From assembly GCA_965230895.1 (NCBI GenBank), contig OZ246394.1, positions 185,316-249,315 on the forward strand: a stretch of DNA of 64,000 nt, given 5' to 3'. This DNA comes from an uncultured Gammaproteobacteria bacterium. Its GTDB lineage: Bacteria; Patescibacteriota; Microgenomatia; Levybacterales; UBA12049. This document shows positions 1 to 64,000 of this stretch, piece after piece. The notes under the pieces are model-generated. The model was not told the origin of the DNA. It saw only the letters and a list, made by a program, of their open reading frames with translations, and did not search any database. Numbering within the stretch: the first letter of the stretch is position 1; every line of letters starts with the position of its first letter. The translations under genes and the position numbers were made by a program.

Positions 1-561
1 CAAGACTACAATTCTTATTTGCATTCCATTCGTTCGCAACTTTCTGGGCAACATGTTCGTATAACGGTTTGCCTTCGATCGTAAGATTTTGCAATTCGCC
101 ACTGCCGGCATTTGAAGTTTTGCAAAGGATAATGCACCCTTTATCTTCTCGATCGAGAAAAGGTTTGAGTGCTTCGCTGCCTAAGTATGGGTTCAATGTT
201 ATCGCATCCACATTGAGGAATTCATATGCGAAATTGAGATATCCATTATTCGTATTGCCTATATCAGCGCGTTTGGCATCAAGGATAATTGGGATCTCCG
301 GGTATGCAAAATTGATATAGTCACAGGTTTGTTTTAATTGATTAATACCCTCTTCGCCAAGCGCTTCATAAAATGCGGAGTTTGGTTTGTATGCAGCAAC
401 AATATCATGTGTTGCGTCAATAATTGCTTTATTGAAAGTGAATTGTGCGTTTTCTTTTATACGGATATGTTCAGGGAGTTTTGATAATTCAGGGTCTAAT
501 CCAACACAAACTAAAGAATGGTTATTTTTGATGTGAATCTCTAATTTTTCGTTAAAATGCA
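1..561 (-). CDS. pyrF: orotidine 5'-phosphate decarboxylase, 3'-partial (continues beyond window start)
   Basis: Manual minus-strand translation from the ATG at 559-561 gives MHFNEKLEIHIKNNHSLVCVGLDPE...IILDAKRADIGNT..., i.e. the OMPdecase LD/DxKxxDIGNT motifs. No stop codon before position 1. Supersedes the + ORF 69..320. Confidence 0.7.
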
Positions 562-609
562 TAGAAAGGATTGTGCTTTTTTGTAACTTTTTGGAATATT
601 AACCTTATT

Positions 610-1671
610 TTATGACTTTTTGATTTCTTGTGCAAGAAGAGGATTCCACATTGCTCCTGTGGCTGACATGGCTGCATCTGCTCCCGCCTTCATATAGAGT
701 TGATAATCTTCTTTCTTTATAATCCCTCCGACTCCAATTAATGCAAAGTCTAAATCATTTTCATCACGAAGTCTTTTTAATCGATCCATCATCTCAAGTC
801 CTGCCCATTTAATAGGTGCTCCACACACTCCACTTATTGCTCTCCCCTCACCTGGCAAAGCCTGCTTCCCTTCTCTATCAATAATCCTTGAAGGAATTGT
901 GTTTATCGCGGAAATACCTTGCACAAACTTGCCTACAGCATCGACAAGATTTATTAATTGTTCTTGCTCCTTAAAGTATGCGATCTTTATTATTAATGGT
1001 GTATTGCCAATCTCATCTTTGATCGCAGTTACTACTTGCGTCGTTCTTTCAAGATCAAAACAAAGCAAATGAGCCGTCCCTTCATTTGGGCAACTTAAAT
1101 TAACTTCAAGAACTTTGGCGCCAGTTTCTTTCACAAGCTTTGCGGCATCGGCAAAATCTTGAATATATGCTTTTACATTTCCATCAGCATTTGTTGTTCC
1201 TTGAAAACTTCCTATAACTACTTGTCCTTCTTTAGCGTAGCTTACTGCTTCTTTTAAATCTTGTTGCCAAAAATCAGGATCGAAAGATGGTACGCCAAAT
1301 GAATTTGTGATGGCTAGAGGTTCAGTGTAATTATGATCCGCTACTAATCCTTTGGAGCCTTTATCCGGTGTAAGATCTCCATCAACTTTTACAGACAATA
1401 CATTTGGCCATGGAGCGCTTTTATATTTTCTGGTTCGAACAGTTTTATAGACAGGAAGATCAAATCCTCTGTCGAGCGCGGCTTTGACAAATCTCCCATT
1501 TACGAGTGGACCGGCTGGGATGCCAAAAGGAGTAAACACTTTATGGCCTAGGAAATCGAATTGTGGTTTTCCTTTTTCTTCAACTACTTTTTCATCAGTG
1601 AAAGCGCCAAATGGTCCTTCGTTGAAGTTTTCCTCATACGATTTTTCTGGATCATAAAACGGTGTGTTCAT
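610..1671 (-). CDS. pyrD: dihydroorotate dehydrogenase family protein (class 1-like)
   Basis: 353 aa with the NLSCPN motif and a TIM-barrel DHODH/DHPD-like pattern, adjacent to pyrF. Confidence 0.7.
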   Translation of the reverse strand: MNTPFYDPEKSYEENFNEGPFGAFTDEKVVEEKGKPQFDFLGHKVFTPFGIPAGPLVNGRFVKAALDRGFDLPVYKTVRTRKYKSAPWPNVLSVKVDGDLTPDKGSKGLVADHNYTEPLAITNSFGVPSFDPDFWQQDLKEAVSYAKEGQVVIGSFQGTTNADGNVKAYIQDFADAAKLVKETGAKVLEVNLSCPNEGTAHLLCFDLERTTQVVTAIKDEIGNTPLIIKIAYFKEQEQLINLVDAVGKFVQGISAINTIPSRIIDREGKQALPGEGRAISGVCGAPIKWAGLEMMDRLKRLRDENDLDFALIGVGGIIKKEDYQLYMKAGADAAMSATGAMWNPLLAQEIKKS

Positions 1672-1747
1672 CTACTAGAATGTACTATGTTCTTCTTGCA
1701 AAGTCAATTTGAATTGACATTAGGAAAGTCCTTGGTATAATCACGTT

Positions 1748-2065
1748 ATGAATGAGCGTAGAGTTTTAGTGAATGCAATTGCCGCACATAAAGAGGGAAA
1801 GTTTTCAGTTCGAGGTGCTGACCATGCACAAAGAATTATTGATCTTGCAGGTCCGCGATTAGGTAGTTATGATAGTCAAATTCGAAGTGAAGCAGCGATT
1901 TTAGAAAAAGGAAGTGTTTCTCGAAGAGGAGAAGAAGTTCCTTTGACAGAGGCACAAAGAGATTACCGTGAAGAAGATTTAGCATGGCTTATGAACAGAA
2001 GACATGATACTTTTAATCTTATTGTCTTTGTGAGAAGGAATGATCCAAGACGTTCTTCTAGATAG
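1748..2065 (+). CDS. hypothetical protein
   Basis: 105-aa ORF in an otherwise non-coding gap; no recognisable motif. Confidence 0.3.
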   Translation: MNERRVLVNAIAAHKEGKFSVRGADHAQRIIDLAGPRLGSYDSQIRSEAAILEKGSVSRRGEEVPLTEAQRDYREEDLAWLMNRRHDTFNLIVFVRRNDPRRSSR

Positions 2066-2106
2066 CTTCAGTTGTCAATTGCAGGCCACCATGCTAAAAT
2101 TTCCTC

Positions 2107-2373
2107 ATGGCATCAAAAGAATACGAACAATCTCAAGAAATGTTTGCAGTAGTAAAAAAAGAACTTGCTGCTCTGAAAGAGGCAATTAAAAAGAGTGAAC
2201 TCCCACATGAAGAAAAGACTGCTATTTTAAATTCGCATGAAGTTATCGAACTATTTATTGAGAAGAAAGATGATACTTCACAGCAATCAGTAGCATTCGA
2301 AAAGGGTCAAAGTAAAAAGAAGTCTCAACCTCTTGATGTCTCTCCAGGAGACCATACTGTTGTAGAACTCTGA
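2107..2373 (+). CDS. hypothetical protein (K/E-rich)
   Basis: 88-aa ORF; no recognisable motif. Confidence 0.3.
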   Translation: MASKEYEQSQEMFAVVKKELAALKEAIKKSELPHEEKTAILNSHEVIELFIEKKDDTSQQSVAFEKGQSKKKSQPLDVSPGDHTVVEL

Positions 2374-2423
2374 TTCAGCGGTTGTTTTCCATTTCTTGAA
2401 AATATATACTAGATCTACTAAAA

Positions 2424-3401
2424 ATGGCAAAACAAATCCCCTATCTTGATCTAAAATCAGAAATTTTTCAGAAAATTAAGGAAAACGGTGGTTGGGTCAA
2501 TGCCCATGCACACTTGGATCGTGCATATACAATTACTCCTGAGAAATTTAAGCAAGCCAATGCCCTTCGAGAAGAAAAATGGCAATTGAATGCCGAGCTT
2601 CGCAAAACATCTACTGTCGAACAGATCTACGATCGGATGGCCGCAGCAACAGAATTATTACTTTCCCAAGGCGTTGTAGCCACAGCATCCTTTATCGATG
2701 TTGATCCAGACGTCAAGGATAAAGCTATTAAAGCTGCACAAAAAGTTCGTGAAGAATTTAAAGGGCAAATGGAGTTTAAATTCATCAACCAATCAAGTTA
2801 TGGCATCTTTACGAAAGAAACTCGTGAATGGTATGAAGTTGGAACTGAGTTTGTTGATATTATCGGAGGGTTACTCAAGTCTGCACATCCAAAGGAAAAT
2901 GAATATCTTGATATTCTCATGGAATCTGCAAAACATAAAAAGAAGATGATCCATATCCATATTGATGAAAATAATATCCCTGAGGAAAAAGAAACTGAAA
3001 TGTTGGCGAAAAAAGTTATTGAGCATGGTTTGGAAGGTAAAGTTGTTGGAATCCATGGTATTTCCATTAATACGCATCCAAAGGAATATAGAGAAAGCGT
3101 GTATGATTTGATGGTTAAAGCAAAGATGATTATGGTTGCGTGTCCTATTTCTTGGGCAAATGCTCGCCGTAACGAAACACTCGCGCCTATCCATAACGCC
3201 GTTACTCCGCTTGATGAACTAGCTCCACGAGGAATTCCTGTAGCTGTTGGCATAGATAATCTCTATGATATCTTCATGCCATTTAACGATGGAAATATCT
3301 GGAACGATTTGCGTTTACTTATGGAAGCAAATCGATACTATGATATTGATGCAATGGTTGATGTTGCTACGACAAACGGAAGAAAAGCGTTAGGAATATA
3401 G
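2424..3401 (+). CDS. amidohydrolase-family metal-dependent hydrolase (cytosine deaminase-like)
   Basis: N-terminal NAHAHLD (HxH metal-binding) motif and a later HIHIDE motif, as in the amidohydrolase superfamily. Pyrimidine context with pyrD/pyrF. Confidence 0.55.
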   Translation: MAKQIPYLDLKSEIFQKIKENGGWVNAHAHLDRAYTITPEKFKQANALREEKWQLNAELRKTSTVEQIYDRMAAATELLLSQGVVATASFIDVDPDVKDKAIKAAQKVREEFKGQMEFKFINQSSYGIFTKETREWYEVGTEFVDIIGGLLKSAHPKENEYLDILMESAKHKKKMIHIHIDENNIPEEKETEMLAKKVIEHGLEGKVVGIHGISINTHPKEYRESVYDLMVKAKMIMVACPISWANARRNETLAPIHNAVTPLDELAPRGIPVAVGIDNLYDIFMPFNDGNIWNDLRLLMEANRYYDIDAMVDVATTNGRKALGI

Positions 3402-3409
3402 CTCGAAAG

Positions 3410-3772
3410 CTATTTACCCATAATCCAATCCGTCTCTACAATTATCCCTACCAATGTATGTCTGCGTTCTCCTAAAAATATCTTCTCAACCAGGGGTTTG
3501 TTATCTGGAAATGAGACAATTTCTACACCGCTCTCATACAGCTTAGCTGTCCATATATCTTTCTGAAAAGTATCGGTATCAGGTTCTGCGTTTACAGCTG
3601 TAGCATATGAACTCGCGTCATATCTTCGATGCGGAGATCCATGTGTATTTAAAAGAGTATTTGCAGCAGCTAATCGTTCTATTGCACGGCGTCTTCTATG
3701 AATTGCTTTTACAGGATATTCCCTTTCAGGCACTAATTCTCCCAGCCTTCCTCTAGAACATTGGTAAGGCAA
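3410..3772 (-). CDS. hypothetical small protein
   Basis: 120-aa ORF filling an otherwise empty 320-bp gap; overlaps the 3' end of the next gene by 40 nt; no motif recognised. Confidence 0.2.
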   Translation of the reverse strand: MPYQCSRGRLGELVPEREYPVKAIHRRRRAIERLAAANTLLNTHGSPHRRYDASSYATAVNAEPDTDTFQKDIWTAKLYESGVEIVSFPDNKPLVEKIFLGERRHTLVGIIVETDWIMGK

Positions 3773-4554
3773 TGCGGGCCACCACCGGATTTCATGAATT
3801 CGCCCATTTCCACTTCAACTGATGTATATCCTAAATCCTCAAGCTTTTTTTTGAACGTCGGAGTTCCCGATTGATGTACTACATGATGATCTGTGACGAC
3901 TGAATTTGCGGCAAACCCATTTGCTTCTTCCTCTGTAAATTCAATGAGATTCGGCACTAATTTTTTGAGCACTTCCCTACTCTTTCCTGAAAATGCCGGT
4001 GGATAGTAAAAGGCAGTGTCATGATTTAACGGTAGGAAACCTACATCAAGATGATAGAATTTTGGATCGACAATTTCTATCGGTACAACCTCAATGTTCA
4101 ATAATTTACTGAGCGCTTCTGTGGTTTTCTTATCTGCACGATATCCTAACCCAATAAGCAGTTTGTCTCCCCAGAAAAAAGAGTCGCCATTGCCTTCAAG
4201 ATAAATATCATCAGGAAGGGTTTTTATAGTGTATCCATTTTCTTTAAACCACTGCTCGTAGTGTTTTGTCTCACCTTTTCTTTCATCACACCAGAAACGG
4301 CTTAGGAGCACAGTCTTATCTTTTACAATTCCCTGATCTGTTGCAAAAACCATATCCGGGACACCTTCTCGTTGCTTTATCACTTCAACCTCAATATCTT
4401 GAGACTGATATGCCTTAACAAGATTCTGCCATTCTGTCATCGCTTTCTTGCCATCAATTTTTCCTGGCTGCATCCAAGGGTTAATAGAATAATCAAGCGT
4501 ATCAAAATATGTAGGTTCACACATGAGGACCTTCTTAATGAGTTTGTGCTTCAT
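3733..4554 (-). CDS. amidinotransferase/DDAH-like guanidino-group modifying enzyme
   Basis: 273 aa ending ...GGGPHCLTNV, the C-terminal catalytic Cys motif typical of DDAH / arginine-deiminase-type folds. Confidence 0.55.
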   Translation of the reverse strand: MKHKLIKKVLMCEPTYFDTLDYSINPWMQPGKIDGKKAMTEWQNLVKAYQSQDIEVEVIKQREGVPDMVFATDQGIVKDKTVLLSRFWCDERKGETKHYEQWFKENGYTIKTLPDDIYLEGNGDSFFWGDKLLIGLGYRADKKTTEALSKLLNIEVVPIEIVDPKFYHLDVGFLPLNHDTAFYYPPAFSGKSREVLKKLVPNLIEFTEEEANGFAANSVVTDHHVVHQSGTPTFKKKLEDLGYTSVEVEMGEFMKSGGGPHCLTNVLEEGWEN

Positions 4555-4585
4555 AGGATGTTCAGGATTTTACCCTGTCTTTTGA

Positions 4586-6199
4586 CTATACTCTTGCTGC
4601 CTGAAGTTTGTCTACAAAATCCTGGGCAACGGGGACGCTCGTAATAAGATGTGTATTATGCTCAATTGCTTTTTGACGAATGATCTTTCCATCTGTTTGT
4701 GTCTTTTCCCGTTCCATAGGAATATTGATAATTAAATCGAATCGTTCTACGTTCATCAAATCTCCCAAATTAGGCTTGAGATGTGGTTCTGAAATCTTAT
4801 GAACTGCGATTGCCTCAATACCACTTGTTTTAAGGAACTTATGGGTTTTGTATGTTGCATAGATCTTGTATCCAAGCTCATGGAGTTTTTTGACAGTAGG
4901 AAGAAGTTTTACTTTATTGGAACGTTTGCCAATTGAGATAAGAACTGTTTTTTCAGAACGCTGTGCAAGTTTCATCGGAAGAGTATAGAATTCTATGAAT
5001 CCTGCAGAAGCATTCTGGTTTAAACCATCAGAGACCATAAATGTCGCAAGCTTTTCATCAAAAATGGTATTTGGAGTTTCCAATGCCATTACCTGTGCAA
5101 CACCTTTAAATAATTGGACTGTCACTTTCCCTGTGACTTTCTGATTCACATTGTCGATGAATGCGTTAAGATCGTTCATTAATGGTTCATACCAAAGTGC
5201 TCCATAGCAAAGATATGCCCACTTTTGATCGACAGTTGCTTTGAATTCATTTTCGGTTCTTGTGCAGACATAATGCTCAAGTTTCTCATGCGCAGTGATA
5301 ATGATTTCTGCAGCAGGAGCTTCGAAAACATCACGGATCTTCATGCCGATGACACGATCTTCGATATGGATGTTTGTGCCGACACCGTGCTTTGCTCCAA
5401 TTGTGTTCAATGACATGATGAGATCAGAAAGCTTTTTTTGTTCCCCATTGAGAGAAACAGGAATACCTTTCACAAATTCGAGTGTAACGAGTTCAGGTTT
5501 GTCAGGAGCTTTCTCTGGGAGGTTATTAATTACCAATATTTTTTCGAGTGGTGGGATTTTCGCAGGATCTTCAATTTCTCCGCCTTCTCCGGAAGAACCC
5601 CACATATTTTCATCATACGAATATGGTTTCTCCATGGTATGGGTGACTGGGATCCCTTGTTGCTTTGCATATTCCAATTCTTCTAAACGTCCCATACTCC
5701 ATTCTCGGACTGGAGCAATGATCTTAATATCAGGATTCAATGCAAGTGCAGAACCTTCGATTCTGATTTGATCATTTCCTCGACCTGTGCATCCGTGAGC
5801 AATTGCGTCAGCACCTTCAATAGCTGCGATCTTTACTGCCCATTTTGCAAGAAGTGGTCGTCCGATTGCTGTGGCAAGTCGGTATCTGTGTTGATAGTTT
5901 GCATTTGCCTTAATTCCCTTTGCGATATATTCGTTTGCAAATTCATCTTTTGCATCGATAACATAGGTTTTTACTGCTCCTAGTTTTTCAGCTTTTTTCT
6001 TGATGGCATCAAGATCATCGACGACTTGTCCGATATCGATTGTGAGGGCGATAACTTCTGCTTTGTATTCATCTTGGATCCATTTGAGCATTACTGAGGT
6101 ATCAAGTCCACCGGAATAAAGGAGTACCACTTTCTTCACTTCACCTTTTTTACCTTCGTATGAAGCAACTTTGTGGTATGTAGATTTGTTTTTATCCAT
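4586..6199 (-). CDS. argG: argininosuccinate synthase fused to a C-terminal MGS-like domain
   Basis: N-terminal VVLLYSGGLDTS PP-loop and an ArgG-like body of ~400 aa. An extra ~130 aa C-terminal region (VLISIGKRSNK...FDLIINIP) resembles methylglyoxal-synthase-like regulatory domains. Confidence 0.8.
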   Translation of the reverse strand: MDKNKSTYHKVASYEGKKGEVKKVVLLYSGGLDTSVMLKWIQDEYKAEVIALTIDIGQVVDDLDAIKKKAEKLGAVKTYVIDAKDEFANEYIAKGIKANANYQHRYRLATAIGRPLLAKWAVKIAAIEGADAIAHGCTGRGNDQIRIEGSALALNPDIKIIAPVREWSMGRLEELEYAKQQGIPVTHTMEKPYSYDENMWGSSGEGGEIEDPAKIPPLEKILVINNLPEKAPDKPELVTLEFVKGIPVSLNGEQKKLSDLIMSLNTIGAKHGVGTNIHIEDRVIGMKIRDVFEAPAAEIIITAHEKLEHYVCTRTENEFKATVDQKWAYLCYGALWYEPLMNDLNAFIDNVNQKVTGKVTVQLFKGVAQVMALETPNTIFDEKLATFMVSDGLNQNASAGFIEFYTLPMKLAQRSEKTVLISIGKRSNKVKLLPTVKKLHELGYKIYATYKTHKFLKTSGIEAIAVHKISEPHLKPNLGDLMNVERFDLIINIPMEREKTQTDGKIIRQKAIEHNTHLITSVPVAQDFVDKLQAARV

Positions 6200-6225
6200 T
6201 TATGTTTAAAATTGAAATTTTAAAT

Positions 6226-6266
6226 AAAAAATGAAATATATTTTGTAACTTTTTATTTCATTTTTT
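6226..6266. promoter_or_regulatory. 13-bp perfect inverted repeat in the divergent argG / amidinotransferase promoter region
   Basis: AAAAAATGAAATA-N15-TATTTCATTTTTT; a third half-site AAAAAATGAATA lies at ~6290. Confidence 0.4.
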
Positions 6267-6375
6267 GCTTAATTTAACTCATTCTATTAAAAAATGAATA
6301 TTGTGTCAACAGTGAATTTGTATGAGATTCCACATCACTCTGTTCGTCGCCAAGACGTTGTGTTACACTTCAGCT

Positions 6376-7299
6376 ATGAAACAGTCCACCGATACAATTG
6401 TGATGGTCCGGCCCGACCATTTTGGGTTCAATCCACAAACCGCTGATACCAATCCGTATATGCATACTCCTGAATCTATGCACAAAAGTGCTCATGATAT
6501 CCGAATGGCAGCTTTGGAAGAATTTGATGCGATGGTTTCATCATTGCGTTCAAAAGGGATTACTGTTCTTGTCCTTCCAAGTCGCTCTGATGTTGTCACT
6601 CCTGATGCGGTTTTCCCAAATAACTGGTTTTCAATGCATGATGATGGGACGCTTGTCGTCTATCCTATGCTTACTCCAAATCGTCGATTGGAGCGTCAAC
6701 CAGATGCTCTCGTTGAAGTACTTAGAGGTGGAGGTATCGAACATCCTAGCGTTATTAACCTTGCGAAGTTTGAGGAACGGGATTTGATCCTTGAATCAAC
6801 TGGAAGTATGGTTCTCGATCGAGTAAATAAAATTGCTTATGCTATGGCGTCACCGCGAACTGATGAAGAAATGTTTATCCGTTGGAGTAAGCTCATGGGA
6901 TATGAACGAGTGTACATGCGGACTCCGAAGAGTCATGCTGCAGAAGTGTATCATACCAACCTGCTCATGAGTATCGGAACTGATTTTGCTGTGGTTTGCC
7001 TTGAAGTTTTGGCTGATCAAAAGGAAAAAGATTTTATTAAAGACAAATTAGAAATTTTCGGTAAAGAAGTAATTGAGATTTCGCTTGAGCAAGTTTATTC
7101 TTTCTGCGGAAATATCCTTGAAGTATTATCTAAGAGTGGTCAAAAATATATTGTCGTGTCTGAGACTGCAAAGGCTTCCTTTGCCCCGGAACAATTAGAA
7201 AAGCTTGAAAGCTTTGGTGAGATCCTCAGTATAAATATCCCTGTCATCGAAGAAGTTGGTGGAGGCGGAGTCCGCTGTATGATGGCAGAGGTTTTTTAG
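6376..7299 (+). CDS. amidinotransferase-family protein (citrulline-utilization hydrolase CtlX-like)
   Basis: Ends EEVGGGGVRCMMAEVF, the C-terminal Cys of the amidinotransferase superfamily; the start is taken at MKQSTD. The ORF is open from 6322 if an earlier start is used. Confidence 0.55.
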   Translation: MKQSTDTIVMVRPDHFGFNPQTADTNPYMHTPESMHKSAHDIRMAALEEFDAMVSSLRSKGITVLVLPSRSDVVTPDAVFPNNWFSMHDDGTLVVYPMLTPNRRLERQPDALVEVLRGGGIEHPSVINLAKFEERDLILESTGSMVLDRVNKIAYAMASPRTDEEMFIRWSKLMGYERVYMRTPKSHAAEVYHTNLLMSIGTDFAVVCLEVLADQKEKDFIKDKLEIFGKEVIEISLEQVYSFCGNILEVLSKSGQKYIVVSETAKASFAPEQLEKLESFGEILSINIPVIEEVGGGGVRCMMAEVF

Positions 7300-8265
7300 T
7301 TACCATCTCTTTCTGAAATTGATTTGCTCAGTCAGCCCTACCCATTCCATTGGAGAACCTTGTAAGACAGCTTTGAACGTCCCAGCTGAAGTCCGAATCC
7401 CTTCTACTGTGTGTTCTCTTGTGGTCAGCTTTGTCGTGCCAGTAATTAATTGTAAATCATCTCGAGATCCAAGTCGTATTGCTTCATGAACGAATGCAGA
7501 GATATGGCTGGTATCATATTCTGCCGCACTACTTGTACGAAGAGGAAATCTTGCTTTGCCACAATGATCCCCCACATCACATGCATTGCAGAGCGCATCT
7601 TTGGCTGCGGGTCGTAATTCTACCGGATAATCCTCCGGCAAATCGGCGAACTCTTGAAAGTTTGCTTCTAACTTCTTTCGATACAACTTATGGCTTTGTG
7701 GTGTCTGTCCGACAGTATCTGCATAGTACTGTGCGGCGATTGGGTGGTACTCGGTTGGATTTGATTGAATTTTTGATTGCGTTTGCGTCATCCCTTCTGT
7801 GATTCTTCTGGCTCGTGATTCTGGTGAAACATATCCGACATCTTCAAAATAATGAAGATGATGTCCACGGATTACATACGGAGGTCTTGTATCACTGCCT
7901 TGTTCGTATTCAGATAGTTTCATACTTGGACTCAAATCGATTCCACCTGTAAATAAAACCGTTTCAGCGACTGTGATAATTTGTGAATCTATCCTTTCTC
8001 CAACAAGAGTACTGCCATCTTTACTTGCAGGCTGTCGTATCATTGCATCAAGTACTTGAAAGATGCGGCTCGTCTTTCCTCGGTCAAATTGGACAGGTTG
8101 AGGGACAGATAGACCTCTTTGTTCGACCCAAGTTGGTCCACCTCGTTGAGCCGCTAGAGTACGAGCGTTATAAATTGGTTGTGGATTAATCTCTTTTCTT
8201 GGTTGGGCAACATGTTCTATTGCACGATACATATCATGCATGGAGTACGATTCAATTTTTGACAT
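7300..8265 (-). CDS. hypothetical protein with CNACDVGDHCGK cysteine motif
   Basis: Long uninterrupted 321-aa ORF; composition rich in Q/T/P; no family recognised. Confidence 0.35.
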   Translation of the reverse strand: MSKIESYSMHDMYRAIEHVAQPRKEINPQPIYNARTLAAQRGGPTWVEQRGLSVPQPVQFDRGKTSRIFQVLDAMIRQPASKDGSTLVGERIDSQIITVAETVLFTGGIDLSPSMKLSEYEQGSDTRPPYVIRGHHLHYFEDVGYVSPESRARRITEGMTQTQSKIQSNPTEYHPIAAQYYADTVGQTPQSHKLYRKKLEANFQEFADLPEDYPVELRPAAKDALCNACDVGDHCGKARFPLRTSSAAEYDTSHISAFVHEAIRLGSRDDLQLITGTTKLTTREHTVEGIRTSAGTFKAVLQGSPMEWVGLTEQINFRKRW

Positions 8266-8318
8266 TCGGCGATTATAACAAACGGTTCAGCTCCTTTCAA
8301 AATGCAGGATAATGAGAA

Positions 8319-9263
8319 CTATTCAGAAGAATATTTTAGAGGGAAATATGACGCATTCTCTTCTTGAGACTTGGATCTAAAGTTCAAATTGATAAAGAGA
8401 TCTGCTAGGAATCCAGTAAAGAAGGTTTGTAGTCCTCCAAGCATAAGTAGCACACTAAATAATAGTAATGGTCTATTCCCTATTGATTCTCCTCCGAGCC
8501 AAACTGATCCTAGGTATGCAAAGACCAATACACCGACCGCGAACATAATTCCGCCTACAAATCCAAAGAAATGAAGAGGGCGCTTTCCAAATTTAAGAAG
8601 GAAAATTATTGTAAAGAGATCAGGAAGATTTCTAAATACTTTGGAAAAACCATATTTTGAATAGCCAAATCTACGAGTATCATGTTCTACCACCACTTCC
8701 TGGACAAGATATCCTTGCTGCTGGAGAAGCAAGGGAATAAAGCGATAAAGTCCTCCATAAATATGGATATTCTTTGCAGCTTCTTTGGTGAATAGCTTGA
8801 AACCACAATCTATATCGTGAAGATCAAGTTTAAATAGCACGTGGTTTAACCAATTAAAGAATTTTGAAATAACAACCATTTTGGACTTATCTTTGCGATG
8901 CTTTCTCCATCCAACTACGACGTCGGAACCAGTTTCTTTTTGAAACGCCAAAAACTTATGTAATTCTGAAGGTTTATCTTGCAGGTCAGCATCCATAGTG
9001 AAGATGAAGTCACCTTGTGCTTTGGCAAATCCGAGCATTAAAGCATCCGCCTTTTGTCGGTTTCCTTTGAATGAATAGACTTTCACATGCTTATCTTTCT
9101 TGGCAATAGATTTCATGACGTCGAGTGTGCCATCGTTTGACCCATCATCGATAAAAACTATTTCGTAGGATTTATCGAGCTTGGGAAGGTATTTGATGGT
9201 TTCGTTATAAAACGCCTGTAAGCCGTCTTTTTCGTTGTACGCAGGTACGACAATACTTATCAT
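8319..9263 (-). CDS. family 2 glycosyltransferase (polyprenyl-phosphate sugar transferase, DPM1/ArnC-like) with C-terminal TM helices
   Basis: VVPAYNE...DDGSNDGT...DADLQ motifs of GT-A/GT2; hydrophobic C-terminus. Confidence 0.75.
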   Translation of the reverse strand: MISIVVPAYNEKDGLQAFYNETIKYLPKLDKSYEIVFIDDGSNDGTLDVMKSIAKKDKHVKVYSFKGNRQKADALMLGFAKAQGDFIFTMDADLQDKPSELHKFLAFQKETGSDVVVGWRKHRKDKSKMVVISKFFNWLNHVLFKLDLHDIDCGFKLFTKEAAKNIHIYGGLYRFIPLLLQQQGYLVQEVVVEHDTRRFGYSKYGFSKVFRNLPDLFTIIFLLKFGKRPLHFFGFVGGIMFAVGVLVFAYLGSVWLGGESIGNRPLLLFSVLLMLGGLQTFFTGFLADLFINLNFRSKSQEENASYFPLKYSSE

Positions 9264-9290
9264 ATTGAGGAGATTATAACATAACAGATC

Positions 9291-10262
9291 TTAAGCTTGG
9301 GTTTGCTTGAAGTAATTTATGATTTTTTGGAGGCCTTCTTCCAATGGCACTTTAGGTTCCCAATCAAGTAATTGCTTTGCTTTGGAGATATCTGCTTTAC
9401 GTTTCAAAGGATCGTCCAAGGGTAATTCTTCACTTAGTTTTATCTCACTTGAAGATCCTGTCAGCCGCTTAATGATCTCAGCATATTCATATACTGTGTG
9501 TTCGCTAGCTGAACCGATATTTACTATTTCACCTTTTGTATTAGGATAAAACATCAATCGCATTAATCCTTCAACTGTATCATCGACATAACATAACGAG
9601 CGGGTTTGCTTGCCATCACCAAAAACAGTAATTGTTTCATTTGCCAAGGCTTGGTTGATGAAGTTCACGATCATTCGTTTGTCTGCTTCCTGCATATTTG
9701 GCCCATAGGTATTAAAGATTCTGATAATTCTTGTATCAACATCTTTGTCCCGTTCATAATATGCAGTGAGTGTTTCACCAAATCGTTTTGCTTCATCATA
9801 GACTGATCTCGGGCCTGTTGTAGAGACATTGCCGCGATATTCTTCTTTCTGTGGATGTTCCAGCGGGTCTCCATATATTTCTGAAGTTGACGCAAACAGG
9901 AATTTCGCTTTATGCTTTTCAGCAAGCTTAAGCATTTCATGTGTCCCCACAGTATTTACCATCATTGTTTCCATTGGAAGTGCATGGTAACTAATTGGGC
10001 TATGATGATTTGGAGATGCTGGAGATGCGAGGTGGAATATGGCGTCTATTTGTGTGATTCCATGATCGCTTTCTATAAAAGGTTGTGTAACGTCATGCTT
10101 AATAAAATGAAAGTTTGGATTAGCTTCAAGCGGGACGATATTTGACTCAGCGCTTGTCATCAAAGTATCGACACAATAAACAGTATTTCCCTCATCAAGT
10201 AATCTTTTACAAAGGTGCGATCCGATAAATCCAGCGCCACCTGTCACAAGTACATTTGCCAT
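9291..10262 (-). CDS. NAD-dependent epimerase/dehydratase (UDP-glucuronate decarboxylase UXS/ArnA-like)
   Basis: MANVLVTGGAGFIGSHL Rossmann motif and an SDR-extended pattern; start chosen at MANVL within ORF 9291..10280. Confidence 0.75.
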   Translation of the reverse strand: MANVLVTGGAGFIGSHLCKRLLDEGNTVYCVDTLMTSAESNIVPLEANPNFHFIKHDVTQPFIESDHGITQIDAIFHLASPASPNHHSPISYHALPMETMMVNTVGTHEMLKLAEKHKAKFLFASTSEIYGDPLEHPQKEEYRGNVSTTGPRSVYDEAKRFGETLTAYYERDKDVDTRIIRIFNTYGPNMQEADKRMIVNFINQALANETITVFGDGKQTRSLCYVDDTVEGLMRLMFYPNTKGEIVNIGSASEHTVYEYAEIIKRLTGSSSEIKLSEELPLDDPLKRKADISKAKQLLDWEPKVPLEEGLQKIINYFKQTQA

Positions 10263-10310
10263 AGAAGTATGGTAGCACATTTAGTTTGCTGCAACAATAT
10301 AAAGAGGAGT

Positions 10311-11201
10311 TTATGCTTCTGTTTGTTTTTCAGTAGCTGTAACGAGTGTATCCATAAGCATGGCAACATTTACGGGCCCTACTCCTTTGGGAGTTGGCGT
10401 ATAAAATGACGCAATATCCGCTATCTCCGCCTCAACATAATCTCCCTGAAGTTTCTTCTCTTCTGTTTGACTCATTCCTACACCAATTAATATAACGTCC
10501 CTTTTTAGCATAGCCGCTTTGAGTGCTCCTGGTTTCCCAACAGCAGATATTACAACATCAGCGTGCTTCAAAATCTCGTCTGGTGCAGTTGTTTTGCTAT
10601 CTATAATTTGAGGGTTCAGTTTTAGTTTGCGTAAATAGGTAATGATTGGTTTACCGCCTGTTGATCCTTTGCCTATTATGACGATGTTTTGTTCGGCAAG
10701 CCAGGTTATAAATTCTTTATCATGATTGTTGTTTCCTTTAGTTGGGGATTCTGAAACAGGTTCAGGATGATACTTTGCATATATATACTCGAGGATTTTC
10801 TCGACAGCCAAAGGAAGTGGTAGTGTATAGGGAGAATCTGGATGAAAACCATCAATATCCTTTTGTGGTTCAGTAAGGTGATCAAGCTTGTCTTCGTCAA
10901 TATGTTTTGGCAGTGGTCGTTGGATGAGAATTCCATGCACAAAGGGATCTGCATTTAACAAAGAAATTTTTTCTTCAAGCTCCTTTGAAGTCACATCCTC
11001 TCCAAAGCGCATCACTGTTACTTTCGCCCCTATTGCTTCCGCCTTTTTCTCTTTTTGCTTTATATATGCTGCAGAAGACGGATTGTTTCCAACGAAAATA
11101 ACCACGAGGTGCGGCATGATATTTCTTTTTTGTAATTCCCCTACTCTGTGCCGGAGGTCTTCAAAGATATGATCAACTATTTCTGTACTATCAATTTTCA
11201 T
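10311..11201 (-). CDS. folD: bifunctional methylenetetrahydrofolate dehydrogenase/cyclohydrolase
   Basis: FolD-like sequence (NPSSAAYIKQKEKKAEAIG... IGKGSTGGKPI...) with a ~45-aa insertion before the GKGS nucleotide-binding motif; start taken at MKIDSTEIV. Confidence 0.8.
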   Translation of the reverse strand: MKIDSTEIVDHIFEDLRHRVGELQKRNIMPHLVVIFVGNNPSSAAYIKQKEKKAEAIGAKVTVMRFGEDVTSKELEEKISLLNADPFVHGILIQRPLPKHIDEDKLDHLTEPQKDIDGFHPDSPYTLPLPLAVEKILEYIYAKYHPEPVSESPTKGNNNHDKEFITWLAEQNIVIIGKGSTGGKPIITYLRKLKLNPQIIDSKTTAPDEILKHADVVISAVGKPGALKAAMLKRDVILIGVGMSQTEEKKLQGDYVEAEIADIASFYTPTPKGVGPVNVAMLMDTLVTATEKQTEA

Positions 11202-11301
11202 AGCACTATTATACCTTATCTCTTGAGAAACTCTTACGTGCATTTCATCCGTTTATTAATGTAACTGCTTAGACTTTATAGAAGAAAGGAGGTGAAAAAT
11301 T

Positions 11302-12156
11302 ATGCAAGCAATAAAAACCGTAATTGGTCTCTTTACAGAAAATGAAAATGTAGAAGGAGCAATTAATGAACTGAAAGAGCGAGGCTATAATCCAAAGGAT
11401 ATCTCACTCATTATGAAAGACACTCGTGAAGCGCAGCAAATCCAAGAGAATACAGGCGCTACCATTGGTGAAGGTGCTGTAAATGGTGCTACAACTGGCG
11501 CTATCGTTGGTGGTGTCACCGGGTTGTTAGTCGGCATTGGTGCACTTGCACTTCCCGGAATTGGAGCGTTCTTAATCGGTGGACCTTTGGCAGCTTCATT
11601 GGGTCTGACAGGCGCTGCGGCATCGACTGCAACTGGTGCTATGACCGGAGCTATCGCGGGAGGACTCATCGGAGCACTCATGAGCTTGGGTCTTCCAAGA
11701 GATGAAGCAGAACACTACGAGAGTCGTATTCGCGAAGGAGCAATCCTTCTCGCTGTACCTGCATATGAAGGTCAGGAGAATGAAATATCAGATGCTATGA
11801 GAAAGTTCCAAGCTTCTGATATTAAGTCACTCAGTATTACTACAAGGACTACCATTGGTACTGATACAGGTGCATTGGATAATCGCACAGATGCTAATAC
11901 CTTTGGACAGAATCCGAGTAGTGCTTTTGGTGCTCATAATGATGCGCATCATCATGGTACAGGAGAATTAGCAAATCCTCTTGAGGTTCAACAATATCTG
12001 AAGCATGTGGACTATCCTGCAACAAAGGATGATCTTGTCCATGAAGCTGAAGAAGAAGGTGCTGATAGAAATATCATCCATACGTTGAAGGATCTGCCGA
12101 AAGAGCAATTTAACGATCCAACTGATGTCAATCAAGCGATCGGAGATATGAGGTAG
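11302..12156 (+). CDS. stress-response membrane protein (glycine-zipper region + DUF2795-like C-terminus)
   Basis: YflT/DUF1269-like N-terminus, a long G/A-rich glycine-zipper segment, and a C-terminal ...HVDYPATKDDLVHEAEEEGA... block. Confidence 0.4.
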   Translation: MQAIKTVIGLFTENENVEGAINELKERGYNPKDISLIMKDTREAQQIQENTGATIGEGAVNGATTGAIVGGVTGLLVGIGALALPGIGAFLIGGPLAASLGLTGAAASTATGAMTGAIAGGLIGALMSLGLPRDEAEHYESRIREGAILLAVPAYEGQENEISDAMRKFQASDIKSLSITTRTTIGTDTGALDNRTDANTFGQNPSSAFGAHNDAHHHGTGELANPLEVQQYLKHVDYPATKDDLVHEAEEEGADRNIIHTLKDLPKEQFNDPTDVNQAIGDMR

Positions 12157-12233
12157 ACATTAAAGGAAAAAAGAACAGAAAACTACAGGTAAGTTATACC
12201 AAATGTTATTTATCTGTTCTTTTTTTCTGGGAA

Positions 12234-12560
12234 CTACACAGTGGTTTTGCGGAAGAGTGACACTATAAGGCCGAGAATGATTGCCAAGACCAGAAGGCTT
12301 GGCAATCCAATCCCTGCGATACTGAGGATACCCAATACTGCTAAGATCCAGAGAATTAAAAGAACTCCGGAAATCTCTCTAAATGGACTTGGCAACAAAC
12401 TTATTGCTGTAGCAACAAGCGCCAGAATCAACAAATCGATGATACTAATAACTTGACCATTTATCACAAAAAGTGACATATCCGGTATATTGAGCCCTTC
12501 GATATTTATATATCCGAAGAACCATAGAATTGCCAATATTACTATTAATGCTGCAATCAT
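12234..12560 (-). CDS. small integral membrane protein
   Basis: 108 aa, almost entirely hydrophobic helices. Confidence 0.35.
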   Translation of the reverse strand: MIAALIVILAILWFFGYINIEGLNIPDMSLFVINGQVISIIDLLILALVATAISLLPSPFREISGVLLILWILAVLGILSIAGIGLPSLLVLAIILGLIVSLFRKTTV

Positions 12561-12696
12561 ATTCTTACTGAGAATTTTTACCCTTTCAATTCTCGTATAA
12601 ATAGATTATGGAACTCTACTGTAAATTGCATTTAAAGTTGAGGTAAGAAATGTGTAAATGATGAGATTGCTCGCCGTGGACTCCTCGTTATGACGT

Positions 12697-13329
12697 ATGT
12701 ATAATAATGATATGTTTCTGATTAAGAATTTTAATTATCTGCTCATCGCCGGTTTTGCCTTAGTTGTCGGTCTTCTTATTTTTTACTTTGTCTCCCCTTC
12801 TGCAAGTAAATATACTGTGAATTTAAGTTCACAGACAGTTATCAAACAAATGGAATCACTCAATCGTATTGAGACGGCGTCTTATACGATGGAAAAGATC
12901 ATTGATGTGCAAACTTCCGGTACTGCATTGCAACGATTTCTTTATGGTGACAGGATTCTTCTGATAGCACACGGGCAAGTAATTGCCGGGTTTAATTTGG
13001 CCAAGGTACAGGAAAATCAGATAAAGGTTGATGGGAAAAAATTACAGATGACTCTCCCTGCTCCAGAAATACTTGTAACAAAATTGGATAATGAGCAAAC
13101 GCAAGTATATGATCGTGACCAAGGGATTTTAACCAAAGGTGATCGCAATCTTGAATCTGAAGCACGAAATGAAGCGGAGAGAGTTATCCGTGATGCTGCG
13201 TGCAAAGGTGGAATCCTTGATGAAGCAGCAAAGAATGCAAAGACGCAAATGACCACACAATTTAAAGGTTTGGGATTTGAAGAAGTAAATATTGAGATTC
13301 CTAAAGGTACCTGTGGCTCAGAATCCTAA
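12697..13329 (+). CDS. membrane-anchored hypothetical protein (DUF4230-like)
   Basis: N-terminal TM helix followed by a ~180-aa soluble domain. Confidence 0.35.
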   Translation: MYNNDMFLIKNFNYLLIAGFALVVGLLIFYFVSPSASKYTVNLSSQTVIKQMESLNRIETASYTMEKIIDVQTSGTALQRFLYGDRILLIAHGQVIAGFNLAKVQENQIKVDGKKLQMTLPAPEILVTKLDNEQTQVYDRDQGILTKGDRNLESEARNEAERVIRDAACKGGILDEAAKNAKTQMTTQFKGLGFEEVNIEIPKGTCGSES

Positions 13330-13336
13330 GCGTTTT

Positions 13337-13359
13337 CTTGCCTGAGCACAGTCGAAGGC
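13337..13359. repeat. left arm of a 23-bp imperfect inverted repeat bracketing the GIY-YIG gene
   Basis: CTTGCCTGAGCACAGTCGAAGGC; the reverse complement of 13688..13710 is CTTGCCTGAGCGTAGTCGAAGGC (21/23 identical). Confidence 0.6.
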
Positions 13360-13370
13360 TCATTCATAAA

Positions 13371-13643
13371 TTACCAATCTTTTCCCCAAACTCCATTAAT
13401 AAGCTTTTCTTTTTTTTTTCTAGTCCACCCCTTTAATTGTTTCTCTCTTAAGCAAGCAGCTTCAAAATTATCAAATTCTTCTAAGTATGCTAACCGCTTT
13501 ACTCCGTGTTTAGCTGTAAATTTCCCTCCTAAACGGGACAGATGTTGTTTGTATCGAATCTCTGGATTCCAGGTTCGTCCTACATAATAGCTATTATCGA
13601 GACATTCAATAATGTAAACATACCAATGCCATTGATTCTTCAT
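13371..13643 (-). CDS. GIY-YIG nuclease-domain protein (stand-alone, 90 aa)
   Basis: WYVYIIEC...YYVGRT...R...HL motifs of the GIY-YIG/URI domain. Confidence 0.7.
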   Translation of the reverse strand: MKNQWHWYVYIIECLDNSYYVGRTWNPEIRYKQHLSRLGGKFTAKHGVKRLAYLEEFDNFEAACLREKQLKGWTRKKKEKLINGVWGKDW

Positions 13644-13687
13644 GGATATATTTATATTAGTGGATTATCTATGCAAAAGAAAACTTG

Positions 13688-13710
13688 GCCTTCGACTACG
13701 CTCAGGCAAG
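13688..13710. repeat. right arm of the inverted repeat bracketing the GIY-YIG gene
   Basis: GCCTTCGACTACGCTCAGGCAAG, complementary to 13337..13359. Confidence 0.6.
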
Positions 13711-13738
13711 AACTGTAAGATATCTTCAGTAGAGATTT

Positions 13739-16375
13739 CTAGGCTTTTGTTTGGACTGGGGCTGCTGTCTCTTCTGCTTGATCTTCAATGCATGTTGCAC
13801 TTGCAACACCATCTGAAGCATGTGAGAATCGCATCAATATAACACCTTGCGTGTCTCGAGAAAGCTTAGGAATCTGGTTGATTGGAAGCTTTACAATTTG
13901 TCCCTTCTTGGATGTGATGATAACTTCTTCACTCTTTGCAGGGATGACTTGTGCAACGACAACTGAACCAGTTCTATCAGTAACCTTTGCAACCTTCACA
14001 CCTTGGCCACCTCGACCTTGTTGTGGGAATTGTGCAACTGGAGTCTTCTTTCCAAGACCATTTTCCATGATAGCAAGAACATCTGGGTTGTCTCCTTTTG
14101 AAATGACATCCATGCCAATGACCTGATCTTTTGAATCAATCTTAATACCACGGACACCTGTTGTTGCTCGTCCAAGTGGGCGAACTGAATCCTCAGAAAA
14201 TTTAATTGATTTACCACCTCGAGTAATAATTAAAATGTCGCTCTTACCATCAGTAATGTTACTCCAAACCAGTTCATCACCAGTATCAAGTTTGATTGCG
14301 ATCATACCGTTTCGTCGGATATTTTCAAATTCTTTGATGTGTGTTTTCTTTACTGTACCGTTTCGTGTTGTTAAGAAGACGTATCCATCCTTTACAGCCT
14401 TGTTATGAACGATAAATGATTCAACCTTCTCCCCTGCTTCGATGTTTAACAGATTAACAATAGCTGTTCCTTTACTTGTTCGGGAACTCTCAGCGATTTC
14501 ATATGCTCGGAGTTGGTAGGCTTTCCCTTTGTTGGTGAAGAAGATGATATTGTCATGAGTTTGCGCTGATCGGATATGGAATATGCCATCTTCATCCTTC
14601 ACGTTCATACCGGTAATTCCTTTTCCGCCACGGTGTTGTGTGTGGAATGCATTCATTGATTGTCTCTTTATGTATCCTGTATTTGTTAGCGTGATGACAG
14701 TTGGTTCGTTTGGAATAAGATCTTCTTCTGAGAATTCTCCAACCTTACTCTTATACACCTGTGTTCTTCGAGGATCCGCATATTTCTCTCGGAGTTTCAA
14801 AAGTTCGTCTTTGATTACATTCAAGATTTTTTCGCCATGAGCCAAAAGATCTTCAAGATATGCGATAGTATCTTTCACCATCTTTAATTCATCTTCAATC
14901 TTTTGTCGTTCCAACGCAGCGAGTCTTCGAAGTTGCATATCAAGAATTGCAACTGATTGGATTTCACTCAAACTAAACTTACTCATCAAATTCTGTTTTG
15001 CTTCTTCCTGATCTTTAGAAGCCCGGATTGTTGCGATAACAGCGTCGATATGATCAACAGCAATCTTCAATCCTTCAAGGATATGAAGTCGTGCCTTTGC
15101 TTGCTTTAATTCAAATTCAGTTCTCTTTGTGATAACTATATATCGGTGCTTTAAGTATTCTTCGATGATGAGTTTCAAATTCAATGTCTGAGGCGTTCCA
15201 TCAACGAGCGCAACCATGTTGCATGGGAATGATGTTTGTAATGATGTTTGCTTGAAGAGATTATTCAAAACCTTCTTTGGAGTTGCATCTCTCTTTAACT
15301 CAACATAAATTCTGAGTCCTCGTCGATCTGATTCGTCTCGAAGATCTGAGATGCCATCAAGCTTTTTGTCTTTTGCGAGATCAGCAATCTTTGCGATCAA
15401 CATCGCTTTATTTACCTGATATGGAAGTTCTGTGATAGTGATTGCAGATTTACCATTTCCGATTTCTTCAATTTCTGCTTTACCTCGGATGATGATCTTT
15501 CCTCGACCGGTGACATACGCATTTCGGATTTCAGTAATATCATAAATTGATCCTGCTGTTGGGAAATCAGGGCCTTTCACATATTCAAGGAGTTCATCAA
15601 TTGTGACATCGCAGACAAGTTTTCCTTCCTGTGCAGGAGCTGTTGATGTTGCAACTTCTGTCTTTTCAGCAGCATTTGTGACAACTTCAGGAGATTCTCC
15701 TTGGTGTTCGAGTTCACGATTTGCAAGATCTTGTACTGCATTCTTTTCTACATTTTCAATTACGCCAGTTCGAGTCTTACCAATTGTATAGACAATGGCA
15801 TCGATGACTTCTCCGAGATTATGTGGCGGGATTTTGGTTGCCATACCAACAGCAATACCTTCTGCTCCCATAAGAAGAAGATTTGGAAGTTTTGCTGGAA
15901 GATACAATGGTTCTTGTTCTGAAGCGTCGAAGTTTGGTCCAAAGTCGACAGTTTCCTTCTCAATATCGGTCATAAGCTCTGCAGTAATTGCTTGCATACG
16001 AGCTTCGGTGTAACGCATGTGTGCTGGTGAATCACCATCAATTGAACCGAAATTACCTTGACCATCAACCAATGGATATCGCATGGAGAAATCTTGTGCC
16101 AAACGAACCAATGAATCATAAATTGGTGCGTCTCCATGAGGATGGTATTTACCCATAACTTCACCAACGATCTTTGCACTCTTTGTATATTTTGCTGAAT
16201 GGGTGAGATTCATGTCATGCATACCGTAGAGGATTCTTCGGTGTACTGGTTTCAAACCATCGCGGACGTCAGGAAGTGCACGTTGAACGATAACAGACAT
16301 CGCATAATTCAAATACGATTTCTTCATCTCTTCGGTGATGTTTGTTAATTGTAGTTTTCCAATGTTTACGCTCAT
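13739..16375 (-). CDS. gyrA: DNA gyrase subunit A
   Basis: N-terminus [28 protein letters not shown] and a C-terminal beta-pinwheel repeat region; contains a ~50-aa low-complexity insertion (…[30 protein letters not shown]…). Confidence 0.95.
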
Positions 16376-16444
16376 AAATTGTGTTTATCGGGATCCTAAA
16401 CTTGTGCTACCCGACTATAGAATGATATTTGCGTCATAAAATCT

Positions 16445-16981
16445 TTAGAAGCCTTCTTTGTTGAAGCGTTCGATGCATTCATTGATGATGCCTTTTGCTT
16501 CTTCAACGTCTCCCCAACCGAGAACTTTCGTTGTCCCTGGCTTTTTGAGATCTTTGTAATGTGCAAAGTGGAATTCAATCTTTTTCTTCCATCGTTCTCC
16601 GAGATCATCAAGTGTCTTGATCGCATCTCCGGAATTTCGATCATCTGCTGGAACACAAACAATCTTGTAATCCATTTCTCCATCATCTTCGAAGTTGAAA
16701 ATACCGATAACTTTGGATTTCACTAAAACGCCTGTTGGGATTGGTTCGTGAGCTACGAGAAGGACGTCTAATTCATCTCCGTCTTCGTCTTTGGTTGCTG
16801 GGATAAATCCGTAATTAACTGGTTTTGGGAAGATGTTTGGTTCTGCCCGGTCGAGCATAAATATGCCATGTTCTCGATCGTATTCGATCTTAAGTGAGGA
16901 TCCTTCTGAGATATCAACAATTGCGTTAACCCAACCTTCTTCTACATTTCCTGGTGTAAGTATTTTATTAAAATCTGGCAT
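16445..16981 (-). CDS. ppa: inorganic pyrophosphatase (family I)
   Basis: Start taken at MPDFNKIL inside ORF 16445..17119; DxDGDxLD-type PPase motifs (DEDGDELDVLL). Confidence 0.85.
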   Translation of the reverse strand: MPDFNKILTPGNVEEGWVNAIVDISEGSSLKIEYDREHGIFMLDRAEPNIFPKPVNYGFIPATKDEDGDELDVLLVAHEPIPTGVLVKSKVIGIFNFEDDGEMDYKIVCVPADDRNSGDAIKTLDDLGERWKKKIEFHFAHYKDLKKPGTTKVLGWGDVEEAKGIINECIERFNKEGF

Positions 16982-17006
16982 AGTTTTCTTATAAATTATT
17001 ATAACA

Positions 17007-19004
<1,998 letters not shown>

Positions 19005-19186
19005 TTAATCTATTATACATAACCAACGATAAATAGCAACTAGTTTAATTTTAAGAGACCATTCCTAGGTCATGAGAGCTTTATTGAGGTGCTTATTTAA
19101 AACATTTGATCAATTATTATGGCATTTTATTTTTAGACCCTTCTAAGGATTTTGCAAATCTGCGATATCAGTATATAATAGTGAGC

Positions 19187-19546
19187 ATGTATAAAGATCT
19201 TATCTTAAAAATATTGGAAGCAACTGACTATAAGGGCGATAAAAACGAATTCGTTGCTGACTTCATGAGGATTATCAGCTCACAAGCATTGGTGAGTCTG
19301 GTCAAAACACTTCCTGAAGAAAAGCAAGTAGAAGCAGATAAAAAGATTGCAGAAGCAGGAAGTCAAGAAAACTTTGCCAAAGCTGTCAGTGAGTATTTCT
19401 CCGATGAGCAAGTTGAAAAAGCTGTTGATGAAGCGTCGCAAGTTGCTATCTCCGAATGGCTTCGTTCAGTTGCCCCTACGCTTAATGATGAGCAGCGAGG
19501 AAAACTACTCGTTTTGTCAGAAGAGCTTCAGAAAATGATAAAATAA
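19187..19546 (+). CDS. hypothetical protein
   Basis: ORF 19106..19546; start chosen at MYKDL; no motif. Confidence 0.3.
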   Translation: MYKDLILKILEATDYKGDKNEFVADFMRIISSQALVSLVKTLPEEKQVEADKKIAEAGSQENFAKAVSEYFSDEQVEKAVDEASQVAISEWLRSVAPTLNDEQRGKLLVLSEELQKMIK

Positions 19547-19551
19547 TTCTA

Positions 19552-20283
19552 ATGAGTGAATTCGGTGAACAAGGTTTTCCGCAAAAAGAAGTCTCGAGAC
19601 AGATTGATCTTCAATCGACCACAGATATTGTCTCAAGCGCGGAATGGAATGCACTAAATCCAAATTTTCCATCAGAGAAAGCTTTATTACCTAGAGACCT
19701 ACAAACAGATCAAGTAACTGCGTTAATAGCTGCTGTTGCAGATGAAGATATCCTTTCTGCTACCTCTTGGGAACGGGCAAAAATTGCATTTGATGAAAAA
19801 GAAATTCCACATGTTGGTAAGCTTGAAAAGATTGGTGGCGGTGAAGGAAAAGTATGTTACGCACTTACTACATCTGATGGAAAAGAAATGGCAGTTCTCA
19901 TACGAGGTTATGCTGCATCACTTGGCTCGTTAGTTCCAGAGGATCCAAGAATGATCAAAATTAAAGAGACAACAGATGCAAGTATGTGGGAATATTCTGA
20001 TTTACGAACGTATGCATTGTTCCCCGCTACACAAACTTTAGCGGTTCAGTTACAGGAATTTGGAGGGAGGAATGTTACACAAGACTTAGGATATGCTTCC
20101 ACTCGGGGTGATGTAGATTATGCTAGAGGGAAAGCAAGAGCATATGTCGCTGCGAAAGGTTCACGATTTACTATGGATCAACAAGAACTATCTCATCCGA
20201 GACATGCGTTATTCAACCAAGGGGAAATAAGACCACCTGCAATTATAGATATTCCTGTTATAGAACGGAAGCTACATTCATAA
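19552..20283 (+). CDS. hypothetical protein
   Basis: 243-aa ORF, no motif recognised. Confidence 0.3.
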   Translation: MSEFGEQGFPQKEVSRQIDLQSTTDIVSSAEWNALNPNFPSEKALLPRDLQTDQVTALIAAVADEDILSATSWERAKIAFDEKEIPHVGKLEKIGGGEGKVCYALTTSDGKEMAVLIRGYAASLGSLVPEDPRMIKIKETTDASMWEYSDLRTYALFPATQTLAVQLQEFGGRNVTQDLGYASTRGDVDYARGKARAYVAAKGSRFTMDQQELSHPRHALFNQGEIRPPAIIDIPVIERKLHS

Positions 20284-20291
20284 ATAGTACT

Positions 20292-20984
20292 TTATCGTCC
20301 AGGTCTCCATCCTTGAGGTTCAGGTGGTAATTGTCGAATGCGTCTTGGTATCGGCCGAGCATCCACGAATTGTACTGAAGGATCTTGAACGACGCCTGCT
20401 TGAACTCCAAAAAGATATAATGCAACAGCTTTAGGACGTGAAACAGTCCCTATAGCATTATATATATGATTTACAGCTTTTTTTACATCTGCTACGGGCA
20501 TATCCACACGACCTGCAACAGCAGCATCAGAGCTTTCCTCTTTTGTAGTTCCTGCTGCTGATTCTCGAAGAATTGCAAGCTCACTTGCACTAAAACCTTT
20601 TAATAAAGAAAGATTAAAATCCGTGGGTGGGAACATAGATCTTTTTAATGCTCCATTTGTAATTGCTACGCCTACAGCTTGTGTAGCAGTTTCAACATTA
20701 TATTTCTCATAGACAGATTTCAAAGTGGGGTGATTATATATAGAAGTACCAGTTCTCCGCGCTACGTCCTTCATTTTGTGTCCCTGGGTTGTGTAATATA
20801 ATGTATGAAATTCTCTATCATCAAGATATGGGACTCTTTTTTGCATTTGTGCAGTCCTCTCTACTGTTTGGTCATGAAATAATTGATGAACTGTGGCGAG
20901 TGGTTGTTCAACCACAAACGTAAGCTCCTCCGAATTTCTCGTTGGTACAAGTGGTTTTCTTGGGTGCCATGCTTCAAGCGACAT
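20292..20984 (-). CDS. hypothetical protein with LuxR/sigma-r4-like C-terminal HTH
   Basis: ...FSASELAILRESAAG...VADVKKAVNHIYNAIG... pattern. The ORF is open to 21107; the shorter MSLEAWHP start is preferred to avoid a 77-nt overlap with the next gene. Confidence 0.3.
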   Translation of the reverse strand: MSLEAWHPRKPLVPTRNSEELTFVVEQPLATVHQLFHDQTVERTAQMQKRVPYLDDREFHTLYYTTQGHKMKDVARRTGTSIYNHPTLKSVYEKYNVETATQAVGVAITNGALKRSMFPPTDFNLSLLKGFSASELAILRESAAGTTKEESSDAAVAGRVDMPVADVKKAVNHIYNAIGTVSRPKAVALYLFGVQAGVVQDPSVQFVDARPIPRRIRQLPPEPQGWRPGR

Positions 20985-21030
20985 CTTATTATTATAGGTC
21001 TTTATGGACGAGAAGTCAATACTATGGGGT

Positions 21031-21327
21031 TTATTTTCTGCGTTTCTGTAGGTTCTCGTCACTCCAAGCCCACCATTTAAGAAGTTTTGGGTCGTGATGG
21101 TTTTCATTTACAAAATACACCATGCATCGGAATGTATAAAGCATGCACAGATCAGTTTTGTGGCCAACAAGTTTATTTAACTGATCATAAAGCTTTTCAG
21201 GAACTCTTCCTTTGAGATCTTTCGTCGACCGAAAACCCATTGCCCATAAATCTTCTGCAATGGATTTACCTACTCCAGGCATAGTTTGGAATTCTTTGAG
21301 GATTTCGGATTTACTAGACGGCTTCAT
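21031..21327 (-). CDS. helix-hairpin-helix protein (Cdd1 / pathogenicity-locus-like)
   Basis: LKEFQTMPGVGKSIAEDLWAMGF HhH motif. Confidence 0.45.
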   Translation of the reverse strand: MKPSSKSEILKEFQTMPGVGKSIAEDLWAMGFRSTKDLKGRVPEKLYDQLNKLVGHKTDLCMLYTFRCMVYFVNENHHDPKLLKWWAWSDENLQKRRK

Positions 21328-21925
21328 GTACTTCTCTTTTTAGTTCTTCGATGAATTGCCTCATAAATTCATGACGCGGTTTGCCGAGCTCTTTTGCTTT
21401 CTCTGTATAAAGCATGTCATACCATGAATACACCATGATGATCCCTTCATGCATGGTTTGAATATTAAAATAGTCTGCTGTCTCAGGAAAAATCTCATTA
21501 CCGAAGTAATCCGGTTTGGTTGGATGAGTCAAGTATGCGCGTTCTATACCAATTGCACCCATACCATCAAGTTTGTCTGCATCCTGCACAATATTATTAA
21601 GCTTTCCTGTTGTCGTCGGATCACTATGGACATAAATAGATTCGACAATTCTCGCTTTTGCCTCTTCGGATAAGTTAGGATAATCTTTTAAGAGCTCTTT
21701 CGCCATTGGTGCACCTGCATGCGCGTGAGTTTCTTCTCCAAGATCTTTGACAGTTCTTCCCAAATCATGCAGTAATCCGGCAACTTCAGCCTCATGAACA
21801 TCATATCCTTCGGCTTCCGCAATTTGTTTGGCAAGTTTACTTACTCGAAAAACATGTTTGTAGTCGTGGGCTGGGGCATAATATGCTTCAAAGAGTGGTT
21901 CAACTTTTTTGTAGAGTTCTTCCAT
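21314..21925 (-). CDS. HD-domain phosphohydrolase
   Basis: H...HD...D metal-binding pattern (HDYKHVFRV...LLHDLGR...DADKLD). Confidence 0.65.
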   Translation of the reverse strand: MEELYKKVEPLFEAYYAPAHDYKHVFRVSKLAKQIAEAEGYDVHEAEVAGLLHDLGRTVKDLGEETHAHAGAPMAKELLKDYPNLSEEAKARIVESIYVHSDPTTTGKLNNIVQDADKLDGMGAIGIERAYLTHPTKPDYFGNEIFPETADYFNIQTMHEGIIMVYSWYDMLYTEKAKELGKPRHEFMRQFIEELKREVHEAV

Positions 21926-21944
21926 AGAGGAATTTGATTATAGC

Positions 21945-23222
21945 ATGATTGAGCTAGTAGCGGTACAATATGAGCGTATGCATCGGCTGAAACGATTCTT
22001 CAAAAAGCATTGGCGGCTTGTCGCTTTTGATTCTGTTGGTGGAGTTATTATTATTTTCCTCATTGCCTTTGTCATCGCTTATTCTGTCCAATCATCTGCT
22101 TTACGACTTCAATTAAGTGCAGCAAATACACAAAACAATACGTTGACACAAACCCTCGATGACAATAAAAAATCTTTAGCTGAAACAGAAAAGAAATACG
22201 AAGATCTCAAGAATGAAGATCAATACAAAATTAATCAGCAATTAAAAAAAGATATTGAAACAACGCACAATTCCTACAAAACTTCAATCGAAGTCTACGA
22301 AAAGATTCAAGATTTAAAAGTCAAAAAACAAAAGACTGAGGATATGGAAAAAGGATATATTGCAGCTGTGAAACATCTCTCAGACCTTAATTTTGCATCT
22401 GGCGATGCGCAATTGGCACAGGTAAACGGAGAAATTAAAAAGGTAAATGATGCACTTGCAGCCGCGGCTGCAGCAGAGGCTGCAAAAGCTGCAGGGCTTA
22501 AGAATCCTCCAACAACGGTCAACAATACTCCTCCAGGGAGTGGATTTAGTTATCAATTGGTCAAAACGGATATCGGAGATTATGCTGTGAGTATTGTTTC
22601 AGCAGATCTTGGATCAACTCGCGTTATTGTCGATACAGCAACGGATGGAGATTGTCGCGACAATTGTCCAGTGCTTTCGTTGGGAGATTACGTAGCACGA
22701 AATGGTGCGTTTGCTGGAATCAATGGATCATATTTCTGTCCTGCCTCCTATCCAAGTTGCGCAGGTAAAACAAATTCATTCGATACGTTAGTGATGAACA
22801 AAAACAAAAAGTACATCAACTCAGACAACAATGTCTACAGTAATGTCCCTGTCGCAGTCTTCGGTTCCGGATATGCACGATTCCTTGGTGCTTCATCCGG
22901 CTGGGGCCGGGATACCGGTGTAAATGGAGTGATAGCCAATCAACCGCTTCTTCTCTCCGGTGGTAATATTACGTTCGGTGGTGGATCCGATCCAAAGCAA
23001 GGGAGCAAAGGTTCACGAAGTTTTGTCGGAAGCCGCGGAAATACCGTCTATATCGGAGTGGTCCATAATGCGACTGTTGCGGAAGTTGCAGTTGTTCTCA
23101 AAGCAATGGGTCTTGAAAATGCGCTCAATCTTGATAGCGGTGGCTCAACTGCACTGTGGGCTGGCGGCTACAAAGTCGGCCCAGGAAGAAACATCCCAAA
23201 TGCAGTTTTGTTTGTACGGTAA
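21945..23222 (+). CDS. membrane-anchored coiled-coil protein with phosphodiester-glycosidase (NAGPA/DUF2233) domain
   Basis: TM helix, K/E-rich coiled coil, C-terminal ...GAFAGINGSYF...LNLDSGGSTALW. Confidence 0.5.
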   Translation: MIELVAVQYERMHRLKRFFKKHWRLVAFDSVGGVIIIFLIAFVIAYSVQSSALRLQLSAANTQNNTLTQTLDDNKKSLAETEKKYEDLKNEDQYKINQQLKKDIETTHNSYKTSIEVYEKIQDLKVKKQKTEDMEKGYIAAVKHLSDLNFASGDAQLAQVNGEIKKVNDALAAAAAAEAAKAAGLKNPPTTVNNTPPGSGFSYQLVKTDIGDYAVSIVSADLGSTRVIVDTATDGDCRDNCPVLSLGDYVARNGAFAGINGSYFCPASYPSCAGKTNSFDTLVMNKNKKYINSDNNVYSNVPVAVFGSGYARFLGASSGWGRDTGVNGVIANQPLLLSGGNITFGGGSDPKQGSKGSRSFVGSRGNTVYIGVVHNATVAEVAVVLKAMGLENALNLDSGGSTALWAGGYKVGPGRNIPNAVLFVR

Positions 23223-23232
23223 TCTTCTATTT

Positions 23233-23607
23233 TTACATCCAAAGATCACTATTGGGAGGATTTTTCTTATCATACTGCTTTTGTATTTCACTACGAAGAA
23301 TTTTAACTGTATGACTGTCAATAGCACCTTTTTCAATTGCATCAGTTACTTCATGACTTTTTACTACAGCTTCAAAAATGATATATGCATGTCTGTATGC
23401 AGTTGCTCCAAATGATTCTGTTGGTTTAGAAGTTGTTCTTAATCTTTTGTCTGGGAGTCGTTTTGCGATTTCTAATCCCAAAAATCCAACCGTACCTAAA
23501 TGACTATCGGATGAATCTCTTCCAGCAAATGAAAGGACAATATCTCGAGCATTACGCAGTTCTCTTTTTCTAAATTTTTGTGGCCCTGATCTTAGTGACT
23601 CTAACAT
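23233..23607 (-). CDS. possible ribonuclease P protein component-like protein
   Basis: 124 aa, basic; weak resemblance to the RnpA pattern (FRKR..., LG.VGF..., AYIIFEAV) but no clean RNR motif. Confidence 0.3.
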   Translation of the reverse strand: MLESLRSGPQKFRKRELRNARDIVLSFAGRDSSDSHLGTVGFLGLEIAKRLPDKRLRTTSKPTESFGATAYRHAYIIFEAVVKSHEVTDAIEKGAIDSHTVKILRSEIQKQYDKKNPPNSDLWM

Positions 23608-23677
23608 TGAGGAATTATAGCAAAATGTAAATGGACGGTCAAATACTATAAGTTATTTTTACAGAAAATGACAATCT

Positions 23678-24904
23678 TTATTTATCAGAATTTTTATAAA
23701 ATGTTCTATTTTTAAATCTTTCTGGTAAATAGGATTTTCCCTCATCGAGCCCAACTTTTCCTTCGTTCCAATTGTATCCTTTTCCATAATCTAAATTTTT
23801 CATCAGCTTTGTCGGAGCATTTCTCAAGTGTAGTGGGATCGGTTCGTTAGGAAATTCATAAACGGCCTGTTTTGCTCTACCTAAAGCATCCGTAACTGCG
23901 CGTGACTTCTTCGCGCTCGCAAGATAAATGACGACATGAGCTAATGTCAGCTGTGCTTCTGGCATACCGATTTTTGTCACTGCCTCGAACGCCTGGTTCG
24001 CTTGAATCAATGCTCCCCTGTCTGCCATACCAATATCTTCTGATGCGAAGATAATCATTCTTCGAGCAACGAATTTCGGATCTTCGCCGTTTTCCAACAT
24101 TCGTGCTAAATAATATAAAGCTGCATTCACATCAGACCCACGCATTGATTTTATGAAAGCAGAAATAATATTGTAGTGTTCGTCCGCCTTTTTATCATAT
24201 ATGCCTGCCGATTTTGTTTGGAAGACTTCTTTGATAATTTCAGGAGTCAGCTTTTTCTCATCATAGGAAGTTACGGCAAGTTCCAACGCATTGAGCATGA
24301 TGCGTGCATCTCCTCCGGAAAGCCGTATCAAAAGTTCTTTTGCATCTTTGTTTATCGTCTTTTTGAATCCACCGACTCCCCTTTCCTTTTCCTTTAAAGC
24401 GCGATCGATGAGTGCTCCAAGCTGTTCTGGTTCGAGACTCTTCAGAACAAAAACTCGGGATCTGGAGAGCAGTGCGGAGATTACTTCAAAGGATGGATTC
24501 TCTGTGGTAGCTCCAATGAGTGTAATCAAACCAGACTCGACATGTGGAAGTAATGCATCTTGTTGTGCCTTATTCCAACGATGGATTTCATCAATGAAAA
24601 GAATTGTTCCTTTTTTGTCGAGACGATTATAATTTTTTCTTGCCTCATCAACTACTTTCATCAAATCCGCTTTGCCACTCGTAACCCCAGATAATTGAAA
24701 AAAATCAGCTTCCGCTGCTTTTGTGACAAGATGTGCAAGGGTTGTTTTACCTGAACCTGGAGGTCCCCAAAAGATCATTGAAGAAAGATGACCGGTTTGA
24801 ATCATTTTACGGAGAATCTTATCTTCACCGACAAGTTGTTCCTGTCCGACGTATTCTTCAAGGGATTGCGGACGCATACGCGCTGCGAGGTTGGTGGGAT
24901 TCAT
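23678..24904 (-). CDS. rarA: replication-associated recombination protein A (AAA+ ATPase)
   Basis: RPQSLEEYVGQ...GPPGSGKTTLA...ILFIDEIHR, MgsA/RarA layout. Confidence 0.85.
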   Translation of the reverse strand: MNPTNLAARMRPQSLEEYVGQEQLVGEDKILRKMIQTGHLSSMIFWGPPGSGKTTLAHLVTKAAEADFFQLSGVTSGKADLMKVVDEARKNYNRLDKKGTILFIDEIHRWNKAQQDALLPHVESGLITLIGATTENPSFEVISALLSRSRVFVLKSLEPEQLGALIDRALKEKERGVGGFKKTINKDAKELLIRLSGGDARIMLNALELAVTSYDEKKLTPEIIKEVFQTKSAGIYDKKADEHYNIISAFIKSMRGSDVNAALYYLARMLENGEDPKFVARRMIIFASEDIGMADRGALIQANQAFEAVTKIGMPEAQLTLAHVVIYLASAKKSRAVTDALGRAKQAVYEFPNEPIPLHLRNAPTKLMKNLDYGKGYNWNEGKVGLDEGKSYLPERFKNRTFYKNSDK

Positions 24905-24922
24905 GCGCTCATTGTAGCATAC

Positions 24923-25612
24923 CTATCGAGTTTCAGAGATTGTTTCACCTAACTCTGCAAGCGGTGCTGCCACAGTAACTTTTTCATCGGCATCTTTGAA
25001 CACAGTATATCCTGTTTCATAAGGAATATTGCAATCCTTAACTACCGGCACCGAGCTATCCTTCACCACATTTGGATCGATCTTTAGCGTATCAATTGGT
25101 AGCATGGGCGCATAGTTTGTATAGTTTCCGACAAGTGCTATGCAGAGGTCTACTCCATTGGTGGCAATTTCCCTTGGAGTCATCGGTATCTGAGGTGGGG
25201 TCCATTCACGGTCTACACGAAATGCAACGATAGCATTGAGAATTTGTGTAACATCCGCCCGACGTTTCGCATTGTTTGCTCTACTATATTCTTCTGCCTC
25301 CAAGCCTGTCCGTGTCGTGTCTTCATAATATGCAATCACTGGGACAGTATTGCTGAAAACTCTTCCATCAGGAAGTGTTTTTTGCGCTTTTTGTGCTTTA
25401 CGTTCTGCTAATCGTGCTTTATTAGAATCCTGACGATATTGGATCATGCTAAAAATACTTAAGACGACAACAATAAGGCCCAATATTCCAATAGTTATAT
25501 TTCTAAGGATAAGCAATGATTTCTTTAATGGAGTTATTTCAGGTTCTTTTTGTGATTGCTTTTCTGGCTGAAGATTTTCTTGATTGGATTGTTCCGGATT
25601 GGTAGGCTCCAT
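24923..25612 (-). CDS. membrane-anchored hypothetical protein
   Basis: N-terminal charged region, one TM helix, soluble C-terminal domain; no family assigned. Confidence 0.35.
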   Translation of the reverse strand: MEPTNPEQSNQENLQPEKQSQKEPEITPLKKSLLILRNITIGILGLIVVVLSIFSMIQYRQDSNKARLAERKAQKAQKTLPDGRVFSNTVPVIAYYEDTTRTGLEAEEYSRANNAKRRADVTQILNAIVAFRVDREWTPPQIPMTPREIATNGVDLCIALVGNYTNYAPMLPIDTLKIDPNVVKDSSVPVVKDCNIPYETGYTVFKDADEKVTVAAPLAELGETISETR

Positions 25613-25619
25613 ATTTGTA

Positions 25620-26936
25620 TCATCGTAGATTCTTCATGGATTTGTCAATTCGTATTGTAGATTCTGCATATGTTTCAGCAAGCTCTGAAGCGTCAGCGAT
25701 AACTTCTTTGCGCTCTTCAATAATCTTGGCAAGAAAAATAATTGCAAAGAGCGCAATTGCAAAAAAGAATGGTGTGTATTGCATTGCGAAATCCACGGAA
25801 AAGGTTTTAACATATGCGACGAAAAGCAAGATACTTGTCACTCTTCCGATATTTAATACCATCTCAAGATCAAATACATACATATATTTATTATCCTGGT
25901 TTAGATTTTCTCGATCCACCAAATCGAGGATAACCGAATTGGTCTCAGCAAAAAGTAACTGCTGGGCAAGTGTCAGAAACGCAATAAAGATAAATATCCC
26001 TGTCGGATTAAAATAAAAAGCCAATGAAGAGGCTGCAATGAGGAACAGTATGATGCTCGCTGCAATTACTCGAATACGATACTTTGTATTGAGTGATCTT
26101 GCAATTGAATACATGACGACTCCTGAAATAATTGCAGATACTGATTGCACCAACCCAAGCGCATCCTCTTTCCCGACATAACTCAGCACGATAAGTATTG
26201 GAAGGAACATAGACATACCAGTGAGGAGCCCAATCAAGGCTGTTATTCCGCGTGCACAATTCCATTGGTGCGTGCCGTTCTGCAGGACAATATTCGAAAC
26301 AGTAGGCGTCTTAATATGGATCTTTTTAATGAGTGATCCCATATAAAATGAGATCAATAGCATTGCAATTGCGACGATGTAATATCCTTGTTGTGCCGAA
26401 TACAAATTGTTATTTACTCCAAATACCAGAAGCGCTCCTATAGCAATTGGAATGATAAAGTTACTCATCGTTTGTGTGATAAAGTCGATACTTGAGAAGT
26501 ACATTCGATTGGAAGATGTTGTCAATTCAATTGTCAGCAAGTTTTTATTTGAAAAGAATACGCCCGAACTGATGCCATAACCAAGTCCGAAAAGGACAAC
26601 AGCAATTTGATCAACGACTGGGAAAAATATCAAAAGCGCTACGAAAAGGGCTCGTAAAACCGTTCCGAGAAAATACAGGCGTTTTACAGACAAATGTTTC
26701 AAGAATTGCCCGTTCAGATAAAAACCAATTGGCAGTGTGCTGAAATAAGCTAAATTGAATAATGCGACAATCAATACATCTTGCGTTTCTCGCCATAAGA
26801 ACGCATTGATAAATATTGCTGCGATTGGATGAATCACATTATAAAGGAAGACCGACAACGCAAACTTCTGGCCTTGATTACTGAGGCGTTGGAATTGCTT
26901 GTGTTCATTGGAGAATAACTGTAGAAATGGGCTCAC
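25620..26936 (-). CDS. major facilitator superfamily transporter
   Basis: 438 aa, ~12 predicted TM helices. Confidence 0.65.
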   Translation of the reverse strand: MSPFLQLFSNEHKQFQRLSNQGQKFALSVFLYNVIHPIAAIFINAFLWRETQDVLIVALFNLAYFSTLPIGFYLNGQFLKHLSVKRLYFLGTVLRALFVALLIFFPVVDQIAVVLFGLGYGISSGVFFSNKNLLTIELTTSSNRMYFSSIDFITQTMSNFIIPIAIGALLVFGVNNNLYSAQQGYYIVAIAMLLISFYMGSLIKKIHIKTPTVSNIVLQNGTHQWNCARGITALIGLLTGMSMFLPILIVLSYVGKEDALGLVQSVSAIISGVVMYSIARSLNTKYRIRVIAASIILFLIAASSLAFYFNPTGIFIFIAFLTLAQQLLFAETNSVILDLVDRENLNQDNKYMYVFDLEMVLNIGRVTSILLFVAYVKTFSVDFAMQYTPFFFAIALFAIIFLAKIIEERKEVIADASELAETYAESTIRIDKSMKNLR

Positions 26937-26994
26937 TAATCCATGCTAAATGTTTTTTTGAGAATTTTCAATTAAGTTTGCTGAATTCACTGGG

Positions 26995-27690
26995 TTAAAT
27001 GATAAGTTTGAGTAAAGTGTCTTCAATTGCGAAGCGTGGGTTTACATTGGTGGTTTTTAATGTCGTATGCAATCGCTGAAAAGACTGAAGCATAACGATG
27101 TCCCACTCCATGTTTTCATCGTTCTTCCCGATGCTCGTAATCGTTTTCTCTCGTAGAACAATCATAAGCTTCTCAATCCATGCCAAAGCTTTTTCTTTAT
27201 CCTTTGCCAGAAGCTCTGCTTTTTTCAGTCGGTCGCCAATCGGTAGCTCATGCAAATTGGTAATAAAATCCATAAGATCCTCTTTTTGTTTCTCTGTAAA
27301 TTTCATAGCTGTTGATTCCAGCTCGAGTATTTGACAGCGGGAAAGAATTGTTGGTAGCAAAGCCTCTTTTGAATCTGATCCCAGGATCAATATGGTATTT
27401 GCCGGAGGTTCTTCAAGAACCTTTAGTAATGCGTTTTGTGCTTCTGTCGTAAGCAACTGTGCGTCTTCGATAATGACTGCTTTGAATTCACTTTTGATTG
27501 GCTTGAAGAAAATCTTCTTTTGCATATTCTTCACTTCTTCAATTCCAATACTTTGGGAAGTTGTTTTGGCTGAGGTATCTTTTTCAATGAGTGTGATATC
27601 AAATTGATCAATTTGACGCTCTGCACATAATTCTTTTGCCCGGATGATCCTTTTGTCTTTATCTTTTGCAGTGATGAGGAAGCTAACCAT
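26995..27690 (-). CDS. holB: DNA polymerase III delta' subunit-like
   Basis: AAA+ clamp-loader fold lacking a Walker A, with the ...TILSRCQ... SRC motif. Confidence 0.65.
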   Translation of the reverse strand: MVSFLITAKDKDKRIIRAKELCAERQIDQFDITLIEKDTSAKTTSQSIGIEEVKNMQKKIFFKPIKSEFKAVIIEDAQLLTTEAQNALLKVLEEPPANTILILGSDSKEALLPTILSRCQILELESTAMKFTEKQKEDLMDFITNLHELPIGDRLKKAELLAKDKEKALAWIEKLMIVLREKTITSIGKNDENMEWDIVMLQSFQRLHTTLKTTNVNPRFAIEDTLLKLII

Positions 27691-27758
27691 AGTAGTATTG
27701 CTTATTATACCCCATTGTTTTCTTGACTTGCTTGAGCTTATTTCCTACTATTAAACTA

Positions 27759-29495
27759 ATGCCTGATTTGCCCAATAATGCCCCTGTCGCAGATACCGGA
27801 GAGTCCGGAAGTATCCTTGATATCCTCAAAGCTGAAGGATCTATCAGTGATGACCAATATGAATCGATAAAAGTAAAATCCGTTACAGATGGACAGCCTG
27901 CTATCGATATCTTGCGCGAAATGAATCTTGTTTCGGACGCAAAGATTGCAGAGGCGCAAGCACAAGTTCTGGGAATTCCCTATATTTCTCTCTCAACCGT
28001 CTCTTTCTCTCCTCAAGCATTAAGTCTTCTTCCTCGAGCTGTTGTCGAGCGTTTCTCATTGATTCCTTTTATGTATGAAGAAAAGGAAAAGACGCTTTCA
28101 ATTGCGATGGCAAATCCTGTTGATTTGGATGCAATCGGATTTGTCCGTCAAAAGACTGGTTTGACAATTAAATCATTTGCTGCTGATCCGCAAGAGGTAG
28201 CTGATGCAATTGATCAACAGTATTCTCAAGAGCTTGTCGGTGAAGTTGGTGAAGCGATCAAGGAAACAGAAGAATTTAGTCAGCAGCGAACCGTTGATAG
28301 CAAGCAAATCGCACAAATCATTCAGGAAGCGCCAATTGCGAAAATCGTTTCGACGATTCTTGAATATGCTGTGAATAGTCGTTCTTCAGACGTCCATATC
28401 GAACCATTGGAAGACAAAGTTCGTGTCAGATACCGTATTGATGGTATCTTGTATGATAAATTAAGTCTTCCGCGAAATGTGCATGATGCGCTAACTTCAC
28501 GTATTAAAATTCTTTCAGCATTGAAGATCGATGAACATCGTGTTCCTCAAGATGGAAGGTTTAATTTCAAAATTGATAATCAGGAAGTAGATATCCGTGT
28601 CTCTATCTTGCCAACGGTTCGAGGAGAAAAGATCGCAATGCGTTTGCTCCATAAATCCGGCGGCATTCCAACGCTGCAAGATTTAGGTTTAAATGGGATG
28701 GCGCTCAAGGTCCTTGAGACGGCAATTCTCCGCCCGCATGGTATTATCCTTGTTTGTGGACCAACGGGATCTGGTAAAACCACAACGTTGTATGCAGTGC
28801 TGTCACGATTGAATACAACTCGTGTCAATATCGCCTCACTTGAAGATCCAGTTGAATACGAGATTGCGGGTGTAAACCAAGTTCAAATTAATCCTGCTGT
28901 AGGTTTGACTTTTGCATCAGGTCTCCGATCCTTCCTCCGACAAGATCCAAATATCATTCTTGTGGGAGAAATTCGTGACAAAGAGACGACTGATTTGGCA
29001 ATTCAGGCTGCATTGACTGGCCATTTGGTGTTCTCTACTTTGCATACGTCCAAAGCATCTGGGGCGCTTCCACGTTTAGTTGATTTGGGTGCTGAAAGTT
29101 TCCTTTTGTCTTCGACAGTCAATGCAATCGTCGGACAGCGTATCGTCAGAAGAATTTGTCCGCACTGTAAGGAATCATTTGATCCACCAGCACAACTTAT
29201 TGAAGAAATAAAAGCTGAACTTGGAAATCTTTTCCCAACTGGTCCGATTAAGTTGTATAAAGGGAAAGGCTGCGCTGAATGTGGTGATCTTGGTTACATT
29301 GGACGTATCGGAATTTATGAAGTATTGGCGGCATCAGAATCCATTGCACGATTGATGCTCGAGCGCACAGATGAAGCCTCTATCGAGAAGCAAGCCGTTG
29401 CTGAAGGGATGATCACTATGAAACAAGATGGATACTTGAAGGCATTACAAGGTGAGACGACAATTGAAGAAGTCTTGCGCGTCGCTCAAGAATAA
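27759..29495 (+). CDS. pilB: type IV pilus assembly ATPase PilB (GspE family)
   Basis: N-terminal GspII_E_N-like region, Walker A GPTGSGKTTT, Asp box, and a tetracysteine CPHC...CAEC motif; start taken at MPDLPN. Confidence 0.9.
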   Translation: MPDLPNNAPVADTGESGSILDILKAEGSISDDQYESIKVKSVTDGQPAIDILREMNLVSDAKIAEAQAQVLGIPYISLSTVSFSPQALSLLPRAVVERFSLIPFMYEEKEKTLSIAMANPVDLDAIGFVRQKTGLTIKSFAADPQEVADAIDQQYSQELVGEVGEAIKETEEFSQQRTVDSKQIAQIIQEAPIAKIVSTILEYAVNSRSSDVHIEPLEDKVRVRYRIDGILYDKLSLPRNVHDALTSRIKILSALKIDEHRVPQDGRFNFKIDNQEVDIRVSILPTVRGEKIAMRLLHKSGGIPTLQDLGLNGMALKVLETAILRPHGIILVCGPTGSGKTTTLYAVLSRLNTTRVNIASLEDPVEYEIAGVNQVQINPAVGLTFASGLRSFLRQDPNIILVGEIRDKETTDLAIQAALTGHLVFSTLHTSKASGALPRLVDLGAESFLLSSTVNAIVGQRIVRRICPHCKESFDPPAQLIEEIKAELGNLFPTGPIKLYKGKGCAECGDLGYIGRIGIYEVLAASESIARLMLERTDEASIEKQAVAEGMITMKQDGYLKALQGETTIEEVLRVAQE

Positions 29496-29514
29496 ACTAC
29501 TATTTAACTAGACC

Positions 29515-30582
29515 ATGGATATTCAAGAATTACTGACACTCACAATTAAGAATAAAGCTTCCGATTTGCATTTGCTTGTTGGTCTTCCTCCGACATTTCG
29601 TATTGATGGCGCTCTCCGATATCTCACCACCTACCCTGCCCTCAAGCCAGATGATCTTGAGACAATGATATTTGCATTACTCACTCCTGAGCAAAAAGAA
29701 ATCTTGCTCGCAAATAAAGAATTAGATTTCTCATTTGGTTATAAAGGAAAGACTGCGACAGATGTAGGACGTTTCCGTATCAATGCGTATTTCCAAAAAG
29801 GTTCATTGTCAGCGGCTTTTCGTTTCCTTGCTCCTGGAGTTCGAACTCTTGAAGATCTCGGTTTGCCGAAAGTTGTACACGACTTTGCCAAAATGAAACA
29901 AGGCATGGTGCTCGTTACCGGTCCGACAGGTCATGGTAAATCAAGTACACTTGCTGCGATTATTAATGAAATTAATGTTAATAAGTCTTGTCACATTTTG
30001 ACAATTGAAGATCCTATCGAATATGTCTATCCAAAAGGAAATAGTATCATCTCTCAGCGTGAAATGGGAATTGATACCCATTCTTGGGCGCTCGCCCTCC
30101 GATCCTCTCTTCGTGAAGATCCAGATGTTGTGCTTATCGGAGAAATGCGTGATCCTGAAACAATGCAAGCTGCGATTACACTTGCAGAAACAGGCCATTT
30201 AGTTCTTTCAACATTACATACAAATTCTGCCGCGCAAAGTATTGATCGTATCGTTGATGCATTCTCAGCAGATCAACGTTCTCAAATCCGTATCCAATTG
30301 GCAGCGACACTCAAAGGTATTGTCTCGCAACGTTTGATTCCAAAGATCGGTGGTGGTCGTGTCCCTGCTGTCGAAATCCTTTTGGGAACTCCGGCTGTCT
30401 CAGCAAACATCCGTGATGGGAAATCTCATTTGATTGATTCCGTTATCCAAACATCCAAAGATTTAGGCATGATCACCATTGATGAATCACTTGCTGCGCT
30501 TGTAAAAAATGGTATCGTAACAATGGATGATGCGAAGGCATATGCGCTTCGTGACGCTGAATTGGCTCGACTCGCCGGTTAA
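29515..30582 (+). CDS. pilT: twitching-motility retraction ATPase PilT
   Basis: GPTGHGKSST Walker A and PilT-like length (355 aa). Confidence 0.9.
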   Translation: MDIQELLTLTIKNKASDLHLLVGLPPTFRIDGALRYLTTYPALKPDDLETMIFALLTPEQKEILLANKELDFSFGYKGKTATDVGRFRINAYFQKGSLSAAFRFLAPGVRTLEDLGLPKVVHDFAKMKQGMVLVTGPTGHGKSSTLAAIINEINVNKSCHILTIEDPIEYVYPKGNSIISQREMGIDTHSWALALRSSLREDPDVVLIGEMRDPETMQAAITLAETGHLVLSTLHTNSAAQSIDRIVDAFSADQRSQIRIQLAATLKGIVSQRLIPKIGGGRVPAVEILLGTPAVSANIRDGKSHLIDSVIQTSKDLGMITIDESLAALVKNGIVTMDDAKAYALRDAELARLAG

Positions 30583-30593
30583 ATTGAATATGT

Positions 30594-31799
30594 ATGAGAC
30601 TATATTACAGAGCAGTAACGCAAGACGGTAAGACAATTCGCGGGTTGATTGAAGCTCGTGATATTAAAGAAGCCGCAACATATCTTCGCAAACATCAACT
30701 TGTCCCAGTCAAAATTATCCCTGAAACCAAAACAGGTGTCGCAAAGTATTTTCCTTTTCTGAGCCGTACTTCATCAAATGATCTTGTATTTTTTACGCGA
30801 CAACTTTCTTCAATGATCACCTCTGGGCTGACACTGGTCCAAGCACTGAATATTCTTAAAAACCAAATGCAAAGCTCGGCGATGACCGAGATTGTTCAAT
30901 CAATTATCTCTGATGTTGAAGATGGAAAGAACCTTTCGCTTGCTCTGTCAAAGCATCCGCATACGTTCTCACCTATTTATATTGCTTTGATCAAAACAGC
31001 AGAATCTTCGGGTTTGCTCGATAAGGTTCTGCAACGATTGGCTGACAATCTGGAAAAGGATCAACGTCTCAAGCGGACAATCCGTGGAGCGTTAATGTAT
31101 CCGATTATTATCCTCATCATGATGTTTGTAGTAACGCTTGTAATGATGATTTTTGTGGTGCCACAACTTACCACAATGTATACCAACCTCAACCTTGAAC
31201 TGCCGATCACAACGCTTATCGTGATTGGATTGTCTGACTTTACGAGTAACTATTGGTATATTGTCCTGACGATTCTTGTGGTCGGTGGATATGCATTGAA
31301 TAACTGGTACAAGAAGCCAGCTGGTCGAAAAGCAGTTGATGGCTATATGCTAAAACTTCCAGTCTTTGGAAAACTCATGAGTCAAAGTATGATGGCTGAG
31401 TTCACTCGTACCTTGTCGCTTTTAATTACATCAGGTTCCCTTGTCGTCGATTCTCTTCACAAAAGTGGCGATGTTGTCACCAATGTTTTGTATAAAGACG
31501 CGATTGATCTTGTGGCCAAACGTGTTGAAAAAGGTATTGATATCGGAGATGCTATGGAAGCCAGTCCCCTCTTCCCTCCAATGGTTGTTGAAATGGTAAA
31601 AATCGGAGAGCAAACAGGTAAGCTTGATGATTCTTTGTTGAAAGCGTCCGAGTATTTTGAACGTGAAGTTGAAGAGTCTGTGAAAGTTATGACAACACTT
31701 CTTGAGCCTGTGATTATGATTATTCTTGCACTGGGTGTCGGATTCTTGATTATTGCGATAATCACCCCTATCTACAACCTGATTTCTTCAATCAGCTAG
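30594..31799 (+). CDS. pilC: type IV pilus platform protein PilC (GspF family)
   Basis: Two GspF repeats with TM segments. Confidence 0.85.
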   Translation: MRLYYRAVTQDGKTIRGLIEARDIKEAATYLRKHQLVPVKIIPETKTGVAKYFPFLSRTSSNDLVFFTRQLSSMITSGLTLVQALNILKNQMQSSAMTEIVQSIISDVEDGKNLSLALSKHPHTFSPIYIALIKTAESSGLLDKVLQRLADNLEKDQRLKRTIRGALMYPIIILIMMFVVTLVMMIFVVPQLTTMYTNLNLELPITTLIVIGLSDFTSNYWYIVLTILVVGGYALNNWYKKPAGRKAVDGYMLKLPVFGKLMSQSMMAEFTRTLSLLITSGSLVVDSLHKSGDVVTNVLYKDAIDLVAKRVEKGIDIGDAMEASPLFPPMVVEMVKIGEQTGKLDDSLLKASEYFEREVEESVKVMTTLLEPVIMIILALGVGFLIIAIITPIYNLISSIS

Positions 31800-31803
31800 A
31801 AGA

Positions 31804-32193
31804 TTACGATTTCTTTTCAGCTTCTGCGAGGTATTTCTTGACCTGTTCAATAAGGTCTGCAGGAGTAATATCAGCTTTGATTAAGAAGGCAACTGCACCT
31901 TTTTTCAAGGCATCTTGTACTAAGGGTTCATGATCGAGATTTGTCAGCATTAAGATTGGGCCATTTGGAACTGGTGGCGGTGTGGCTTTCAATGCATCCA
32001 TAACACCAAGACCATCAATCTTTGGCATCATAATATCCAGAAGAATCATATCGTAACCACCTTTGAGGAGCTTGTCGAGGGCGTCTTGTCCATTTACTGC
32101 AGTATCAACATCAAAGCCTTCAGTCTTGAGGACTTCTTCGTAGAGCTCTCTGATGTACAAATCGTCATCAATAACGATAACTTTTTTCGCCAT
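31804..32193 (-). CDS. stand-alone response-regulator receiver (CheY/PilH-like)
   Basis: VIVIDDD...ILLDIMMPKIDG...K receiver motifs; start taken at MAKKVIV in ORF 31804..32310. Confidence 0.7.
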   Translation of the reverse strand: MAKKVIVIDDDLYIRELYEEVLKTEGFDVDTAVNGQDALDKLLKGGYDMILLDIMMPKIDGLGVMDALKATPPPVPNGPILMLTNLDHEPLVQDALKKGAVAFLIKADITPADLIEQVKKYLAEAEKKS

Positions 32194-32260
32194 GTCAACC
32201 TGATTATCAAGAAATATCAACGTAAAGTCAATAGGAGAGTTAGAACAGGCATTAATACTT

Positions 32261-32488
32261 TCAAATCTGTAATTCCTTTTGTGCTGCTTTAAATGCTTTG
32301 AGATTCTCAAGGAGGTGTTCAGGTGATTTCGTACCAGTGAGGATAGTACCCTGAAAATCTTTTTCTAGAATTGCTTTATATGCTGCAATTTTATCTTCAA
32401 GGGTATGTTGTTTCGAAGAATTATAGAGCATGCTTCCCATATTGAAAGGTCTATTGATAACGACATTTTTCTTGTTTGCTTTAGCCAA
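32261..32488 (-). pseudogene. possible aldo/keto reductase C-terminal remnant
   Basis: ...ILTGTKSPEHLLENLKAF... resembles the C-terminal end of AKRs; no upstream AKR body is present. Confidence 0.2.
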
Positions 32489-32605
32489 GTCTATAATTCT
32501 TCCAAATGTAACAGTGAGGTATCGTGCTTATTTTACAGAGCTGGAGAATCGAGTGCATTGACGCCTTAGTCAATGGTTGGAGTTATTCGAGACCGCGTTT
32601 AGTAT

Positions 32606-33202
32606 TTAGGTTAATTCTTCTATTTGCTTGATTACTATTTGCCAGTTTGGTACTTCAACTCCGAAATGTATGGCTGAAAGGTTGGCTTGGCGGACTCTTT
32701 GGATATATTTGCCGTGATCATCCACCAGTACCGTAATACCTAAGTTCTTGCATTGGACGACTTTATCAATCTGTTTTTTTGTTGGGTCGGAAAAGGAGTA
32801 ATTATCGTCGATTATCAACCCATGTTCGAGTAGGCCCCACTTTGTCAATGTCTGATGGACATATTTACGCACATCAGCATCAAATTCGCCATTGCTGTCG
32901 CACCCCCGTGCTGTCACGAGATAGGTCCGATGCCCCATGTCGTTGAGCGTTTTTATTGCACTGTCTACCCCAGACATCATTTGCATATCAGCAAAAAATT
33001 GCTGCGAGTTTATATGATTATGACGTAAGTGTTGATACATAATATAATCAGTATCAGAGAAACTATAACGGTCTTTTGAATTGGGCGCTTCTATTTTGCA
33101 AATTTGATAACCAAGTTTGTTGGCTATAGCATTTTCCAAAATTGCCATGGCAGTAGCGTTATTTGTGTTAATCACACCATCAAAGTCTATTCCAATATTC
33201 AT
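32606..33202 (-). CDS. HAD-superfamily 5'(3')-deoxyribonucleotidase-like hydrolase
   Basis: IGIDFDGV motif I (DxDGV) and an NT5C-like pattern. Confidence 0.5.
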   Translation of the reverse strand: MNIGIDFDGVINTNNATAMAILENAIANKLGYQICKIEAPNSKDRYSFSDTDYIMYQHLRHNHINSQQFFADMQMMSGVDSAIKTLNDMGHRTYLVTARGCDSNGEFDADVRKYVHQTLTKWGLLEHGLIIDDNYSFSDPTKKQIDKVVQCKNLGITVLVDDHGKYIQRVRQANLSAIHFGVEVPNWQIVIKQIEELT

Positions 33203-33265
33203 GCGATAATTATACTTGACATGCCTATCCTTGACAAACAGGGCTTTGTGTTACATCATAACATC

Positions 33266-33751
33266 ATGATTAAGGTATACGATGTAGAAAAAAATCCAAT
33301 TGAGGTTGACGAAAAAAATCTCATAATGAAACATAACGTTTATGGCATTGCCATTAAAGACGGAAAAGTTCTCATTGTGCCACAATGGCATGATGATGGC
33401 TTTGATTTCCCTGGCGGACATGTAGAACTTGGTGAGCACCACTTGGATGCTTTGAAGAGAGAATTCTTTGAAGAGACAGGACTTGATATTGAAATTGGTC
33501 AGCTGATTTGTGCTGATACGGTTTTCTTTAAACACCCCAAACGAGACTATCCGACTCAACATATAGGTTTGGTTTATGGAGTTACTATCAAGAGTGACAA
33601 AATTTCGATGGATAATTTCGATAAACATGAAAAAACTTATGCTAGAAAAGCAAAGTTTGTGACTCCTGATGAGTTGAAAAGTCTGCGATACATGAGTGGT
33701 TTGCATAAGCAACTGCCGACAATTATTACACATATCAGCCAGCTGATATAA
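33266..33751 (+). CDS. NUDIX hydrolase
   Basis: Nudix box GGHVELGEHHLDALKREFFEETG; start taken at MIKVYD inside ORF 33104..33751. Confidence 0.7.
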   Translation: MIKVYDVEKNPIEVDEKNLIMKHNVYGIAIKDGKVLIVPQWHDDGFDFPGGHVELGEHHLDALKREFFEETGLDIEIGQLICADTVFFKHPKRDYPTQHIGLVYGVTIKSDKISMDNFDKHEKTYARKAKFVTPDELKSLRYMSGLHKQLPTIITHISQLI

Positions 33752-33768
33752 TTTAAAACTGATTTACT

Positions 33769-34332
33769 GTGACCAATAAACAATTTCTACAAGCAAAAGA
33801 ATTAGCATTAGCATTGTTGCATCAAGATAAAGCAAAAGAATTAGCATGTCATGTGCAGTTTGTAGTAATGGTTGGACTTGAATTAGCACAAAAGTATAAT
33901 GTCGATACAAAGATCATAGAACTGAGTTGTCTCCTTCATGATGTCGGAAGAAGTCATGAAATAGAAGACGAGGATCATGGAGATTCTGGTGCTCGTATAA
34001 CAGCAGATTTATTAAGGGATGTAGGGATACCCAAGAAGGAATTTACTACTATTCTTGAGTGCATTCAGAAGCACACTAAAAATTTGCCTTCATATACAAT
34101 TGAACAAAAGATAGTTATAACTGCAGATGGTGCGTCTAAGGTTTTATATCACGAAGCATTTATGCTCCTTTGTAAAAAGCAAACTTATCATGAAAAATTG
34201 GAATGGGGTAAAAAATACCTTGAGAAGGGTTATAAAAGGACACTGATGCCGGAGTACAAAAAAACTCTCGTTAATAAATACAAATCTATTAAAACAACTT
34301 ACGCTTCTATCTCAAGTCCAGTTGAGGCATAG
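33769..34332 (+). CDS. HD-domain phosphohydrolase
   Basis: H...LLHDVGR...D pattern; 17 nt after the NUDIX gene. Confidence 0.6.
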   Translation: MTNKQFLQAKELALALLHQDKAKELACHVQFVVMVGLELAQKYNVDTKIIELSCLLHDVGRSHEIEDEDHGDSGARITADLLRDVGIPKKEFTTILECIQKHTKNLPSYTIEQKIVITADGASKVLYHEAFMLLCKKQTYHEKLEWGKKYLEKGYKRTLMPEYKKTLVNKYKSIKTTYASISSPVEA

Positions 34333-34391
34333 CCACAATACCTCACCGTTACACATTGAGCTAACAAAAACTTTATTCTATCCTTGAGGAC

Positions 34392-34985
34392 ATGAAAGAG
34401 CGTCCAACATTTATTACGCTTCATGGCATAGATGGTACGGGTAAGACAACAACTGCTGCGAGAGTCACAACAAGACTTTCTAATAGTGGATTGCGTGTTG
34501 TTAATTATGACGTCTATGAAAATGAAAATACAGACAATCCGTTCTCTCTTGCCAAAAAACGAGTTTTGCAAGATGCATCACCTCATGCTCAATTCGCTTA
34601 TTTTTTAGGATCCACGCTCTACCATAGTAGTCAGATAGAAAATCTCATTGGAGATGGAAACCATGTGTTAAAAAGTCGGTATGTAGATGATGTAGTGGCA
34701 CATCATAGCCATATAGGAGTTCAAGATGCTGATGCAATAGCATCTATGTTTCCGATTTTGCAGCCAGATTTTAAAGTTATTTTAACTCTAGAAGAAAATG
34801 TCAGAAGGCAGAGAATATTGAATCGAGGAGAATTGGATGACAGGGATAAAGAAGTTAGAACAGCGGAGAGTAGATTGGATTACTTTGAAAAATATTTATT
34901 GGATAGAAATGATGCGTTATTGAGATCAGGAAATGCCTTGAAGCTTGATACTACTGAATCTGAGCCTGAGGAAATAGCTGAATAA
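34392..34985 (+). CDS. thymidylate-kinase-family (d)NMP kinase
   Basis: P-loop ITLHGIDGTGKTT, DRY-like SRYVDD, and a LID-region R-rich segment. Confidence 0.55.
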   Translation: MKERPTFITLHGIDGTGKTTTAARVTTRLSNSGLRVVNYDVYENENTDNPFSLAKKRVLQDASPHAQFAYFLGSTLYHSSQIENLIGDGNHVLKSRYVDDVVAHHSHIGVQDADAIASMFPILQPDFKVILTLEENVRRQRILNRGELDDRDKEVRTAESRLDYFEKYLLDRNDALLRSGNALKLDTTESEPEEIAE

Positions 34986-35014
34986 ATTGTATTTCGCTTG
35001 TTTAATAAATATTC

Positions 35015-36091
35015 ATGAAAGAAGCAATAGGATTTAATACTGAAAAATATCTTGAGTCGCAAACAAATCATATTAATAGAAAAATTCAAGCATTGGAAGG
35101 CGCTCCTGTCTTTATGGAATTTGGTGGTAAACCTTTTGGGGATCACCATGCGGAAAGAGTACTGCCAGGTTATGAAGCAAATTGCAAAGCGAGATTACTT
35201 GCTGATTTAATGCCATCAAGCAAAATTGTCATGGTGGTAAATGCAAAAGATATTTTATTACCTGAATATGGTAGGACACTAAAAGGTCGGGTTAGAGGAG
35301 ATTCACAATTAACGTACGACGACGAAACGATTAGACTAGTTAACCATTCAAGAGAGCTAGGACTTAGTATTAATAATGTCGTATTAGCAGTCTCACCTAA
35401 TAGCCCGACAGATGTGGATAAAAGAGCGATTGACAGTTTTAGAAACGAATTAGACCGAGAAGGTATAAAGATGTATCAACACTTTGAAGTTCAAGGGTAT
35501 CCAAGTACAAATGTAATTGATCACGCAGAAGAGGTATTTAATAAAAACGATAGAATTACGAACGGCACTGAACACCTAATTGCATTTAGTCCGGGTGGAG
35601 GAAGTGGTAAGTTTGGTGTGCTCCTTTCCGAGATATACCGATCATTACAGGAAGGTTACAATCCAAATTATATTAAATTTGAAACATTTCCTATATTTAC
35701 TGTTGATTCACATCATGCGTTAAATCTTGCATTTGAAGCGGCAACAGCAGATTTACAAAACAAAGTTATTTCTCTTAGCGCAGACCCAAATAATCCTATT
35801 ACTACATATGACAAAGATATTGAGAATTATTTTTTGTTAAAAAAGGTATTTGGCTTATATGGAAGAGTTTATAATCCTGTAGATGATATGTGTGATCCTA
35901 CGGCAATGTCAGTGAATACAATAATGGAGGGTGTTACTGACGAACAAGTTGTTATATTTGCCTGCGGAGATGAGATAAGAAGAAGAGTCAAGCGTTACGA
36001 ATATGAAGTAGATTTAGGGATTGAAAAAACTTCTACCCTGGAACGTGCAAAAGAAATCTTTGATATTTTTAGGGCAAGATATGGAGACTAA
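35015..36091 (+). CDS. DUF1846/UPF0371-like protein (shorter than typical family members)
   Basis: N-terminus MKEAIGFNTEKYLESQ...FMEFGGKPFGDHHAERVLPGYE matches my recollection of the UPF0371 family start; identification from memory only. Confidence 0.35.
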   Translation: MKEAIGFNTEKYLESQTNHINRKIQALEGAPVFMEFGGKPFGDHHAERVLPGYEANCKARLLADLMPSSKIVMVVNAKDILLPEYGRTLKGRVRGDSQLTYDDETIRLVNHSRELGLSINNVVLAVSPNSPTDVDKRAIDSFRNELDREGIKMYQHFEVQGYPSTNVIDHAEEVFNKNDRITNGTEHLIAFSPGGGSGKFGVLLSEIYRSLQEGYNPNYIKFETFPIFTVDSHHALNLAFEAATADLQNKVISLSADPNNPITTYDKDIENYFLLKKVFGLYGRVYNPVDDMCDPTAMSVNTIMEGVTDEQVVIFACGDEIRRRVKRYEYEVDLGIEKTSTLERAKEIFDIFRARYGD

Positions 36092-36100
36092 AAATATTAC

Positions 36101-36667
36101 TTATTCAAGTATTTCCATTGCGAGGCCTTCTTCTAGAAGTTGACGGATATAGACGGATTTGGGGAGATTTTTCTTCTTCGAAATCTGATTGAGTTTGTTG
36201 ACCATCTCTGTTGGAAAAAGTACGTTATATTTTTGGTATTTTTTGATGGGGTTGCATTCTAGAGCTTCTTGAATAATCCTGAAAAGTGTTTCTTTGGTGT
36301 ATTCATAAATATAGATATTTTTATTAAGATTAAGCTGATCAGATGTCATCACATCTGGAGGTGCGTTCTTTGATTTCAGCATGATGATTTCTTTTCCTTG
36401 CTGAATCGCATGAGAAATTTCAAACCCGACATGTACGCTTGGGTATGTGCATTCTGCAATGACAATATCGCTTTTGGCTATATTCGCGTAGAACGTATTG
36501 AAGAATGCAGTCCTTCTAGTCTCATTCCAGGAATAGAGAGTCTCAACGGAAACTGAAAAGCTTTGAATCACTGTATGCCCAGCATCAGTAAGATAATTGG
36601 CAATCGCCAGAAAATGTTCTTTAGATTTGGCAGATATTTCAATCGGAGCTAGTAAAGCGATGCGCAT
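36101..36667 (-). CDS. nucleoside 2-deoxyribosyltransferase/Rcl (dNMP N-glycosidase)-like domain fused to a C-terminal ribbon-helix-helix
   Basis: N-terminal IALLAPIE...DIVIAECTYPSVHVGFEISHAIQQGK (DRT-like Rossmann pattern); C-terminal FPTEMVNKLNQISKKKNLPKSVYIRQLLEEGL matches the CopG/Arc beta-alpha-alpha pattern. Confidence 0.45.
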   Translation of the reverse strand: MRIALLAPIEISAKSKEHFLAIANYLTDAGHTVIQSFSVSVETLYSWNETRRTAFFNTFYANIAKSDIVIAECTYPSVHVGFEISHAIQQGKEIIMLKSKNAPPDVMTSDQLNLNKNIYIYEYTKETLFRIIQEALECNPIKKYQKYNVLFPTEMVNKLNQISKKKNLPKSVYIRQLLEEGLAMEILE

Positions 36668-36668
36668 A

Positions 36669-36887
36669 TTATTTTATCGGGATGTATAAGCCATAACAGA
36701 TATTCGCTTTTCTTTTTGATAATCCCAATTGCATGCTATTTTCTGCAAAAATCTCCAGAAATTCTTTACTTATATTCTTTCTTCGATCGAGAAGAATATC
36801 GTCGACATATTCATACCCTTTCCGGATTGCGTTGTTGGGTGTGAGTTCTTCATTAAATAATGGTGATAAACCTGCATGTTTCATCAT
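36669..36887 (-). CDS. small hypothetical protein, paralog A
   Basis: 72 aa; shares TPxxAxxKGYxYVxDI ... FxE ... GLYI blocks with ORF 37028..37258. Confidence 0.35.
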   Translation of the reverse strand: MMKHAGLSPLFNEELTPNNAIRKGYEYVDDILLDRRKNISKEFLEIFAENSMQLGLSKRKANICYGLYIPIK

Positions 36888-37027
36888 TATATTTATGTCG
36901 TAAGCATAGGATCTATGCTAATATCTGTCAAAAATACTCAGAAAATAAGTGCAAAGCTATCTGTTTTAGATTGATATATCAAAAATAATTAATGTTGGTA
37001 TTGTTGTAATACTTTTGACAACAAACA

Positions 37028-37258
37028 CTATATTCTTCGGATATATAACCCAAAATGTTTCTTCTTAGGTTTTCCTAACGGCTCACCTATCTTGTACCCT
37101 TGTATTTCAGCAAACTCTAAAAGATCAAGGAGTGTTTTGTACAAATTTGGAATGTCTTCAACATACTTATATCCTTTAGTTGGAGCTGTTTGTGGAGTAA
37201 GATTTGTATCAATTATAGAAAGTTTCTTCTTATGAATAATTTGTTCACAGAGACACAT
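37028..37258 (-). CDS. small hypothetical protein, paralog B
   Basis: 76 aa; paralogous to 36669..36887. Confidence 0.35.
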   Translation of the reverse strand: MCLCEQIIHKKKLSIIDTNLTPQTAPTKGYKYVEDIPNLYKTLLDLLEFAEIQGYKIGEPLGKPKKKHFGLYIRRI

Positions 37259-37340
37259 ATTTATCTATGTCAGTATATGTTATATATTGCTTGAATGCTT
37301 GATATTAAAATGATAAAATAATGACGGAATTAGCTTTAAA

Positions 37341-38471
37341 ATGAAATATAATTTTTCAGAGAAGATTTTAGCTCCTAATTTTCGTAAAGATATTACGGAT
37401 CAGATTGAGGTTCTTATCTCAACAGGGTCATCATTTAATATTATTGGAATGCCATTTGTGGGGATTTCCCCTTTTTTTAGATATTTGGCGACAACAAGTT
37501 CTTCATACTCCATTTACACTGATGTTCATGCGTTATCGAATAGAAAGAAGGAAGATTTATTTTTGGCAATATATAAAGAGTTAGGCGGAACAGAATCAAT
37601 ACCTACTTATGAAGCATTTGACTATTGTAAAGAGATTTTAAAGGAATTACTTTCTACACAAAAAAAAGTTGTGCTAATGATTAATAGATTTGATTATTTA
37701 GAGAAGTCAGAGTACTCCAATGGAATATTTACTAATCTAAAAGCGCTTGAAGATATTGGTAAGGGGAGAGTAATTTTTGTAGTCGCTACAAGTAAACCTC
37801 TTTATGAAATTGATGAGGCAGCAATTTCTGATAGTAATCTTGCCTTTTTTTCAAAAATCGTATTCTTCCCTCCTTATTATGGTGAGGATTTGAAAAAGCT
37901 ACTTTTAATAAGTCCAACTGCTTTGAAGCCTGAACCAAAGGATTTAAGAACGGCACTCGATTTAAGTGGTGGTCATGCAACGCTACTTCAAGTTTTAATA
38001 AAAACCGATTTTCTAAATGATCCTTTTTCTGATCCTTTTATTAAACTACACTTAAAGGTCATTTATGATGCTTGTAGTACAAAACAGAAAAATATACTAT
38101 ATAAATTAGCTGTGGGGAGTAGATTAAAAGAAATAGATCCCTTCCTGATAAAAATAGGTATTATAAAAGAAATAAATGGCAGCTTTTACGTCTTTAGCCC
38201 CCTCTTTAGAACATTTTTGATTAATTATGTAAAACTAAAATTTTCTAAGAAAGAAAAAGTATTGTTTACGCTTTTAAAAAAGCACTTAGGTAGAACAGTC
38301 CTAAAAGATCAAATATTTCAAGAACTTTGGAAAGAAGATTTTGATAAACCTACGGATTGGGCTCTAAACTCTTTGGTTTATCGTTTAAGAAAAAATCCAA
38401 CAGTTATAAATAATAAATATATTATCGAGAATGAGAAAGATATTGGTTATAAGCTACTAAAGGGGAATTAG
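37341..38471 (+). CDS. ATPase-like domain (degenerate P-loop) fused to C-terminal OmpR/PhoB-type winged-helix DNA-binding domain
   Basis: N-terminal ...NIIGMPFVGISPF (GxxxxGIS in place of GxxxxGKS); C-terminal ...LFTLLKKHLGRTVLKDQIFQELW...WALNSLVYRLRKN...IENEKDIGYKL matches the trans_reg_C pattern. Confidence 0.45.
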   Translation: MKYNFSEKILAPNFRKDITDQIEVLISTGSSFNIIGMPFVGISPFFRYLATTSSSYSIYTDVHALSNRKKEDLFLAIYKELGGTESIPTYEAFDYCKEILKELLSTQKKVVLMINRFDYLEKSEYSNGIFTNLKALEDIGKGRVIFVVATSKPLYEIDEAAISDSNLAFFSKIVFFPPYYGEDLKKLLLISPTALKPEPKDLRTALDLSGGHATLLQVLIKTDFLNDPFSDPFIKLHLKVIYDACSTKQKNILYKLAVGSRLKEIDPFLIKIGIIKEINGSFYVFSPLFRTFLINYVKLKFSKKEKVLFTLLKKHLGRTVLKDQIFQELWKEDFDKPTDWALNSLVYRLRKNPTVINNKYIIENEKDIGYKLLKGN

Positions 38472-38863
38472 ATAGTTTTTTCTGTAGGGTTTTTAAAATC
38501 TAATACGACTGTTTCCTTCTTTTCCCCAACTTTTGCTGTTATAGAATCTATTTCCCAGCCTTCGCCAGCTTTTGGAACAACTTGTTCAGGATCATAAGTA
38601 ACTTCTATTGCATCGCCTACTTTAAGATCGCGCATTAAAAGCTTTCCATATACTGCTTGGGCATTTTCGCCTCTAACACTATAAGGTCGTGGGTCTATTT
38701 TTGCGACTGATTGATCAGCAAGGCCTCTTTCAGGGGTAATTTGAAAAGTAACTTTTGCTCGAGAGTTATCTCCGTCGGGTAATCCAAGTGGATTTGGGAT
38801 TTCTGCACGGTGATGCGCAACAATTCCTCGAATCTTTATTGGTTGTCTTTCTGCATTACTCAT
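38468..38863 (-). CDS. hypothetical protein
   Basis: 131-aa ORF; no motif. Confidence 0.3.
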   Translation of the reverse strand: MSNAERQPIKIRGIVAHHRAEIPNPLGLPDGDNSRAKVTFQITPERGLADQSVAKIDPRPYSVRGENAQAVYGKLLMRDLKVGDAIEVTYDPEQVVPKAGEGWEIDSITAKVGEKKETVVLDFKNPTEKTI

Positions 38864-38918
38864 TAGAGAGTATTATACTCTAGGTCTAATGAAATGTCAA
38901 TAGTAGAGTCTAAAAAGC

Positions 38919-38950
38919 AAAAAGCATAAAAATACCATTTTATGCTTTTT
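38919..38950 (-). terminator. intrinsic terminator hairpin (perfect 13-bp stem, 6-nt loop)
   Basis: AAAAAGCATAAAA-atacca-TTTTATGCTTTTT, immediately downstream of the GlcG-like gene on the minus strand, with a U-run following the stem. Confidence 0.55.
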
Positions 38951-38970
38951 GTGTTGTTATTGTTAAAGTC

Positions 38971-39375
38971 TTACGATTGAAGGACTTCTGCTGCAGCCTT
39001 AGCGCATTGAGCATCTTGACTCACATCAAGAGAACCTCCTACACCAACTCCGCCGACAACTTTTCCTCCTACCATTACAGGAGCACCTCCTGCGATAGTT
39101 GTGAGTTCTCCACCAAAGAGAGTGTTCAGTCCAAAATATGGTTTTTCTTCAACGACGTATCCTGCGAGTCCTTCTGTTGGACTGCCTAAGTTCGCTGAAG
39201 TAAATGCTTTCGCAAATGCAAACCGAGGGCTTATATGTAATGCCCCATCCATCTTGCTAACAGCAATAATACTTCCGTGGTCGTCAACAATTACTGTCGT
39301 AACTGCTACTCCCAGTTCAGCTGCTTTTGCTTCTGCTGCTACTAAAGCCTGTTTTGCTTTTTCTAGAGTAATCAT
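38971..39375 (-). CDS. GlcG/HbpS-like (DUF336) heme-binding-fold protein
   Basis: G-rich C-terminal block (VMVGGKVVGGVGVGGS) and the overall DUF336 pattern. Confidence 0.6.
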   Translation of the reverse strand: MITLEKAKQALVAAEAKAAELGVAVTTVIVDDHGSIIAVSKMDGALHISPRFAFAKAFTSANLGSPTEGLAGYVVEEKPYFGLNTLFGGELTTIAGGAPVMVGGKVVGGVGVGGSLDVSQDAQCAKAAAEVLQS

Positions 39376-39570
39376 TAAGATATCACCCCCTTTCAGATTA
39401 AATAATACATTATTAGATTAATTAATTGCTGTCAAGATAGTACTTGCATTTTTTGGAAAAAGTGCTATAATGCGCATAACTTATAGTAAATGACTATATA
39501 TTATTGTTAAGCTAACACTAGCAATTTTTAAAAGTATATAGTATATTTCTATATAGAGCGTGAATTTAAT

Positions 39571-40638
39571 ATGAGTGAAGCACTTTTTAGAGGCGGAGCC
39601 GACAAAGCAAAATTCCGTGCACCAGCACAGGGAAGCTCCGGTGCTGAGCAAATTGCCTCAGTTACTCCAATCACAGACGCACCATCATCTCCTGCGAGAA
39701 GAGAATCAACTCGATTAAATATCAAAGATCCTCGTCATGTAGATCAAGCAGCAAGAATCCTTACAGAAACAACAGACCCTGTATTTGTACAGTTTGGTAA
39801 TATCCATGGTGTATTTGGCCATCCATCTGACGAAGCAGTAAGTAGTATTAACGAATTTAAAGGCCGAAAACCTGATCAGGTTGGAAGTATTACTACAACA
39901 CAAAAGCATTGGGAAGGTATTGCAGATTGGTCACAACTTGATCCTGAAGCTATTTCAAAAGGAACTGCACTTGAAATTGTCCGGGACTTAAGTAATATTG
40001 GACCAATAGGTGCAGTACTTCCAGCAGCTGAGCATATTCCAGGGTTATTATCTAAAAAAGATGCATATAACGGAGGCCCAATCAGAACTGTACAGTTGAT
40101 TGTGCCTGGTACTGGAGCTCCAGCAGAGGCAGTCTTTAGTAGAGCAGCGGATCTTATGCCTGATAAACCATTCGTATTCGCGACATCAGGAAATACATCA
40201 AAAGCTGTAAACGACGGAAAAGAGCAGCCAGCGCATCATAGATATGAAGATCTTGTCGCTGAGTTTGAAAGCCACGGTCATGATGGTATTACCGTTATTA
40301 CAGCGCAAAATGAAGCTCGCGCAAAGCATAAATTCCCATACAATGATCATAGATCAACATCAATTCTTCGATTACATGATGTTGTCCGACAAGAAAATGG
40401 AGAACCACAGCTTGATGAGCAAGGACGAAAAATTCTTGAAGTTACCCGTGATGGATCAATGCATCAAGGTGTCCTTCGTGAAGTCTTAGCAAATCATGGC
40501 TATGGAGTTATCTTCCCTGCTCCTGAAAAGCGTGTACCTATTCGAGATTATTCTGAAGCAGAACGAAGAATGCGTGCATTACGAACCAAAAAAGCAGATA
40601 TTCTCTACCGATTGGGTATGACTCCTGCACATAGATAA
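39571..40638 (+). CDS. divergent YrdC/Sua5-fold protein with C-terminal extension
   Basis: ...VFVQFGNIHGVFGHPSDEAVSSINEFKGRKPDQ...TVQLIVPGTG...FATSGNTSK parallels the YrdC motifs (PTDTVYGLG, IKGR, TVGVRIP, TSANxSG); has extra N- and C-terminal regions. Confidence 0.35.
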   Translation: MSEALFRGGADKAKFRAPAQGSSGAEQIASVTPITDAPSSPARRESTRLNIKDPRHVDQAARILTETTDPVFVQFGNIHGVFGHPSDEAVSSINEFKGRKPDQVGSITTTQKHWEGIADWSQLDPEAISKGTALEIVRDLSNIGPIGAVLPAAEHIPGLLSKKDAYNGGPIRTVQLIVPGTGAPAEAVFSRAADLMPDKPFVFATSGNTSKAVNDGKEQPAHHRYEDLVAEFESHGHDGITVITAQNEARAKHKFPYNDHRSTSILRLHDVVRQENGEPQLDEQGRKILEVTRDGSMHQGVLREVLANHGYGVIFPAPEKRVPIRDYSEAERRMRALRTKKADILYRLGMTPAHR

Positions 40639-40681
40639 CTCCTAAATTGACTATTGCCTAGCATTTACCCATAATAAATTT

Positions 40682-42202
40682 ATGGGAACAGATCAGTTTT
40701 TGCTCTACGGTTCATTGGCGATTCTTTATATTATAGCATTTATCTATATTATCGATTCTGTTAAGCAACATAAATCCCGTGATGTATACCTTAAAAGAGA
40801 AAAGAAAAATGAATCAGTCCTCAAAGCGCGGGAACGCGCACTCAATGCGACCGCTGCCTTGAATACTATTATTTTAGAGACATTGGATCTTGATGAAGCA
40901 ATTGGAAAGATCTCAAATTCTCTTCCACAGTATTTAGGTTATGAGACTGGTGTACTCGCGCTTATTGATGAATCAAAAGGCGTCCTCAAACGTGTCGGTC
41001 TTTCAAGTACTTCAGGCGGTATTGCGGCCGTAAAAGTTTTGGAAATACCATTTTCAAGCATTGAGATTAAATTAAGTGATAAAGAAAACTATTGTATCAA
41101 AGCTCTCGAACAAAAGAAGCCGCTTTATACCCGAGATTTATATGATGTTGTCCGTCCGGCAATTACCCCTGAGAACTCAAAGATTATTCAGAAGCACATG
41201 AATACCAAAACAACACTTATCTTCCCTATCTTTTCAAAAGAAGGAAAGCCGCTTGGAACCTTCCTAATTAGCATGAGCAAAGATTATAGTGAGATATCGG
41301 AATTTGAACATCAGACGATTAAAAATTTCATTGATTCTGTCCGCATTGCTTTAAATAATGCTACCTTATACACATCTCTGCAAAAAGCGACAGACGAGCT
41401 CAAAGAAGCAAATGAAAAACTGAAAGAATTGGATACGCTGAAAAATGAATTTGTTTCTGTGGCTTCTCATGAACTTCGTACGCCGATGACTGCTATCAAA
41501 TCATACCTCTGGATGGCACTTGAAGACCGTGGAGGTAAGCTGAATGAAAAGCAGCGTTACTATATCCAACGAGGATATAATTCGGTGGATCGGCTTATAC
41601 GCCTTGTCAATGACATGCTCAACATTTCTCGTATTGAAGCAGGAAGAATTACCGTAAATATGCAATCTGTTGATCTTGAAAAATTAGCTCAAGAAGTTAT
41701 CGATGAAGTGCAGCCGCGTGCAAAAGAAGTTGGTGTGAGCGTCACAATGGAAAAGCATGAGAAATTACCTCAAGTGCTTGCTGACTCTGATAAGATTAAA
41801 GAAGTCTTCTTTAATTTGATTGGTAATTCAATCAAATTTACACCAAAAGATGGGAAGATTACTGTCGGGTTTAGACAAAAAGATGGACTCATTGAGACTG
41901 TGATCAAAGATACAGGGAGTGGTATTGAAGCTGAAGATATCGGAAAGCTTTTCCAGAAATTCGGACTTCTTCCTGGTTCTTATACAACTAATCAGCCTGC
42001 AATGGGTACTGGTTTGGGGCTTTATATCTGCCGATCAATTGTGGAATTACATCAAGGAAAGATCTGGGCAGAATCTGATGGACGAGGTAAAGGTGCGACA
42101 TTTACATTCCAATTAAAAAAGTTTTCCAAAGCTGACCAAGAAGAATTTAATATGAGTACCGCGGATAAAGAAGATGCGGGATTGATCCACAGTGAAATTT
42201 AA
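40682..42202 (+). CDS. sensor histidine kinase (TM + GAF + HisKA + HATPase_c)
   Basis: N-terminal TM helix, H-box FVSVASHELRTPMT, and a C-terminal G-box pattern. Confidence 0.8.
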   Translation: MGTDQFLLYGSLAILYIIAFIYIIDSVKQHKSRDVYLKREKKNESVLKARERALNATAALNTIILETLDLDEAIGKISNSLPQYLGYETGVLALIDESKGVLKRVGLSSTSGGIAAVKVLEIPFSSIEIKLSDKENYCIKALEQKKPLYTRDLYDVVRPAITPENSKIIQKHMNTKTTLIFPIFSKEGKPLGTFLISMSKDYSEISEFEHQTIKNFIDSVRIALNNATLYTSLQKATDELKEANEKLKELDTLKNEFVSVASHELRTPMTAIKSYLWMALEDRGGKLNEKQRYYIQRGYNSVDRLIRLVNDMLNISRIEAGRITVNMQSVDLEKLAQEVIDEVQPRAKEVGVSVTMEKHEKLPQVLADSDKIKEVFFNLIGNSIKFTPKDGKITVGFRQKDGLIETVIKDTGSGIEAEDIGKLFQKFGLLPGSYTTNQPAMGTGLGLYICRSIVELHQGKIWAESDGRGKGATFTFQLKKFSKADQEEFNMSTADKEDAGLIHSEI

Positions 42203-42230
42203 TGCACAATAGTTCAGTATCTGCTATAGT

Positions 42231-43085
42231 TTGAATATGATAGATCCCTCCATTCCTTTTTATCTCTTCATTTTTCTTTTGGGTACAATTGTCGGAAGTT
42301 TCCTCGGAGTTGTGGCTGATCGAGTCGCAAACAATGAACCTATCTGGAAAGGAAGATCCCATTGTGATCATTGCCGACACAAGCTTCATTGGAATGATCT
42401 TATCCCACTCGTTTCATTCCTTATGTTGAAGAGAAAATGCAGATATTGTCATAAAGCGCTCGATTGGAATTATTTCACGATTGAAGTAGTGACCAGTTTA
42501 AGCTTTGTCCTGGCAACCTATGCGCTTTTCCAGGATAGCTTGGCAATATTCTTTGGATTGCAATATCAGCTTGTACTTCTTTACTACTTTGCGATTATAA
42601 GTTCACTCATAGCCATTGCTTTCACTGATATTAAGTATGGGATTATTCCATTCAAAGTGGTAGCGGTTGCGGTGGCAATTGCTGTCTTCTGGTTTTTCCT
42701 TTTCCCTGGGTTGTATATCTCTCCTCTTGAAGCGTCAGCGCTTGGATTGCAAACAGATATTCTTAATTTGCTCGCCTCAGGATTTGGAGCAGCGTTATTC
42801 TTCTTTGCTATGTTTTACATCACCAAAGGTCGAGGTTTGGGTTTTGGGGATGTTGTCTATGCTTTCCTCATGGGTCTTATCTTGGGTTTCCCTAAAGTCA
42901 TTTTGGCTTTGTATATTGCATTTGTTACGGGAGCAGTTGTTGCTTTGGTCCTTATTCTTTTAAAGAAAAAGAAGTTCAAAGGTGGGACAATACCGTTTGG
43001 TCCATTTCTTGTGATAGGCACGATTGTCAGTTTATTGTGGGGAAATACGATTATTGATTTTGCAATGCAATTCGTTGGATTGTAA
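42231..43085 (+). CDS. pilD: prepilin peptidase (A24 family)
   Basis: N-terminal CDHCRHKL...CRYCHKAL zinc-binding tetracysteine motif and a polytopic membrane body. Confidence 0.8.
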   Translation: MNMIDPSIPFYLFIFLLGTIVGSFLGVVADRVANNEPIWKGRSHCDHCRHKLHWNDLIPLVSFLMLKRKCRYCHKALDWNYFTIEVVTSLSFVLATYALFQDSLAIFFGLQYQLVLLYYFAIISSLIAIAFTDIKYGIIPFKVVAVAVAIAVFWFFLFPGLYISPLEASALGLQTDILNLLASGFGAALFFFAMFYITKGRGLGFGDVVYAFLMGLILGFPKVILALYIAFVTGAVVALVLILLKKKKFKGGTIPFGPFLVIGTIVSLLWGNTIIDFAMQFVGL

Positions 43086-43130
43086 GTTGCGAGTTGAAAT
43101 TCCGGACGGGGCCAGTTAATAATAAAGTAT

Positions 43131-43640
43131 ATGCAAAAAGGATTTACACTTGTTGAAATGCTCATTGTTCTCGGTATTGTGGGAATTGTAGCAACCATGC
43201 TTATCGTCGGGATCAACCCTCTTGATCAGATACGTAAATCAAGTGATGCTGATCGGAAGTCAGATATCGCGCAACTTCAAAAGGCTTTAGAATTATATTA
43301 TCAAGATAACGGCAGCTATCCTCCATCATCTGCAGATTACAAACTCTACATTAACAGTTCAACTCTTGCCTGGGGAACTGGTACATGGTTGCCGTACATG
43401 AGTAAACTGCCGAAAGATCCAAGTCCACAACGATCATATGTTTATTACGTCCCTGCATCATCAAATGGACAAACGTATTATATCTATAGTAGTTTAGAGA
43501 GAGGATCGAAAGATCCACAAGTATGTAATGCCGGGAATGCTTGTGTCAGTATCACTGCAGGCGTTGCTGGTTTCCCGACTGCAACTGCTTGTGGCACAAC
43601 GTGTAATTACGGAGTTTCCAGTCCAAATGTTTCACCATGA
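43131..43640 (+). CDS. type IV pilin
   Basis: Class III signal MQKGFTLVEMLIVLGIVGIV. Confidence 0.8.
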   Translation: MQKGFTLVEMLIVLGIVGIVATMLIVGINPLDQIRKSSDADRKSDIAQLQKALELYYQDNGSYPPSSADYKLYINSSTLAWGTGTWLPYMSKLPKDPSPQRSYVYYVPASSNGQTYYIYSSLERGSKDPQVCNAGNACVSITAGVAGFPTATACGTTCNYGVSSPNVSP

Positions 43641-44080
43641 GAAAGTTATTTAAGCAATCAAAAGGATTTACATTGATCGAATTATTAATTGTGCTGGCAA
43701 TTATCGGTACGTTAACTTCTATTATCATGGTTAATTTCCTGAGCGCTCGTGAACGTGGCCGCGATGGTGAACGAAAGTCAGAACTAAGACAATTACAAAC
43801 TGCTTTTGAATTATATCGAGCAGATCAAGGTACGTATCCACCAGCACCACTTCCAACCTGTGATACTCCGCTCACCAATGGTGGCACAACCTACATCCAG
43901 AAAATCCCATGCGATCCAACGAATTCAGGCCAACATGTCTACACATATACAACGACTGGAACAACATACAATCTTTTCTCATGTCTCGAGAATGAAAAAG
44001 ATGCGCAAAAAGACAAAGTAAATAATGCGACCTATTGTTCCGGTACAACAAATTGGTCCTTCACTCTCACCAACCCCTAA
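43637..44080 (+). CDS. type IV pilin
   Basis: MRKLFKQSKGFTLIELLIVLAIIG. Confidence 0.8.
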   Translation: MRKLFKQSKGFTLIELLIVLAIIGTLTSIIMVNFLSARERGRDGERKSELRQLQTAFELYRADQGTYPPAPLPTCDTPLTNGGTTYIQKIPCDPTNSGQHVYTYTTTGTTYNLFSCLENEKDAQKDKVNNATYCSGTTNWSFTLTNP

Positions 44081-44090
44081 AGGAAATTAA

Positions 44091-44118
44091 GAGTTGAGAA
44101 TTGAGAATTGAAAGTCGA
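44091..44118. repeat. heptamer array GAGTTGA GAATTGA GAATTGA AAGTCGA upstream of the third pilin gene
   Basis: Three to four 7-bp units; can be read as TTGAGA-N18-TATAAG promoter-like hexamers. Confidence 0.45.
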
Positions 44119-44131
44119 TAATGGTATAAGC

Positions 44132-44620
44132 ATGAGAAAACTCTCAACTGATATTCAACACTCAATTCAGCGCGGGTTTACACTCTTGGAACTCTTGGTG
44201 GTTATAGGGATCATTGGTGCGCTTACTTCTATTGGCTTGGCTTCATATTCAAGTTACACAACTGGACAAGCAATTCAGATCGCTTCAGCAGATATGATGC
44301 ACATGCTGAATCGTGCTAAATCAAGTTCTCTTTCTCAAGTAAAGCAACCGCAATGTGGTGCCAATCCAATTACTGGCTATCAAGTTTCATTTACGGTTCC
44401 AGGTCCAGCGTATACGATGTCAGTCCGATGCAATAACACCACCTACCCAGTGACATCAAAAGAGCTCCCGACTGGTGTAACGTTCGCCAATGGATCGACG
44501 ACAATGATTTTCTTCCCAGTTCTTAAAGGTACCAGTTCCCCTGCGACGATTACTTTGAATGGACAAACCAAAACAAAAGTTATTACCGTTACATCGACAG
44601 GCAATATTACCTCCAATTGA
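44132..44620 (+). CDS. type IV pilin-like (minor pilin)
   Basis: ...QRGFTLLELLVVIGIIG; start taken at the internal ATG of the TTG-initiated ORF 44108..44620. Confidence 0.7.
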   Translation: MRKLSTDIQHSIQRGFTLLELLVVIGIIGALTSIGLASYSSYTTGQAIQIASADMMHMLNRAKSSSLSQVKQPQCGANPITGYQVSFTVPGPAYTMSVRCNNTTYPVTSKELPTGVTFANGSTTMIFFPVLKGTSSPATITLNGQTKTKVITVTSTGNITSN

Positions 44621-44656
44621 GTTGCGAGTTGAAAGTTGCGAGTTGAGAGTTGATAA
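44620..44656. repeat. heptamer array GAGTTGC GAGTTGA AAGTTGC GAGTTGA GAGTTGA upstream of the fourth pilin gene
   Basis: Five 7-bp units in tandem. Confidence 0.5.
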
Positions 44657-44694
44657 TAAAATAAGTGAAGAAAATTTTCCATTTTCAATTTTCA

Positions 44695-45150
44695 ATGCAA
44701 AAGGGTGAAACACTTATTGAAGCATTGGCTGCGCTGGCATTAGTTGCGATTGTAATCTCGGCAATCACGACACTTATTACCACATCATTAAGCAACGCAA
44801 CTTATAATGAAAACCAAACGCTTGCGACCAAATTTGCTCAGCAAGGTATCGAATCAGTTCGTCAAATCAGAAATGCGAATTATGTAGCCTTCCGTACCTA
44901 TAATGGTTTGTATTGTCTTGGGAAAGGTCAGAGTTCACTTGGTCCACCACAATCAGCATGTGCGGCTCCTAACACCGATAACTTTATCCGATCCGTCCAA
45001 ATTGAACAGACACCAGGTTGTGCGACAAATGTTGCTCGTATCACTGTAAATGTGGCTTTCACAGATGGGAAATGTACAGGTAACTCGTATTGTCATATCC
45101 AGACCCACACATCATGTCTTTCAACTGTTAATCCAAATGGAACATTATGA
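44695..45150 (+). CDS. type IV pilin-like (minor pilin)
   Basis: MQKGETLIEALAALALVAIV; the ORF is open from a GTG at 44665. Confidence 0.65.
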   Translation: MQKGETLIEALAALALVAIVISAITTLITTSLSNATYNENQTLATKFAQQGIESVRQIRNANYVAFRTYNGLYCLGKGQSSLGPPQSACAAPNTDNFIRSVQIEQTPGCATNVARITVNVAFTDGKCTGNSYCHIQTHTSCLSTVNPNGTL

Positions 45151-45665
45151 GAAAGGTAGCATTACAAAAAGGATATACATTAGTTGAGCTTTTGGTTGTT
45201 ATAACGATTCTAAGTGTTATTGGTGTTATTGTGGTTACCGTTATCACTATTAGTCTCCGTGGTTCGCAGAAGTCAGATAAACTCGAAATCGTCAGACAAG
45301 GTGGCGATACAGCGATGTCGCAAATGGTACGGAGCATCCGATATGCAAAGTCTTTGGACTCCCCCGCTTCATGTGTCCCCGCGACCAATGTCTCTTCCAT
45401 CACTATTACATCATTACAAGATAATGGACAGACAACCTATAGCTGCGCATCAAATGCCATTGCTTCAAATAGTGCACCGCTTGTCGATACAAATGCAGTG
45501 AATGTGAATGCCTGTTCATTTACCTGTTCGCAACAACGAGTGAGTGATCCTCCAACCATTCAAATACAGTTTTCTTTGAGCGCGAAGAATGAAAGTAGCT
45601 TCACAGAGACCAAGGCTGTGATTCCTTTTCAGACCAGTGTAACGTTGCGTAATTACGCTCGATAA
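45147..45665 (+). CDS. type IV pilin-like (minor pilin)
   Basis: MRKVALQKGYTLVELLVVITILS; ATGA overlap with the previous gene. Confidence 0.7.
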   Translation: MRKVALQKGYTLVELLVVITILSVIGVIVVTVITISLRGSQKSDKLEIVRQGGDTAMSQMVRSIRYAKSLDSPASCVPATNVSSITITSLQDNGQTTYSCASNAIASNSAPLVDTNAVNVNACSFTCSQQRVSDPPTIQIQFSLSAKNESSFTETKAVIPFQTSVTLRNYAR

Positions 45666-45709
45666 CGATTGACACTACCTCTACAGCTTGTTACGATAAA
45701 TACGGAGTA

Positions 45710-46531
45710 TTGTATTTACGAATGGAATATCAAAGAGGACAAGTCCTACTTATTGTTGTTTTAGTTATGGTTACTGCATTAACAGTTGGCTTATCTGTCG
45801 CCGCCCGCACAATTACAAATATCAGAACATCTCAGGAAGCTGAAAATTCTGAAAAAGCCTTTTCTGCTGCTGAAGCTGGGATCGAACAATCACTAACAAA
45901 TGGTGTTCCAGTGAATGGAAGTTTTTCAAATAAATCGACATACCAGACAACAGTTAGCACCATTGCTGGAGTTGAGTTTGCTTTGAATAACGGAGTGCCT
46001 GTGCTGAAAGATGATTCACTTGATCTTTGGCTTTCAACCTACCCTGCTTACAGTAATCCATGGAGCGGGACACTGACGCTTTATTGGGGCGATTCCGGGA
46101 ATTCATGTACACCATCAGAATCCACAAATACTATGGCAGCGCTTGAGATCATCGTCATGAGCGGGACAAAGGCAAATCCCCAAACCACCCGATATGCAGT
46201 CGATCCCTGCTCGCAACGAAGCTTGAGTAATAAGTTCGAATTTATTTCTCCAGGTGGTGGTACAGTTGCGGGGAAGAATTATGCTTTCCGCCGAACCATC
46301 AATGTCAGTTCTGGTATGTTTGTCCGTATCATTCCTCTCTATTCTCCAACCAATATCGCAGTCCGAGGATGCGATGCAGCAAATACTACATGCAACGCAT
46401 TACCTTCTCAAGGAACCGTTGTTGAAGCTGTCGGTACAGCAGATAATACAACAAGAAAATTAGTGAGTTTCCGACGCTATCCAAAACTGCCCACAGAACT
46501 TTTCCCATATAGTTTCTTTGCACCGCAATAG
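45710..46531 (+). CDS. PilX-like minor pilin/pilus assembly protein
   Basis: N-terminal ...RGQVLLIVVLVMVTALT, a PilX_N-type hydrophobic segment. Confidence 0.5.
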   Translation: MYLRMEYQRGQVLLIVVLVMVTALTVGLSVAARTITNIRTSQEAENSEKAFSAAEAGIEQSLTNGVPVNGSFSNKSTYQTTVSTIAGVEFALNNGVPVLKDDSLDLWLSTYPAYSNPWSGTLTLYWGDSGNSCTPSESTNTMAALEIIVMSGTKANPQTTRYAVDPCSQRSLSNKFEFISPGGGTVAGKNYAFRRTINVSSGMFVRIIPLYSPTNIAVRGCDAANTTCNALPSQGTVVEAVGTADNTTRKLVSFRRYPKLPTELFPYSFFAPQ

Positions 46532-46533
46532 AT

Positions 46534-47568
46534 ATGAAAAGTAATGCTTTTGGATTAGATATAGGAACAAACTCGATTAAGGTCGCGTGGCTCAACCGTG
46601 ACAATAACACCATTTCGTATGGGACCTCACATATCGTGCCAACTCCTGCACAAGGTATGCAATCTGAGTCTCCATTTGATCATCAGGAAATGGCGCAAGT
46701 AATCAACAAAGCGGTTATTGATGCCAAGATCAGTACGAACAATGTAAATATCGCCTTGCCAGAAAATCATGCTTATACCAAAGTAGTCGAGATGCCAAAC
46801 CTTTCCGACAAAGAATTATCCAGTGCTATTTATTGGGAAGCTGAACAATATATTCCTGTACCATTAGATACGGTAACGTTAGCATGGAGTAAGCTGCGTC
46901 CGATTAAGAGTGCCGTCGGTGAGGACAGAATGCAGGTGCTTCTCGTCGCTGCGCCGAAGGATTTGATTAAACGATACCAGACAATTCTGGATCTTGCTGG
47001 TTTGACAATCGTTTCCGTCGAAACAGAAATTCTTTCTGTCATCCGTGGACTTATTCCACAAAGTAACAATCCGACATCACTGATCGCAAATATCGGAGCG
47101 ATGGGAACAACGCTTGGTATTGTCCAAAACGGTATCATTCTCTTTAATTATTTTGTCCCGCTCGGAGGAGTTGCTTTGACTCGAGCGATTGCTTCGGATT
47201 TTGGATTGCCGATTGATCAAGCAGAAGAATACAAACGAACGTATGGACTTTCTGATAGGAATTTTGGGGGCAAAGTCGGTCAAGCAATTTCTCCTATTTT
47301 GACAGCACTTTTGAGTGAAGTAAAAAAGGCGCTGACGTTTTATAACGATAAATACAAAAATGAAGTGCCAATCACCCAAATCCTTCTGACCGGTGGTGGG
47401 GCAAATCTTCCTGGTTTGGCAATCTATTTTGCGCAAAATATGGGACTTGAAGCAGTCATCGCAAACCCTTGGAGTATGCTCAATATCCAAGGCGTTCCTG
47501 CTGGAATTGAAGCAAAAGGTCCTGAGTACGCAGTCGCTGTTGGATTGGCTATGAAAGAATATGAGTGA
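46534..47568 (+). CDS. pilM: type IV pilus assembly protein PilM (actin-like ATPase)
   Basis: FGLDIGTNSIKVAWL phosphate-1 motif and PilM length. Confidence 0.8.
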   Translation: MKSNAFGLDIGTNSIKVAWLNRDNNTISYGTSHIVPTPAQGMQSESPFDHQEMAQVINKAVIDAKISTNNVNIALPENHAYTKVVEMPNLSDKELSSAIYWEAEQYIPVPLDTVTLAWSKLRPIKSAVGEDRMQVLLVAAPKDLIKRYQTILDLAGLTIVSVETEILSVIRGLIPQSNNPTSLIANIGAMGTTLGIVQNGIILFNYFVPLGGVALTRAIASDFGLPIDQAEEYKRTYGLSDRNFGGKVGQAISPILTALLSEVKKALTFYNDKYKNEVPITQILLTGGGANLPGLAIYFAQNMGLEAVIANPWSMLNIQGVPAGIEAKGPEYAVAVGLAMKEYE

Positions 47569-48100
47569 TGGAATAAATCTCCTTGATCCGAATAAAAAGA
47601 ATGAAAACCTGCTTCCTGCTAAAAGGATGCAGTTCATGAATTATTTCGCGATTGGGTTGTTGTTTATTGTTTCTGTGTCGTCTGTCACATTATTCATCCT
47701 TATCTCATTATCTCCATTGCCTGAACTAAAGAGGCAAGAGGCTGGTTTGCGAAATACATTGGCGCAATCAAGTGAAGATATGGCAAAGCTCGCACTTCTT
47801 GATGAGCGGACTGGTGCTATAGCGGATTTGCTAAAGAAACGGACAGCATATGATAAGACCATAAGCTTACTACAAGCAAAGCTCCCAAACAATGCAGCAA
47901 TCAGTTCAATCCGTGTTGATCAAAAGACATTGGTGGTTACCGTGGAGAGTAGTTCATTGCAAGCGCTTGATACATTTCTCAACGGCATGATTGGGTATGT
48001 GCAGAGCAAGGAAGCATTTTCGCAAGTTACGATGACAAGTCTTTCAACCGATGTTGAAACAAATGGATATTCTCTGACCGTGAGTTTGGTCATGTTATAA
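47561..48100 (+). CDS. pilN: PilN-like pilus assembly protein
   Basis: INLLDP N-terminus and a single TM helix. Confidence 0.55.
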   Translation: MSDGINLLDPNKKNENLLPAKRMQFMNYFAIGLLFIVSVSSVTLFILISLSPLPELKRQEAGLRNTLAQSSEDMAKLALLDERTGAIADLLKKRTAYDKTISLLQAKLPNNAAISSIRVDQKTLVVTVESSSLQALDTFLNGMIGYVQSKEAFSQVTMTSLSTDVETNGYSLTVSLVML

Positions 48101-48102
48101 GT

Positions 48103-48846
48103 ATGAGTAAAGAAACGTGGATAGGCAAAAAAGGCCTACGATATTGGTATTACAAATATAGAGATTCAGAGTATTTTTCTCTTGGCTTTACTGCGGTTGC
48201 GGTCGTCGGATGTTTGATTCTTCTTTTTTATGTCATTATCCCTCAGGTGACGAGTTGGTTCTCTATCCGTGATGAAATTATCGCTACTCGTGAACGAATC
48301 TCTGTCTTGCAGGATAATATCAATTTCATGAACAATCTCGACAAAGGCCAGATGAATACACAGATTCAAACAGCTGCCGGTGCACTCCCTCCTGAAAAAG
48401 ATTTCGGGTCAATGCTGGATGTACTTTCTGGAGCAGCAGTATCTTCCGGAGTCTCTCTCAATGATTTCTCTTTCCAGGTCGGTAATGTCGCTTCTTCATC
48501 AGGTATGGTTCTGGATGAGCGTCATAAAAATCTCGCTTCAGTGAAGATAACTGTAGTTGCTTTAGGAAGTGTCGATAAGGTAAAGAAGTTCATTAGCACG
48601 GTCCAGAATAGTGTGCCGATCTCTGAAGTCGTGAACATCGATGGAAGTGGACAGACGATTTCGATAAGTATTCAATTTTATCAAAAGAATTTGAAGGATG
48701 TGAAGATCCAGGAAGATCAGCCGCTTAAGCCGCTTTCTGCTGAGAAGTTCGCATTGTTGCAGCAATTGAATACATGGAAGAAGAGTCAAACAAATGTGAA
48801 TTTTGAAAGTTCTGATGCAAGCGGAGGTGCGCTTCCACTCTTTTAA
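48103..48846 (+). CDS. pilO: PilO-like pilus assembly protein
   Basis: Single TM helix plus a periplasmic domain, in pilMNO order. Confidence 0.5.
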   Translation: MSKETWIGKKGLRYWYYKYRDSEYFSLGFTAVAVVGCLILLFYVIIPQVTSWFSIRDEIIATRERISVLQDNINFMNNLDKGQMNTQIQTAAGALPPEKDFGSMLDVLSGAAVSSGVSLNDFSFQVGNVASSSGMVLDERHKNLASVKITVVALGSVDKVKKFISTVQNSVPISEVVNIDGSGQTISISIQFYQKNLKDVKIQEDQPLKPLSAEKFALLQQLNTWKKSQTNVNFESSDASGGALPLF

Positions 48847-48858
48847 CCCCTACCTCTT

Positions 48859-48903
48859 GTCATCCTAAGTACCCGGATGGGTAGAATTTAGTTCAGGATC
48901 ACC
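48859..48903. repeat. member A of the ATCCTGAA...TTCAGGAT hairpin-repeat family (expanded loop)
   Basis: GTCATCCTAAGT...AGTTCAGGATCAC; compare 52830..52850 and 54173..54193. Confidence 0.4.
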
Positions 48904-48926
48904 AATAAAAGCGTGTTTCTTTTCTT

Positions 48927-49078
48927 GTACTTTTGACCGCAAAAGTACCAAAACTCTGTCCGCTCATGAAGTCGGGCTAAAATTACTCCGTTCACTTCCG
49001 GGGGAAACACTCCCCCTCCGGCAATTCGCCGGTGGTCCCCCTGGACGTTCTCTTCGTAATTTCTTTACGCCCTTTGTT
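48927..49078. ncRNA. candidate structured RNA / structured repeat element, copy 1
   Basis: ~150 nt, ~75% identical to 57982..58130. Three hairpins are preserved by compensatory changes (GTACTTTTG-ACCG-CAAAAGTAC vs CTACTTTG-GCCG-CAAAGTAG; CCGGC-AATTC-GCCGG vs TCAGC-AATTC-GCTGG; CCGGGGG-loop-CCCCC). Confidence 0.45.
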
Positions 49079-49117
49079 CAACGCTCCCAAAATTGTCAAA
49101 TGTGTTTTATATTGTAC

Positions 49118-49651
49118 TCAAATTGCCGAACTTTTTTGTTTTAAATATTCTAAAAGTTCTTTTTCATAACCCATTATTGACCAATTTTTATCCTGGGTTT
49201 TAATAATTACTTCATATAAACTTTCAATTGAAACCCATTTCACTTCTTCAACTTCATCCTTTTCTAATGTTAATTCGGCAACTTTCCCATTCCAAAATAA
49301 ATAATGTACTCCTTGAAACTCTTTTCCTTGTAAGTCTTTGAAAATAGTAAACTGATGTATATCTTCTTCAAGCGCCTGAATGCCTAACTCTTCTTCTAAT
49401 TCATTTCTGGCATTTGTGATGTAGGCTTCATCAGGTGCCATGTGTCCTCCAAAGAAGGGTTCCCATTTCCCAGGATTCATGTCTTTTAGTAGAGATCTTT
49501 TTTGACAGAGTATTTCACTGTGAGAATTAATAATCCAAATATGTGCAGTTCTATGCCAATATCCATCTCTATGCACTTCATGTCTTGGCTTAGGTTCTGT
49601 TGGGATATTGTTCTCATCAACTACGAACAAGAGTTCACTACGATTAATCAT
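49118..49651 (-). CDS. NUDIX hydrolase
   Basis: Nudix box GGHMAPDEAYITNARNELEEELG. Confidence 0.7.
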   Translation of the reverse strand: MINRSELLFVVDENNIPTEPKPRHEVHRDGYWHRTAHIWIINSHSEILCQKRSLLKDMNPGKWEPFFGGHMAPDEAYITNARNELEEELGIQALEEDIHQFTIFKDLQGKEFQGVHYLFWNGKVAELTLEKDEVEEVKWVSIESLYEVIIKTQDKNWSIMGYEKELLEYLKQKSSAI

Positions 49652-49679
49652 TAGCTGAGTATATCAGAAAGAGGTATAT

Positions 49680-50378
49680 TTATTTTTCTTCGAGGAGGTC
49701 GGGGCGGTGCTTTTTGGTTTTTTCTAGGGCTTTTTCGTGGCGCCAGTCAGCTATCTTTTTGTGATCTCCCTGCAGGAGAACTTCTGGGACGTCTTGTCCG
49801 TCGTATGATCGTGGCTTTGTGTAGTGAGGGTATTCGAGGAGTGCACCATCTGGTTGCGAAAATGATTCATCATCGGTTGCACCGTCTGTGATGACCCCAG
49901 GGATAAGTCTGATGATACTGTCTGCGATAAGCATGGCTGGGATTTCTCCTCCGGTCAGGACGAAGTCTCCGATTGAAACTTCCCCATCGACATATTTCAT
50001 GATTCGATCATCAAATCCTTCATAATGTCCGCAGATGATGATGAGATGATCAAGCTGAGAATATGCCTTGGCATGAGTTTGCTTATACGTCTCGCCCCCT
50101 GCCGCTGTCAAAAGAATTTTCCGTTTTACTTCCCCTTCGCCATTGAAATTTGCCTTCGCCTTCTCAATCGCAGCATGCACGACATCGACTTTAAGCACCA
50201 TCCCAATTCCCCCACCATATGGTGTATCATCAACCATCTGATGCGACCCAATCCCGAAGTCCCTGATATCCAAAAGCTCAATCTCCACAAGCCCCTTCTC
50301 CTGCCCCCGCTTGACAATAGATTCAGTAAAAGGCCCAACGAACATTTCAGGAAACAAAGTAAGAATGCTTATTTTCAT
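49680..50378 (-). CDS. trmD: tRNA (guanine37-N1)-methyltransferase
   Basis: MKISILTLFPEMF... and GGGIGMVL SPOUT-knot motifs. Confidence 0.9.
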   Translation of the reverse strand: MKISILTLFPEMFVGPFTESIVKRGQEKGLVEIELLDIRDFGIGSHQMVDDTPYGGGIGMVLKVDVVHAAIEKAKANFNGEGEVKRKILLTAAGGETYKQTHAKAYSQLDHLIIICGHYEGFDDRIMKYVDGEVSIGDFVLTGGEIPAMLIADSIIRLIPGVITDGATDDESFSQPDGALLEYPHYTKPRSYDGQDVPEVLLQGDHKKIADWRHEKALEKTKKHRPDLLEEK

Positions 50379-50465
50379 AGGAGTATTATAGCAAAAGTAC
50401 TTAAAGCAAAAATATACTTTAAATGCGAATGTATTTTAGATAGATTAAGATTAATTATTTAATGA

Positions 50466-52805
50466 ATGTCAGTTATAATACATTTAATAATGATTAAAAA
50501 GATTTTAAAAATTCGTAATGTGGGACTTTTGAGAGATGCCATATCTAAAACTGGTATTGGACTTACTCCGTTTACCATGATCTATGCAGAGAATGGCATT
50601 GGTAAATCAACGTTAGCAATGATAATTCGTTCTATTGGTAACAAAGAAAGTACAAATATCATCTCTAAAAAAACGATTGATTCTGAGCATGAGCCATACA
50701 TAGAAATACTAACTCAAGATGGCAAAACTATTCATACTCATAAATTTGAGAATAGTCAATGGAGTAATCAAAATAAAACCCCTGTTGAAGTTTTTGACTC
50801 TGAATTTGTAGAGAAGAATATTTATTCAGGAAGCATTATATCCGCCGAACACAGACAATCTTTACTTGAATTTGCCTTAGGTGACCAAACAGTTGAACAT
50901 AAACACAAAGTAGATGAATTAACCAGACAATATGATGAAGAAAGCAAAAACCTTACAACATTAGCAAGAGCAATTAAAGGTTTATCTCAGCAGTTGTCTT
51001 TAGAATTATTTATTGCTCTCCCAGAGGTTCCTAAAGATTATGAGGATAAAGTAAAAGAATTAGAGTCGAGTATAACCGCATTACGCAATATTAATCAAAT
51101 AAATGGCCGGCCAAAGCTATCAATAATTGACAAAGTTAATATTGATCTAACAAGTATAGAAAACTTACTCTCTAAACAACTAAAAGATGTCGAGTCTTCA
51201 GCTGAAGAAATCGTTACTAAACATTTTAAAAATCATGATAGAAAAATTGAAGAATGGGTAAATGAAGGTCAGATTTTATTGAAGGATTCAACTTGTCCAT
51301 TCTGTGGTAGCAATACTGAGAATCTTGAAATAATCTCTGCATATAAAACCTATTTTAATCAAAACTATAACGCTTTAAAAAAATCTATTAAAGATACTCA
51401 AGATGATGTAAACAAAGTACTCTCGGAAGGCTCTTTAAACTCTGTTACTAGTTCTATATCGATGAATGATGAACGAATCAAGAGCTGGGAAAGTGAATTA
51501 GGCTTTGAGTTAATTCCTTTTGATAGTGCAAAGTTTAAAGTGATTTTTAGAGAACTTAGATCACTCATACAGATTCAATTATTGAGTAAAGGTAATAAAC
51601 CACTTGAAGCTATAGATTTAGAGTCTAGCGACTGTAAAGTTAGTGAAAAATGGAACGAAATAAATAAGCTGATAACTGAATATAACGATTCTATTTCTAC
51701 TTATAATGAAGCTATTGATGCTTATAAAAGTAAACTAAAACCAAATGATATATCTAAGTTTCAAATAGACCTTAGTCGATTAAGGTTAACTAAGGTCAAA
51801 AACTCAAAAGATGTTTTGACTTTAATTTCACAATACTCGATTTCAAAGCAAAAGGTTGATGCTCTAGTTCAGTTGAAGAAAGAATTAAGAGCCGAAATAG
51901 ATAAAGAAATGGAAAGTACTTTAAGTATTTATCAATCAGAGATTAATAATACATTGAAATCTCTTAATGCGAATTTTTCGATAGAAAAACTAAAACACAC
52001 TTATCAAGGTACAGGTGAACCTAGATCTGAATATATACTTAAGTTAAGAAATTATGAGGTATCTTTAGTCACAAGAGATCCTAAATACCCATCATTCTCA
52101 AGTACTCTTAGCGAAGCGGACAAAAGAACATTGGCATTAGCTTTTTTTGCTGCAAGATTAAAACAAGATAAAAAGTTATCAAGTAAGATAATTGTTTTTG
52201 ATGATCCTATGTCCAGCCTAGATAGAAATCGACGTGACAAAACTTTAAGACTAATATGTGAACTGTCTGCAACAGCTATTCAAACTATTTTACTTTCTCA
52301 CGACGCGTATTTCTTAAGAGATGTTAAAAATCATGCAGAAAGAATAAAATTGCATACTGGCATGATTCACCTTTACGAAATTCGACGAGGGCTACAAGAT
52401 TATTCTGTACTTGAAAATTGTGATTTAGAGGGACTTTGTGCTTCTCCTTATTACAGACATCATGCTAACGTAAGTAAATTTGTTCAAGGTGATAGATCCG
52501 TACGCATTGAATCTGTTGCACAATCTATTCGGCCATTACTCGAAGGTTATTATCATAGACGCTTCCCTGGATTAATCTCTAAACAAATGATGTTTGGAAA
52601 TATAATTAAAATTATTTCTGAATCTACACCTCCTAGTCCTTTAGTTCATCTGCATGCAAACATAGAATCTCTGTCTGAAGTAAATGATTATGTAACTCAA
52701 TTTCATCACAATGATGGTGAATCAAATGAAACAATCGTATATAATGAAACAGAAATATTAGGTTATGCAAAAACTGCAATAGAACTAATTGAGAAACATG
52801 GATAG
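50466..52805 (+). CDS. RloC/PrrC-like AAA_13 (ABC-type) ATPase with coiled-coil and CxxC zinc-hook; candidate anticodon-nuclease-type defence protein
   Basis: N-terminus IKKILKIRNVGLL...FTMIYAENGIGKSTLA (PrrC/RloC-type head + Walker A), a central K/E-rich coiled coil containing CPFCGS, Walker B / D-loop IIVFDDPMSSLD, H-loop LLSHD, and a ~190-aa C-terminal domain. Much lower GC than flanks. An alternative start lies at 50490. Confidence 0.55.
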   Translation: MSVIIHLIMIKKILKIRNVGLLRDAISKTGIGLTPFTMIYAENGIGKSTLAMIIRSIGNKESTNIISKKTIDSEHEPYIEILTQDGKTIHTHKFENSQWSNQNKTPVEVFDSEFVEKNIYSGSIISAEHRQSLLEFALGDQTVEHKHKVDELTRQYDEESKNLTTLARAIKGLSQQLSLELFIALPEVPKDYEDKVKELESSITALRNINQINGRPKLSIIDKVNIDLTSIENLLSKQLKDVESSAEEIVTKHFKNHDRKIEEWVNEGQILLKDSTCPFCGSNTENLEIISAYKTYFNQNYNALKKSIKDTQDDVNKVLSEGSLNSVTSSISMNDERIKSWESELGFELIPFDSAKFKVIFRELRSLIQIQLLSKGNKPLEAIDLESSDCKVSEKWNEINKLITEYNDSISTYNEAIDAYKSKLKPNDISKFQIDLSRLRLTKVKNSKDVLTLISQYSISKQKVDALVQLKKELRAEIDKEMESTLSIYQSEINNTLKSLNANFSIEKLKHTYQGTGEPRSEYILKLRNYEVSLVTRDPKYPSFSSTLSEADKRTLALAFFAARLKQDKKLSSKIIVFDDPMSSLDRNRRDKTLRLICELSATAIQTILLSHDAYFLRDVKNHAERIKLHTGMIHLYEIRRGLQDYSVLENCDLEGLCASPYYRHHANVSKFVQGDRSVRIESVAQSIRPLLEGYYHRRFPGLISKQMMFGNIIKIISESTPPSPLVHLHANIESLSEVNDYVTQFHHNDGESNETIVYNETEILGYAKTAIELIEKHG

Positions 52806-52829
52806 TAGACTTAAAAGTTAATTTTATGG

Positions 52830-52850
52830 ATCCTGAAACGAGTTCAGGAT
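52830..52850. repeat. member B of the hairpin-repeat family (ATCCTGAA-acgag-TTCAGGAT)
   Basis: Perfect 8-bp stem, 25 nt after the RloC-like stop, between convergent genes. Confidence 0.5.
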
Positions 52851-52861
52851 GACATATGGAT

Positions 52862-53104
52862 TTATTCCTTATCCAATTCAGCGAGGGAGATTTTGATTCT
52901 TTGGTTGTATTTCATCGCTTTGATCTTCATGATGTTGCGGATACTTCGGATAACTTTACCTTCTTTACCGATAACCTTACCCATATCTTCAGGAGCTACA
53001 GTCAAAGTGTAAAGGTGGATTCCGTCTTCTTCGCGTTCTTCGATTTGAACTGCGTCAGGATTATCGACGATAGATGAAACGATAAAGTGGAGTGTTTCTT
53101 GCAT
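52862..53104 (-). CDS. KH-domain RNA-binding protein (YlqC/UPF0109-like)
   Basis: ...MGKVIGKEGKVIRSIRNI GxxG KH motif; start taken at MQETLHF. Confidence 0.7.
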   Translation of the reverse strand: MQETLHFIVSSIVDNPDAVQIEEREEDGIHLYTLTVAPEDMGKVIGKEGKVIRSIRNIMKIKAMKYNQRIKISLAELDKE

Positions 53105-53109
53105 GTTTA

Positions 53110-53337
53110 TTATTTCGTTAACGCTTGAACCGTTGCTGAAGGTTGTGCACCTTGACTCAACCAATAGTTGTAACGTTCCATGTTAACCTTCTTTTTACTA
53201 TGATCAGTTGATTTTTCATACCAACCAAGCATGTCGATGAAACCGCCATCTCGGCGACTTCGCTTTTCTTTAACAACAATTCGGAACTTACGTTCGCCCT
53301 TCTTGCCTGTTCGTGTTAATCGTATTACTAATGCCAT
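53110..53337 (-). CDS. rpsP: 30S ribosomal protein S16
   Basis: MALVIRLTRTGKKGERKFRIVV...; start taken at MALVI inside ORF 53110..53379. Confidence 0.9.
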   Translation of the reverse strand: MALVIRLTRTGKKGERKFRIVVKEKRSRRDGGFIDMLGWYEKSTDHSKKKVNMERYNYWLSQGAQPSATVQALTK

Positions 53338-53345
53338 AATTAAAT

Positions 53346-53428
53346 TGAGAGTTGCGAATGAAGAGTTGGGAGTTATCAAGAACTATTAAATATAATTCTC
53401 AATTTCTTAACTATCAATTCTCAACTAC
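53346..53428. repeat. array of 7-bp GAGTTGA-type repeats (direct + inverted copies) in the rnc-rpsP intergenic region
   Basis: GAGTTGC GAATGAA GAGTTGG GAGTTAT ... followed by inverted copies TTCTCAA TTTCTTA ACTATCA ATTCTCA; related arrays at 43086-43103, 44091-44118 and 44620-44656. Confidence 0.5.
53389..53417 (-). promoter_or_regulatory. candidate sigma70-type promoter for rpsP (TTGATA-N17-TATATT on the minus strand)
   Basis: Hexamers built from the heptamer repeats, ~45-75 nt upstream of the rpsP start; by inspection only. Confidence 0.3.
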
Positions 53429-53440
53429 GCTATTGTACCA

Positions 53441-54127
53441 TTATTTGGCTATCTTCTCAAGAGCCTGTTCTGCAGCAGCTTCTTCTGCTGCTTGCTTTGA
53501 CTTCCCTGTGCCTTCACCTTTCAAATCATTGCCTACATAGACACCGATTGTGAATATCTTCGCGTGCGCTGGACCTTCTTCATGGAGGACTTTATAAACT
53601 GGTGAATTCTGTTTCTTGGATTGGACATATTCCTGCAAAAGACTCTTTGGGTCTTTGAACACTTTTTTCTCAACAAAGACCGCGATGTGTGGGATCAAAA
53701 CGACGTTTAAGAAATCTTTTACTGCATCGATGCCCTGATCCATGAAGAGCGCTCCGATGACAGCTTCAAAGGTATTTGCCAGGATTGATTCGTTCTCTCG
53801 CCCTCGTGAATCTTCCTCCCCTTTTGAAAGCTGCAAATGATCTCCAAAATGCAATTCGCGAGCTGTCTTTGCAAGACTTTTTGTATTGACCACAAGTGAT
53901 CGAAGATTGGTCAGGATTCCTTCATCAAATTGTGGATAGGTCTTGTACAAATGCTCTGAAACGACGAATGATAAGATACTGTCTCCAAGGAACTCAAGTC
54001 GTTCGTTGGATTCGACAGTTTCTTTTGCTTCGTTCAAATATGAGCGATGGATAAATGCATGCTTAAGCAATTGTTCGTTTTTAAATGTTGGTAGATTATT
54101 CATAATTTGTTTCTCCTTATCTGTCAT
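53441..54127 (-). CDS. rnc: ribonuclease III
   Basis: ERLEFLGDSIL signature and a C-terminal dsRBD. Confidence 0.9.
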   Translation of the reverse strand: MTDKEKQIMNNLPTFKNEQLLKHAFIHRSYLNEAKETVESNERLEFLGDSILSFVVSEHLYKTYPQFDEGILTNLRSLVVNTKSLAKTARELHFGDHLQLSKGEEDSRGRENESILANTFEAVIGALFMDQGIDAVKDFLNVVLIPHIAVFVEKKVFKDPKSLLQEYVQSKKQNSPVYKVLHEEGPAHAKIFTIGVYVGNDLKGEGTGKSKQAAEEAAAEQALEKIAK

Positions 54128-54146
54128 GCTGAATTTATTTCAGCAT
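54126..54146. repeat. variant hairpin ATGCTGAA-tttat-TTCAGCAT overlapping the rnc start codon
   Basis: Same stem as the ATCCTGAA family with a C:G to G:C swap. Confidence 0.4.
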
Positions 54147-54172
54147 CCCCAATTAAAAGCTGTTAGTATGGG

Positions 54173-54193
54173 ATCCTGAATCGAGTTCAGGAT
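54173..54193. repeat. member C of the hairpin-repeat family (ATCCTGAA-tcgag-TTCAGGAT)
   Basis: Between the nusB stop and the rnc start. Confidence 0.5.
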
Positions 54194-54204
54194 GACACAC
54201 TCTT

Positions 54205-54558
54205 TTATTTCTTTCCTTTAATAATATTCCCTAAAACCCCATTGATAAAGGATGGGCTGGTTTCATTGGCAAATTCCTTTGCTAATTCCACTGCTTCATC
54301 TATTATGACATTTTGTGGAGCATTTTTGTCTATGAGTAATTCATAGATAGCAAGCCGTAAGATCGCCAAATCAACCTTATTGATCTTTTTGACAGGAAAA
54401 TCCGGTGCAGCTTCCTGGATCTTTGTATCAAGAAATTCTATCTGAGAAACAATAGCTTTCGCTTCTGGACTTACTTCTTGCGTGTGAAATTGCGTACTGA
54501 AAAGCTCTTGGACAAGATGTTGTCTACGTTTGTGTCTAGGATCCTGTGAAGTCTTCAT
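54205..54558 (-). CDS. nusB: transcription antitermination factor NusB
   Basis: 117 aa; ...LAILRLAIYELL... NusB helix pattern. Confidence 0.8.
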   Translation of the reverse strand: MKTSQDPRHKRRQHLVQELFSTQFHTQEVSPEAKAIVSQIEFLDTKIQEAAPDFPVKKINKVDLAILRLAIYELLIDKNAPQNVIIDEAVELAKEFANETSPSFINGVLGNIIKGKK

Positions 54559-54632
54559 TTGGTACGAATTCTGCGGCTCTTATTCGTACTCATTTGTATG
54601 GAGATTGTCGAAGCAATCGTACATGCGAATTA

Positions 54633-54839
54633 TTACGAATTTGCTGCTGCTGTCTTTGGCTGCTTAACCTTGAGCACTTGTTGTCCCTTATAGAAACCAC
54701 ATACTTCACAAACTGTGTGTGAAATTTGTGGAGCACCACAATTTGGGCAAACAACTGCTTGGTTTACTTCTAAATGAATAGCATTTCGTCTTTTTCCTTG
54801 ACGTGCTCGTGAATGTCTTTTCTTTGGTTCGTGTGCCAT
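54633..54839 (-). CDS. rpmF: 50S ribosomal protein L32
   Basis: MAHEPKKRHSRARQGKRR... plus a CPNCG...CEVCG zinc ribbon. Confidence 0.85.
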   Translation of the reverse strand: MAHEPKKRHSRARQGKRRNAIHLEVNQAVVCPNCGAPQISHTVCEVCGFYKGQQVLKVKQPKTAAANS

Positions 54840-54915
54840 GGATGTATTTTACCTCATTTAGGCTTAGCTTGCAAGAACCCATTGTCTTTTTGAGAAAAAC
54901 GATTAGTATTAGGCT

Positions 54916-55284
54916 ATGCAATCATATATTTTTATCGCAGGTGGAATGGGAATTACGCCTTTTCGGAGTATTATTCAAGATCTTGTAGACAAGAAAAAAG
55001 ATGTTTCGATACTATTATTTTATCAAGCGAAACCTGATGAAGTTTTGTTTCGCGAGGCTTTGGAGACAGCTGAGAAAGAGATTGGATTACAGACTATTTA
55101 TATAACCGAAGGAAAATTCAGTGAAGAACTCTTGAAGAATCATGCTCCAGATTTTAAAGAAAAGATATTTTACATTTCCGGGCCGCAAGAAATGGTTGAG
55201 AACTACCGCACAATGATCGAAAGCTTAGGTGTTCCCTTTGAAAGAATCAAAACAGACCTCTTTACGGGGTACGATGCAAGTTGA
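54916..55284 (+). CDS. FNR-like NAD(P)-binding domain only (truncated oxidoreductase or gene remnant)
   Basis: Starts directly with the IFIAGGMGITPFRS nucleotide-binding motif, later YISGP; no FAD-binding domain is encoded upstream. Confidence 0.4.
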   Translation: MQSYIFIAGGMGITPFRSIIQDLVDKKKDVSILLFYQAKPDEVLFREALETAEKEIGLQTIYITEGKFSEELLKNHAPDFKEKIFYISGPQEMVENYRTMIESLGVPFERIKTDLFTGYDAS

Positions 55285-55580
55285 CAGATTTACAGAAAAA
55301 GGTTTACACTAAGGGTGTAATGGAAGCTCCGCAGCAAGTTAATCAACCAATAAATACTCCACAACAAGATCCATACATTGTTCCTCCACCAGCACCGAAT
55401 AAAAGTAGAACTACTCGAAAACCACTTACCAATACATTAATTATTGCTGCTGTTATATTAGTGGGTGGATTTATGGCATACAATTATGTTGGGAATTCGT
55501 TGACACAACTTGCAGGAGATTCATATACAGCTTCTCCTACTCCTACCCTCTCTCCAACTCCAACGGAAGCTTTCCGTTGA
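55281..55580 (+). CDS. small membrane-anchored protein (P/T-rich tail)
   Basis: One TM helix; ATGA overlap with the previous ORF. Confidence 0.35.
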   Translation: MTDLQKKVYTKGVMEAPQQVNQPINTPQQDPYIVPPPAPNKSRTTRKPLTNTLIIAAVILVGGFMAYNYVGNSLTQLAGDSYTASPTPTLSPTPTEAFR

Positions 55581-55914
55581 AAATAATCATCTACCCTTTA
55601 AAATTATTTCTTTTTTTCCAGTTGGGATTTTGTCCGAGTTTGTCTGCCACCTTTTGAACCAACTTCTTTGGAAGATTCAAGCGGTTTTGTGCTGTAAAAA
55701 TGATAAACTGTCAAAAAAGTATTCAGATATTTATAATGCTGCCTGTGTAACATTGCAAGATTCACCTCCTTCCTCGAATACGTCACGCCTTAAATGCGTA
55801 TTCTGTTGACTAGAGCTTCCTCAATATAATAAATTTGTGGCTAAATAGCTTGACAACCAAACATCCCATAACCTGACATAAACCTAACAAAATGTAAGAA
55901 AAAAGAGGTGATTC

Positions 55915-57954
55915 TTAATCAGGTGAAATAGTTTCATCGAAGGTATCTTGAAGCTTCTCTTGTAGAGTCGAATAGTCTGACAAATGTGGGAAAACCTCAT
56001 CAGCAGCATGTTTTGCTTTTTGGATTAGTACAGCATCGGAAAATGATGCAGCTTTCAGTTTTGGAACACCATGCTGAGCAGTCCCATAGAGATTTCCTGC
56101 GCCACGAAGTTTTAAGTCCAATTCCGAAAGTTCTGCTCCGGAATAAATCGTTTCCATAGCTTTGAGTCTGAGGCTTGTTTGGTCACTTTTGCTTTCAGTG
56201 AAGAGAAGACAATAGGATTGCTTATCTCCTCGACCGACACGACCTCTCAACTGGTGCAATTGCGCCAGTCCAAACCGTTCTGAAGCTTCAATCATGATGA
56301 CTGTAGCATTTGGGATATCGATACCGACTTCAACAACTGGTGTCGCAACGAGGATGTCATATTTCTTTTCTCGGAAATCATTGAGGACTGCTTCTTTTTC
56401 TTTCGCTTTCAACTTCCCGTGCAACAAAGCCAATCGAAGATCAGGGTAGACCTCTTTGCTCAAGCGTTCGTACTCTTGTGCAACTGCTTTGACTGTCGTC
56501 ATTGATTCAGAGGGCTCGATGAATGGGCACACGATAAAGACTTGAGAATTGGTTTCCTCAACCTGTTTCCTGATCCAATCATATGCGCCATCTCTTTTCT
56601 CAGGCGGTACAAGCCATGTCTTTACTCTTTTGCGTCCGTGAGGCATTTCATTCAAGTATGATAAATCCAAATCTCCATACATTGTAAGCGCAACAGTTCG
56701 AGGAATTGGAGTTGCGGTCATCGTCAAAAGATGGGGGTTATCTCCTTTTTCCCTGATTAATCCTCGTTGCGCTACACCAAACCGTTGCTGTTCGTCGATG
56801 CAGACAAGCCCAAGCTTGTTGAATGTAATCTTCTCGGAAAGCACTGCATGGGTTCCGACAAGTACATCAAGATTTACATCATCTCGAATTGTTTTCTTGC
56901 TTCCAGTAGCGAGTTCCACCGTAACACCAAGTGGTTCAAGCAAGCGTTTGATTCCTTCATAATGTTGTGTCGCAAGGATTTCTGTCGGTGCCATGAGGAC
57001 AGATTGATATCCATTGAGATACGCTGCGTACATACTGATCGCTGCGACGATTGTCTTTCCACTTCCTACATCTCCTTGCAGAAGTCTGTTCATCGGTTTG
57101 TCTTTCTGCATATCATCAAAGATGTTATTGATAGCAATTTGTTGCGCTTTGGTCAAAGTAAATGGCAGTGTGCCGATGCAATTGGCGATTTCTTTTTCGA
57201 ACTTTGTAATTTCCATCGGCAATCCTTTTTGCTTGTCTTTCCAATCTGATCGACGCTTATTACTCTTTAACTGCATGAAGAAAAGCTCATCAAACGCCAA
57301 ACGTTCTCGTGCTTTTTCTGCAGATTCAAGACTTTTCGGATAATGGATCTCTTGAATTGCTTCCGGAAATGGCAAAAAACCATATTTCTTCACAAGATCT
57401 TCTGGCATATATTCTTTGATGAGATCTTTGTGCTCAGTCAACAGACTATGGATTTGTCGCCTGAGCCACTTGGATGTAACGCCCTGAGTCTCTGGATAAA
57501 CCGGAACCAATCGACCAGTGTGAATCCCATTTCCGTCATATGAAAGTACTTCATATTGTGGTGCCTGGATGGTGAGCTTGTTGCTTCGTCCAAATGTATT
57601 AACTCTTCCCGAAACTGAAAGAAGCGCATTTGGCAGAATTGCTTTGGTCAGGAATGGCTGATTAAACCACGTCAATTCAATTGTCCCTGTGCCATCCGCG
57701 ATGAGCGCCTTTTGCATGTTCTTAATTCTTGAACCGCGCATGTAATTGGTTTTCATCTCAAGCACTTGTCCTTGGATTGTTACTGTTTCTCCGAGTCGAA
57801 CATCTGCAATTTTGGAAACAACGGAATAATCTTCGTAGCGGTTTGGTAGATGTAAAAGGAAATCCATATAGGTATGAATTTCAAGTTTTTCGAGCCTTGA
57901 AGCATACATTTTGAGGGAACGATTTCCAGAAGTGATTGGAGCATCGAGTTTCAT
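55915..57954 (-). CDS. recG: ATP-dependent DNA helicase RecG
   Basis: Wedge domain followed by SF2 helicase motifs (GDVGSGKT, DEQQRFG, TATPIPRT). Confidence 0.9.
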   Translation of the reverse strand: MKLDAPITSGNRSLKMYASRLEKLEIHTYMDFLLHLPNRYEDYSVVSKIADVRLGETVTIQGQVLEMKTNYMRGSRIKNMQKALIADGTGTIELTWFNQPFLTKAILPNALLSVSGRVNTFGRSNKLTIQAPQYEVLSYDGNGIHTGRLVPVYPETQGVTSKWLRRQIHSLLTEHKDLIKEYMPEDLVKKYGFLPFPEAIQEIHYPKSLESAEKARERLAFDELFFMQLKSNKRRSDWKDKQKGLPMEITKFEKEIANCIGTLPFTLTKAQQIAINNIFDDMQKDKPMNRLLQGDVGSGKTIVAAISMYAAYLNGYQSVLMAPTEILATQHYEGIKRLLEPLGVTVELATGSKKTIRDDVNLDVLVGTHAVLSEKITFNKLGLVCIDEQQRFGVAQRGLIREKGDNPHLLTMTATPIPRTVALTMYGDLDLSYLNEMPHGRKRVKTWLVPPEKRDGAYDWIRKQVEETNSQVFIVCPFIEPSESMTTVKAVAQEYERLSKEVYPDLRLALLHGKLKAKEKEAVLNDFREKKYDILVATPVVEVGIDIPNATVIMIEASERFGLAQLHQLRGRVGRGDKQSYCLLFTESKSDQTSLRLKAMETIYSGAELSELDLKLRGAGNLYGTAQHGVPKLKAASFSDAVLIQKAKHAADEVFPHLSDYSTLQEKLQDTFDETISPD

Positions 57955-57981
57955 ACTTCCAGATTATACACCTCTTTACTT

Positions 57982-58130
57982 CTACTTTGGCCGCAAAGTA
58001 GCAAACTCTTTTGCAAATGATAGTCGGGTTAAAATTACTGCGTTCTCTTACCGGGGGACTGTCCACCCCCTTCAGCAATTCGCTGGATTCCCCCTGGACG
58101 TTCACTCCGTAATTTCTTAACACTCTTTGT
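57982..58130. ncRNA. candidate structured RNA / structured repeat element, copy 2
   Basis: See copy 1 (48927..49078); lies in the gap between the Ltp-like gene end and the recG start. Confidence 0.45.
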
Positions 58131-58392
58131 ATCAATTGCAAAATAGGAGTGAATGTAATATTGTCGATTCTTTAATAGTAGTTTCTCACCGACTGTAGGA
58201 AGTATCTAAGAGGTTTTATAGAAGGGCGAGGTATGGGAGGAATGATGTGATGATAAGGGCAAGTGCTGCCACGATGACGATCACTTTCCAAAAGACTTTA
58301 TTTTTATCAAACATTTCCATAGGTTTATTATAAATGATTTTTATTTTTCAATAAAGGGGTGAGCTTCCTATCATGTAGCTCTTTCGTGTAGG

Positions 58393-59007
58393 TTACAAAC
58401 CAACAGCGTTAGCTCCATACTCCGCTTGTTCTTGTGTAAACTTTTCAAACTTCAATTGCTCAATTAAACTACCACGCGAAAATGCTGACATATCCATATA
58501 TGATTTAGCTTTTTTAGCTGCTTGCTCATTCCAGTTACCACCAGAGTTATCTGCACCGTATACCGCATCGTCGTGAGAAAATTGTTCATATTCTAGCTGT
58601 GCGACCAGACCATCGTGGGAAAAAGCAGTGTATGCTAGGTAAGACTTAGCTTTTTTAACTGCATTTTTCTGACTTACAGTTTCATTTGAAGCAGGAGCTG
58701 ACTGTTTGGTTTGAGCTTGTGTAGGTGCAGAGGTTGTTTTAACGGGAAGCTCTGTCGTTGCTGCTTGAGCCTGAGTTGGCTGTTGAGTTCCAACTTCATT
58801 ATTTGGTTGAGCCGTTGTAGTTGGTGCGTTTTTAGAACTGTTAAGATTACTTGCGAATAATATAAGAAGAATTGCTGTAATAATCCATTTTGTTGGCTTA
58901 CTCCAAGTAGTAAACTTCCACATCAAAACTAACCCAACAGGGAAAAAGAGAATAAGCAATGCGATAATCCATCCTGTTTTCTTATACCATTTCTTTTTTG
59001 TTTCCAT
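58393..59007 (-). CDS. Ltp-family (host cell-surface-exposed lipoprotein-like) protein with N-terminal TM anchor, two Ltp repeats
   Basis: Two copies of AKSYLxxxAFSxxGLxxQLxxExF(S/T)xxxAxYGA; a T/Q/A-rich linker. Confidence 0.55.
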   Translation of the reverse strand: METKKKWYKKTGWIIALLILFFPVGLVLMWKFTTWSKPTKWIITAILLILFASNLNSSKNAPTTTAQPNNEVGTQQPTQAQAATTELPVKTTSAPTQAQTKQSAPASNETVSQKNAVKKAKSYLAYTAFSHDGLVAQLEYEQFSHDDAVYGADNSGGNWNEQAAKKAKSYMDMSAFSRGSLIEQLKFEKFTQEQAEYGANAVGL

Positions 59008-59061
59008 TAACAGAATTATATGCGGTAAGATCCTAATTATGCAAGAGTTAAGATTTTTAAA

Positions 59062-60255
59062 TTAATTTGCTTTATTTCCTTTAACCTTTGCAAATCTCCG
59101 TTTTCCTGCTCTGAGGAGCTTTTCTTTGTTAAGTTTTACTTTTACGTTTGGATCTTTCAAGAGTTCATCGTCGATTGAAACGCCACCTTGTGCGATCAAT
59201 CGGCGAGCTTCAGATTTGCTTGTTGCCATTCCCGTTACGATAATAAGCTCTGCCAAGGTAATCTCTGCATGATCTAAGGTATGGAGTTTGATGTCCGCTG
59301 GCAATTCATTCCCTTGGACTCTCTTCTCAAAAGCATCTTTGGCTGCAAGTGCATCTTTGCCTGAAGCTAATTCTTCAACGATAGTGAGTGCGAGTTCTTT
59401 CTTGATATGCATTGGATGCTCGCCTTTCTTCAATGCTTTTTCTGCTTCCTTTACAGTTTCCATTGGAGCGTTGGTTGCCAAAGTATAGTATTGGATGATC
59501 AATTCATCTTTGATTGCCATGACTTTGGCATACATATCTTCAGCTGTATCATCAAGCCAAATTGCATTGCCCCAGGATTTACTCATCTTACGACCATCGG
59601 TTCCTTCAAGAAGTACGCTTGTCATCACAAAACTATCTTTTTGGCGAAGATCCTTTTGCAGCGTTCGGCCAGCTTGCATATTAAATGTCTGATCAGTGCC
59701 TCCAAGTTGGATATCAGTGTCGAGGAAGTAACTATCATATCCTTGCATGACTGGATACAAGAATTCGTGGAGTCCGACTCTTTTGTTTTCACTCAATCGT
59801 TTGCGGATCAATTCACGTCCGACAAAATCCCCAACTGCAAAATGTTGTGTAAGCTTCACAATGTCTTCAAATGAAAGTTTCTTGAGCCAATCACTATTGT
59901 GGACGACTTTCACCTTTTTAAAATCGACAACCTTTTCAGCTTGGGATTTGTAGGTTTTGAAATTTGTTTGGATTTCTTCTTTGGTCAGAACAGGACGTTC
60001 AGTGTCTTTATCTGATGTGTCTCCGATCAATGCGGTAAAGTCTCCAATTAAAAAGGTTACGTTGTGTCCGAGTTCTACGAACGATTGGAGCTTTCTCAAA
60101 TTAACAGCATGGCCCAAATGAATCTTTGTGCTGGTCGGATCTATACCGAGGTAAATGTTTAACTTTTTGCCTGACTCAAGTTTCTTTCTGAGTTCAACTT
60201 TGTTGGAAATGATATTTGCGACACCTCGTGTCAGTACTTCTTCAATCTTGTCCAT
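59062..60255 (-). CDS. tyrS: tyrosine--tRNA ligase
   Basis: HLGH-type motif (IHLGHAV), KMSKS, and a C-terminal S4 domain; start taken at MDKIEEV inside ORF 59062..60546. Confidence 0.9.
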   Translation of the reverse strand: MDKIEEVLTRGVANIISNKVELRKKLESGKKLNIYLGIDPTSTKIHLGHAVNLRKLQSFVELGHNVTFLIGDFTALIGDTSDKDTERPVLTKEEIQTNFKTYKSQAEKVVDFKKVKVVHNSDWLKKLSFEDIVKLTQHFAVGDFVGRELIRKRLSENKRVGLHEFLYPVMQGYDSYFLDTDIQLGGTDQTFNMQAGRTLQKDLRQKDSFVMTSVLLEGTDGRKMSKSWGNAIWLDDTAEDMYAKVMAIKDELIIQYYTLATNAPMETVKEAEKALKKGEHPMHIKKELALTIVEELASGKDALAAKDAFEKRVQGNELPADIKLHTLDHAEITLAELIIVTGMATSKSEARRLIAQGGVSIDDELLKDPNVKVKLNKEKLLRAGKRRFAKVKGNKAN

Positions 60256-60343
60256 AGGCTGAGTATAGCAAATAGTCAGAATAGTTTTAAGTGTGTAAAT
60301 TGACAATGACCGTATGAGTTTTGGTATAATAGACTCCACTTCT

Positions 60344-62635
60344 ATGGCTTTTAAGACTTCAAGAAGATTGCGGTCAACGACGAAGAAAGGCTTCTCCTTT
60401 GATGCCCGCAAGATGTTCAATGCTAGCAAATTAATGAAATGGGGATTTTTTGCATTTCTCGCTTTGCTTTTACTTATTCCTGCTTTATTTTTGTGGTACA
60501 GTCGCGATCTCCCAACTCCTGGTAAACTCATCACTTCCAAATACAATGAAGCAACTCGAATTTACGATCGTAAAGGAGTTCTTCTCTATTCCGTCTTTGA
60601 AGATGAAAATCGTACGTATGTTACATTAAATAAGATTCCAAAAGAATTGCAGGAAGCAACAATCGCAACTGAAGATGAAACTTTCTATGAAAATAATGGT
60701 TTCTCTCCGATTGGTTGGATTCGTGCTGCGCGTGATTCACTCATGGAACGACAGATTTCCGGTGGAGGATCGACAATCACCCAACAGCTTGTGAAGAATG
60801 TACTTTTGACCAATGAACAAAGTCTTCCTCGTAAGATTAAAGAATTAATCCTCGCAATCCAGGTTGATCAGCGGTATTCAAAAGACGAAATCCTCGAAAT
60901 GTATCTTAATAACATCCCTTATGGAGGAACTGCTGTCGGTGTAGAAGCAGCATCCGAGCAGTACTTTGGCAAGAAAGCAAAAGATCTGACACTCGCAGAA
61001 TCAGCATTCTTGGCAGGTTTGCCACAGAGTCCAAGTTATTACACACCATTCAATGGAGAACGACATTATCTTGCCCGAACCAAAGATGTACTTCGCCAAA
61101 TGCGTGAGAATGGTTACATAACCAAAGAGGAAGAAAGTAAATCCTACAAAGAGATTGAGAATTATAAATTTGAGCAGGAAGAAATCTCAACAATCAAAGC
61201 GCCTCATTTTGTGATGTACGTCCGAGACGTTTTGGCAAAACAGTTTGGCGAACAGATGGTGACAACAGGTGGACTACAAGTTACAACATCATTGGATTAT
61301 GATATCCAGCAGGATGCCGAAAAGATTGTAAAAGAAGAAATCGATAAACTTGGTAAATACAAAGTAAGTAATGGTGCCGCAGTAGTAACTGATCCAAAGA
61401 CTGGTGAAATCCTCGCAATGGTTGGAAGCAAAGATTACTTCGATAAAGAAAACGATGGTAATTTTAATGTCTCCACTTCTGAAACTCGTCAGCCAGGATC
61501 TTCTTTGAAACCAGTCGTTTATGCAGCGGGTCTTGAAAAGGGATACACAGCAGCAACTATGTTTATGGATGTGAAGACTGATTTCTACAACGGCGCAGGA
61601 CAAGCTCCATATTCTCCAGTGAACTATGATGGGACATATCGTGGACCTGTGCAAATGCGCTTTGCTCTTGGAAACTCACTCAATGTTCCTGCCGTAAAGA
61701 TGCTTGCGATGGTCGGTATGGATCCTGTTATGCAGCTTGGATATGACATGGGTATCAAGAACTGGGAACCAACTGCGCAGAATAAAGCAAACGCAGGGCT
61801 TTCTCTTGTCCTTGGAGGACGGGAAACGTCACTCCTCGATGAAGTCACAGCATATGGAGTTTTCGCTAATAAAGGTGTCCGTCAGGATCCGGTGAGTGTT
61901 TTGAAAGTCACCGATAACAAAGGGGACACCATGTATGAGAAGAAGAAAACTGATGGAGAGAAAGTGCTTTCTGAAGAAGTTGCCTTCATCATCTCTCACA
62001 TGCTTCTTGATAACAATGCTCGATCCGCAGCATTTGGAGCTCGATCCGCTTTAAATATTACAGGAAAGAATGTCAGTGTGAAGACCGGTACTACTGATGA
62101 AAAGCGTGATAACTGGACAATTGGTTACACTCCATCATATGTCGTTGGAGTTTGGGTTGGAAACAATGATAATTCTCCAATGAATCAAGCAATTGCTTCA
62201 GGTATTACCGGTGCAAGTCCAATCTGGAATAAGATCATGACACGTGTCTTGAAGGATAAATCTGATGAGCAACCACAAGTTCCTAGCAATGTTGTTTCTC
62301 TCCAAATTGATGGATTTGCTGGTGGTTTGCCACACGCAGGACAACCAACTAGATCTGAATATTTTGTCAAAGGAACTGAACCAACTTCAGAGTCTCCAGT
62401 CTATAAAGAGAAAGATGGTCAACAATATCTGGTTTTGAAAGAAGATGATCCAGTCTCATCTGATGGCCAAAATCGATGGCAGAATGCGATCAATGCATGG
62501 GTGCAGCAAAACCATAAAGATGATAAATTGTGGAATCCTCCAGCAGAATTATTAGGTGGAAATCAGCCAACTCCAGCAGGAGATGCGACGCCGACTACAG
62601 ATCCAGCATTTACTCCTATACCGACAATGCCTTAA
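60344..62635 (+). CDS. class A penicillin-binding protein (glycosyltransferase GT51 + transpeptidase)
   Basis: N-terminal TM helix, GT51 motifs (EDxxFYxH-like EDETFYEN, GGSTITQQL), and SxxK/SxN/KTG transpeptidase motifs (STSETRQPGSSLK, SLN, KTGTT). Confidence 0.85.
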   Translation: MAFKTSRRLRSTTKKGFSFDARKMFNASKLMKWGFFAFLALLLLIPALFLWYSRDLPTPGKLITSKYNEATRIYDRKGVLLYSVFEDENRTYVTLNKIPKELQEATIATEDETFYENNGFSPIGWIRAARDSLMERQISGGGSTITQQLVKNVLLTNEQSLPRKIKELILAIQVDQRYSKDEILEMYLNNIPYGGTAVGVEAASEQYFGKKAKDLTLAESAFLAGLPQSPSYYTPFNGERHYLARTKDVLRQMRENGYITKEEESKSYKEIENYKFEQEEISTIKAPHFVMYVRDVLAKQFGEQMVTTGGLQVTTSLDYDIQQDAEKIVKEEIDKLGKYKVSNGAAVVTDPKTGEILAMVGSKDYFDKENDGNFNVSTSETRQPGSSLKPVVYAAGLEKGYTAATMFMDVKTDFYNGAGQAPYSPVNYDGTYRGPVQMRFALGNSLNVPAVKMLAMVGMDPVMQLGYDMGIKNWEPTAQNKANAGLSLVLGGRETSLLDEVTAYGVFANKGVRQDPVSVLKVTDNKGDTMYEKKKTDGEKVLSEEVAFIISHMLLDNNARSAAFGARSALNITGKNVSVKTGTTDEKRDNWTIGYTPSYVVGVWVGNNDNSPMNQAIASGITGASPIWNKIMTRVLKDKSDEQPQVPSNVVSLQIDGFAGGLPHAGQPTRSEYFVKGTEPTSESPVYKEKDGQQYLVLKEDDPVSSDGQNRWQNAINAWVQQNHKDDKLWNPPAELLGGNQPTPAGDATPTTDPAFTPIPTMP

Positions 62636-62722
62636 GGTCTTCTATTGATAGATATTATCTATTTTAAAAAGACACAGTTTGTCATATTGTATCTCTAAAC
62701 AAAAAATTTTATTATAAAATCC

Positions 62723-63028
62723 ATGCTAGCGAAAAAAGATATTCTTATATTAAGAACACTTATACGAGAAGAAATAGAATCGCTTCGGACTGATATGACT
62801 ACTGTTAAAACTGATATCACAGCAATTAAATCTGATATTATTGCAATTAAGTCTGAAGTAGTTTCTCATAGTAAGCAACTAAAATTGCATAATACGAGAC
62901 TGAATCGTGTGATAAAAGATGTTTCATGGATAAGTAAAGGATTTGACCAAGAAATAGTTGAGAATCGCCAAAGAATTGAAAAGTTAGAAGAACGTTGTGG
63001 CGTTGGATTTTCTTCACCCAGAGAATGA
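62723..63028 (+). CDS. hypothetical coiled-coil protein
   Basis: Repetitive heptad-like TDITAIKSDIIAIKSEV. Confidence 0.3.
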   Translation: MLAKKDILILRTLIREEIESLRTDMTTVKTDITAIKSDIIAIKSEVVSHSKQLKLHNTRLNRVIKDVSWISKGFDQEIVENRQRIEKLEERCGVGFSSPRE

Positions 63029-63032
63029 CAGT

Positions 63033-63467
63033 TTATTTACTCTTCTGTTCTTCGAGGAATTCAACTGCGCTATCAACAAGTTCTTTCGTTAAAGGAACTG
63101 TCTGCTCAAAGTCAATTTCATCATAGTGAACCCATTTGGCCTCACCTGTATTTCTGTCTCGTGAGACATCAATATCTCCAGAAACATATTTCCCCACGAA
63201 ACCTAAGACAATGATGTGACTATTTGTCAGTGGATCAGAATAATTGAAGGCGAAAGGGTGCTTGGATAAAAGTTCAATCTTTACTCCAGTCTCTTCCCAA
63301 ACTTCACGGACAACGGCATCTCTCGGATCTTCGCCAAATTCGATTCCGCCACCTGGGAATTGCCATAGTTTATTGAATTGATTCCTCGTTTCGTCACGAC
63401 GACCCATGAGGATTCGCCCCTCTCTATCAAAAACTACTGCTAAAACTGGATAATGTGTTCTGGACAT
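63033..63467 (-). CDS. NUDIX hydrolase
   Basis: Nudix box GGGIEFGEDPRDAVVREVWEETG. Confidence 0.7.
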   Translation of the reverse strand: MSRTHYPVLAVVFDREGRILMGRRDETRNQFNKLWQFPGGGIEFGEDPRDAVVREVWEETGVKIELLSKHPFAFNYSDPLTNSHIIVLGFVGKYVSGDIDVSRDRNTGEAKWVHYDEIDFEQTVPLTKELVDSAVEFLEEQKSK

Positions 63468-63468
63468 A

Positions 63469-64000
63469 TTACTTTAATTTGGCTTGGAATTTTGTTTCCA
63501 ATGCTTTCAAAATCTTTTCTCGGATCTCCCCTACTTCTTTATCAGTTAAGTTCTTTTGATAACTTTGGTATACCACATGGAATGTTCGAGTTTCCTTATA
63601 TTTATCCAAAAGTGAAACAGCAACGATTAATGCACTTTGCTTTGCGATATGTTCCATGATATCTCCGGTCAAAACATTTGCTGGTGCGATAATTGCTAAG
63701 TCTTCGACGATCGGAGGATATTTACTCGCTGGTTTGTAGAATCTCTTTTGTTTAACATTTTCCAAAATGATATCCACGTCGAGTTCAAAATCAATTGTTT
63801 TGTCATCAAGTACTTCGATGACTCCAGCATCTTTTTTGTTGATGAATACTGATGCACCATATCGATCATCGCTGAGTTGTTTGAAGACAACATCAGTAAT
63901 GCCGAGATCATCGAGTAATTGTTCGACGATTCCTTTTACTTCATAGAAAGAAACTTTTGACCGATGGATAAGTCCTGCCAATCGAAGAATTTGTTTTGGT
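63469..64000 (-). CDS. pheT: phenylalanine--tRNA ligase beta subunit, C-terminal part (5' end of the gene lies beyond the window)
   Basis: C-terminal FDX-ACB (anticodon-binding, ferredoxin-fold) region; the ORF is open to the window edge. Confidence 0.6.
   Translation of the reverse strand, partial: PKQILRLAGLIHRSKVSFYEVKGIVEQLLDDLGITDVVFKQLSDDRYGASVFINKKDAGVIEVLDDKTIDFELDVDIILENVKQKRFYKPASKYPPIVEDLAIIAPANVLTGDIMEHIAKQSALIVAVSLLDKYKETRTFHVVYQSYQKNLTDKEVGEIREKILKALETKFQAKLK

What the first reader, a model, noticed from the sequence alone, without database searches (positions are those of the whole stretch)
32606..38471. AT-rich deoxynucleotide-metabolism island with DRT(Rcl)-like::RHH fusion, small paralog pair and ATPase::wHTH regulator
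Within ~6 kb, every enzyme-like gene acts on (deoxy)nucleotides. The island opens with a HAD 5'(3')-deoxynucleotidase-like gene. A tight co-directional block of NUDIX, HD phosphohydrolase, dTMP-kinase-family kinase and DUF1846-like genes follows, with intergenic gaps of 17-59 nt. On the other strand lies a nucleoside 2-deoxyribosyltransferase/Rcl (dNMP N-glycosidase)-like domain fused to a C-terminal ribbon-helix-helix DNA-binding module. Next to it are two small paralogous ORFs (72 and 76 aa) of unknown family and a protein joining an ATPase-like domain with a degenerate Walker A (GMPFVGIS) to a C-terminal OmpR/PhoB-type winged helix. The whole stretch is clearly AT-richer than the flanking pilus/housekeeping DNA, suggesting acquisition. 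Two readings are possible. It may be a dNMP/dNTP scavenging and catabolic module, consistent with a CPR-like organism living on salvaged nucleosides. Or it may be a nucleotide-centred conflict (dNTP-pool-manipulating) system whose regulators are the RHH and wHTH proteins. The DRT-RHH architecture and the DUF1846 linkage are not ones I know to be described.
Basis: partly seen in the sequence, partly recalled or inferred. Interest (0 to 1): 0.7.

Follow-up and report, generated by a model that had tools for sequence, protein, structure and literature searches.

The report
Mosaic slot with split PyrJ operon
This AT-rich stretch is not one system: it is a swap-prone slot inside a pilus gene cluster of a Patescibacteria-like bacterium, and it holds a widely conserved nucleotide operon in which a shortened relative of the recently discovered second CTP synthase (PyrJ/DUF1846) is paired with a thymidylate-kinase-like protein, alongside a rare, unrelated three-gene module of unknown function.

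Summary
The genes and most domain calls are real. NUDIX, HD, Tmk-like, DUF1846, the DNPH1/Rcl-like::RHH fusion, the two small paralogs and the C-terminal OmpR-type wHTH are all verified. The NT5C and ATPase calls are weak. The AT-richness is modest.

The region is a mosaic, not one island. A sister genome has about 90%-identical pilus flanks but different cargo in the same slot, sharing only the small–small–DNPH1::RHH trio.

The main new point concerns DUF1846. The full-length family is PyrJ, an ammonia-dependent CTP synthase (2024 preprint). The window protein is a 358-aa N-domain-only form that keeps 39 conserved N-domain positions but lacks the C-terminal domain. In 28 of 30 short-form loci, almost all from Patescibacteria, a Tmk-like gene sits in the same operon. 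In 44 long-form loci it never does. Fusions exist in both orders. Frequent neighbours are NUDIX, MazG, HD and, in one clade, PyrG.

The best reading is a housekeeping-type pyrimidine-nucleotide interconversion module. The chemistry is inferred only. The DNPH1-like::RHH trio is rare and fast-evolving, and its function is unknown. A single conflict system is not supported.

The parts
32194..40681 (.). Hypervariable cargo slot inside the type IV pilus cluster. It lies between the response-regulator/PilC side and the HisKA/prepilin-peptidase side.
   Evidence: In sister locus L079 the flanks are 80-98% identical at the protein level (PilT 98%, PilC 93%, RR 93%, prepilin peptidase 89%). The roughly 10 kb between them holds different genes (Orn/DAP decarboxylase, SET, GT2, GH1 and others). 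Only the H-G-F trio is shared. There are no tRNA genes, no integrase and no flanking direct repeats.
32606..33202 (-). Gene A: HAD-superfamily phosphatase, 198 aa, substrate unknown.
   Evidence: It carries the DxDGV motif. NT5C is matched only at E 0.018, 15.4 bits against a cutoff of 24.8. Identity to the true NT5C next to the L084 operon is only 18%.
33221..33751 (+). Gene B: NUDIX hydrolase, 176 aa as called in L001.
   Evidence: PF00293 at E 2.5e-14. A NUDIX gene sits directly upstream of the Tmk-like gene in L023 and L087 too. NUDIX is the commonest neighbour family of the pair, in 7 of 103 neighbour ORFs.
33769..34332 (+). Gene C: small HD (HDIG) phosphohydrolase, 187 aa.
   Evidence: PF01966 at 2.7e-9; TIGR00277 at 30.0 bits against 27.6. 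Orthologs lie directly upstream of, and overlapping, the Tmk-like gene in L005-L009, L084 and L086, and inside the operon in L024.
34392..34985 (+). Gene D: thymidylate-kinase-family kinase, 197 aa, the partner of short PyrJ.
   Evidence: PF02223 at 7.7e-13. TIGR00041 scores 51.5 bits, below the 83.25 cutoff. The P-loop GIDGTGKTT is intact. The Arg of ASR, the Asp of DRY and the Gln of AYQ seen in aligned Tmk structures are replaced. It is adjacent to or fused with short DUF1846 in 28 of 30 loci.
35015..36091 (+). Gene E: N-domain-only homologue of PyrJ (DUF1846/UPF0371), 358 aa.
   Evidence: PF08903 at 5.6e-72, covering profile positions 1-328 of 333. It aligns to residues 7-322 of the 496-aa PDB chain 7f00 at E 1.5e-54. 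The C-domain is absent. 39 N-domain columns are at least 90% conserved in both short and long forms, including the SPGGGSGK P-loop, KFETFP and AATAD motifs.
36101..36667 (-). Gene F: DNPH1/Rcl-like domain (residues ~1-137) fused to a C-terminal ribbon-helix-helix (~146-188).
   Evidence: The family has only 18 clusters, all about 188 aa, from Levybacteria/Patescibacteria. It keeps Glu83 and Ser77 but lacks the Tyr, the Asp69 equivalent and the GSIRGG phosphate loop of Rcl.
36669..36887 (-). Gene G: small protein, 72 aa, of an unnamed family. It ends 1 nt before the start codon of F.
   Evidence: It is a paralog of H. A family profile finds 66 cluster representatives of 65-90 aa, some as tandem duplications. 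There is no Pfam hit.
37028..37258 (-). Gene H: small protein, 76 aa, of the same family as G.
37341..38471 (+). Gene I: orphan regulator with a C-terminal OmpR/PhoB winged helix and an uncharacterised N-terminal region of about 296 aa. It is transcribed divergently from H.
   Evidence: PF00486 at 3.4e-9. The N-terminal part has no Pfam hit and only faint ORC1/Cdc6 similarity. It has the lowest GC of 64 ORFs, 0.306. In other genomes the equivalent divergent position is held by XRE-type or TrmB regulators.
38468..38863 (-). Gene J: 131-aa protein without any family hit. It is also slot cargo, as are the HbpS-like gene at 38971-39375 (-) and the 355-aa ORF at 39571-40638 (+).
   Evidence: These genes have no counterpart in the sister slot.

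Best explanation
The 32.2-40.7 kb stretch is a cargo slot inside the type IV pilus gene cluster, and its content is exchanged between close relatives. It contains at least two independent modules.

(1) Genes B-E (NUDIX, HD, Tmk-like kinase, short PyrJ) are a Patescibacteria-wide nucleotide operon. Its invariant core is the pair Tmk-like kinase plus N-domain-only PyrJ. Full-length PyrJ makes CTP from UTP, ATP and ammonia. The short form keeps the conserved P-loop N-domain but has lost the C-terminal domain, and it always recruits a pyrimidine-NMP-kinase-type partner instead, either as a neighbour or as a fusion. I infer that the pair carries out ATP-dependent U-to-C (C4) amination coupled to (d)NMP phosphorylation. 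I further infer that the recurrent NUDIX, HD and MazG hydrolases feed or balance the monophosphate pool. On this reading the module is pyrimidine salvage and interconversion for an organism that lives on scavenged nucleotides.

(2) Genes H-G-F (two small paralogs plus DNPH1-like::RHH) are a separate, rare, fast-evolving module next to a replaceable divergent regulator, here gene I. The most likely role is a self-regulating module in which the degenerate DNPH1-like domain binds a ligand or the small proteins, while the RHH represses the operon.

Shown: the gene content, the homologies, the linkage statistics, the fusions and the slot variability. Inferred: all chemistry and all regulation.
For: Slot variability:
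- The sister locus L079 has 80-98% identical flanks but different cargo.

DUF1846 = PyrJ:
- Synthetic lethality with pyrG, rescue by cytidine, and purified enzyme converting UTP to CTP with NH3 only (10.1101/2024.09.24.614635).

Short form:
- It is a large subfamily of about 360 aa with 39 N-domain columns conserved in common with long forms.

Linkage to the Tmk-like gene:
- The Tmk-like gene is directly adjacent on the same strand in 27 of 30 short-form loci, and within the same operon in a 28th (L024).
- It is adjacent in 0 of 44 long-form loci (Fisher p = 3e-17).
- Fusions occur in both orders: Tmk::PyrJN in P0022, P0040, P0107 and L009; PyrJN::Tmk in P0057.
- Start and stop codons overlap in L084, L086 and L087.

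Pathway context:
- PyrG-Tmk-PyrJN operons in L010, L012 and L014.
- ThyA-DHFR next door in L085.
- HD/NT5C/NUDIX in L084.
- Neighbour census: NUDIX 7, MazG-like 5, HD 5.
- A PyrJN::2H-phosphoesterase fusion, P0060.
- A housekeeping setting between ArgRS and IleRS in L086.

Module 2:
- F is DNPH1-like by profile and by fold.
- The arrangement small gene(s) + F + divergent HTH regulator recurs in L079, L082 and L088. In L081 no small gene is called directly upstream of F, but a separate small + short F-like pair lies about 3 kb away.
- Its proteins are only 49-69% identical between sister genomes whose flanks are about 90% identical.
Against: - The PyrJ authors propose that the missing C-terminal, cytidine-deaminase-like domain is the aminating part. 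If they are right, the short form cannot aminate by itself, and the Tmk-like partner shows no profile similarity to that domain (hhalign probability 0.3%).
- No biochemical data exist for any short form.
- In the PyrJN-then-Tmk clade the partner scores near or above the dTMP-kinase equivalog cutoff (80.5-93.2 bits). It may simply be the cell's ordinary Tmk.
- PyrG coexists with the pair in one clade, so the pair is not merely a PyrG substitute.
- The closest sister genome seems to lack the module. No hit lies on its 1.32 Mb contig, and the best non-self hit is 63% identical. The module is therefore dispensable in this lineage.
- For module 2, nothing beyond architecture supports any function. 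F lacks three of five Rcl active-site features.
Confidence: 0.55

Rival explanations
1. The short PyrJ/Tmk-like pair catalyses a different ATP-dependent nucleotide reaction, not C4 amination. This would follow if the aminating C-terminal domain of PyrJ is indispensable. The conserved P-loop N-domain would then serve, for example, as a kinase, ligase or pyrophosphokinase acting with an NMP kinase.
For: The short form lacks the whole C-domain. The PyrJ authors assign a cytidine-deaminase-like fold to that domain and speculate that it runs in reverse. The Tmk-like partner is not homologous to it. Partners and neighbours all handle phosphate esters of nucleotides.
Against: - The 39 residues conserved between short and long forms include nearly all polar N-domain positions, which suggests the same core chemistry.
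- The long-form C-domain has no conserved Cys and no conserved H/C-A-E zinc motif in 42 sequences. HAE appears in L012 among the sequences I inspected, and the only fully conserved residue among Cys/His/Glu is one His. It is therefore unlikely to be a classical deaminase site.
- By analogy, the PyrG synthetase domain alone performs NH3-dependent amination. This is established knowledge, not tested here.
- The pair is linked to PyrG in an operon.
Confidence: 0.27
2. The whole stretch is one nucleotide-centred conflict (dNTP-pool-manipulating) system, controlled by the RHH and wHTH proteins.
For: - The DNA is AT-rich and sits in a variable slot.
- Individual proteins hit PADLOC models: NUDIX to PDC-S07 at 4.6e-12, the Tmk-like protein to PDC-M51B at 2.9e-14 and VakA at 4.5e-9.
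- Another low-GC patch 12 kb away carries an AAA_13 ATPase.
Against: - The components are not co-inherited. In 74 DUF1846 loci none carries A, F, G, H, I or J. F-family loci lack B-E.
- HD-Tmk-PyrJN sits among aminoacyl-tRNA synthetase genes in L086.
- The PADLOC hits are generic family resemblances, and F, G, H and I hit no model.
- Neither F nor close relatives of E occur on viral contigs.
Confidence: 0.06
3. Genes H-G-F form a toxin-antitoxin-like addiction module with reversed gene order, as in HicAB. Small toxin(s) are encoded upstream of a larger antitoxin, whose N-terminal domain neutralises the toxin and whose C-terminal RHH autoregulates.
For: - The RHH of F weakly matches RelB-like and BrnA antitoxin models (E 0.0025 and 0.085) and a CopG-like repressor PHROG.
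- G's stop lies 1 nt before F's start. In L079 and L088 the genes overlap by 4 nt.
- The module is rare, diverges fast (49-69% against about 90% for flanks) and lies in variable DNA next to other TA pairs in relatives (L082).
Against: - G and H match no toxin family in Pfam, NCBIfam or PADLOC and have no structural neighbour.
- The small family also occurs without F (L090), and F-like genes occur without an RHH (L081).
- Two paralogous toxin genes in one operon would be unusual.
Confidence: 0.25
4. The nucleotide genes are unrelated housekeeping genes that happen to be neighbours, with no functional coupling.
For: A and B have no orthologs next to DUF1846 in relatives. Only generic family-level similarity is seen. 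The window contains further scattered NUDIX and HD genes.
Against: Adjacency holds in 28 of 30 short-form loci against 0 of 44 long-form loci. There are independent fusions in both orders and overlapping start/stop codons for the D-E pair. HD is coupled to the pair in the closest clade.
Confidence: 0.05

Closest known systems
PyrJ (Spd_0310, DUF1846/UPF0371), the ammonia-dependent CTP synthase of Streptococcus pneumoniae (bioRxiv 10.1101/2024.09.24.614635; structures 7F00, 3BH1)
   Same: [quoted passage not shown] It shares 39 columns that are conserved at 90% or more, including the P-loop and the KFETFP and AATAD motifs.
   Different: E stops at 358 aa and lacks the C-terminal domain of about 150 aa (residues 343-485 in 7F00). 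It comes from Patescibacteria, whereas PyrJ was reported mainly from Firmicutes and Actinobacteria. It is obligately linked or fused to a Tmk-like kinase, which long forms never are.
PyrG, the canonical glutamine-dependent CTP synthase
   Same: It belongs to the same pathway step as proposed here. It is encoded directly upstream of the Tmk-like/PyrJN pair in L010, L012 and L014.
   Different: There is no sequence relationship. PyrG has its own amidoligase and GATase domains.
dTMP kinase (Tmk, TIGR00041/PF02223)
   Same: Gene D has the Tmk fold and the P-loop GIDGTGKTT. It aligns to Tmk structures 3hjn and 4mqb.
   Different: It scores below the equivalog cutoff (51.5 against 83.25 bits). Three Tmk motif residues are replaced: ASR to GST, DRY to SRY, AYQ to AHH. 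The Arg is missing across the whole partner family.
DNPH1/Rcl (2'-deoxynucleoside 5'-phosphate N-hydrolase, also called 5-hydroxymethyl-dUMP N-hydrolase) and MilB/BlsM CMP hydrolases of the nucleoside 2-deoxyribosyltransferase superfamily
   Different: The Rcl phosphate loop GSIRGG is APIE here. The catalytic Tyr and Asp69 equivalents are Ala and Phe. A C-terminal RHH DNA-binding domain is added. No such architecture was found in the searched literature.
HicAB-type and other type II toxin-antitoxin modules with RHH antitoxins
   Same: A small gene lies upstream of a larger protein ending in an RHH. The two genes are tightly coupled. The module sits in variable DNA.
   Different: No toxin or antitoxin family membership is detectable. 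There are two small paralogs. The N-terminal domain is an enzyme-like DNPH1 fold.

Membership tests
PyrJ / DUF1846 (NH3-dependent CTP synthase) | [quoted passage not shown] | tested here: met
   PF08903 at E 5.6e-72, 242.8 bits. 39 columns are at least 90% conserved in both the 29 short and the 42 long forms.
PyrJ / DUF1846 (NH3-dependent CTP synthase) | C-terminal domain of about 150 aa (cytidine-deaminase-like fold, tetramer interface) | tested here: not met
   The protein ends at residue 358 and the next gene is on the other strand. It matches only positions 3-332 of the 494-position NF010184 model (249 bits against a cutoff of 631).
PyrJ / DUF1846 (NH3-dependent CTP synthase) | Converts UTP to CTP with ATP and NH3 | not testable with these tools
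   This needs an enzyme assay or complementation.
dTMP kinase (Tmk) | Score at or above the TIGR00041 equivalog cutoff | tested here: not met
   51.5 bits against 83.25. Of 10 partner proteins from other loci, only 1 passes (93.2 bits) and 2 are borderline.
dTMP kinase (Tmk) | P-loop plus the DRY and ASR/AYQ substrate-site motifs seen in aligned Tmk structures | tested here: inconclusive
   The P-loop is present. Arg, Asp and Gln are replaced in the window protein. DRY is kept in other partner clades, but the Arg is absent family-wide.
DNPH1/Rcl - nucleoside 2-deoxyribosyltransferase superfamily | Fold and sequence-profile similarity | tested here: met
DNPH1/Rcl - nucleoside 2-deoxyribosyltransferase superfamily | Complete catalytic and phosphate-binding set (Tyr, Asp, Glu, Ser, GSIRGG loop). 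The residue roles are taken from my knowledge of Rcl. | tested here: not met
   Glu83 is nearly invariant (>=90%; one Gln, in P0130) and Ser77 is mostly kept. Tyr is replaced by Ala, the Asp69 equivalent by Phe, and GSIRGG by APIE.
Ribbon-helix-helix (CopG/Arc/MetJ) DNA-binding domain | Beta-alpha-alpha module matching RHH profiles | tested here: inconclusive
   There are three weak, concordant hits: RHH_3 at 1.1e-3, RelB-like at 2.5e-3 and CopG-like PHROG at 4.7e-3. The model shows two helices, 153-166 and 170-187, after a low-confidence strand region. This is the most conserved part of the family.
OmpR/PhoB winged-helix regulators | Trans_reg_C domain above the gathering score | tested here: met
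   37.1 bits against 26.2, residues 299-372. No receiver domain is present.
AAA+/ORC-Cdc6-like or STAND ATPases (N-terminal part of gene I) | Recognisable NTPase domain with a Walker A lysine | tested here: not met
   Only NF001624 at E 0.0016 and TIGR02928 at 0.028. There is no Pfam hit for residues 1-296. The motif GMPFVGIS has Ile at the lysine position.
NT5C 5'(3')-deoxyribonucleotidase | PF06941 above the gathering score | tested here: not met
   15.4 bits against 24.8. There is no informative PDB match.
Known anti-phage defence systems (PADLOC-DB 2.0) | Hits to the component set of one system | tested here: not met
   There are only generic single-protein hits for the NUDIX, HD and Tmk folds, and none for F, G, H, I or J.

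The most novel reading that the evidence does not exclude
The Tmk-like/short-PyrJ pair is a new two-component (sometimes fused) enzyme in which an NMP-kinase-type domain has replaced the C-terminal domain of PyrJ. On this reading, pyrimidine C4 amination takes place on a monophosphate or deoxy substrate (for example UMP/dUMP to CMP/dCMP, or dTMP to 5-methyl-dCMP) rather than on UTP. I know of no enzyme that performs this reaction. It would be a CPR-specific route for rebalancing scavenged nucleotides, and it would also show that the PyrJ N-domain alone holds the amination chemistry.
Probability: 0.15. Interest if true: 0.8.

Novelty: new variant of a known kind. Interest (0 to 1): 0.55.

Why it matters
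PyrJ is only the second CTP synthase known, and so far it has been described only from Firmicutes and Actinobacteria in a single preprint. A domain-swapped form that is widespread in Patescibacteria bears on two questions.

First, it gives a natural experiment on which PyrJ domain does the chemistry. The short form drops the C-domain that the discoverers suspect is the aminase.

Second, it points to a specific, testable step in how ultra-small, nucleotide-scavenging bacteria balance their pyrimidine pools.

The work also assigns a probable pathway to a large set of genes currently annotated as 'DUF1846 family protein' and 'dTMP kinase' in CPR genomes. The DNPH1-like::RHH trio and its small-protein family (66 clusters, no Pfam family) are minor additions to the catalogue of uncharacterised accessory modules.

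Tried and rejected
- Is the Tmk-like partner a diverged PyrJ C-domain? hhalign of 26 partners against 42 C-domains gave probability 0.3%. Rejected.
- tRNA and Rfam scans of the window found nothing.
- Flanking att-like repeats or operator-like repeats in the slot and in the 36.85-37.36 kb intergenic DNA: only short chance-level matches, apart from a 25-nt 72% repeat upstream of both G and H that reflects the gene duplication.
- The promoter and terminator scan was at or below shuffle expectation.
- PADLOC gave no system-level hit.
- Viral contigs: F is absent. DUF1846 hits are all at or below 38% identity and are probably long-form, though I did not check.
- The metagenome scan for F found only 2 loci, one already known.
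- A word-based homologue search for H found only the sister genome. The exhaustive profile search was needed.
- Pfam on multidomain members of the small family found nothing.
- PDB searches for the HAD protein and for gene I were uninformative.
- Hemin binding was claimed for DUF1846 (PMC9238395). I did not adopt it as the primary function because the later genetic and enzymatic evidence is more direct.

Full report
**1. What is in the sequence**

- A, 32606-33202 (-)
- B, 33221-33751 (+)
- C, 33769-34332 (+)
- D, 34392-34985 (+)
- E, 35015-36091 (+)
- F, 36101-36667 (-)
- G, 36669-36887 (-)
- H, 37028-37258 (-)
- I, 37341-38471 (+)

Profile searches confirm NUDIX (B, E 2.5e-14), HD/HDIG (C, 2.7e-9), thymidylate-kinase family (D, 7.7e-13), the DUF1846 N-terminal domain (E, 5.6e-72) and an OmpR/PhoB winged helix at the C-terminus of I (3.4e-9).

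Two calls are weak. A is a HAD phosphatase whose NT5C match is sub-threshold (15.4 against 24.8 bits). The N-terminal 296 residues of I have no Pfam match and only faint ORC1/Cdc6 similarity, with Ile at the Walker A lysine position.

GC is lower than in the rest of the window. The eight genes have GC 0.31-0.40, against 0.404 +/- 0.029 elsewhere (p = 0.0014). GC3 does not differ (p = 0.23). Gene I is the most AT-rich of 64 ORFs. The window has no tRNA or Rfam feature.

**2. The region is a variable slot, not one island**

The exact sequence occurs only in one sample series and on a 1.61 Mb NCBI contig.

A sister genome from the same series (L079) has the same pilus-gene frame: MFS, holB, PilB, PilT, PilC and a response regulator on one side, and HisKA, prepilin peptidase and pilins on the other. 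These flanks are 80-98% identical at the protein level. Between the response regulator and HisKA, however, the sister carries different genes: Orn/DAP decarboxylase, SET, an XRE-type regulator, GAF, GT2 and GH1. Only the trio H-G-F is shared, and only at 62, 49 and 69% identity.

A more distant relative (L081) again has different cargo.

I found no integrase, no tRNA and no flanking repeats. How the cargo is exchanged is therefore unknown. The slot spans about 32.2-40.7 kb, which is wider than the finding.

**3. Module 1: NUDIX-HD-Tmk-like-short PyrJ**

E matches only the first roughly 330 positions of the roughly 495-aa DUF1846 family and of PDB chains 7f00 and 3bh1. This is not a truncation artefact, because hundreds of homologues of about 360 aa exist, labelled Patescibacteria where named.

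The literature search changed the interpretation. A 2022 paper called the S. pneumoniae member a hemin-binding protein (PMC9238395). A 2024 preprint then showed that it is PyrJ, an ammonia-dependent CTP synthase. The evidence was synthetic lethality with pyrG, rescue by cytidine, and purified enzyme converting UTP to CTP (10.1101/2024.09.24.614635). [quoted passage not shown] They report the family mainly from Firmicutes and Actinobacteria. No other paper in the library mentions PyrJ.

A scan of one genome per species returned 74 loci. I searched their six-frame ORFs with the window proteins. The results were:
- Of 30 short-form loci, 27 have a Tmk-like gene directly adjacent on the same strand. 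One more (L024) has it in the same operon, separated by HD.
- None of the 44 long-form loci has a Tmk-like gene adjacent (Fisher p = 3e-17).
- The two exceptions are L017, which has two short copies, and L076, a DPANN archaeon.
- Fusions occur in both orders: Tmk::PyrJN in P0022, P0040, P0107 and L009, and PyrJN::Tmk in P0057. One protein, P0060, is fused to a 2H phosphoesterase.
- In a neighbour-joining tree the long forms make one clade. The short forms fall into two groups that correspond to the two gene orders.
- The short and long forms share 39 columns conserved at 90% or more, including the SPGGGSGK P-loop, KFETFP and AATAD.

The Tmk-like partner is not a diverged PyrJ C-domain (hhalign probability 0.3%).

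**4. Context of the pair in other genomes**

- HD overlaps the Tmk-like start codon in the closest clade (L005-L009, L084, L086).
- L084 also carries a true NT5C and a NUDIX nearby.
- L087 and L023 have NUDIX directly upstream.
- L085 has ThyA and DHFR next door.
- L086 places HD-Tmk-PyrJN between ArgRS and IleRS.
- L010, L012 and L014 have PyrG-Tmk-PyrJN.

In a census of the 103 nearest neighbour ORFs in 28 loci, the top families were NUDIX (7), MazG-like (5) and HD (5).

A and B of the window are not orthologs of those neighbours. The similarity is at family level only. None of A, B, F, G, H, I or J accompanies DUF1846 elsewhere.

Every recurrent partner either makes or uses nucleoside monophosphates. 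That observation underlies my inference that the system works around the (d)NMP level.

**5. The Tmk-like partner**

D has an intact P-loop but scores below the dTMP-kinase equivalog cutoff (51.5 against 83.25 bits). Against Tmk structures it replaces the Arg of ASR, the Asp of DRY and the Gln of AYQ. The Arg is absent throughout the partner family.

Partners in the PyrJN-then-Tmk clade are closer to canonical Tmk (80.5-93.2 bits). The association may therefore have begun with an ordinary Tmk that later diverged. The window holds no second Tmk. The rest of the genome could not be examined.

**6. A caveat on the chemistry**

If the missing C-domain is the aminase, as the PyrJ authors speculate, the short form must work differently.

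Two things argue against that. In 42 long-form C-domains I found no conserved Cys and no conserved H/C-A-E motif; the HAE motif survives in L012 among the sequences inspected, and one His is invariant. In addition, the N-domain is the more strongly conserved part.

I therefore favour, at roughly 0.5, U-to-C amination by the N-domain, with the Tmk-like protein supplying or binding the pyrimidine nucleotide. I keep 'a different ATP-dependent nucleotide reaction' as a serious rival.

The sister genome appears to lack the module. No hit lies on its 1.32 Mb contig, and the best non-self hit is 63% identical. Together with the lower GC, this fits gain or loss as a cassette and means the module is dispensable in this lineage. 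This point is an inference.

**7. Module 2: H-G-F and gene I**

F belongs to a tiny family: 18 clusters, all about 188 aa, from Levybacteria/Patescibacteria.

The motif AEC-x2-PS-x3-G[FY]EI keeps the Glu and Ser of Rcl. The GSIRGG phosphate loop is APIE, and the Tyr and Asp69 equivalents are Ala and Phe. The residue roles come from my knowledge of Rcl. N-glycosidase activity on dNMPs is therefore doubtful.

The C-terminal 40 residues are the best-conserved part and give three weak but concordant RHH hits.

G and H are paralogs. An exhaustive profile search found 66 cluster representatives of 65-90 aa, some as two or three tandem copies. The shared motifs are D-x2-LTP-x-NA-x2-KGY-x-YIDDI, GYKLG-x-P and GLY-x-P. 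The family has no Pfam model, and the confident model (pLDDT 83) has no structural neighbour.

The arrangement divergent HTH regulator, small gene(s), then F recurs in L079, L082 and L088. L081 has the divergent regulator and F, but no small gene is called directly upstream of F. It also holds a second, RHH-less F-like gene preceded by a small-family gene.

The regulator differs between loci (XRE-type, TrmB, or gene I here), so I is a replaceable neighbour and not a fixed component. The small family also occurs without F (L090). F is absent from viral contigs and nearly absent from the metagenome collection.

The function is unknown. I rank a self-regulating module, either ligand- or partner-sensing or TA-like, as most likely.

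**8. Verdict**

The single-island interpretation is not.

The valuable part is the conserved short-PyrJ/Tmk-like pair, which I could not find described anywhere. It is a new variant of a very recently recognised enzyme family. It offers a clear experimental test and bears on nucleotide economy in CPR bacteria.

Interest is 0.55. Novelty: new variant of a known kind.

Noticed in passing
window 50466-52805 (+), with GC dip at 50-53 kb: A second AT-rich patch (GC 0.30-0.34) encodes a 779-aa AAA_13 ATPase (PF13166, E 7e-40). Proteins of this kind (PrrC/RloC-like ABC ATPases) are often found in defence or abortive-infection loci.
   Followed up: partly
window 40682-42202 (+): The HisKA sensor kinase bordering the slot is only 58% identical to the sister genome's kinase, which carries GAF domains. 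Its neighbours are about 90% identical. The sensor part may belong to the variable region.
   Followed up: partly
window 49118-49651 (-), 63036-63473 (-), 21317-21937 (-): Further NUDIX genes and one further HD gene are scattered through the window. Mere presence of such genes is therefore not specific to the island.
   Followed up: no
window 33202-33266: A and B start only 18 nt apart on opposite strands. A near-consensus promoter (TTGTCA-17-TATAAT, 33237-33209, minus strand) ends 6-7 nt before A's ATG. A plus-strand site (33231-33259) ends just before an in-frame ATG at 33266. This hints at leaderless transcripts and at a later start for B.
   Followed up: no
window 32261-32488 (-): A short ORF (59-75 aa) with no family hit lies between the response regulator and gene A. 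It has no counterpart in the sister slot and may be a gene remnant.
   Followed up: no
L012 4011-5660 (-) and L017 9025-10062 (-): Some Patescibacteria loci carry two DUF1846 genes close together: short plus long in L012, and two convergent short copies without a Tmk-like gene in L017.
   Followed up: partly
C-domains of 42 long-form DUF1846 proteins (L026-L078): The C-terminal domain, described as cytidine-deaminase-like, has no conserved Cys and no conserved H/C-A-E motif. HAE is present in L012 among the sequences inspected, and one His is invariant. This bears on the published idea that this domain is the aminase.
   Followed up: partly
L090 2131-3561: Two small-family genes in tandem lie directly upstream of an amino-acid-kinase-family gene (PF00696, the family that includes UMP kinase), with no DNPH1-like gene nearby.
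   Followed up: no
L005, L006, L010, L012, L014 and other TPA_asm MAGs: Contigs whose genes are typical of Patescibacteria carry record titles saying 'uncultured Gammaproteobacteria bacterium'. The labels look wrong.
   Followed up: no
window 38917-38952: A 15-bp-stem palindrome with T-runs on both sides lies between gene J and the HbpS-like gene. It looks like a bidirectional terminator.
   Followed up: no

Follow-up and report, generated by a model that had tools for sequence, protein, structure and literature searches.

Tandem heptamers known as STRR repeats lie next to start codons in cyanobacteria, and Elhai is said to have found small dispersed repeats within the heptamer tracts of Nostoc. 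In Neisseria, opa genes carry a pentamer, (CTCTT)n, in their signal-peptide codons, where the tract is long, perfect and demonstrably frame-switching. Type IV pili are central to host attachment, movement and DNA uptake in CPR/Patescibacteria. To our knowledge, almost nothing is known about the control of the many pilin genes of CPR, and we know of almost no regulation described in the phylum of these episymbionts. In Haemophilus influenzae, hmw1A and hmw2A possess a heptamer simple-sequence repeat (SSR), (5'-ATCTTTC)n, that forms an RNase III-processed 5'-UTR hairpin; the array comprises at least 11 perfect units, varies in unit number between isolates and is transcribed in its entirety (PMC12721329). 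TAACTGA heptamers are found near start codons in Beggiatoaceae (PMC4679880), and TTCAAAA and GACYAAT heptamers in Nostoc (bioRxiv 10.1101/2022.06.06.494920). Heptanucleotide repeats are the commonest long prokaryotic SSR class, with slippage as their proposed source, according to Mrazek 2007 as relayed in PMC4679880.

RRGTTGA-type 7-bp arrays precede pilin genes 1, 3 and 4 in the window, the whole 64,000-nucleotide stretch of DNA from an uncultured Levyibacteriota (CPR) bacterium analyzed here, and a fourth site precedes rpsP. A sequence-only reading had placed GAGTTGA-type arrays at these four sites; all four are present, at slightly corrected coordinates, and its gene calls were also right, the pilin genes encoding prepilins (N_methyl/T2SSG) and S16 lying downstream of RNase III. 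Site 1 (43084-43099, + strand) directly follows the PilD stop codon and consists of two units, AAGTTGC GAGTTGA AA, with a third in-phase TTG extending into that stop codon; it is kept with one mismatch in L001, a relative whose PilM is 94% identical. Site 2 (44091-44118, + strand), upstream of pilin 3, has four heptads, GAGTTGA GAATTGA GAATTGA AAGTCGA. Site 3 (44619-44653, + strand), upstream of pilin 4, has five, GAGTTGC GAGTTGA AAGTTGC GAGTTGA GAGTTGA, and begins within the pilin 3 stop codon context AATTGA. Site 4 (53342-53426), upstream of rpsP, combines TTGA-type units with inverted copies; the TTGA-type units come first when the + strand is read and likewise in the orientation of rpsP, on the - strand. 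One unit family is common to all four sites, and its units are imperfect throughout the window. The 14-mer GAGTTGMGARTTGA, allowing up to two mismatches, occurs 11 times against 2.8 expected, a count reached by 0 of 100 shuffles, and 10 of the 11 matches belong to one of the four sites or to an inverted partner copy. Period-7 arrays were called by TRF at 44673-44696 as well as at sites 2 and 3, and counting runs of at least three phased TTG triplets gave 3 against 1.6 expected, which is not significant alone. Because five independent assemblies of the same strain agree base for base at all four sites, the arrays are not an assembly artefact.

The strongest support for arrays beyond chance is a comparative bias toward pilin 5' ends. 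Across 149 related Levyibacteriota loci (1.31 Mb), period 7 far outnumbers every other tandem period, with 70 arrays; no other period between 4 and 12 exceeds 23. Forty-five of these 70 lie in the 160 nt upstream of a prepilin cleavage-site codon, and such zones account for 3.8% of the sequence. Period-7 arrays are enriched ~35-fold at pilin 5' ends, and most of them are inside prepilin leader-peptide codons. Seven-base repeat tracts at pilus gene starts are a habit of the lineage, previously undescribed in the literature searched, where no mention of heptad repeats in pilin genes of CPR was found. The sequence-only reading had named arrays inside genes as evidence against its promoter proposal, and relatives do carry them inside genes: in prepilin leader codons and, as in-frame inserts, in PilD, TrmD and RecG. 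TCAA is enriched in leader arrays (29 of 50 against 4 expected), an excess rejected as a sequence-specific signal because A/T-rich heptads read in three frames need a C where the T-run meets the A-run to avoid TAA, TGA and TAG; the same avoidance leaves the leader arrays G-poor.

We give roughly even odds, a probability of about 0.5, to the reading that heptad tracts are typical of this lineage and differ in role by site, serving as core promoter at pilins 1, 3 and 4 and as a 5'-UTR hairpin at rpsP. The arrays most likely form the promoters of the three pilin genes, and the promoter role proposed for all four sites is supported there, where they provide the -35 and spacer of the best sigma-70-like matches, but not at rpsP. 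Each pilin array supplies a TTGA hexamer as -35, as had been claimed, and also fills the spacer. For pilin 1, the predicted -35 TTGAAA (43094-43099, + strand) lies within site 1 and the -10 is TAATAAT (43117-43123, + strand; 10/12 consensus matches; conserved in relatives), readable as TAATAA (17-bp spacer) or AATAAT (18-bp spacer); the ATG at 43131 follows 7-8 nt later. For pilin 3, TTGAGA (44094-44099) in site 2 is paired with GATAAT (44117-44122), into which the last unit of the site fuses, ahead of the ATG at 44132 (all + strand). For pilin 4, TTGAAA (44629-44634) in site 3 is paired with GATAAT (44652-44657), with GTG 44665 and ATG 44696 as candidate starts (all + strand); a leaderless start at GTG would be unusual. 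The three elements (43094-43123, 44094-44122 and 44629-44657), each with 10/12 matches and a 17-18 bp spacer, are the top three promoter-like sites in 42900-45300, where all promoter calls are consensus matches whose region-wide number is not above that of shuffles (9 vs 6.9).

Several features point to a promoter at these sites. Firstly, the arrays are phase-locked to the -10. A TTGA three heptads before the terminal TTGATAAT yields a spacer of exactly 17 bp, since 3 x 7 + 2 = 23 = 6 + 17. Five phased TTGA-like units ending in GATAAT are found at window pilins 3 and 4 and at pilins 1 and 3 of a second relative, L002, and four such units at L027 and L090. The second feature is conservation. 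When 21 sub-clade pilin promoters are stacked on the -10, the consensus is gaGTTGAaA-N14-AAaGtTgATAAT, with TTGA exactly 23 nt upstream of the -10; GTTGA at the -35 and TGATAAT at the -10 are conserved, and the spacer heptads vary. L001 pilin 3 retains TTGAAA-17-GATAAT-8-ATG despite decayed heptads, matching the window promoter at 25 of 34 positions in a manual alignment. Finally, the predicted -10 lies 7-9 nt from the start codon at window pilins 1, 3 and 4, which fits the leaderless gene architecture of the lineage: TAnAAT-N6-ATG occurs 60 times against a background of ~10 at 1962 ORF starts, and many window genes have TATAAT 6-9 nt ahead of the ATG. Across pilins, GATAAT lies 7-12 nt from the start rather than at the sharp 6 nt of the leaderless class, so short leaders are implied. 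Neither terminators nor SD sequences were found at the array sites.

In the proposed mechanism, one unit of a pilin array would give the -35 (TTGAGA or TTGAAA), the next units would fill the 17-bp spacer, and the final unit plus TAAT would form the -10 (TTGATAAT). The 23-nt arithmetic holds for any TTGA three units upstream, and for that reason gain or loss of units would leave the promoter intact. Transcription, presumably with the housekeeping sigma factor, would be expected to start 7 +/- 1 nt past GATAAT, giving separate mRNAs for pilin 1(+2), pilin 3 and pilin 4(+5) with leaders of 0-3 nt, the usual gene-start architecture of the lineage. The suggestion of a UP-like module does not fit, since a UP element is an A/T-rich tract at -40 to -60 and these arrays are rich in G/A and run from about -45 to -10. 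A sigma-28-type promoter, considered for the CGATAA-like -10, was rejected for want of a TAAA box at the right spacing, and antisense promoters from the inverted arms were set aside with matches of only 9/12.

The pilin 4 array is absent in L001 and L002, in which pilin 4 is translationally coupled to pilin 3 (TGAtATG / TAGtATG); L002 bears arrays at pilins 1, 3 and 5 instead. Arrays probably grow and decay through slippage-type expansion, and for pilin 4 a recent expansion seems to have been seeded by the TTGA in the stop codon of pilin 3; through it, pilin 4 may have passed from coupled translation to a promoter of its own. As a counterpoint to slippage, no event was directly sighted among assemblies that are identical or 99.5-99.9% identical, and units are imperfect.

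At rpsP, the array does not act as the promoter that had been suggested; an ~87-bp heptad hairpin is inserted between a conserved -10 and the ATG, and the repeat is most likely a hairpin placed after the promoter. The conserved promoter (53432-53460, - strand) comprises a -35 TTGAGA (53460-53455) inside the 3' end of rnc, a 17-bp spacer and an extended -10, TGGTACAAT (53440-53432). It recurs in 68 related loci as TTGAGA followed by TGGTAcAAT, 6-8 nt before the ATG, the junctions reading TAA-TGGTAcAAT-N6-8-ATG. In eleven of the 68 junctions the -10 is separated from the ATG by an insert of unrelated sequence, and seven of these inserts fold at z <= -2.7. In the window, arm 1 of TTGA-type heptads (AGTTGAGAATTGATAGTTAAGAAATTGAGAATT; 53394-53426, - strand, rpsP orientation) begins about where a transcript from the conserved promoter is expected to start, and arm 2 of inverted C/U-rich copies (AACTCCCAACTCTTCATTCGCAACTCTCAATTT; 53342-53374, - strand) ends 4 nt before the ATG (53337-53335); the hairpin has a predicted energy of -19.8 kcal/mol (z -2.8). 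Because the insert lies between the conserved -10 and the ATG, the repeats are predicted to be 5'-UTR, the very outcome that the sequence-only reading had set against its promoter proposal. The heptad module would then be a 5'-terminal hairpin in a newly acquired 5' UTR of a formerly leaderless mRNA, and might block translation, be processed by RNase III or stabilize the mRNA. A second promoter-like site within the insert, TTGATA-17-TATATT (53389-53417, - strand; 10/12, a consensus match only), takes its -35 from arm 1 and its -10 from the loop, a layout like that of the pilin sites.

Inverted partner copies, and with them potential hairpins, accompany sites 2, 3 and 4; site 1 has no partner. 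The partners of sites 2 and 3, absent from the earlier description of this locus, lie in leader-peptide codons. That of site 2 (CTCTCAACTGATATTCAACACTCAATTC; 44141-44168, + strand; duplex -17.9 kcal/mol, z -3.3) is in pilin 3, where the codons specify MRKLSTDIQHSIQRG|FTLLE. That of site 3, (ATTTTCN)x3 in pilin 4 (44674-44696, + strand; duplex -21.6 kcal/mol, z -3.7), is of the same G-poor leader-array type as in pilins across Levyibacteriota. These copies suggest an alternative in which the arrays act mainly at the RNA level, in HK-PilD-pilin polycistrons and the rpsP 5' UTR: the G/A-rich array and its C/U-rich copy would form a long, imperfect hairpin that is cut by RNase III or masks the start codon, setting relative pilin amounts as the heptamer SSR hairpin does for H. 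influenzae hmw1A (PMC12721329). We regard this as unlikely. In the four best-developed arrays, the pairing of the arms scores z -3.3 to -9.6, the L002 pilin 1 duplex reaches -43.6 kcal/mol, and unit variants pair between arms (GAGATGA with TCATCTC in L002; GAATTGAG with CTCAATTC in the window). An inverted partner (at least 12/14 within 110 nt) accompanies 24 of 105 arrays against 5 in the control. The folding of seven rpsP inserts is also in its favor, as are the read-through made plausible by the lack of terminators between pilin genes and the presence in the window of rnc (53441-54127), which encodes RNase III.

Against an RNA-level role, use of the predicted promoters would leave arm 1 untranscribed at the pilin sites, a partner is lacking at site 1 and at most related promoters, z is ~0 in 5 of 9, and hairpin folds in the window have modest z values (-1.5 to -2.8). 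The adjacency of rnc and rpsP is universal in the clade, with or without a hairpin. The sense strand is not consistently more stable than the antisense: G-U bias, tried as a test of RNA selection, is inconsistent between sites and hence gives no support to RNA-level selection. Arm swapping was likewise rejected as a test of locus-specific covariation, native pairs being only slightly better than locus-swapped pairs (-18.5 vs -16.1 kcal/mol) because the unit family is shared between loci. Rfam covariance models gave no relevant match at E <= 1 in 42000-55000, and a tRNA scan found nothing relevant.

The core-promoter reading can accommodate the inverted copies. Read-through transcripts would fold through the C/U-rich copies in the leader codons of pilins 3 and 4 around the start codon, and transcripts from the genes' own promoters would escape this hairpin. 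Extended to the whole lineage, this becomes a heptad device on pilus genes, in which a purine-rich promoter array is mirrored by a pyrimidine-rich tract in leader codons, only own-promoter transcripts are translatable, read-through is silenced or cut by RNase III, and rapid array turnover rewires the pilins displayed. We consider a device of this kind quite unlikely; if true, it would be a new use of simple-sequence repeats in gene control and a means by which episymbionts rewire their displayed pilins.

An operator or activator array is a weak and very doubtful alternative. Here, RAGTTGA units would bind a pilus-specific factor, for example a partner of the conserved histidine kinase encoded upstream of PilD, at two sites on one DNA face, the first at the -35 and the second, 21 bp away, beside the -10; other units would lie between them. 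The pilin promoter consensus does contain two conserved RAGTTGA motifs exactly 21 bp apart. AAGTTGA is conserved directly upstream of TAAT, which exceeds the needs of sigma-70, and with the -35 GAGTTGA makes a direct repeat that could be a factor binding site. The consensus also departs from the TGnTAnAAT form that housekeeping promoters take in these genomes. In 23 loci the histidine kinase gene keeps its synteny with PilD and the pilins, and sites 1-4 share their unit family. The units between the two conserved motifs, however, vary in relatives, and units differ freely at orthologous positions (GAGATGA at L002 pilin 1; unrelated at rpsP). The sites of OmpR/PhoB-type winged-helix regulators and the heptamer sites of SARPs (a SARP example is PMC5930380) are spaced 10-11 bp apart, in contrast to the contiguous 7-bp period here, which places only the two motifs with 21-bp spacing on a common DNA face. 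The neighbourhood encodes no response regulator, and the sole local DNA-binding candidate, a Trans_reg_C protein (37341-38471), has no homologue in any related locus. Of the local regulators invoked by the sequence-only reading, only the histidine kinase is syntenic across relatives, and the operator reading gains no positive support.

Still less probable is a contingency locus, in which the unit number of hypermutable tracts would turn pilin expression on or off, or raise and lower it, through promoter strength at upstream arrays and frameshift at leader arrays, varying the pili against hosts or phages. The arrays do resemble phase-variable SSRs in being tandem repeats in the promoter or 5' coding region of surface-structure genes, with ~35-fold enrichment at the 5' ends of genes for surface filaments. 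Leader codons hold many perfect arrays of 4-5 units, and the unit length, 7, is no multiple of three. The CTCTT repeats of opa in signal-peptide codons offer one precedent, and the 7-bp repeats of hmw another (PMC12721329). Gain, loss or replacement of arrays separates genomes that are 87-94% identical, but occurs only at or below 94%: comparison of every assembly encoding identical pilin 3 and S16 proteins revealed no change in unit number at the four sites of five 100%-identical assemblies, and a metagenome scan for relatives revealed no array indels in four pairs at 99.5-99.9% identity, differences being confined to pairs at 87-93%. There was no clear case of an OFF (out-of-frame) allele among 50 leader arrays, of which 44 have an in-frame ATG 4-11 nt upstream and the other six either start in frame within the array or have a GTG upstream of it, and array length is narrowly distributed, mostly 4.3-4.9 units. 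With neither copy-number change between near-identical strains nor OFF alleles found, phase variation is unproven. Other points against switching are the imperfect units of the window, a promoter geometry insensitive to unit number, and equally perfect arrays inside the essential gene trmD and in recG.

A miniature mobile palindromic element of the Correia, RPE or MITE kind, with arm-loop-arm modules inserting at gene starts as small non-autonomous elements and carrying promoter-like sequence by chance, is highly improbable: although inverted arms flank an AT-rich loop, modules come and go between close relatives, in-frame inserts occur in relatives' PilD, TrmD and RecG, and true mini-palindromes of 21-27 nt do enter such arrays, the modules share nothing beyond the unit motif, their units are unrelated between species at orthologous positions, they show no target-site duplication or terminal signature, only four copies that are not near-identical occur in 64 kb, and most arrays lack an inverted partner. 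An invertible-promoter switch was also rejected, the inter-arm segment being only 25-45 bp and no recombinase lying nearby.

The core-promoter reading offers a promoter model for the pilin genes of one CPR phylum, GAGTTGAAA-N14-AAGTTGATAAT followed by 6-9 nt to the start codon, and the pilin 4 comparison provides evidence that would fit promoter birth via heptad expansion seeded on a stop codon. The strong association of 7-bp repeats with pilin 5' ends, repeats translated in leader peptides included, is new to the literature searched. It adds a lineage to an unexplained class of start-codon heptamers seen in Cyanobacteria, Beggiatoaceae and Haemophilus hmw, and the gene class is unusually clear here, which may make the function of such repeats more tractable.

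Like ordinary sigma-70 promoters of leaderless genes, the pilin sites have TTGAnA as the -35, a spacer of 17-18 bp, A2 and T6 in the -10, and a start codon that follows within 10 nt. Unlike in those promoters, the spacer is itself built of -35-like heptads and a conserved AAGTTGA abuts the -10, and the TGn extended -10 of housekeeping promoters in the same genomes is missing. In common with hmw, a 7-bp tandem repeat lies directly upstream of a gene for an adhesin or surface filament, a long hairpin can form between the repeat arm and a complementary arm rich in purines/pyrimidines (at sites 2-4, not site 1), RNase III is encoded in the genome, and transcription of the rpsP copy as 5' UTR is predicted. 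Unlike hmw, the arrays have 2-5 imperfect units with no copy variation observed, and those of the pilin genes are predicted to serve as promoters instead of UTR, with the second arm in coding sequence.

The leader array at 44674-44696 recalls opa in being a pyrimidine-rich repeat, with a unit that is not a multiple of three, within the codons of a cleaved leader; Levyibacteriota leader arrays differ in having 3-5 units and no clear OFF allele in 50. Together with hmw, the closest analogues are the heptamers of Beggiatoaceae, Cyanobacteria and Bacteroidetes, which are likewise contiguous, present in 2-6 copies, located within tens of nucleotides of start codons or -10 boxes, and associated with SD-less genes that include those for ribosomal proteins; the tracts of the Nostoc type also share small palindromic insertions within the heptamers. 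In those genomes a single unit recurs at hundreds of sites, without preference for a gene class, whereas here the unit varies by site and species, and the arrays are concentrated on pilin genes and phase-locked to the -10 box.

The heptad arrays reported by the sequence-only reading are confirmed. Sequences were read at each of the four sites, and all four are reproduced exactly in five independent assemblies of one strain. Site 1 (43084-43099) reads AAGTTGC GAGTTGA AA, site 2 (44091-44118) reads GAGTTGA GAATTGA GAATTGA AAGTCGA, site 3 (44619-44653) carries five units, and site 4 (53342-53426) lies 5' of rpsP. With up to two mismatches, the 14-mer GAGTTGMGARTTGA matches the window 11 times against 2.8 expected, a count reached in 0 of 100 shuffles, and 10 of the 11 matches fall in the four sites or an inverted partner copy. 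TRF detects arrays of period 7 at site 2, at site 3 and at 44673-44696; a coarser tally of TTG triplets in phase does not reach significance by itself.

Judged by its PilM relatives, the window belongs to Candidatus Levyibacteriota (CPR/Patescibacteria). The local pilus gene order begins with a histidine kinase (40682-42202), followed by the prepilin peptidase PilD (42231-43085), five prepilin genes (starts 43131, 43637, 44132, 44665/44696 and 45147), one unknown gene and PilM/N/O-like genes. The histidine kinase gene immediately 5' of PilD and the pilins is syntenic in 23 related loci. nusB, rnc (RNase III; 53441-54127), rpsP (53110-53337) and a KH-domain gene lie on the opposite strand. Pilins 2 and 5 each overlap their 5' neighbour at its stop codon; a gap precedes pilins 1, 3 and 4 alone, and an array occupies every one of these gaps. 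Elsewhere in the window, the pilus assembly genes are separated from a NUDIX gene by a GC-rich, structured-looking gap of 271 nt (48847-49117) that contains no tRNA and, at E <= 1, matches no Rfam family; it may hold an RNA not described before or the remains of a gene. A ~28-nt inverted repeat at 13330-13370 and 13644-13738 (CTTGCCTGAGC.CAGTCGAAGGC / GCCTTCGACTACGCTCAGGCAAG) flanks a 90-aa ORF (13371-13643).

A consensus promoter scan of 42900-45300 returned exactly the three pilin arrays as its top three plus-strand sites, each with 10/12 matches: TTGAAA-18-AATAAT at pilin 1 (43094-43123), TTGAGA-17-GATAAT at pilin 3 (44094-44122) and TTGAAA-17-GATAAT at pilin 4 (44629-44657). The last unit of the array plus TAAT forms TTGATAAT (TCGATAAT at site 2), and, since 21 + 2 = 6 + 17, the unit three periods 5' would supply a -35 spaced by 17 bp. 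No terminator-like site was found between the pilin genes in the window. At the pilin arrays the -10 lies 7-9 nt from the start codon, with no Shine-Dalgarno sequence, which fits a lineage rich in leaderless gene starts: of 1962 ORF starts in related loci, 60 show TAnAAT-N6-ATG (background ~10), and TATAAT stands 6-9 nt 5' of ATG in many window genes. Leaderless starts are illustrated by the gaps at 1672-1747, 8266-8318, 23608-23677 and 50379-50465; some genes have a clear Shine-Dalgarno sequence, e.g. AAGGAGGTG 5' of 11302.

Pilin genes were collected that carry [GA]ATAAT 5-13 nt 5' of an in-frame start; the 21 promoters from the sub-clade of the window, stacked on this -10 box, yield the consensus gaGTTGAaA-N14-AAaGtTgATAAT, with the -35 TTGA exactly 23 nt 5' of the -10, a variable spacer and a faint 7-bp echo. 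In the related Levyibacteriota locus L001 (PilM 94% identical), the homologous pilin 3 promoter reads TTGAAA-17-GATAAT-8-ATG and shares 25 of 34 positions with the window in a manual alignment; its heptads have decayed, so constraint acts on the -35 and -10 and not on the units between them, which argues for a promoter rather than an operator array. The operator-array alternative is weak: a dedicated factor could be accommodated by the two conserved RAGTTGA motifs, which stand 21 bp apart, but the intervening units lack constraint, winged-helix regulators are not known to bind at a contiguous 7-bp period, the OmpR-type winged-helix (Trans_reg_C) protein encoded at 37341-38471 has no homologue in any related locus, and there is no response regulator nearby. 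Geometry and conservation support the pilin arrays as predicted promoters, in line with the original promoter proposal; at rpsP that proposal is contradicted, since the repeats there lie 3' of a conserved -10.

Comparison of the window with L001 and a second relative, L002, indicates that pilin arrays are labile. L002 carries arrays elsewhere, at pilin 1 (GAGATGA x5), pilin 3 and pilin 5 (AGAGTTG x4.4, perfect). The gap between pilins 3 and 4 is absent from L001 and L002, where the genes are coupled as TGAtATG and TAGtATG, respectively, and in the window the pilin 3 stop codon contributes the TTGA on which the five-unit array starts; the pilin 4 array therefore looks like a recent promoter birth through heptad expansion.

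At rpsP, 68 related loci show the rnc stop codon followed by TGGTAcAAT, 6-8 nt and the rpsP ATG, with the -35 TTGAGA within the 3' end of rnc, a conserved arrangement from which we infer a leaderless gene. The window retains this promoter (53460-53432; 10/12 matches plus a TG extension), and ~87 bp are inserted between its -10 and the ATG: TTGA-type heptads (arm 1, 53426-53394), an AT-rich loop and inverted C/U-rich copies (arm 2, 53374-53342). Because of this position, the array is predicted to be 5' UTR, an outcome named in advance as counting against a promoter role. A second promoter-like site, TTGATA-17-TATATT (53417-53389), lies within the insert and shares the arm-then-loop arrangement of the pilin sites. 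Ten other species have inserts at the same position, unrelated in sequence and many built of other heptads (TTAGTAC/AAGAACT in L002, TCCGAAT/ATTCGGA in L022 and L071, GCGTATA in L023), and of the 11 inserts, that of the window counted in, 7 give hairpin folds at z <= -2.7. In L106, 41 nt of heptads are inserted in a comparable way between the -10 and ATG of another gene; L104 (91.5% identity) lacks this insert. Nearby, a 27-nt hairpin, GGATCCTGAA(A/T)CGAGTTCAGGATGACA, occurs in two plus-strand copies, none being expected by chance, in the gap 3' of the KH-domain gene (52828-52854) and in the nusB-rnc gap (54171-54197); the pair may be terminator-like or a mobile mini-palindrome.

Inverted copies also accompany sites 2 and 3, within the leader-peptide codons of pilin 3 (44141-44168, within MRKLSTDIQHSIQRG/F) and pilin 4 (44674-44696, within VKKIFHFQFSMQKG/E). 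The array-leader duplexes reach -17.9 kcal/mol (z -3.3) at site 2, -21.6 kcal/mol (z -3.7) at site 3 and -43.6 kcal/mol (z -9.6) at pilin 1 of L002; promoters with fewer phased units have no complementarity. Unit variants correspond between the arms (GAGATGA/TCATCTC in L002, GAATTGAG/CTCAATTC in the window), both arms have decayed together in L001, and across all loci 24 of 105 arrays have, no more than 110 nt away, an inverted partner that matches at 12/14 or better, against 5 for the control. The pairing could reflect an RNA function or a DNA-level origin, e.g. template switching in quasi-palindromes, because the window regions, folded as a whole, give modest z-scores (-1.5 to -2.8) and a sense-strand stability advantage is not consistent. 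If the predicted pilin promoters are used, a transcript from a gene's own promoter would exclude arm 1, and the hairpin could then form in read-through RNA only, which suggests a device that would distinguish own-promoter from read-through expression of the pilins.

Heptads are a lineage-wide feature. A census of tandem periods 4 to 12 over the window and 80 genome loci (1.31 Mb in total) found 70 period-7 arrays against at most 23 for each other period, and 45 of the 70 lie no more than 160 nt 5' of the prepilin G/FTLIE codon, a zone covering 3.8% of the sequence; with metagenome loci added, 63 of 105 arrays in 1.71 Mb are at pilin 5' ends. Most of these pilin arrays lie within leader-peptide codons, e.g. 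(AATTTTC)4, (AATTTCA)5 and (TTCAAAA)4, which encode MNKFSIFNFQFSKSKG, MQFQISNFKFQISKG and MRRISKFKIQNSKFTG, respectively. Both this pilin-specific pattern and the apparent birth of a promoter at pilin 4 are new and can be tested. A strand-specific TCAA core in 29 of 50 leader arrays (4 expected) was rejected as a binding motif because stop-codon avoidance in three frames forces it on A/T-rich heptads. An in-frame ATG stands 4-11 nt 5' of the array in 44 of the 50. Classical frameshift phase variation is unsupported among these assemblies, since none of the 50 arrays is clearly out of frame, their lengths cluster at 4.3-4.9 units, and arrays are unchanged in pairs at 99.5-100% identity; at 87-94% identity they are gained, lost or replaced. 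In L061, a 260-aa pilin directly after PilD has the leader array (CAATTTT)4 (~5566-5611) but lacks an ATG anywhere from the PilD stop to the cleavage-site codon; its sole in-frame start candidates, a distant TTG and a more distant ATG, lie within PilD, and it may have an unusual start or be an inactive allele.

In relatives, heptad arrays also occur at fixed positions, translated in frame, inside PilD (L031 5296, L051 5962, L052 5997, L061 5017, L062 5266, L072 5507), TrmD (L010 12873, L012 12898, L016 2802) and RecG (L010 17165, L027 17211, L046 7617/7657, L071 16856, and, listed without individual inspection, L044 13371/13401 and L036 10703/10744); those in RecG are direct-plus-inverted pairs, and the window orthologues of all three genes lack arrays. 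These arrays are perfect or near-perfect and differ in unit sequence at the same position, and the ORFs of the housekeeping genes that carry them are intact. By far the longest heptad array, ~15 perfect GAATTAG units, is intergenic between two minus-strand ORFs (L019 3055-3158). Tiny perfect palindromes, GC-rich and 21-27 nt long (e.g. CTTTCGGCTTGAGCTCAGGCCGAAAGC, GCCTGCCTCGCGTCAAGGCGGGC), present in one genome and absent from an 87-93% identical relative, look like miniature mobile elements (L091 ~1883 versus L027 ~6975; L041 ~396 and ~5241; L046 ~4497; L104 ~7424); one sits in frame within a pilin (AATTTTC)n leader array. Small dispersed repeats occur within cyanobacterial heptamer tracts, and these palindromes are comparable to them.

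In Neisseria opa, CTCTT repeats lie in signal-peptide codons. We file the window arrays with heptanucleotide SSR elements near gene starts; no report of heptad repeats in CPR pilin genes was found in the literature searched. The nearest worked-out case is Haemophilus influenzae hmw1A, in which RNase III processes a hairpin formed between a G-rich arm and a transcribed 7-bp SSR 5' of an adhesin gene (PMC12721329). Among the long SSRs of prokaryotes, heptamers form the commonest class (Mrazek 2007, summarised in PMC4679880). Tandem heptamers adjoin start codons of genes without Shine-Dalgarno sequences in Beggiatoaceae, Cyanobacteria and Bacteroidetes, where their function is unknown (PMC4679880), and likewise lie next to start codons in Nostoc (bioRxiv 10.1101/2022.06.06.494920). 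Unlike all of these, the window arrays are short, imperfect and mirrored in leader-peptide codons, and those at the pilins are phase-locked to a -10 box and predicted to be the promoter itself.

Follow-up and report, generated by a model that had tools for sequence, protein, structure and literature searches.

A candidate family of low-copy, fold-constrained intergenic elements in Levybacteria-type genomes

A non-coding element of 165–200 nt is present twice in a 64-kb stretch of DNA (hereafter the window) from a bacterium that RecG homologs identify as a member of Candidatus Levybacteria (Patescibacteria, candidate phyla radiation [CPR]) and once on a contig from another uncultured genome. 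The comparisons described below support well the conclusion that these copies belong to a new low-copy family that is non-coding, is constrained in its fold and, in this lineage, has come to occupy intergenic sites that are new to it. As to what the members of this family do, we favor, at a probability of roughly 45%, a structured intergenic repeat comparable to ERIC and BOX that acts in transcripts.

The best local alignment places copy 1 at 48918–49081 and copy 2 at 57973–58135 of the window. These two segments, each of ~165 bases, are homologous, and 133 of the 159 aligned bases are identical (84%); a preliminary description of this DNA, which had reported a likeness over ~150 nt at ~75% identity, was right about the homology and slightly low in its identity figure. 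In a looser alignment a fainter likeness extends to ~49118 and ~58167. An HMM built from the two copies and run with nhmmer against the 64-kb window returned these two places only (e values of 1e-60 and 4e-58), and the 14-mer CCCCCTGGACGTTC, previously singled out as a strictly conserved block, is indeed exact in both copies and occurs twice in the whole window. One-base indels are found throughout the alignment, and the mismatches are of all kinds, indels included, rather than adenine-specific. We rejected the possibility that the copies are the template and variable repeats of a DGR because the mismatches are of all kinds, both copies are intergenic and no reverse transcriptase is encoded nearby. 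Several Logan assemblies of the same organism contain identical copies of the element, inside contigs rather than at their ends.

The element is composed of a 5' hairpin (S1) followed by CAAAAC and then of a ~140-nt irregular hairpin built from an outer helix and the helices P0, P1, and P2, with an apex that holds one GGGGG run, two CCCCC runs, and a small hairpin (S3). In copy 1, read on the plus strand, S1 (48927..48948) is GTACTTTTG-ACCG-CAAAAGTAC, with 9 bp in the stem and 4 nt in the loop, and is followed by CAAAAC. Within the linker (48949..48973), positions 48962-48970 (GC...TGAA) form the 5' strand of the outer helix in the MFE fold and have their partner at 49077-49084. The core long hairpin (48974..49072) comprises P0 (GGGC/GCCC), P1 (AAATTAC/GTAATTT), an internal loop (TCCGTT/CTCTTC), and P2 (CACTTCC-GGGGGA/TCCCCC-T-GGACGTT). 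Its apex (49000..49041) carries GGGGG at 49000-49004, a first C run, CCCCC(a), at 49012-49016, and a second, CCCCC(b), at 49037-49041, and S3 (CCGGC-AATTC-GCCGG, 49018-49032) comes after the first of these C runs. The tail (49073..49118) begins with TTTGTT after the closing stem, supplies the 3' strand of the outer helix (TTCA..GC, 49077-49084) and ends in a part of weaker similarity in the alignment (AATGTGTTTTATATTGTAC) that runs up to the stop codon of a NUDIX gene at 49118-49120.

Copy 2, likewise read on the plus strand, has S1 (CTACTTTG-GCCG-CAAAGTAG) at 57982..58001 and a linker (58002..58025) in which TTTTGCAA (58009-58016) pairs with 58136-58143 and TGATA (58018-58022) pairs with 58130-58134. 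The core long hairpin (58026..58125) is made up of P0 (GGGT/ACTC), P1 (AAATTAC/GTAATTT), the internal loop, and P2; the apex has GGGGG at 58053-58057, CCCCC(a) at 58066-58070, and CCCCC(b) at 58090-58094, and S3 (TCAGC-AATTC-GCTGG) lies at 58072-58086. The tail (58126..58167) reads TTTGTA, then the 3' strand of the outer helix and then GAATGTAATATTGTCGA; its TGTAATATT motif is also found in the copy from the other genome. S1, S3, and the GGGGG-loop-CCCCC hairpin with its differing loops all lie where the preliminary description had placed them in both copies, and we recovered the paired changes that it had pointed out: from copy 1 to copy 2 a G:C pair of S1 becomes C:G and one T:A pair is lost from both arms, and the two arms of S3 are altered together.

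The outer helix, as seen in single-sequence folds, differs in sequence in each copy, being TGAA/TTCA in copy 1, TTTTGCAA/TTGCAAAA plus TGATA/TATCA in copy 2, and TGTGAGC/GCTCACA in the third copy. Between copies 1 and 2 the linker is just 54% identical, yet its complementarity to the tail is kept in all three copies, and because linker and tail form this helix, all of the sequence after S1 amounts to a single ~140-nt irregular hairpin. A T bulge after CCCCC(b) and an asymmetric loop (1–2 nt on one side, 6 nt on the other) between P0 and P1 are also kept in all three copies, and after the closing stem the sequence reads TTTGTT, TTTGTA, or TTTAAA.

The third copy (L044:8884-9048) lies between prs and recR. 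Its contig was retrieved for carrying a homolog of the Ltp gene near copy 2 that is 66% identical, independently of the element. The two-copy HMM finds this copy with an e value of 1.1e-9, and our covariance model (R1) scores it at 203.6 bits, with an identity of 52–57% to the window copies in the core. The preliminary description had held that a lack of covariation in additional copies would speak against its proposal; this diverged member shows covariation. Its S1 is GTTCTTTTG-CAGT-CAAAAGAAC, followed by CAAAAAC, with an A:T pair changed to T:A relative to copy 1; GGGGG-ACTGTCCA-CCCCC is the same as in copy 2, and S3 and the second TCCCCCTG are kept. Three helices are rewritten yet complementary, namely P2 (ACAATTC/GAATTGT), P1 (GTTTTTC/GAAAAAC), and P0 (AGAAGAAT/ATTCTTCT). 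The blocks that are conserved across the copies are the S1 hairpin, CGGGGGAC..CCACCCCCT, and TCCCCCTG.

To quantify these changes, we made a structural alignment of the three copies by hand and compared every row with its source sequence. In this alignment, which with three members from two genomes samples few independent events, 42 pairs are represented by 117 cells, 112 of which (95.7%) are paired, and 14 of the 42 pairs, spread over six helices, have changed on both sides. When the 3' partners were moved by 1–3 columns, pairing amounted to 38–57% with one to three both-side changes, and when partners were shuffled among the sequences the mean was 5.3 both-side changes and 14 were reached in none of 2,000 shuffles. 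In P0 and the outer helix the covariation involves partners separated by 90–130 nt. RNAalifold scored the hand alignment better than 300 of 300 column shuffles on each strand (z = -11.8 for the plus strand and -12.6 for the minus strand), and the pair of window copies on the plus strand better than 500 of 500 (z = -6.2); z scores for single-sequence folds of the window copies are -3.9 and -1.5 on the plus strand and -2.5 and -0.9 on the minus strand. In a model-made alignment (A8) that is independent of the hand alignment, and in which S1 and part of P2 are still misaligned, there are nine both-side changes against 3.3 ± 1.5 after shuffling (one of 500 shuffles reached nine) and two to five in the slid controls, making A8 a weaker control than the hand-alignment result.

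The paired changes in 14 of 42 pairs, set against these controls, point to selection on the fold, and the view that selection has kept this fold across very different primary sequences is well supported by the sequence comparison. The earlier claim of selection on RNA secondary structure stands as far as the compensatory pattern is concerned, which the third copy strengthens; that RNA is the selected molecule does not follow, because both strands fold equally well as a consensus, only two G.U pairs favor the plus strand, the copies share no promoter or terminator, and their orientation with respect to neighboring genes is inconsistent. Structural evidence this clean is unusual for three sequences, although new candidate motifs of RNA turn up commonly.

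All three copies keep the GGGGG run and both CCCCC runs unchanged, whereas the other helices have all been rewritten. Either C run is a possible partner for the single G run, and forcing the G run to pair with the near or the far one gives energies of -47.4 and -49.9 kcal/mol in copy 1, -47.5 and -46.7 kcal/mol in copy 2, and -64.3 and -65.7 kcal/mol in the third copy, that is, the two apex conformers differ by 0.8–2.5 kcal/mol in each copy in these computed folds. Mutual constraint between two alternative pairings could explain the invariance of the runs. When unpaired, the plus-strand C run would read CCCCCUCC in two copies and would thereby hold the core of an anti-Shine-Dalgarno sequence; copies 1 and 3 have that core, CCUCC, in their apex. 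A bolder proposal is that the element is a new, CPR-specific class of bistable regulatory RNA in which GGGGG toggles between the two CCCCC runs or, alternatively, a single-stranded DNA (ssDNA) site recognized by its shape, and we regard this proposal as rather unlikely. If the bistable reading were true, toggling would show or hide the CCCCCUCC motif in response to a ligand, protein, or temperature cue; if the alternative were true, a still-unknown recombination system would slot accessory genes into very compact genomes.

Comparison with known RNA families, as the preliminary description had advised, gave no match in the window at the gathering thresholds of Rfam 15, a set of 4,227 models that includes 6S, SRP, tmRNA, RNase P, riboswitches, RsaE, and omega-RNA/HEARO. 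With the threshold relaxed to e values of at most 10, Rfam returned chance-level scores only (at most 17.5 bits for copies 1 and 2 and at most 21.4 bits for the third copy). Neither a tRNA nor a tmRNA was detected in the window by ARAGORN, and we rejected a pseudogene fragment of a tRNA, tmRNA, or rRNA. No ORF of at least 12 codons is common to the three copies on either strand, which bears out the earlier statement that the element is non-coding and led us to reject both a small protein gene, for which no ORF is conserved among the copies, and a type I toxin–antitoxin system (Sib/Ibs-like). Neither a promoter nor a canonical terminator common to the three copies was found. A candidate minus-strand promoter in the tail was dismissed because it is not kept in the third copy, and a scan for intrinsic terminators found none inside any copy, the closing stem having just a short TTT after it on the plus strand.

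Searches for additional members returned no further copy. In the window, R1 run with filters off found no copy beyond the two, and neither 8.5 kb of additional flank beyond the window nor ~150 kb of related loci contained another, resulting in counts of two copies in the ~74 kb of host genome examined and one in 11 kb of another genome. Scans of GTDB genomes with the exact pattern CCCCCTGGACGTTCNNNNCGTAAT gave two chance matches in GC-rich coding DNA (Planctomycetota and Steroidobacteraceae); in JGI metagenomes GTCGGGNTAAAATTACTNCGTTC had no matches and TCCCCCTGGACGTTCNCTNCG had 18 that are limited to the pattern itself; and five of the six patterns used on IMG/VR gave chance matches only. The scan patterns were unproductive because they were placed in P1, P2, and the internal loop, all of which differ from one genome to another. 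The sixth IMG/VR pattern, that of S1, also matched CTTTTG-N4-CAAAAG hairpins at the head of unrelated repeats, in a phage contig and beside a reverse-transcriptase repeat pair; these were set aside as coincidental, nhmmer homology being confined to the hairpin. BLASTN against phage and plasmid collections gave no match.

With regard to mobile elements, no transposase, integrase, or reverse transcriptase is encoded among the neighboring genes or the genes between the copies. Terminal inverted repeats are absent from the true ends, the arms of the palindrome (outer helix, P0, and P1) being internal and S1 lying outside it, and S1 with its T-rich flank at the left end has no counterpart at the right end. 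By eye we found no target-site duplication in the flanks of the three copies, where the boundaries are fuzzy and a duplication of 2–3 bp may escape. At 165–200 nt, the element does fall within the size range of MITEs (50–500 bp, non-coding). A REP/BIME identity was rejected because these are GC-rich palindromes of 20–40 nt that occur in high copy and go with RAYT, whereas the element is 165–200 nt long and low-copy.

Copy 1 is flanked on the left by the gene (48103-48846, plus strand) that ends a pilM-containing operon and on the right by the NUDIX gene (49118-49651, minus strand), and the 3' ends of both genes face the element. Copy 2 has recG (55915-57954, minus strand) and an Ltp-family gene (58393-59007, minus strand) as neighbors, and its S1, which starts at a distance of 28 nt from the start codon of recG, adjoins the recG TATAAT box (57967-57962, minus strand). 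Both sites are as the preliminary description had given them, except that a conserved mini-ORF of 34 codons (58322-58218, minus strand) between the Ltp gene and copy 2 had been overlooked. When the element is read on the plus strand, a gene of the same orientation lies just upstream of copy 1 and of copy 3, and copy 2 is antisense to its neighbors.

To determine whether these sites are occupied in relatives, we compared the window with L007 (the sister, with a RecG that is 94% identical) and with L010 and L012 (RecG 79% identical). No trace of the element was found in the interval from tyrS through the mini-ORF to recG in any of the three relatives, and only 2 nt separate trmD from the pil gene in L007 and L012, with neither the NUDIX gene nor the element between them. 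These empty orthologous sites mean that members of the family were moved or copied to intergenic positions not occupied before, and by this comparison both window copies postdate the separation from the sister lineage, the nearest sequenced relative. Four-fold-degenerate sites of recG differ from those of L007 at 54.5% (K ~0.97), and K between copy 1 and copy 2 is ~0.18. The preliminary description had held that a recent duplication of a MITE or REP element would speak against a structured RNA family; both copies are indeed absent from orthologous sites, but the additional copy covaries and the hallmarks of MITEs are missing.

Copy 1 is part of an inserted block of 833 bp. Besides the element, this block contains a promoter-like TATACT, the NUDIX gene, which is low in GC and is itself an insertion relative to L007 and L012, and a short hairpin with GATGACA at its end. 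The arrival of copy 1 may have been passive, within this promoter–NUDIX–element block. Short hairpins ending in GATGACA form a separate family in the window whose sequence is unrelated to the element. The slot of copy 2 holds other accessory genes elsewhere, as in contig P0011, where a gene for a 316-aa protein and a LemA gene are found. Close NUDIX homologs elsewhere have downstream spacers of 32–68 nt in which the element was not found, and neither was it found at the loci of a second Ltp homolog (P0273). We rejected the notion that the two copies are attL/attR sites or long terminal repeats of a 9-kb island because the intervening genes are core genes that are syntenic in the relatives.

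The reading that we favor is that the element behaves like the small dispersed palindromic repeats ERIC, BOX, or Correia. On this reading it would have been copied into variable intergenic spots at gene boundaries, where it would be co-transcribed with a neighboring gene, and would most probably act at the RNA level, with the long hairpin ending or protecting transcripts or being cut by RNase III; the plus-strand apex would alternately conceal or free the C-rich, anti-Shine-Dalgarno-like CCCCCUCC. Transcripts of MITE-like repeats typically form stable stem-loops, and such repeats can be terminators or regulators (PMC10969869; PMC3184786). A pointer to RNA of the plus strand is that both informative wobble pairs (in P0 and in S3 of copy 2) are G.U on that strand. 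Like ERIC/IRU (127-bp), BOX/RUP/SPRITE of Streptococcus pneumoniae, and Correia of Neisseria, the element is short (100–200 nt for these repeats), non-coding, and intergenic; like them it folds as a long imperfect hairpin, occupies sites that are filled in one genome and empty in a close relative, and lies at gene boundaries, where it is probably co-transcribed. Unlike them, it has far fewer copies (two in the ~74 kb examined), no terminal inverted repeats at its ends, and no TA or other target duplication, and it shares no sequence similarity with them. It further differs in having an extra 5' hairpin outside the palindrome and an invariant G5/C5/C5 apex with two competing pairings, and its helices are rewritten between genomes instead of being conserved in sequence.

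Among the alternatives, the main one, possible though on the whole unlikely, is that the copies are free-standing, trans-acting sibling sRNAs transcribed from the plus strand, whose C-rich CCCCCU(CC) would pair with G-rich ribosome-binding sites of target mRNAs, as in RsaE/RoxS or LhrC; each RNA would have a 5' hairpin and a long 3' hairpin with UUU at its end. Strong covariation together with invariant C runs that can be single-stranded speaks for such RNAs, as does the occurrence of two copies in one genome, a trait of sibling sRNAs; the G.U wobbles and better single-sequence z scores of the plus strand, the TTT after the closing stem in all copies, and the apical CCUCC of copies 1 and 3 point the same way. 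RsaE/RoxS and LhrC are likewise ~100–170 nt long, multicopy, and C-rich (CCCCCU/CCUCC), with 5' and 3' hairpins. The element differs from these sRNAs in that one of its C runs is normally paired and in its non-syntenic positions, as well as in lacking a conserved promoter or canonical terminator, and it has no Rfam match to RsaE or any other sRNA. Promoter-like sites do lie 40–47 nt upstream of S1 in copy 1 (TTGTCA-19-TAGAAT) and in the third copy (TTCATA-16-TATAAT), but there is none within the repeated unit, none is evident for copy 2, where transcription would start inside the antisense recG, and the terminator scan came up empty at the element. The absence from the sister at both sites and the lack of synteny between genomes would, moreover, call for a copying mechanism, which is unusual for sRNA genes. 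A divergent housekeeping RNA missed by Rfam, such as a 6S-like rod with a central bubble, appears very improbable. In its favor, the element is rod-like and ~165 nt long, and in the window copies G:C-rich pairs border an internal loop of ~6 x 6 nt; across the 64 kb, Rfam also detected neither a 6S RNA nor any other of its families. Against it, no 6S model matches even at e values of at most 10, the internal loop is largely paired in the third copy, an extra 5' hairpin lies outside the rod, the closest relatives lack the element at the corresponding sites, and in the third copy's genome it occupies a different site.

The remaining two explanations dispense with a functional RNA. Sites of the attC type conserve their structure and not their sequence, and it is conceivable, if quite improbable, that the element is a folded ssDNA site (like attC, a plasmid single-strand origin, or the end of an IS200/IS605 element) whose shape a recombinase or replication protein would recognize and which would mark the insertion of accessory genes such as NUDIX. 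Structure conserved without sequence fits this idea, as do the equal folding of both strands and the arrangement of a basal helix, an unpaired spacer, a second helix with a conserved extra-helical T after CCCCC(b), and a variable apex, which attC/ssoA-type sites share. Copy 1 abuts the stop codon of the inserted low-GC NUDIX gene, just as attC directly follows an inserted accessory ORF, and the slot of copy 2 holds differing accessory genes among relatives. The element is, however, longer than a typical attC, and its basal helices (AAATTAC/GTAATTT and GTTTTTC/GAAAAAC), read by motif, lack the attC core RYYYAAC/GTTRRRY; the window copies are separated by 9 kb that holds housekeeping genes and do not form a cassette array, neither has an integrase or transposase beside it, the third copy follows the core gene prs and not a cassette, and the NUDIX homologs elsewhere have their 32–68-nt downstream spacers without the element. 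Doubtful to a similar degree is that the element is a functionless, recently duplicated palindrome whose paired changes arose by template switching or by correction of one arm to the other. Template switching makes and maintains hairpins and can give paired changes in one event (bioRxiv 10.1101/2021.04.15.439925, PMC8794818); S1 and S3, as perfect hairpins with short loops, would be ideal substrates, numerous changes flip a pair (A:T to T:A or G:C to C:G), and the window copies are young (K ~0.18 against a neutral ~0.97 to the sister). Pure homogenization of the arms should nevertheless erase the T bulge, the asymmetric loop, and the competing C runs, all of which are kept in three of three copies, and G5/C5/C5 is invariant while the other helices are rewritten. 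Covariation at separations of 90–130 nt, and a core identity of ~55% between genomes reached with the fold intact, also argue against this explanation.

The element is undescribed, and we regard it as a new family within known kinds of element: no Rfam family matches it, and it does not have the combined features of a MITE, a REP, an attC site, or a 6S RNA. With three members, it is a well-supported candidate rather than a discovery. Bacteria of the CPR have small genomes with very short intergenic regions, and few non-coding RNAs or repeats have been described in them; our literature search found no non-coding RNA or repeat family described for this group. R1 and the conserved blocks provide a direct means to gather the family from public Levybacteria genomes. 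A non-coding element of 165–200 nt is costly in a small CPR genome, and because its fold is under selection and it is placed beside accessory genes, it probably does something, possibly as a regulator, as a module at transcript ends, or as a handle for genome rearrangement.

A family of short hairpins, distinct from the structured element represented by copy 1 and copy 2, has the form GGATCCTGAA-loop-TTCAGGATGACA and ends in GATGACA in every case. In the window these hairpins lie at 52828-52854 and 54171-54197 on the plus strand and at 48858-48905 on the minus strand, where the hairpin adjoins copy 1, and a weaker example is found at 10746-10788. Others occur in the sister genome (L007:9950-9990) and upstream of recG in two further relatives (L010 and L012). 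They occupy the spacers between genes and the ends of genes in the host genome and its relatives, and have the look of a repeat, REP-like or terminator-like, that is typical of these Levybacteria.

Hairpins resembling S1, the 5' hairpin of the element, were also met on IMG/VR contigs. The phage contig IMGVR_UViG_3300029860_000340, which carries capsid, portal, and terminase genes, has four copies of an intergenic repeat of 230-450 nt (L056:1233-1461 and 3295-3523; L060:2647-3146 and 7335-7896), and at the head of each stand one CTTTTG-N4-CAAAAG hairpin or two, together with GGGGGTTTCGATTCCCCC, which resembles a tRNA T-arm. Two of these copies form 229-nt inverted repeats flanking a 1.8-kb segment that encodes a DUF3102 protein. 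On IMGVR_UViG_3300029885_000325, a pair of 271-nt repeats that are 93% identical is found with a reverse-transcriptase gene (L059:2291-3301 and 5415-6333), and after each of the two comes GTACTTTTG-N4-CAAAAGTAC; this arrangement is probably a diversity-generating retroelement with a downstream hairpin. In that hairpin the stem matches S1 of copy 1 exactly, a match that we judged coincidental. On L044, the contig with the third, diverged copy of the element, short tandem repeats of the GATTT(C/T)GAA(T/G)TT type at 9225-9290, directly upstream of recR, gave rise to a weak, spurious Rfam match to a CRISPR repeat.

A conserved prophage-like block (L044:1768-7760 and L048:5212-11784), which includes the small terminase GP3_package and an HNH_3 endonuclease and whose place of insertion in the chromosome differs from genome to genome, has homologues of the Ltp-family lipoprotein of the window at its edge. 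The Ltp gene adjoining copy 2 is missing in L007, L010, and L012. Elsewhere in the window, a gene on the plus strand (50466-52805) encodes an AAA_13-family ATPase of 779 aa and has a GC content of 0.27-0.32 versus ~0.42 in the adjoining genes. The same slot in L007 holds three other genes, one of them DUF8370; it looks like a variable islet, probably horizontally acquired and defence-like. Upstream of pilM, three paralogous 48-nt stretches on the plus strand (43136-43183, 43660-43707, and 45167-45214; 65-71% identical) appear to code for the N-terminal methylation/hydrophobic segment that is conserved in type IV pilin-like genes.

A conserved mini-ORF of 34 codons (MEMFDKNKVFWKVIVIVAALALIITSFLPYLALL) at 58218-58322 on the minus strand, missing from the 60-aa ORF list, seems to specify a small membrane peptide. 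In L007, L010, and L012 it is found between tyrS and recG, and its counterpart on the contig of another relative (P0011) is a 35-aa gene. The -10 boxes of recG (TATAAT; 57952-57970) and the NUDIX gene (TATACT; 49649-49680), both on the minus strand, lie only 6-8 nt upstream of the respective start codons, which suggests that this organism has leaderless or near-leaderless mRNAs.
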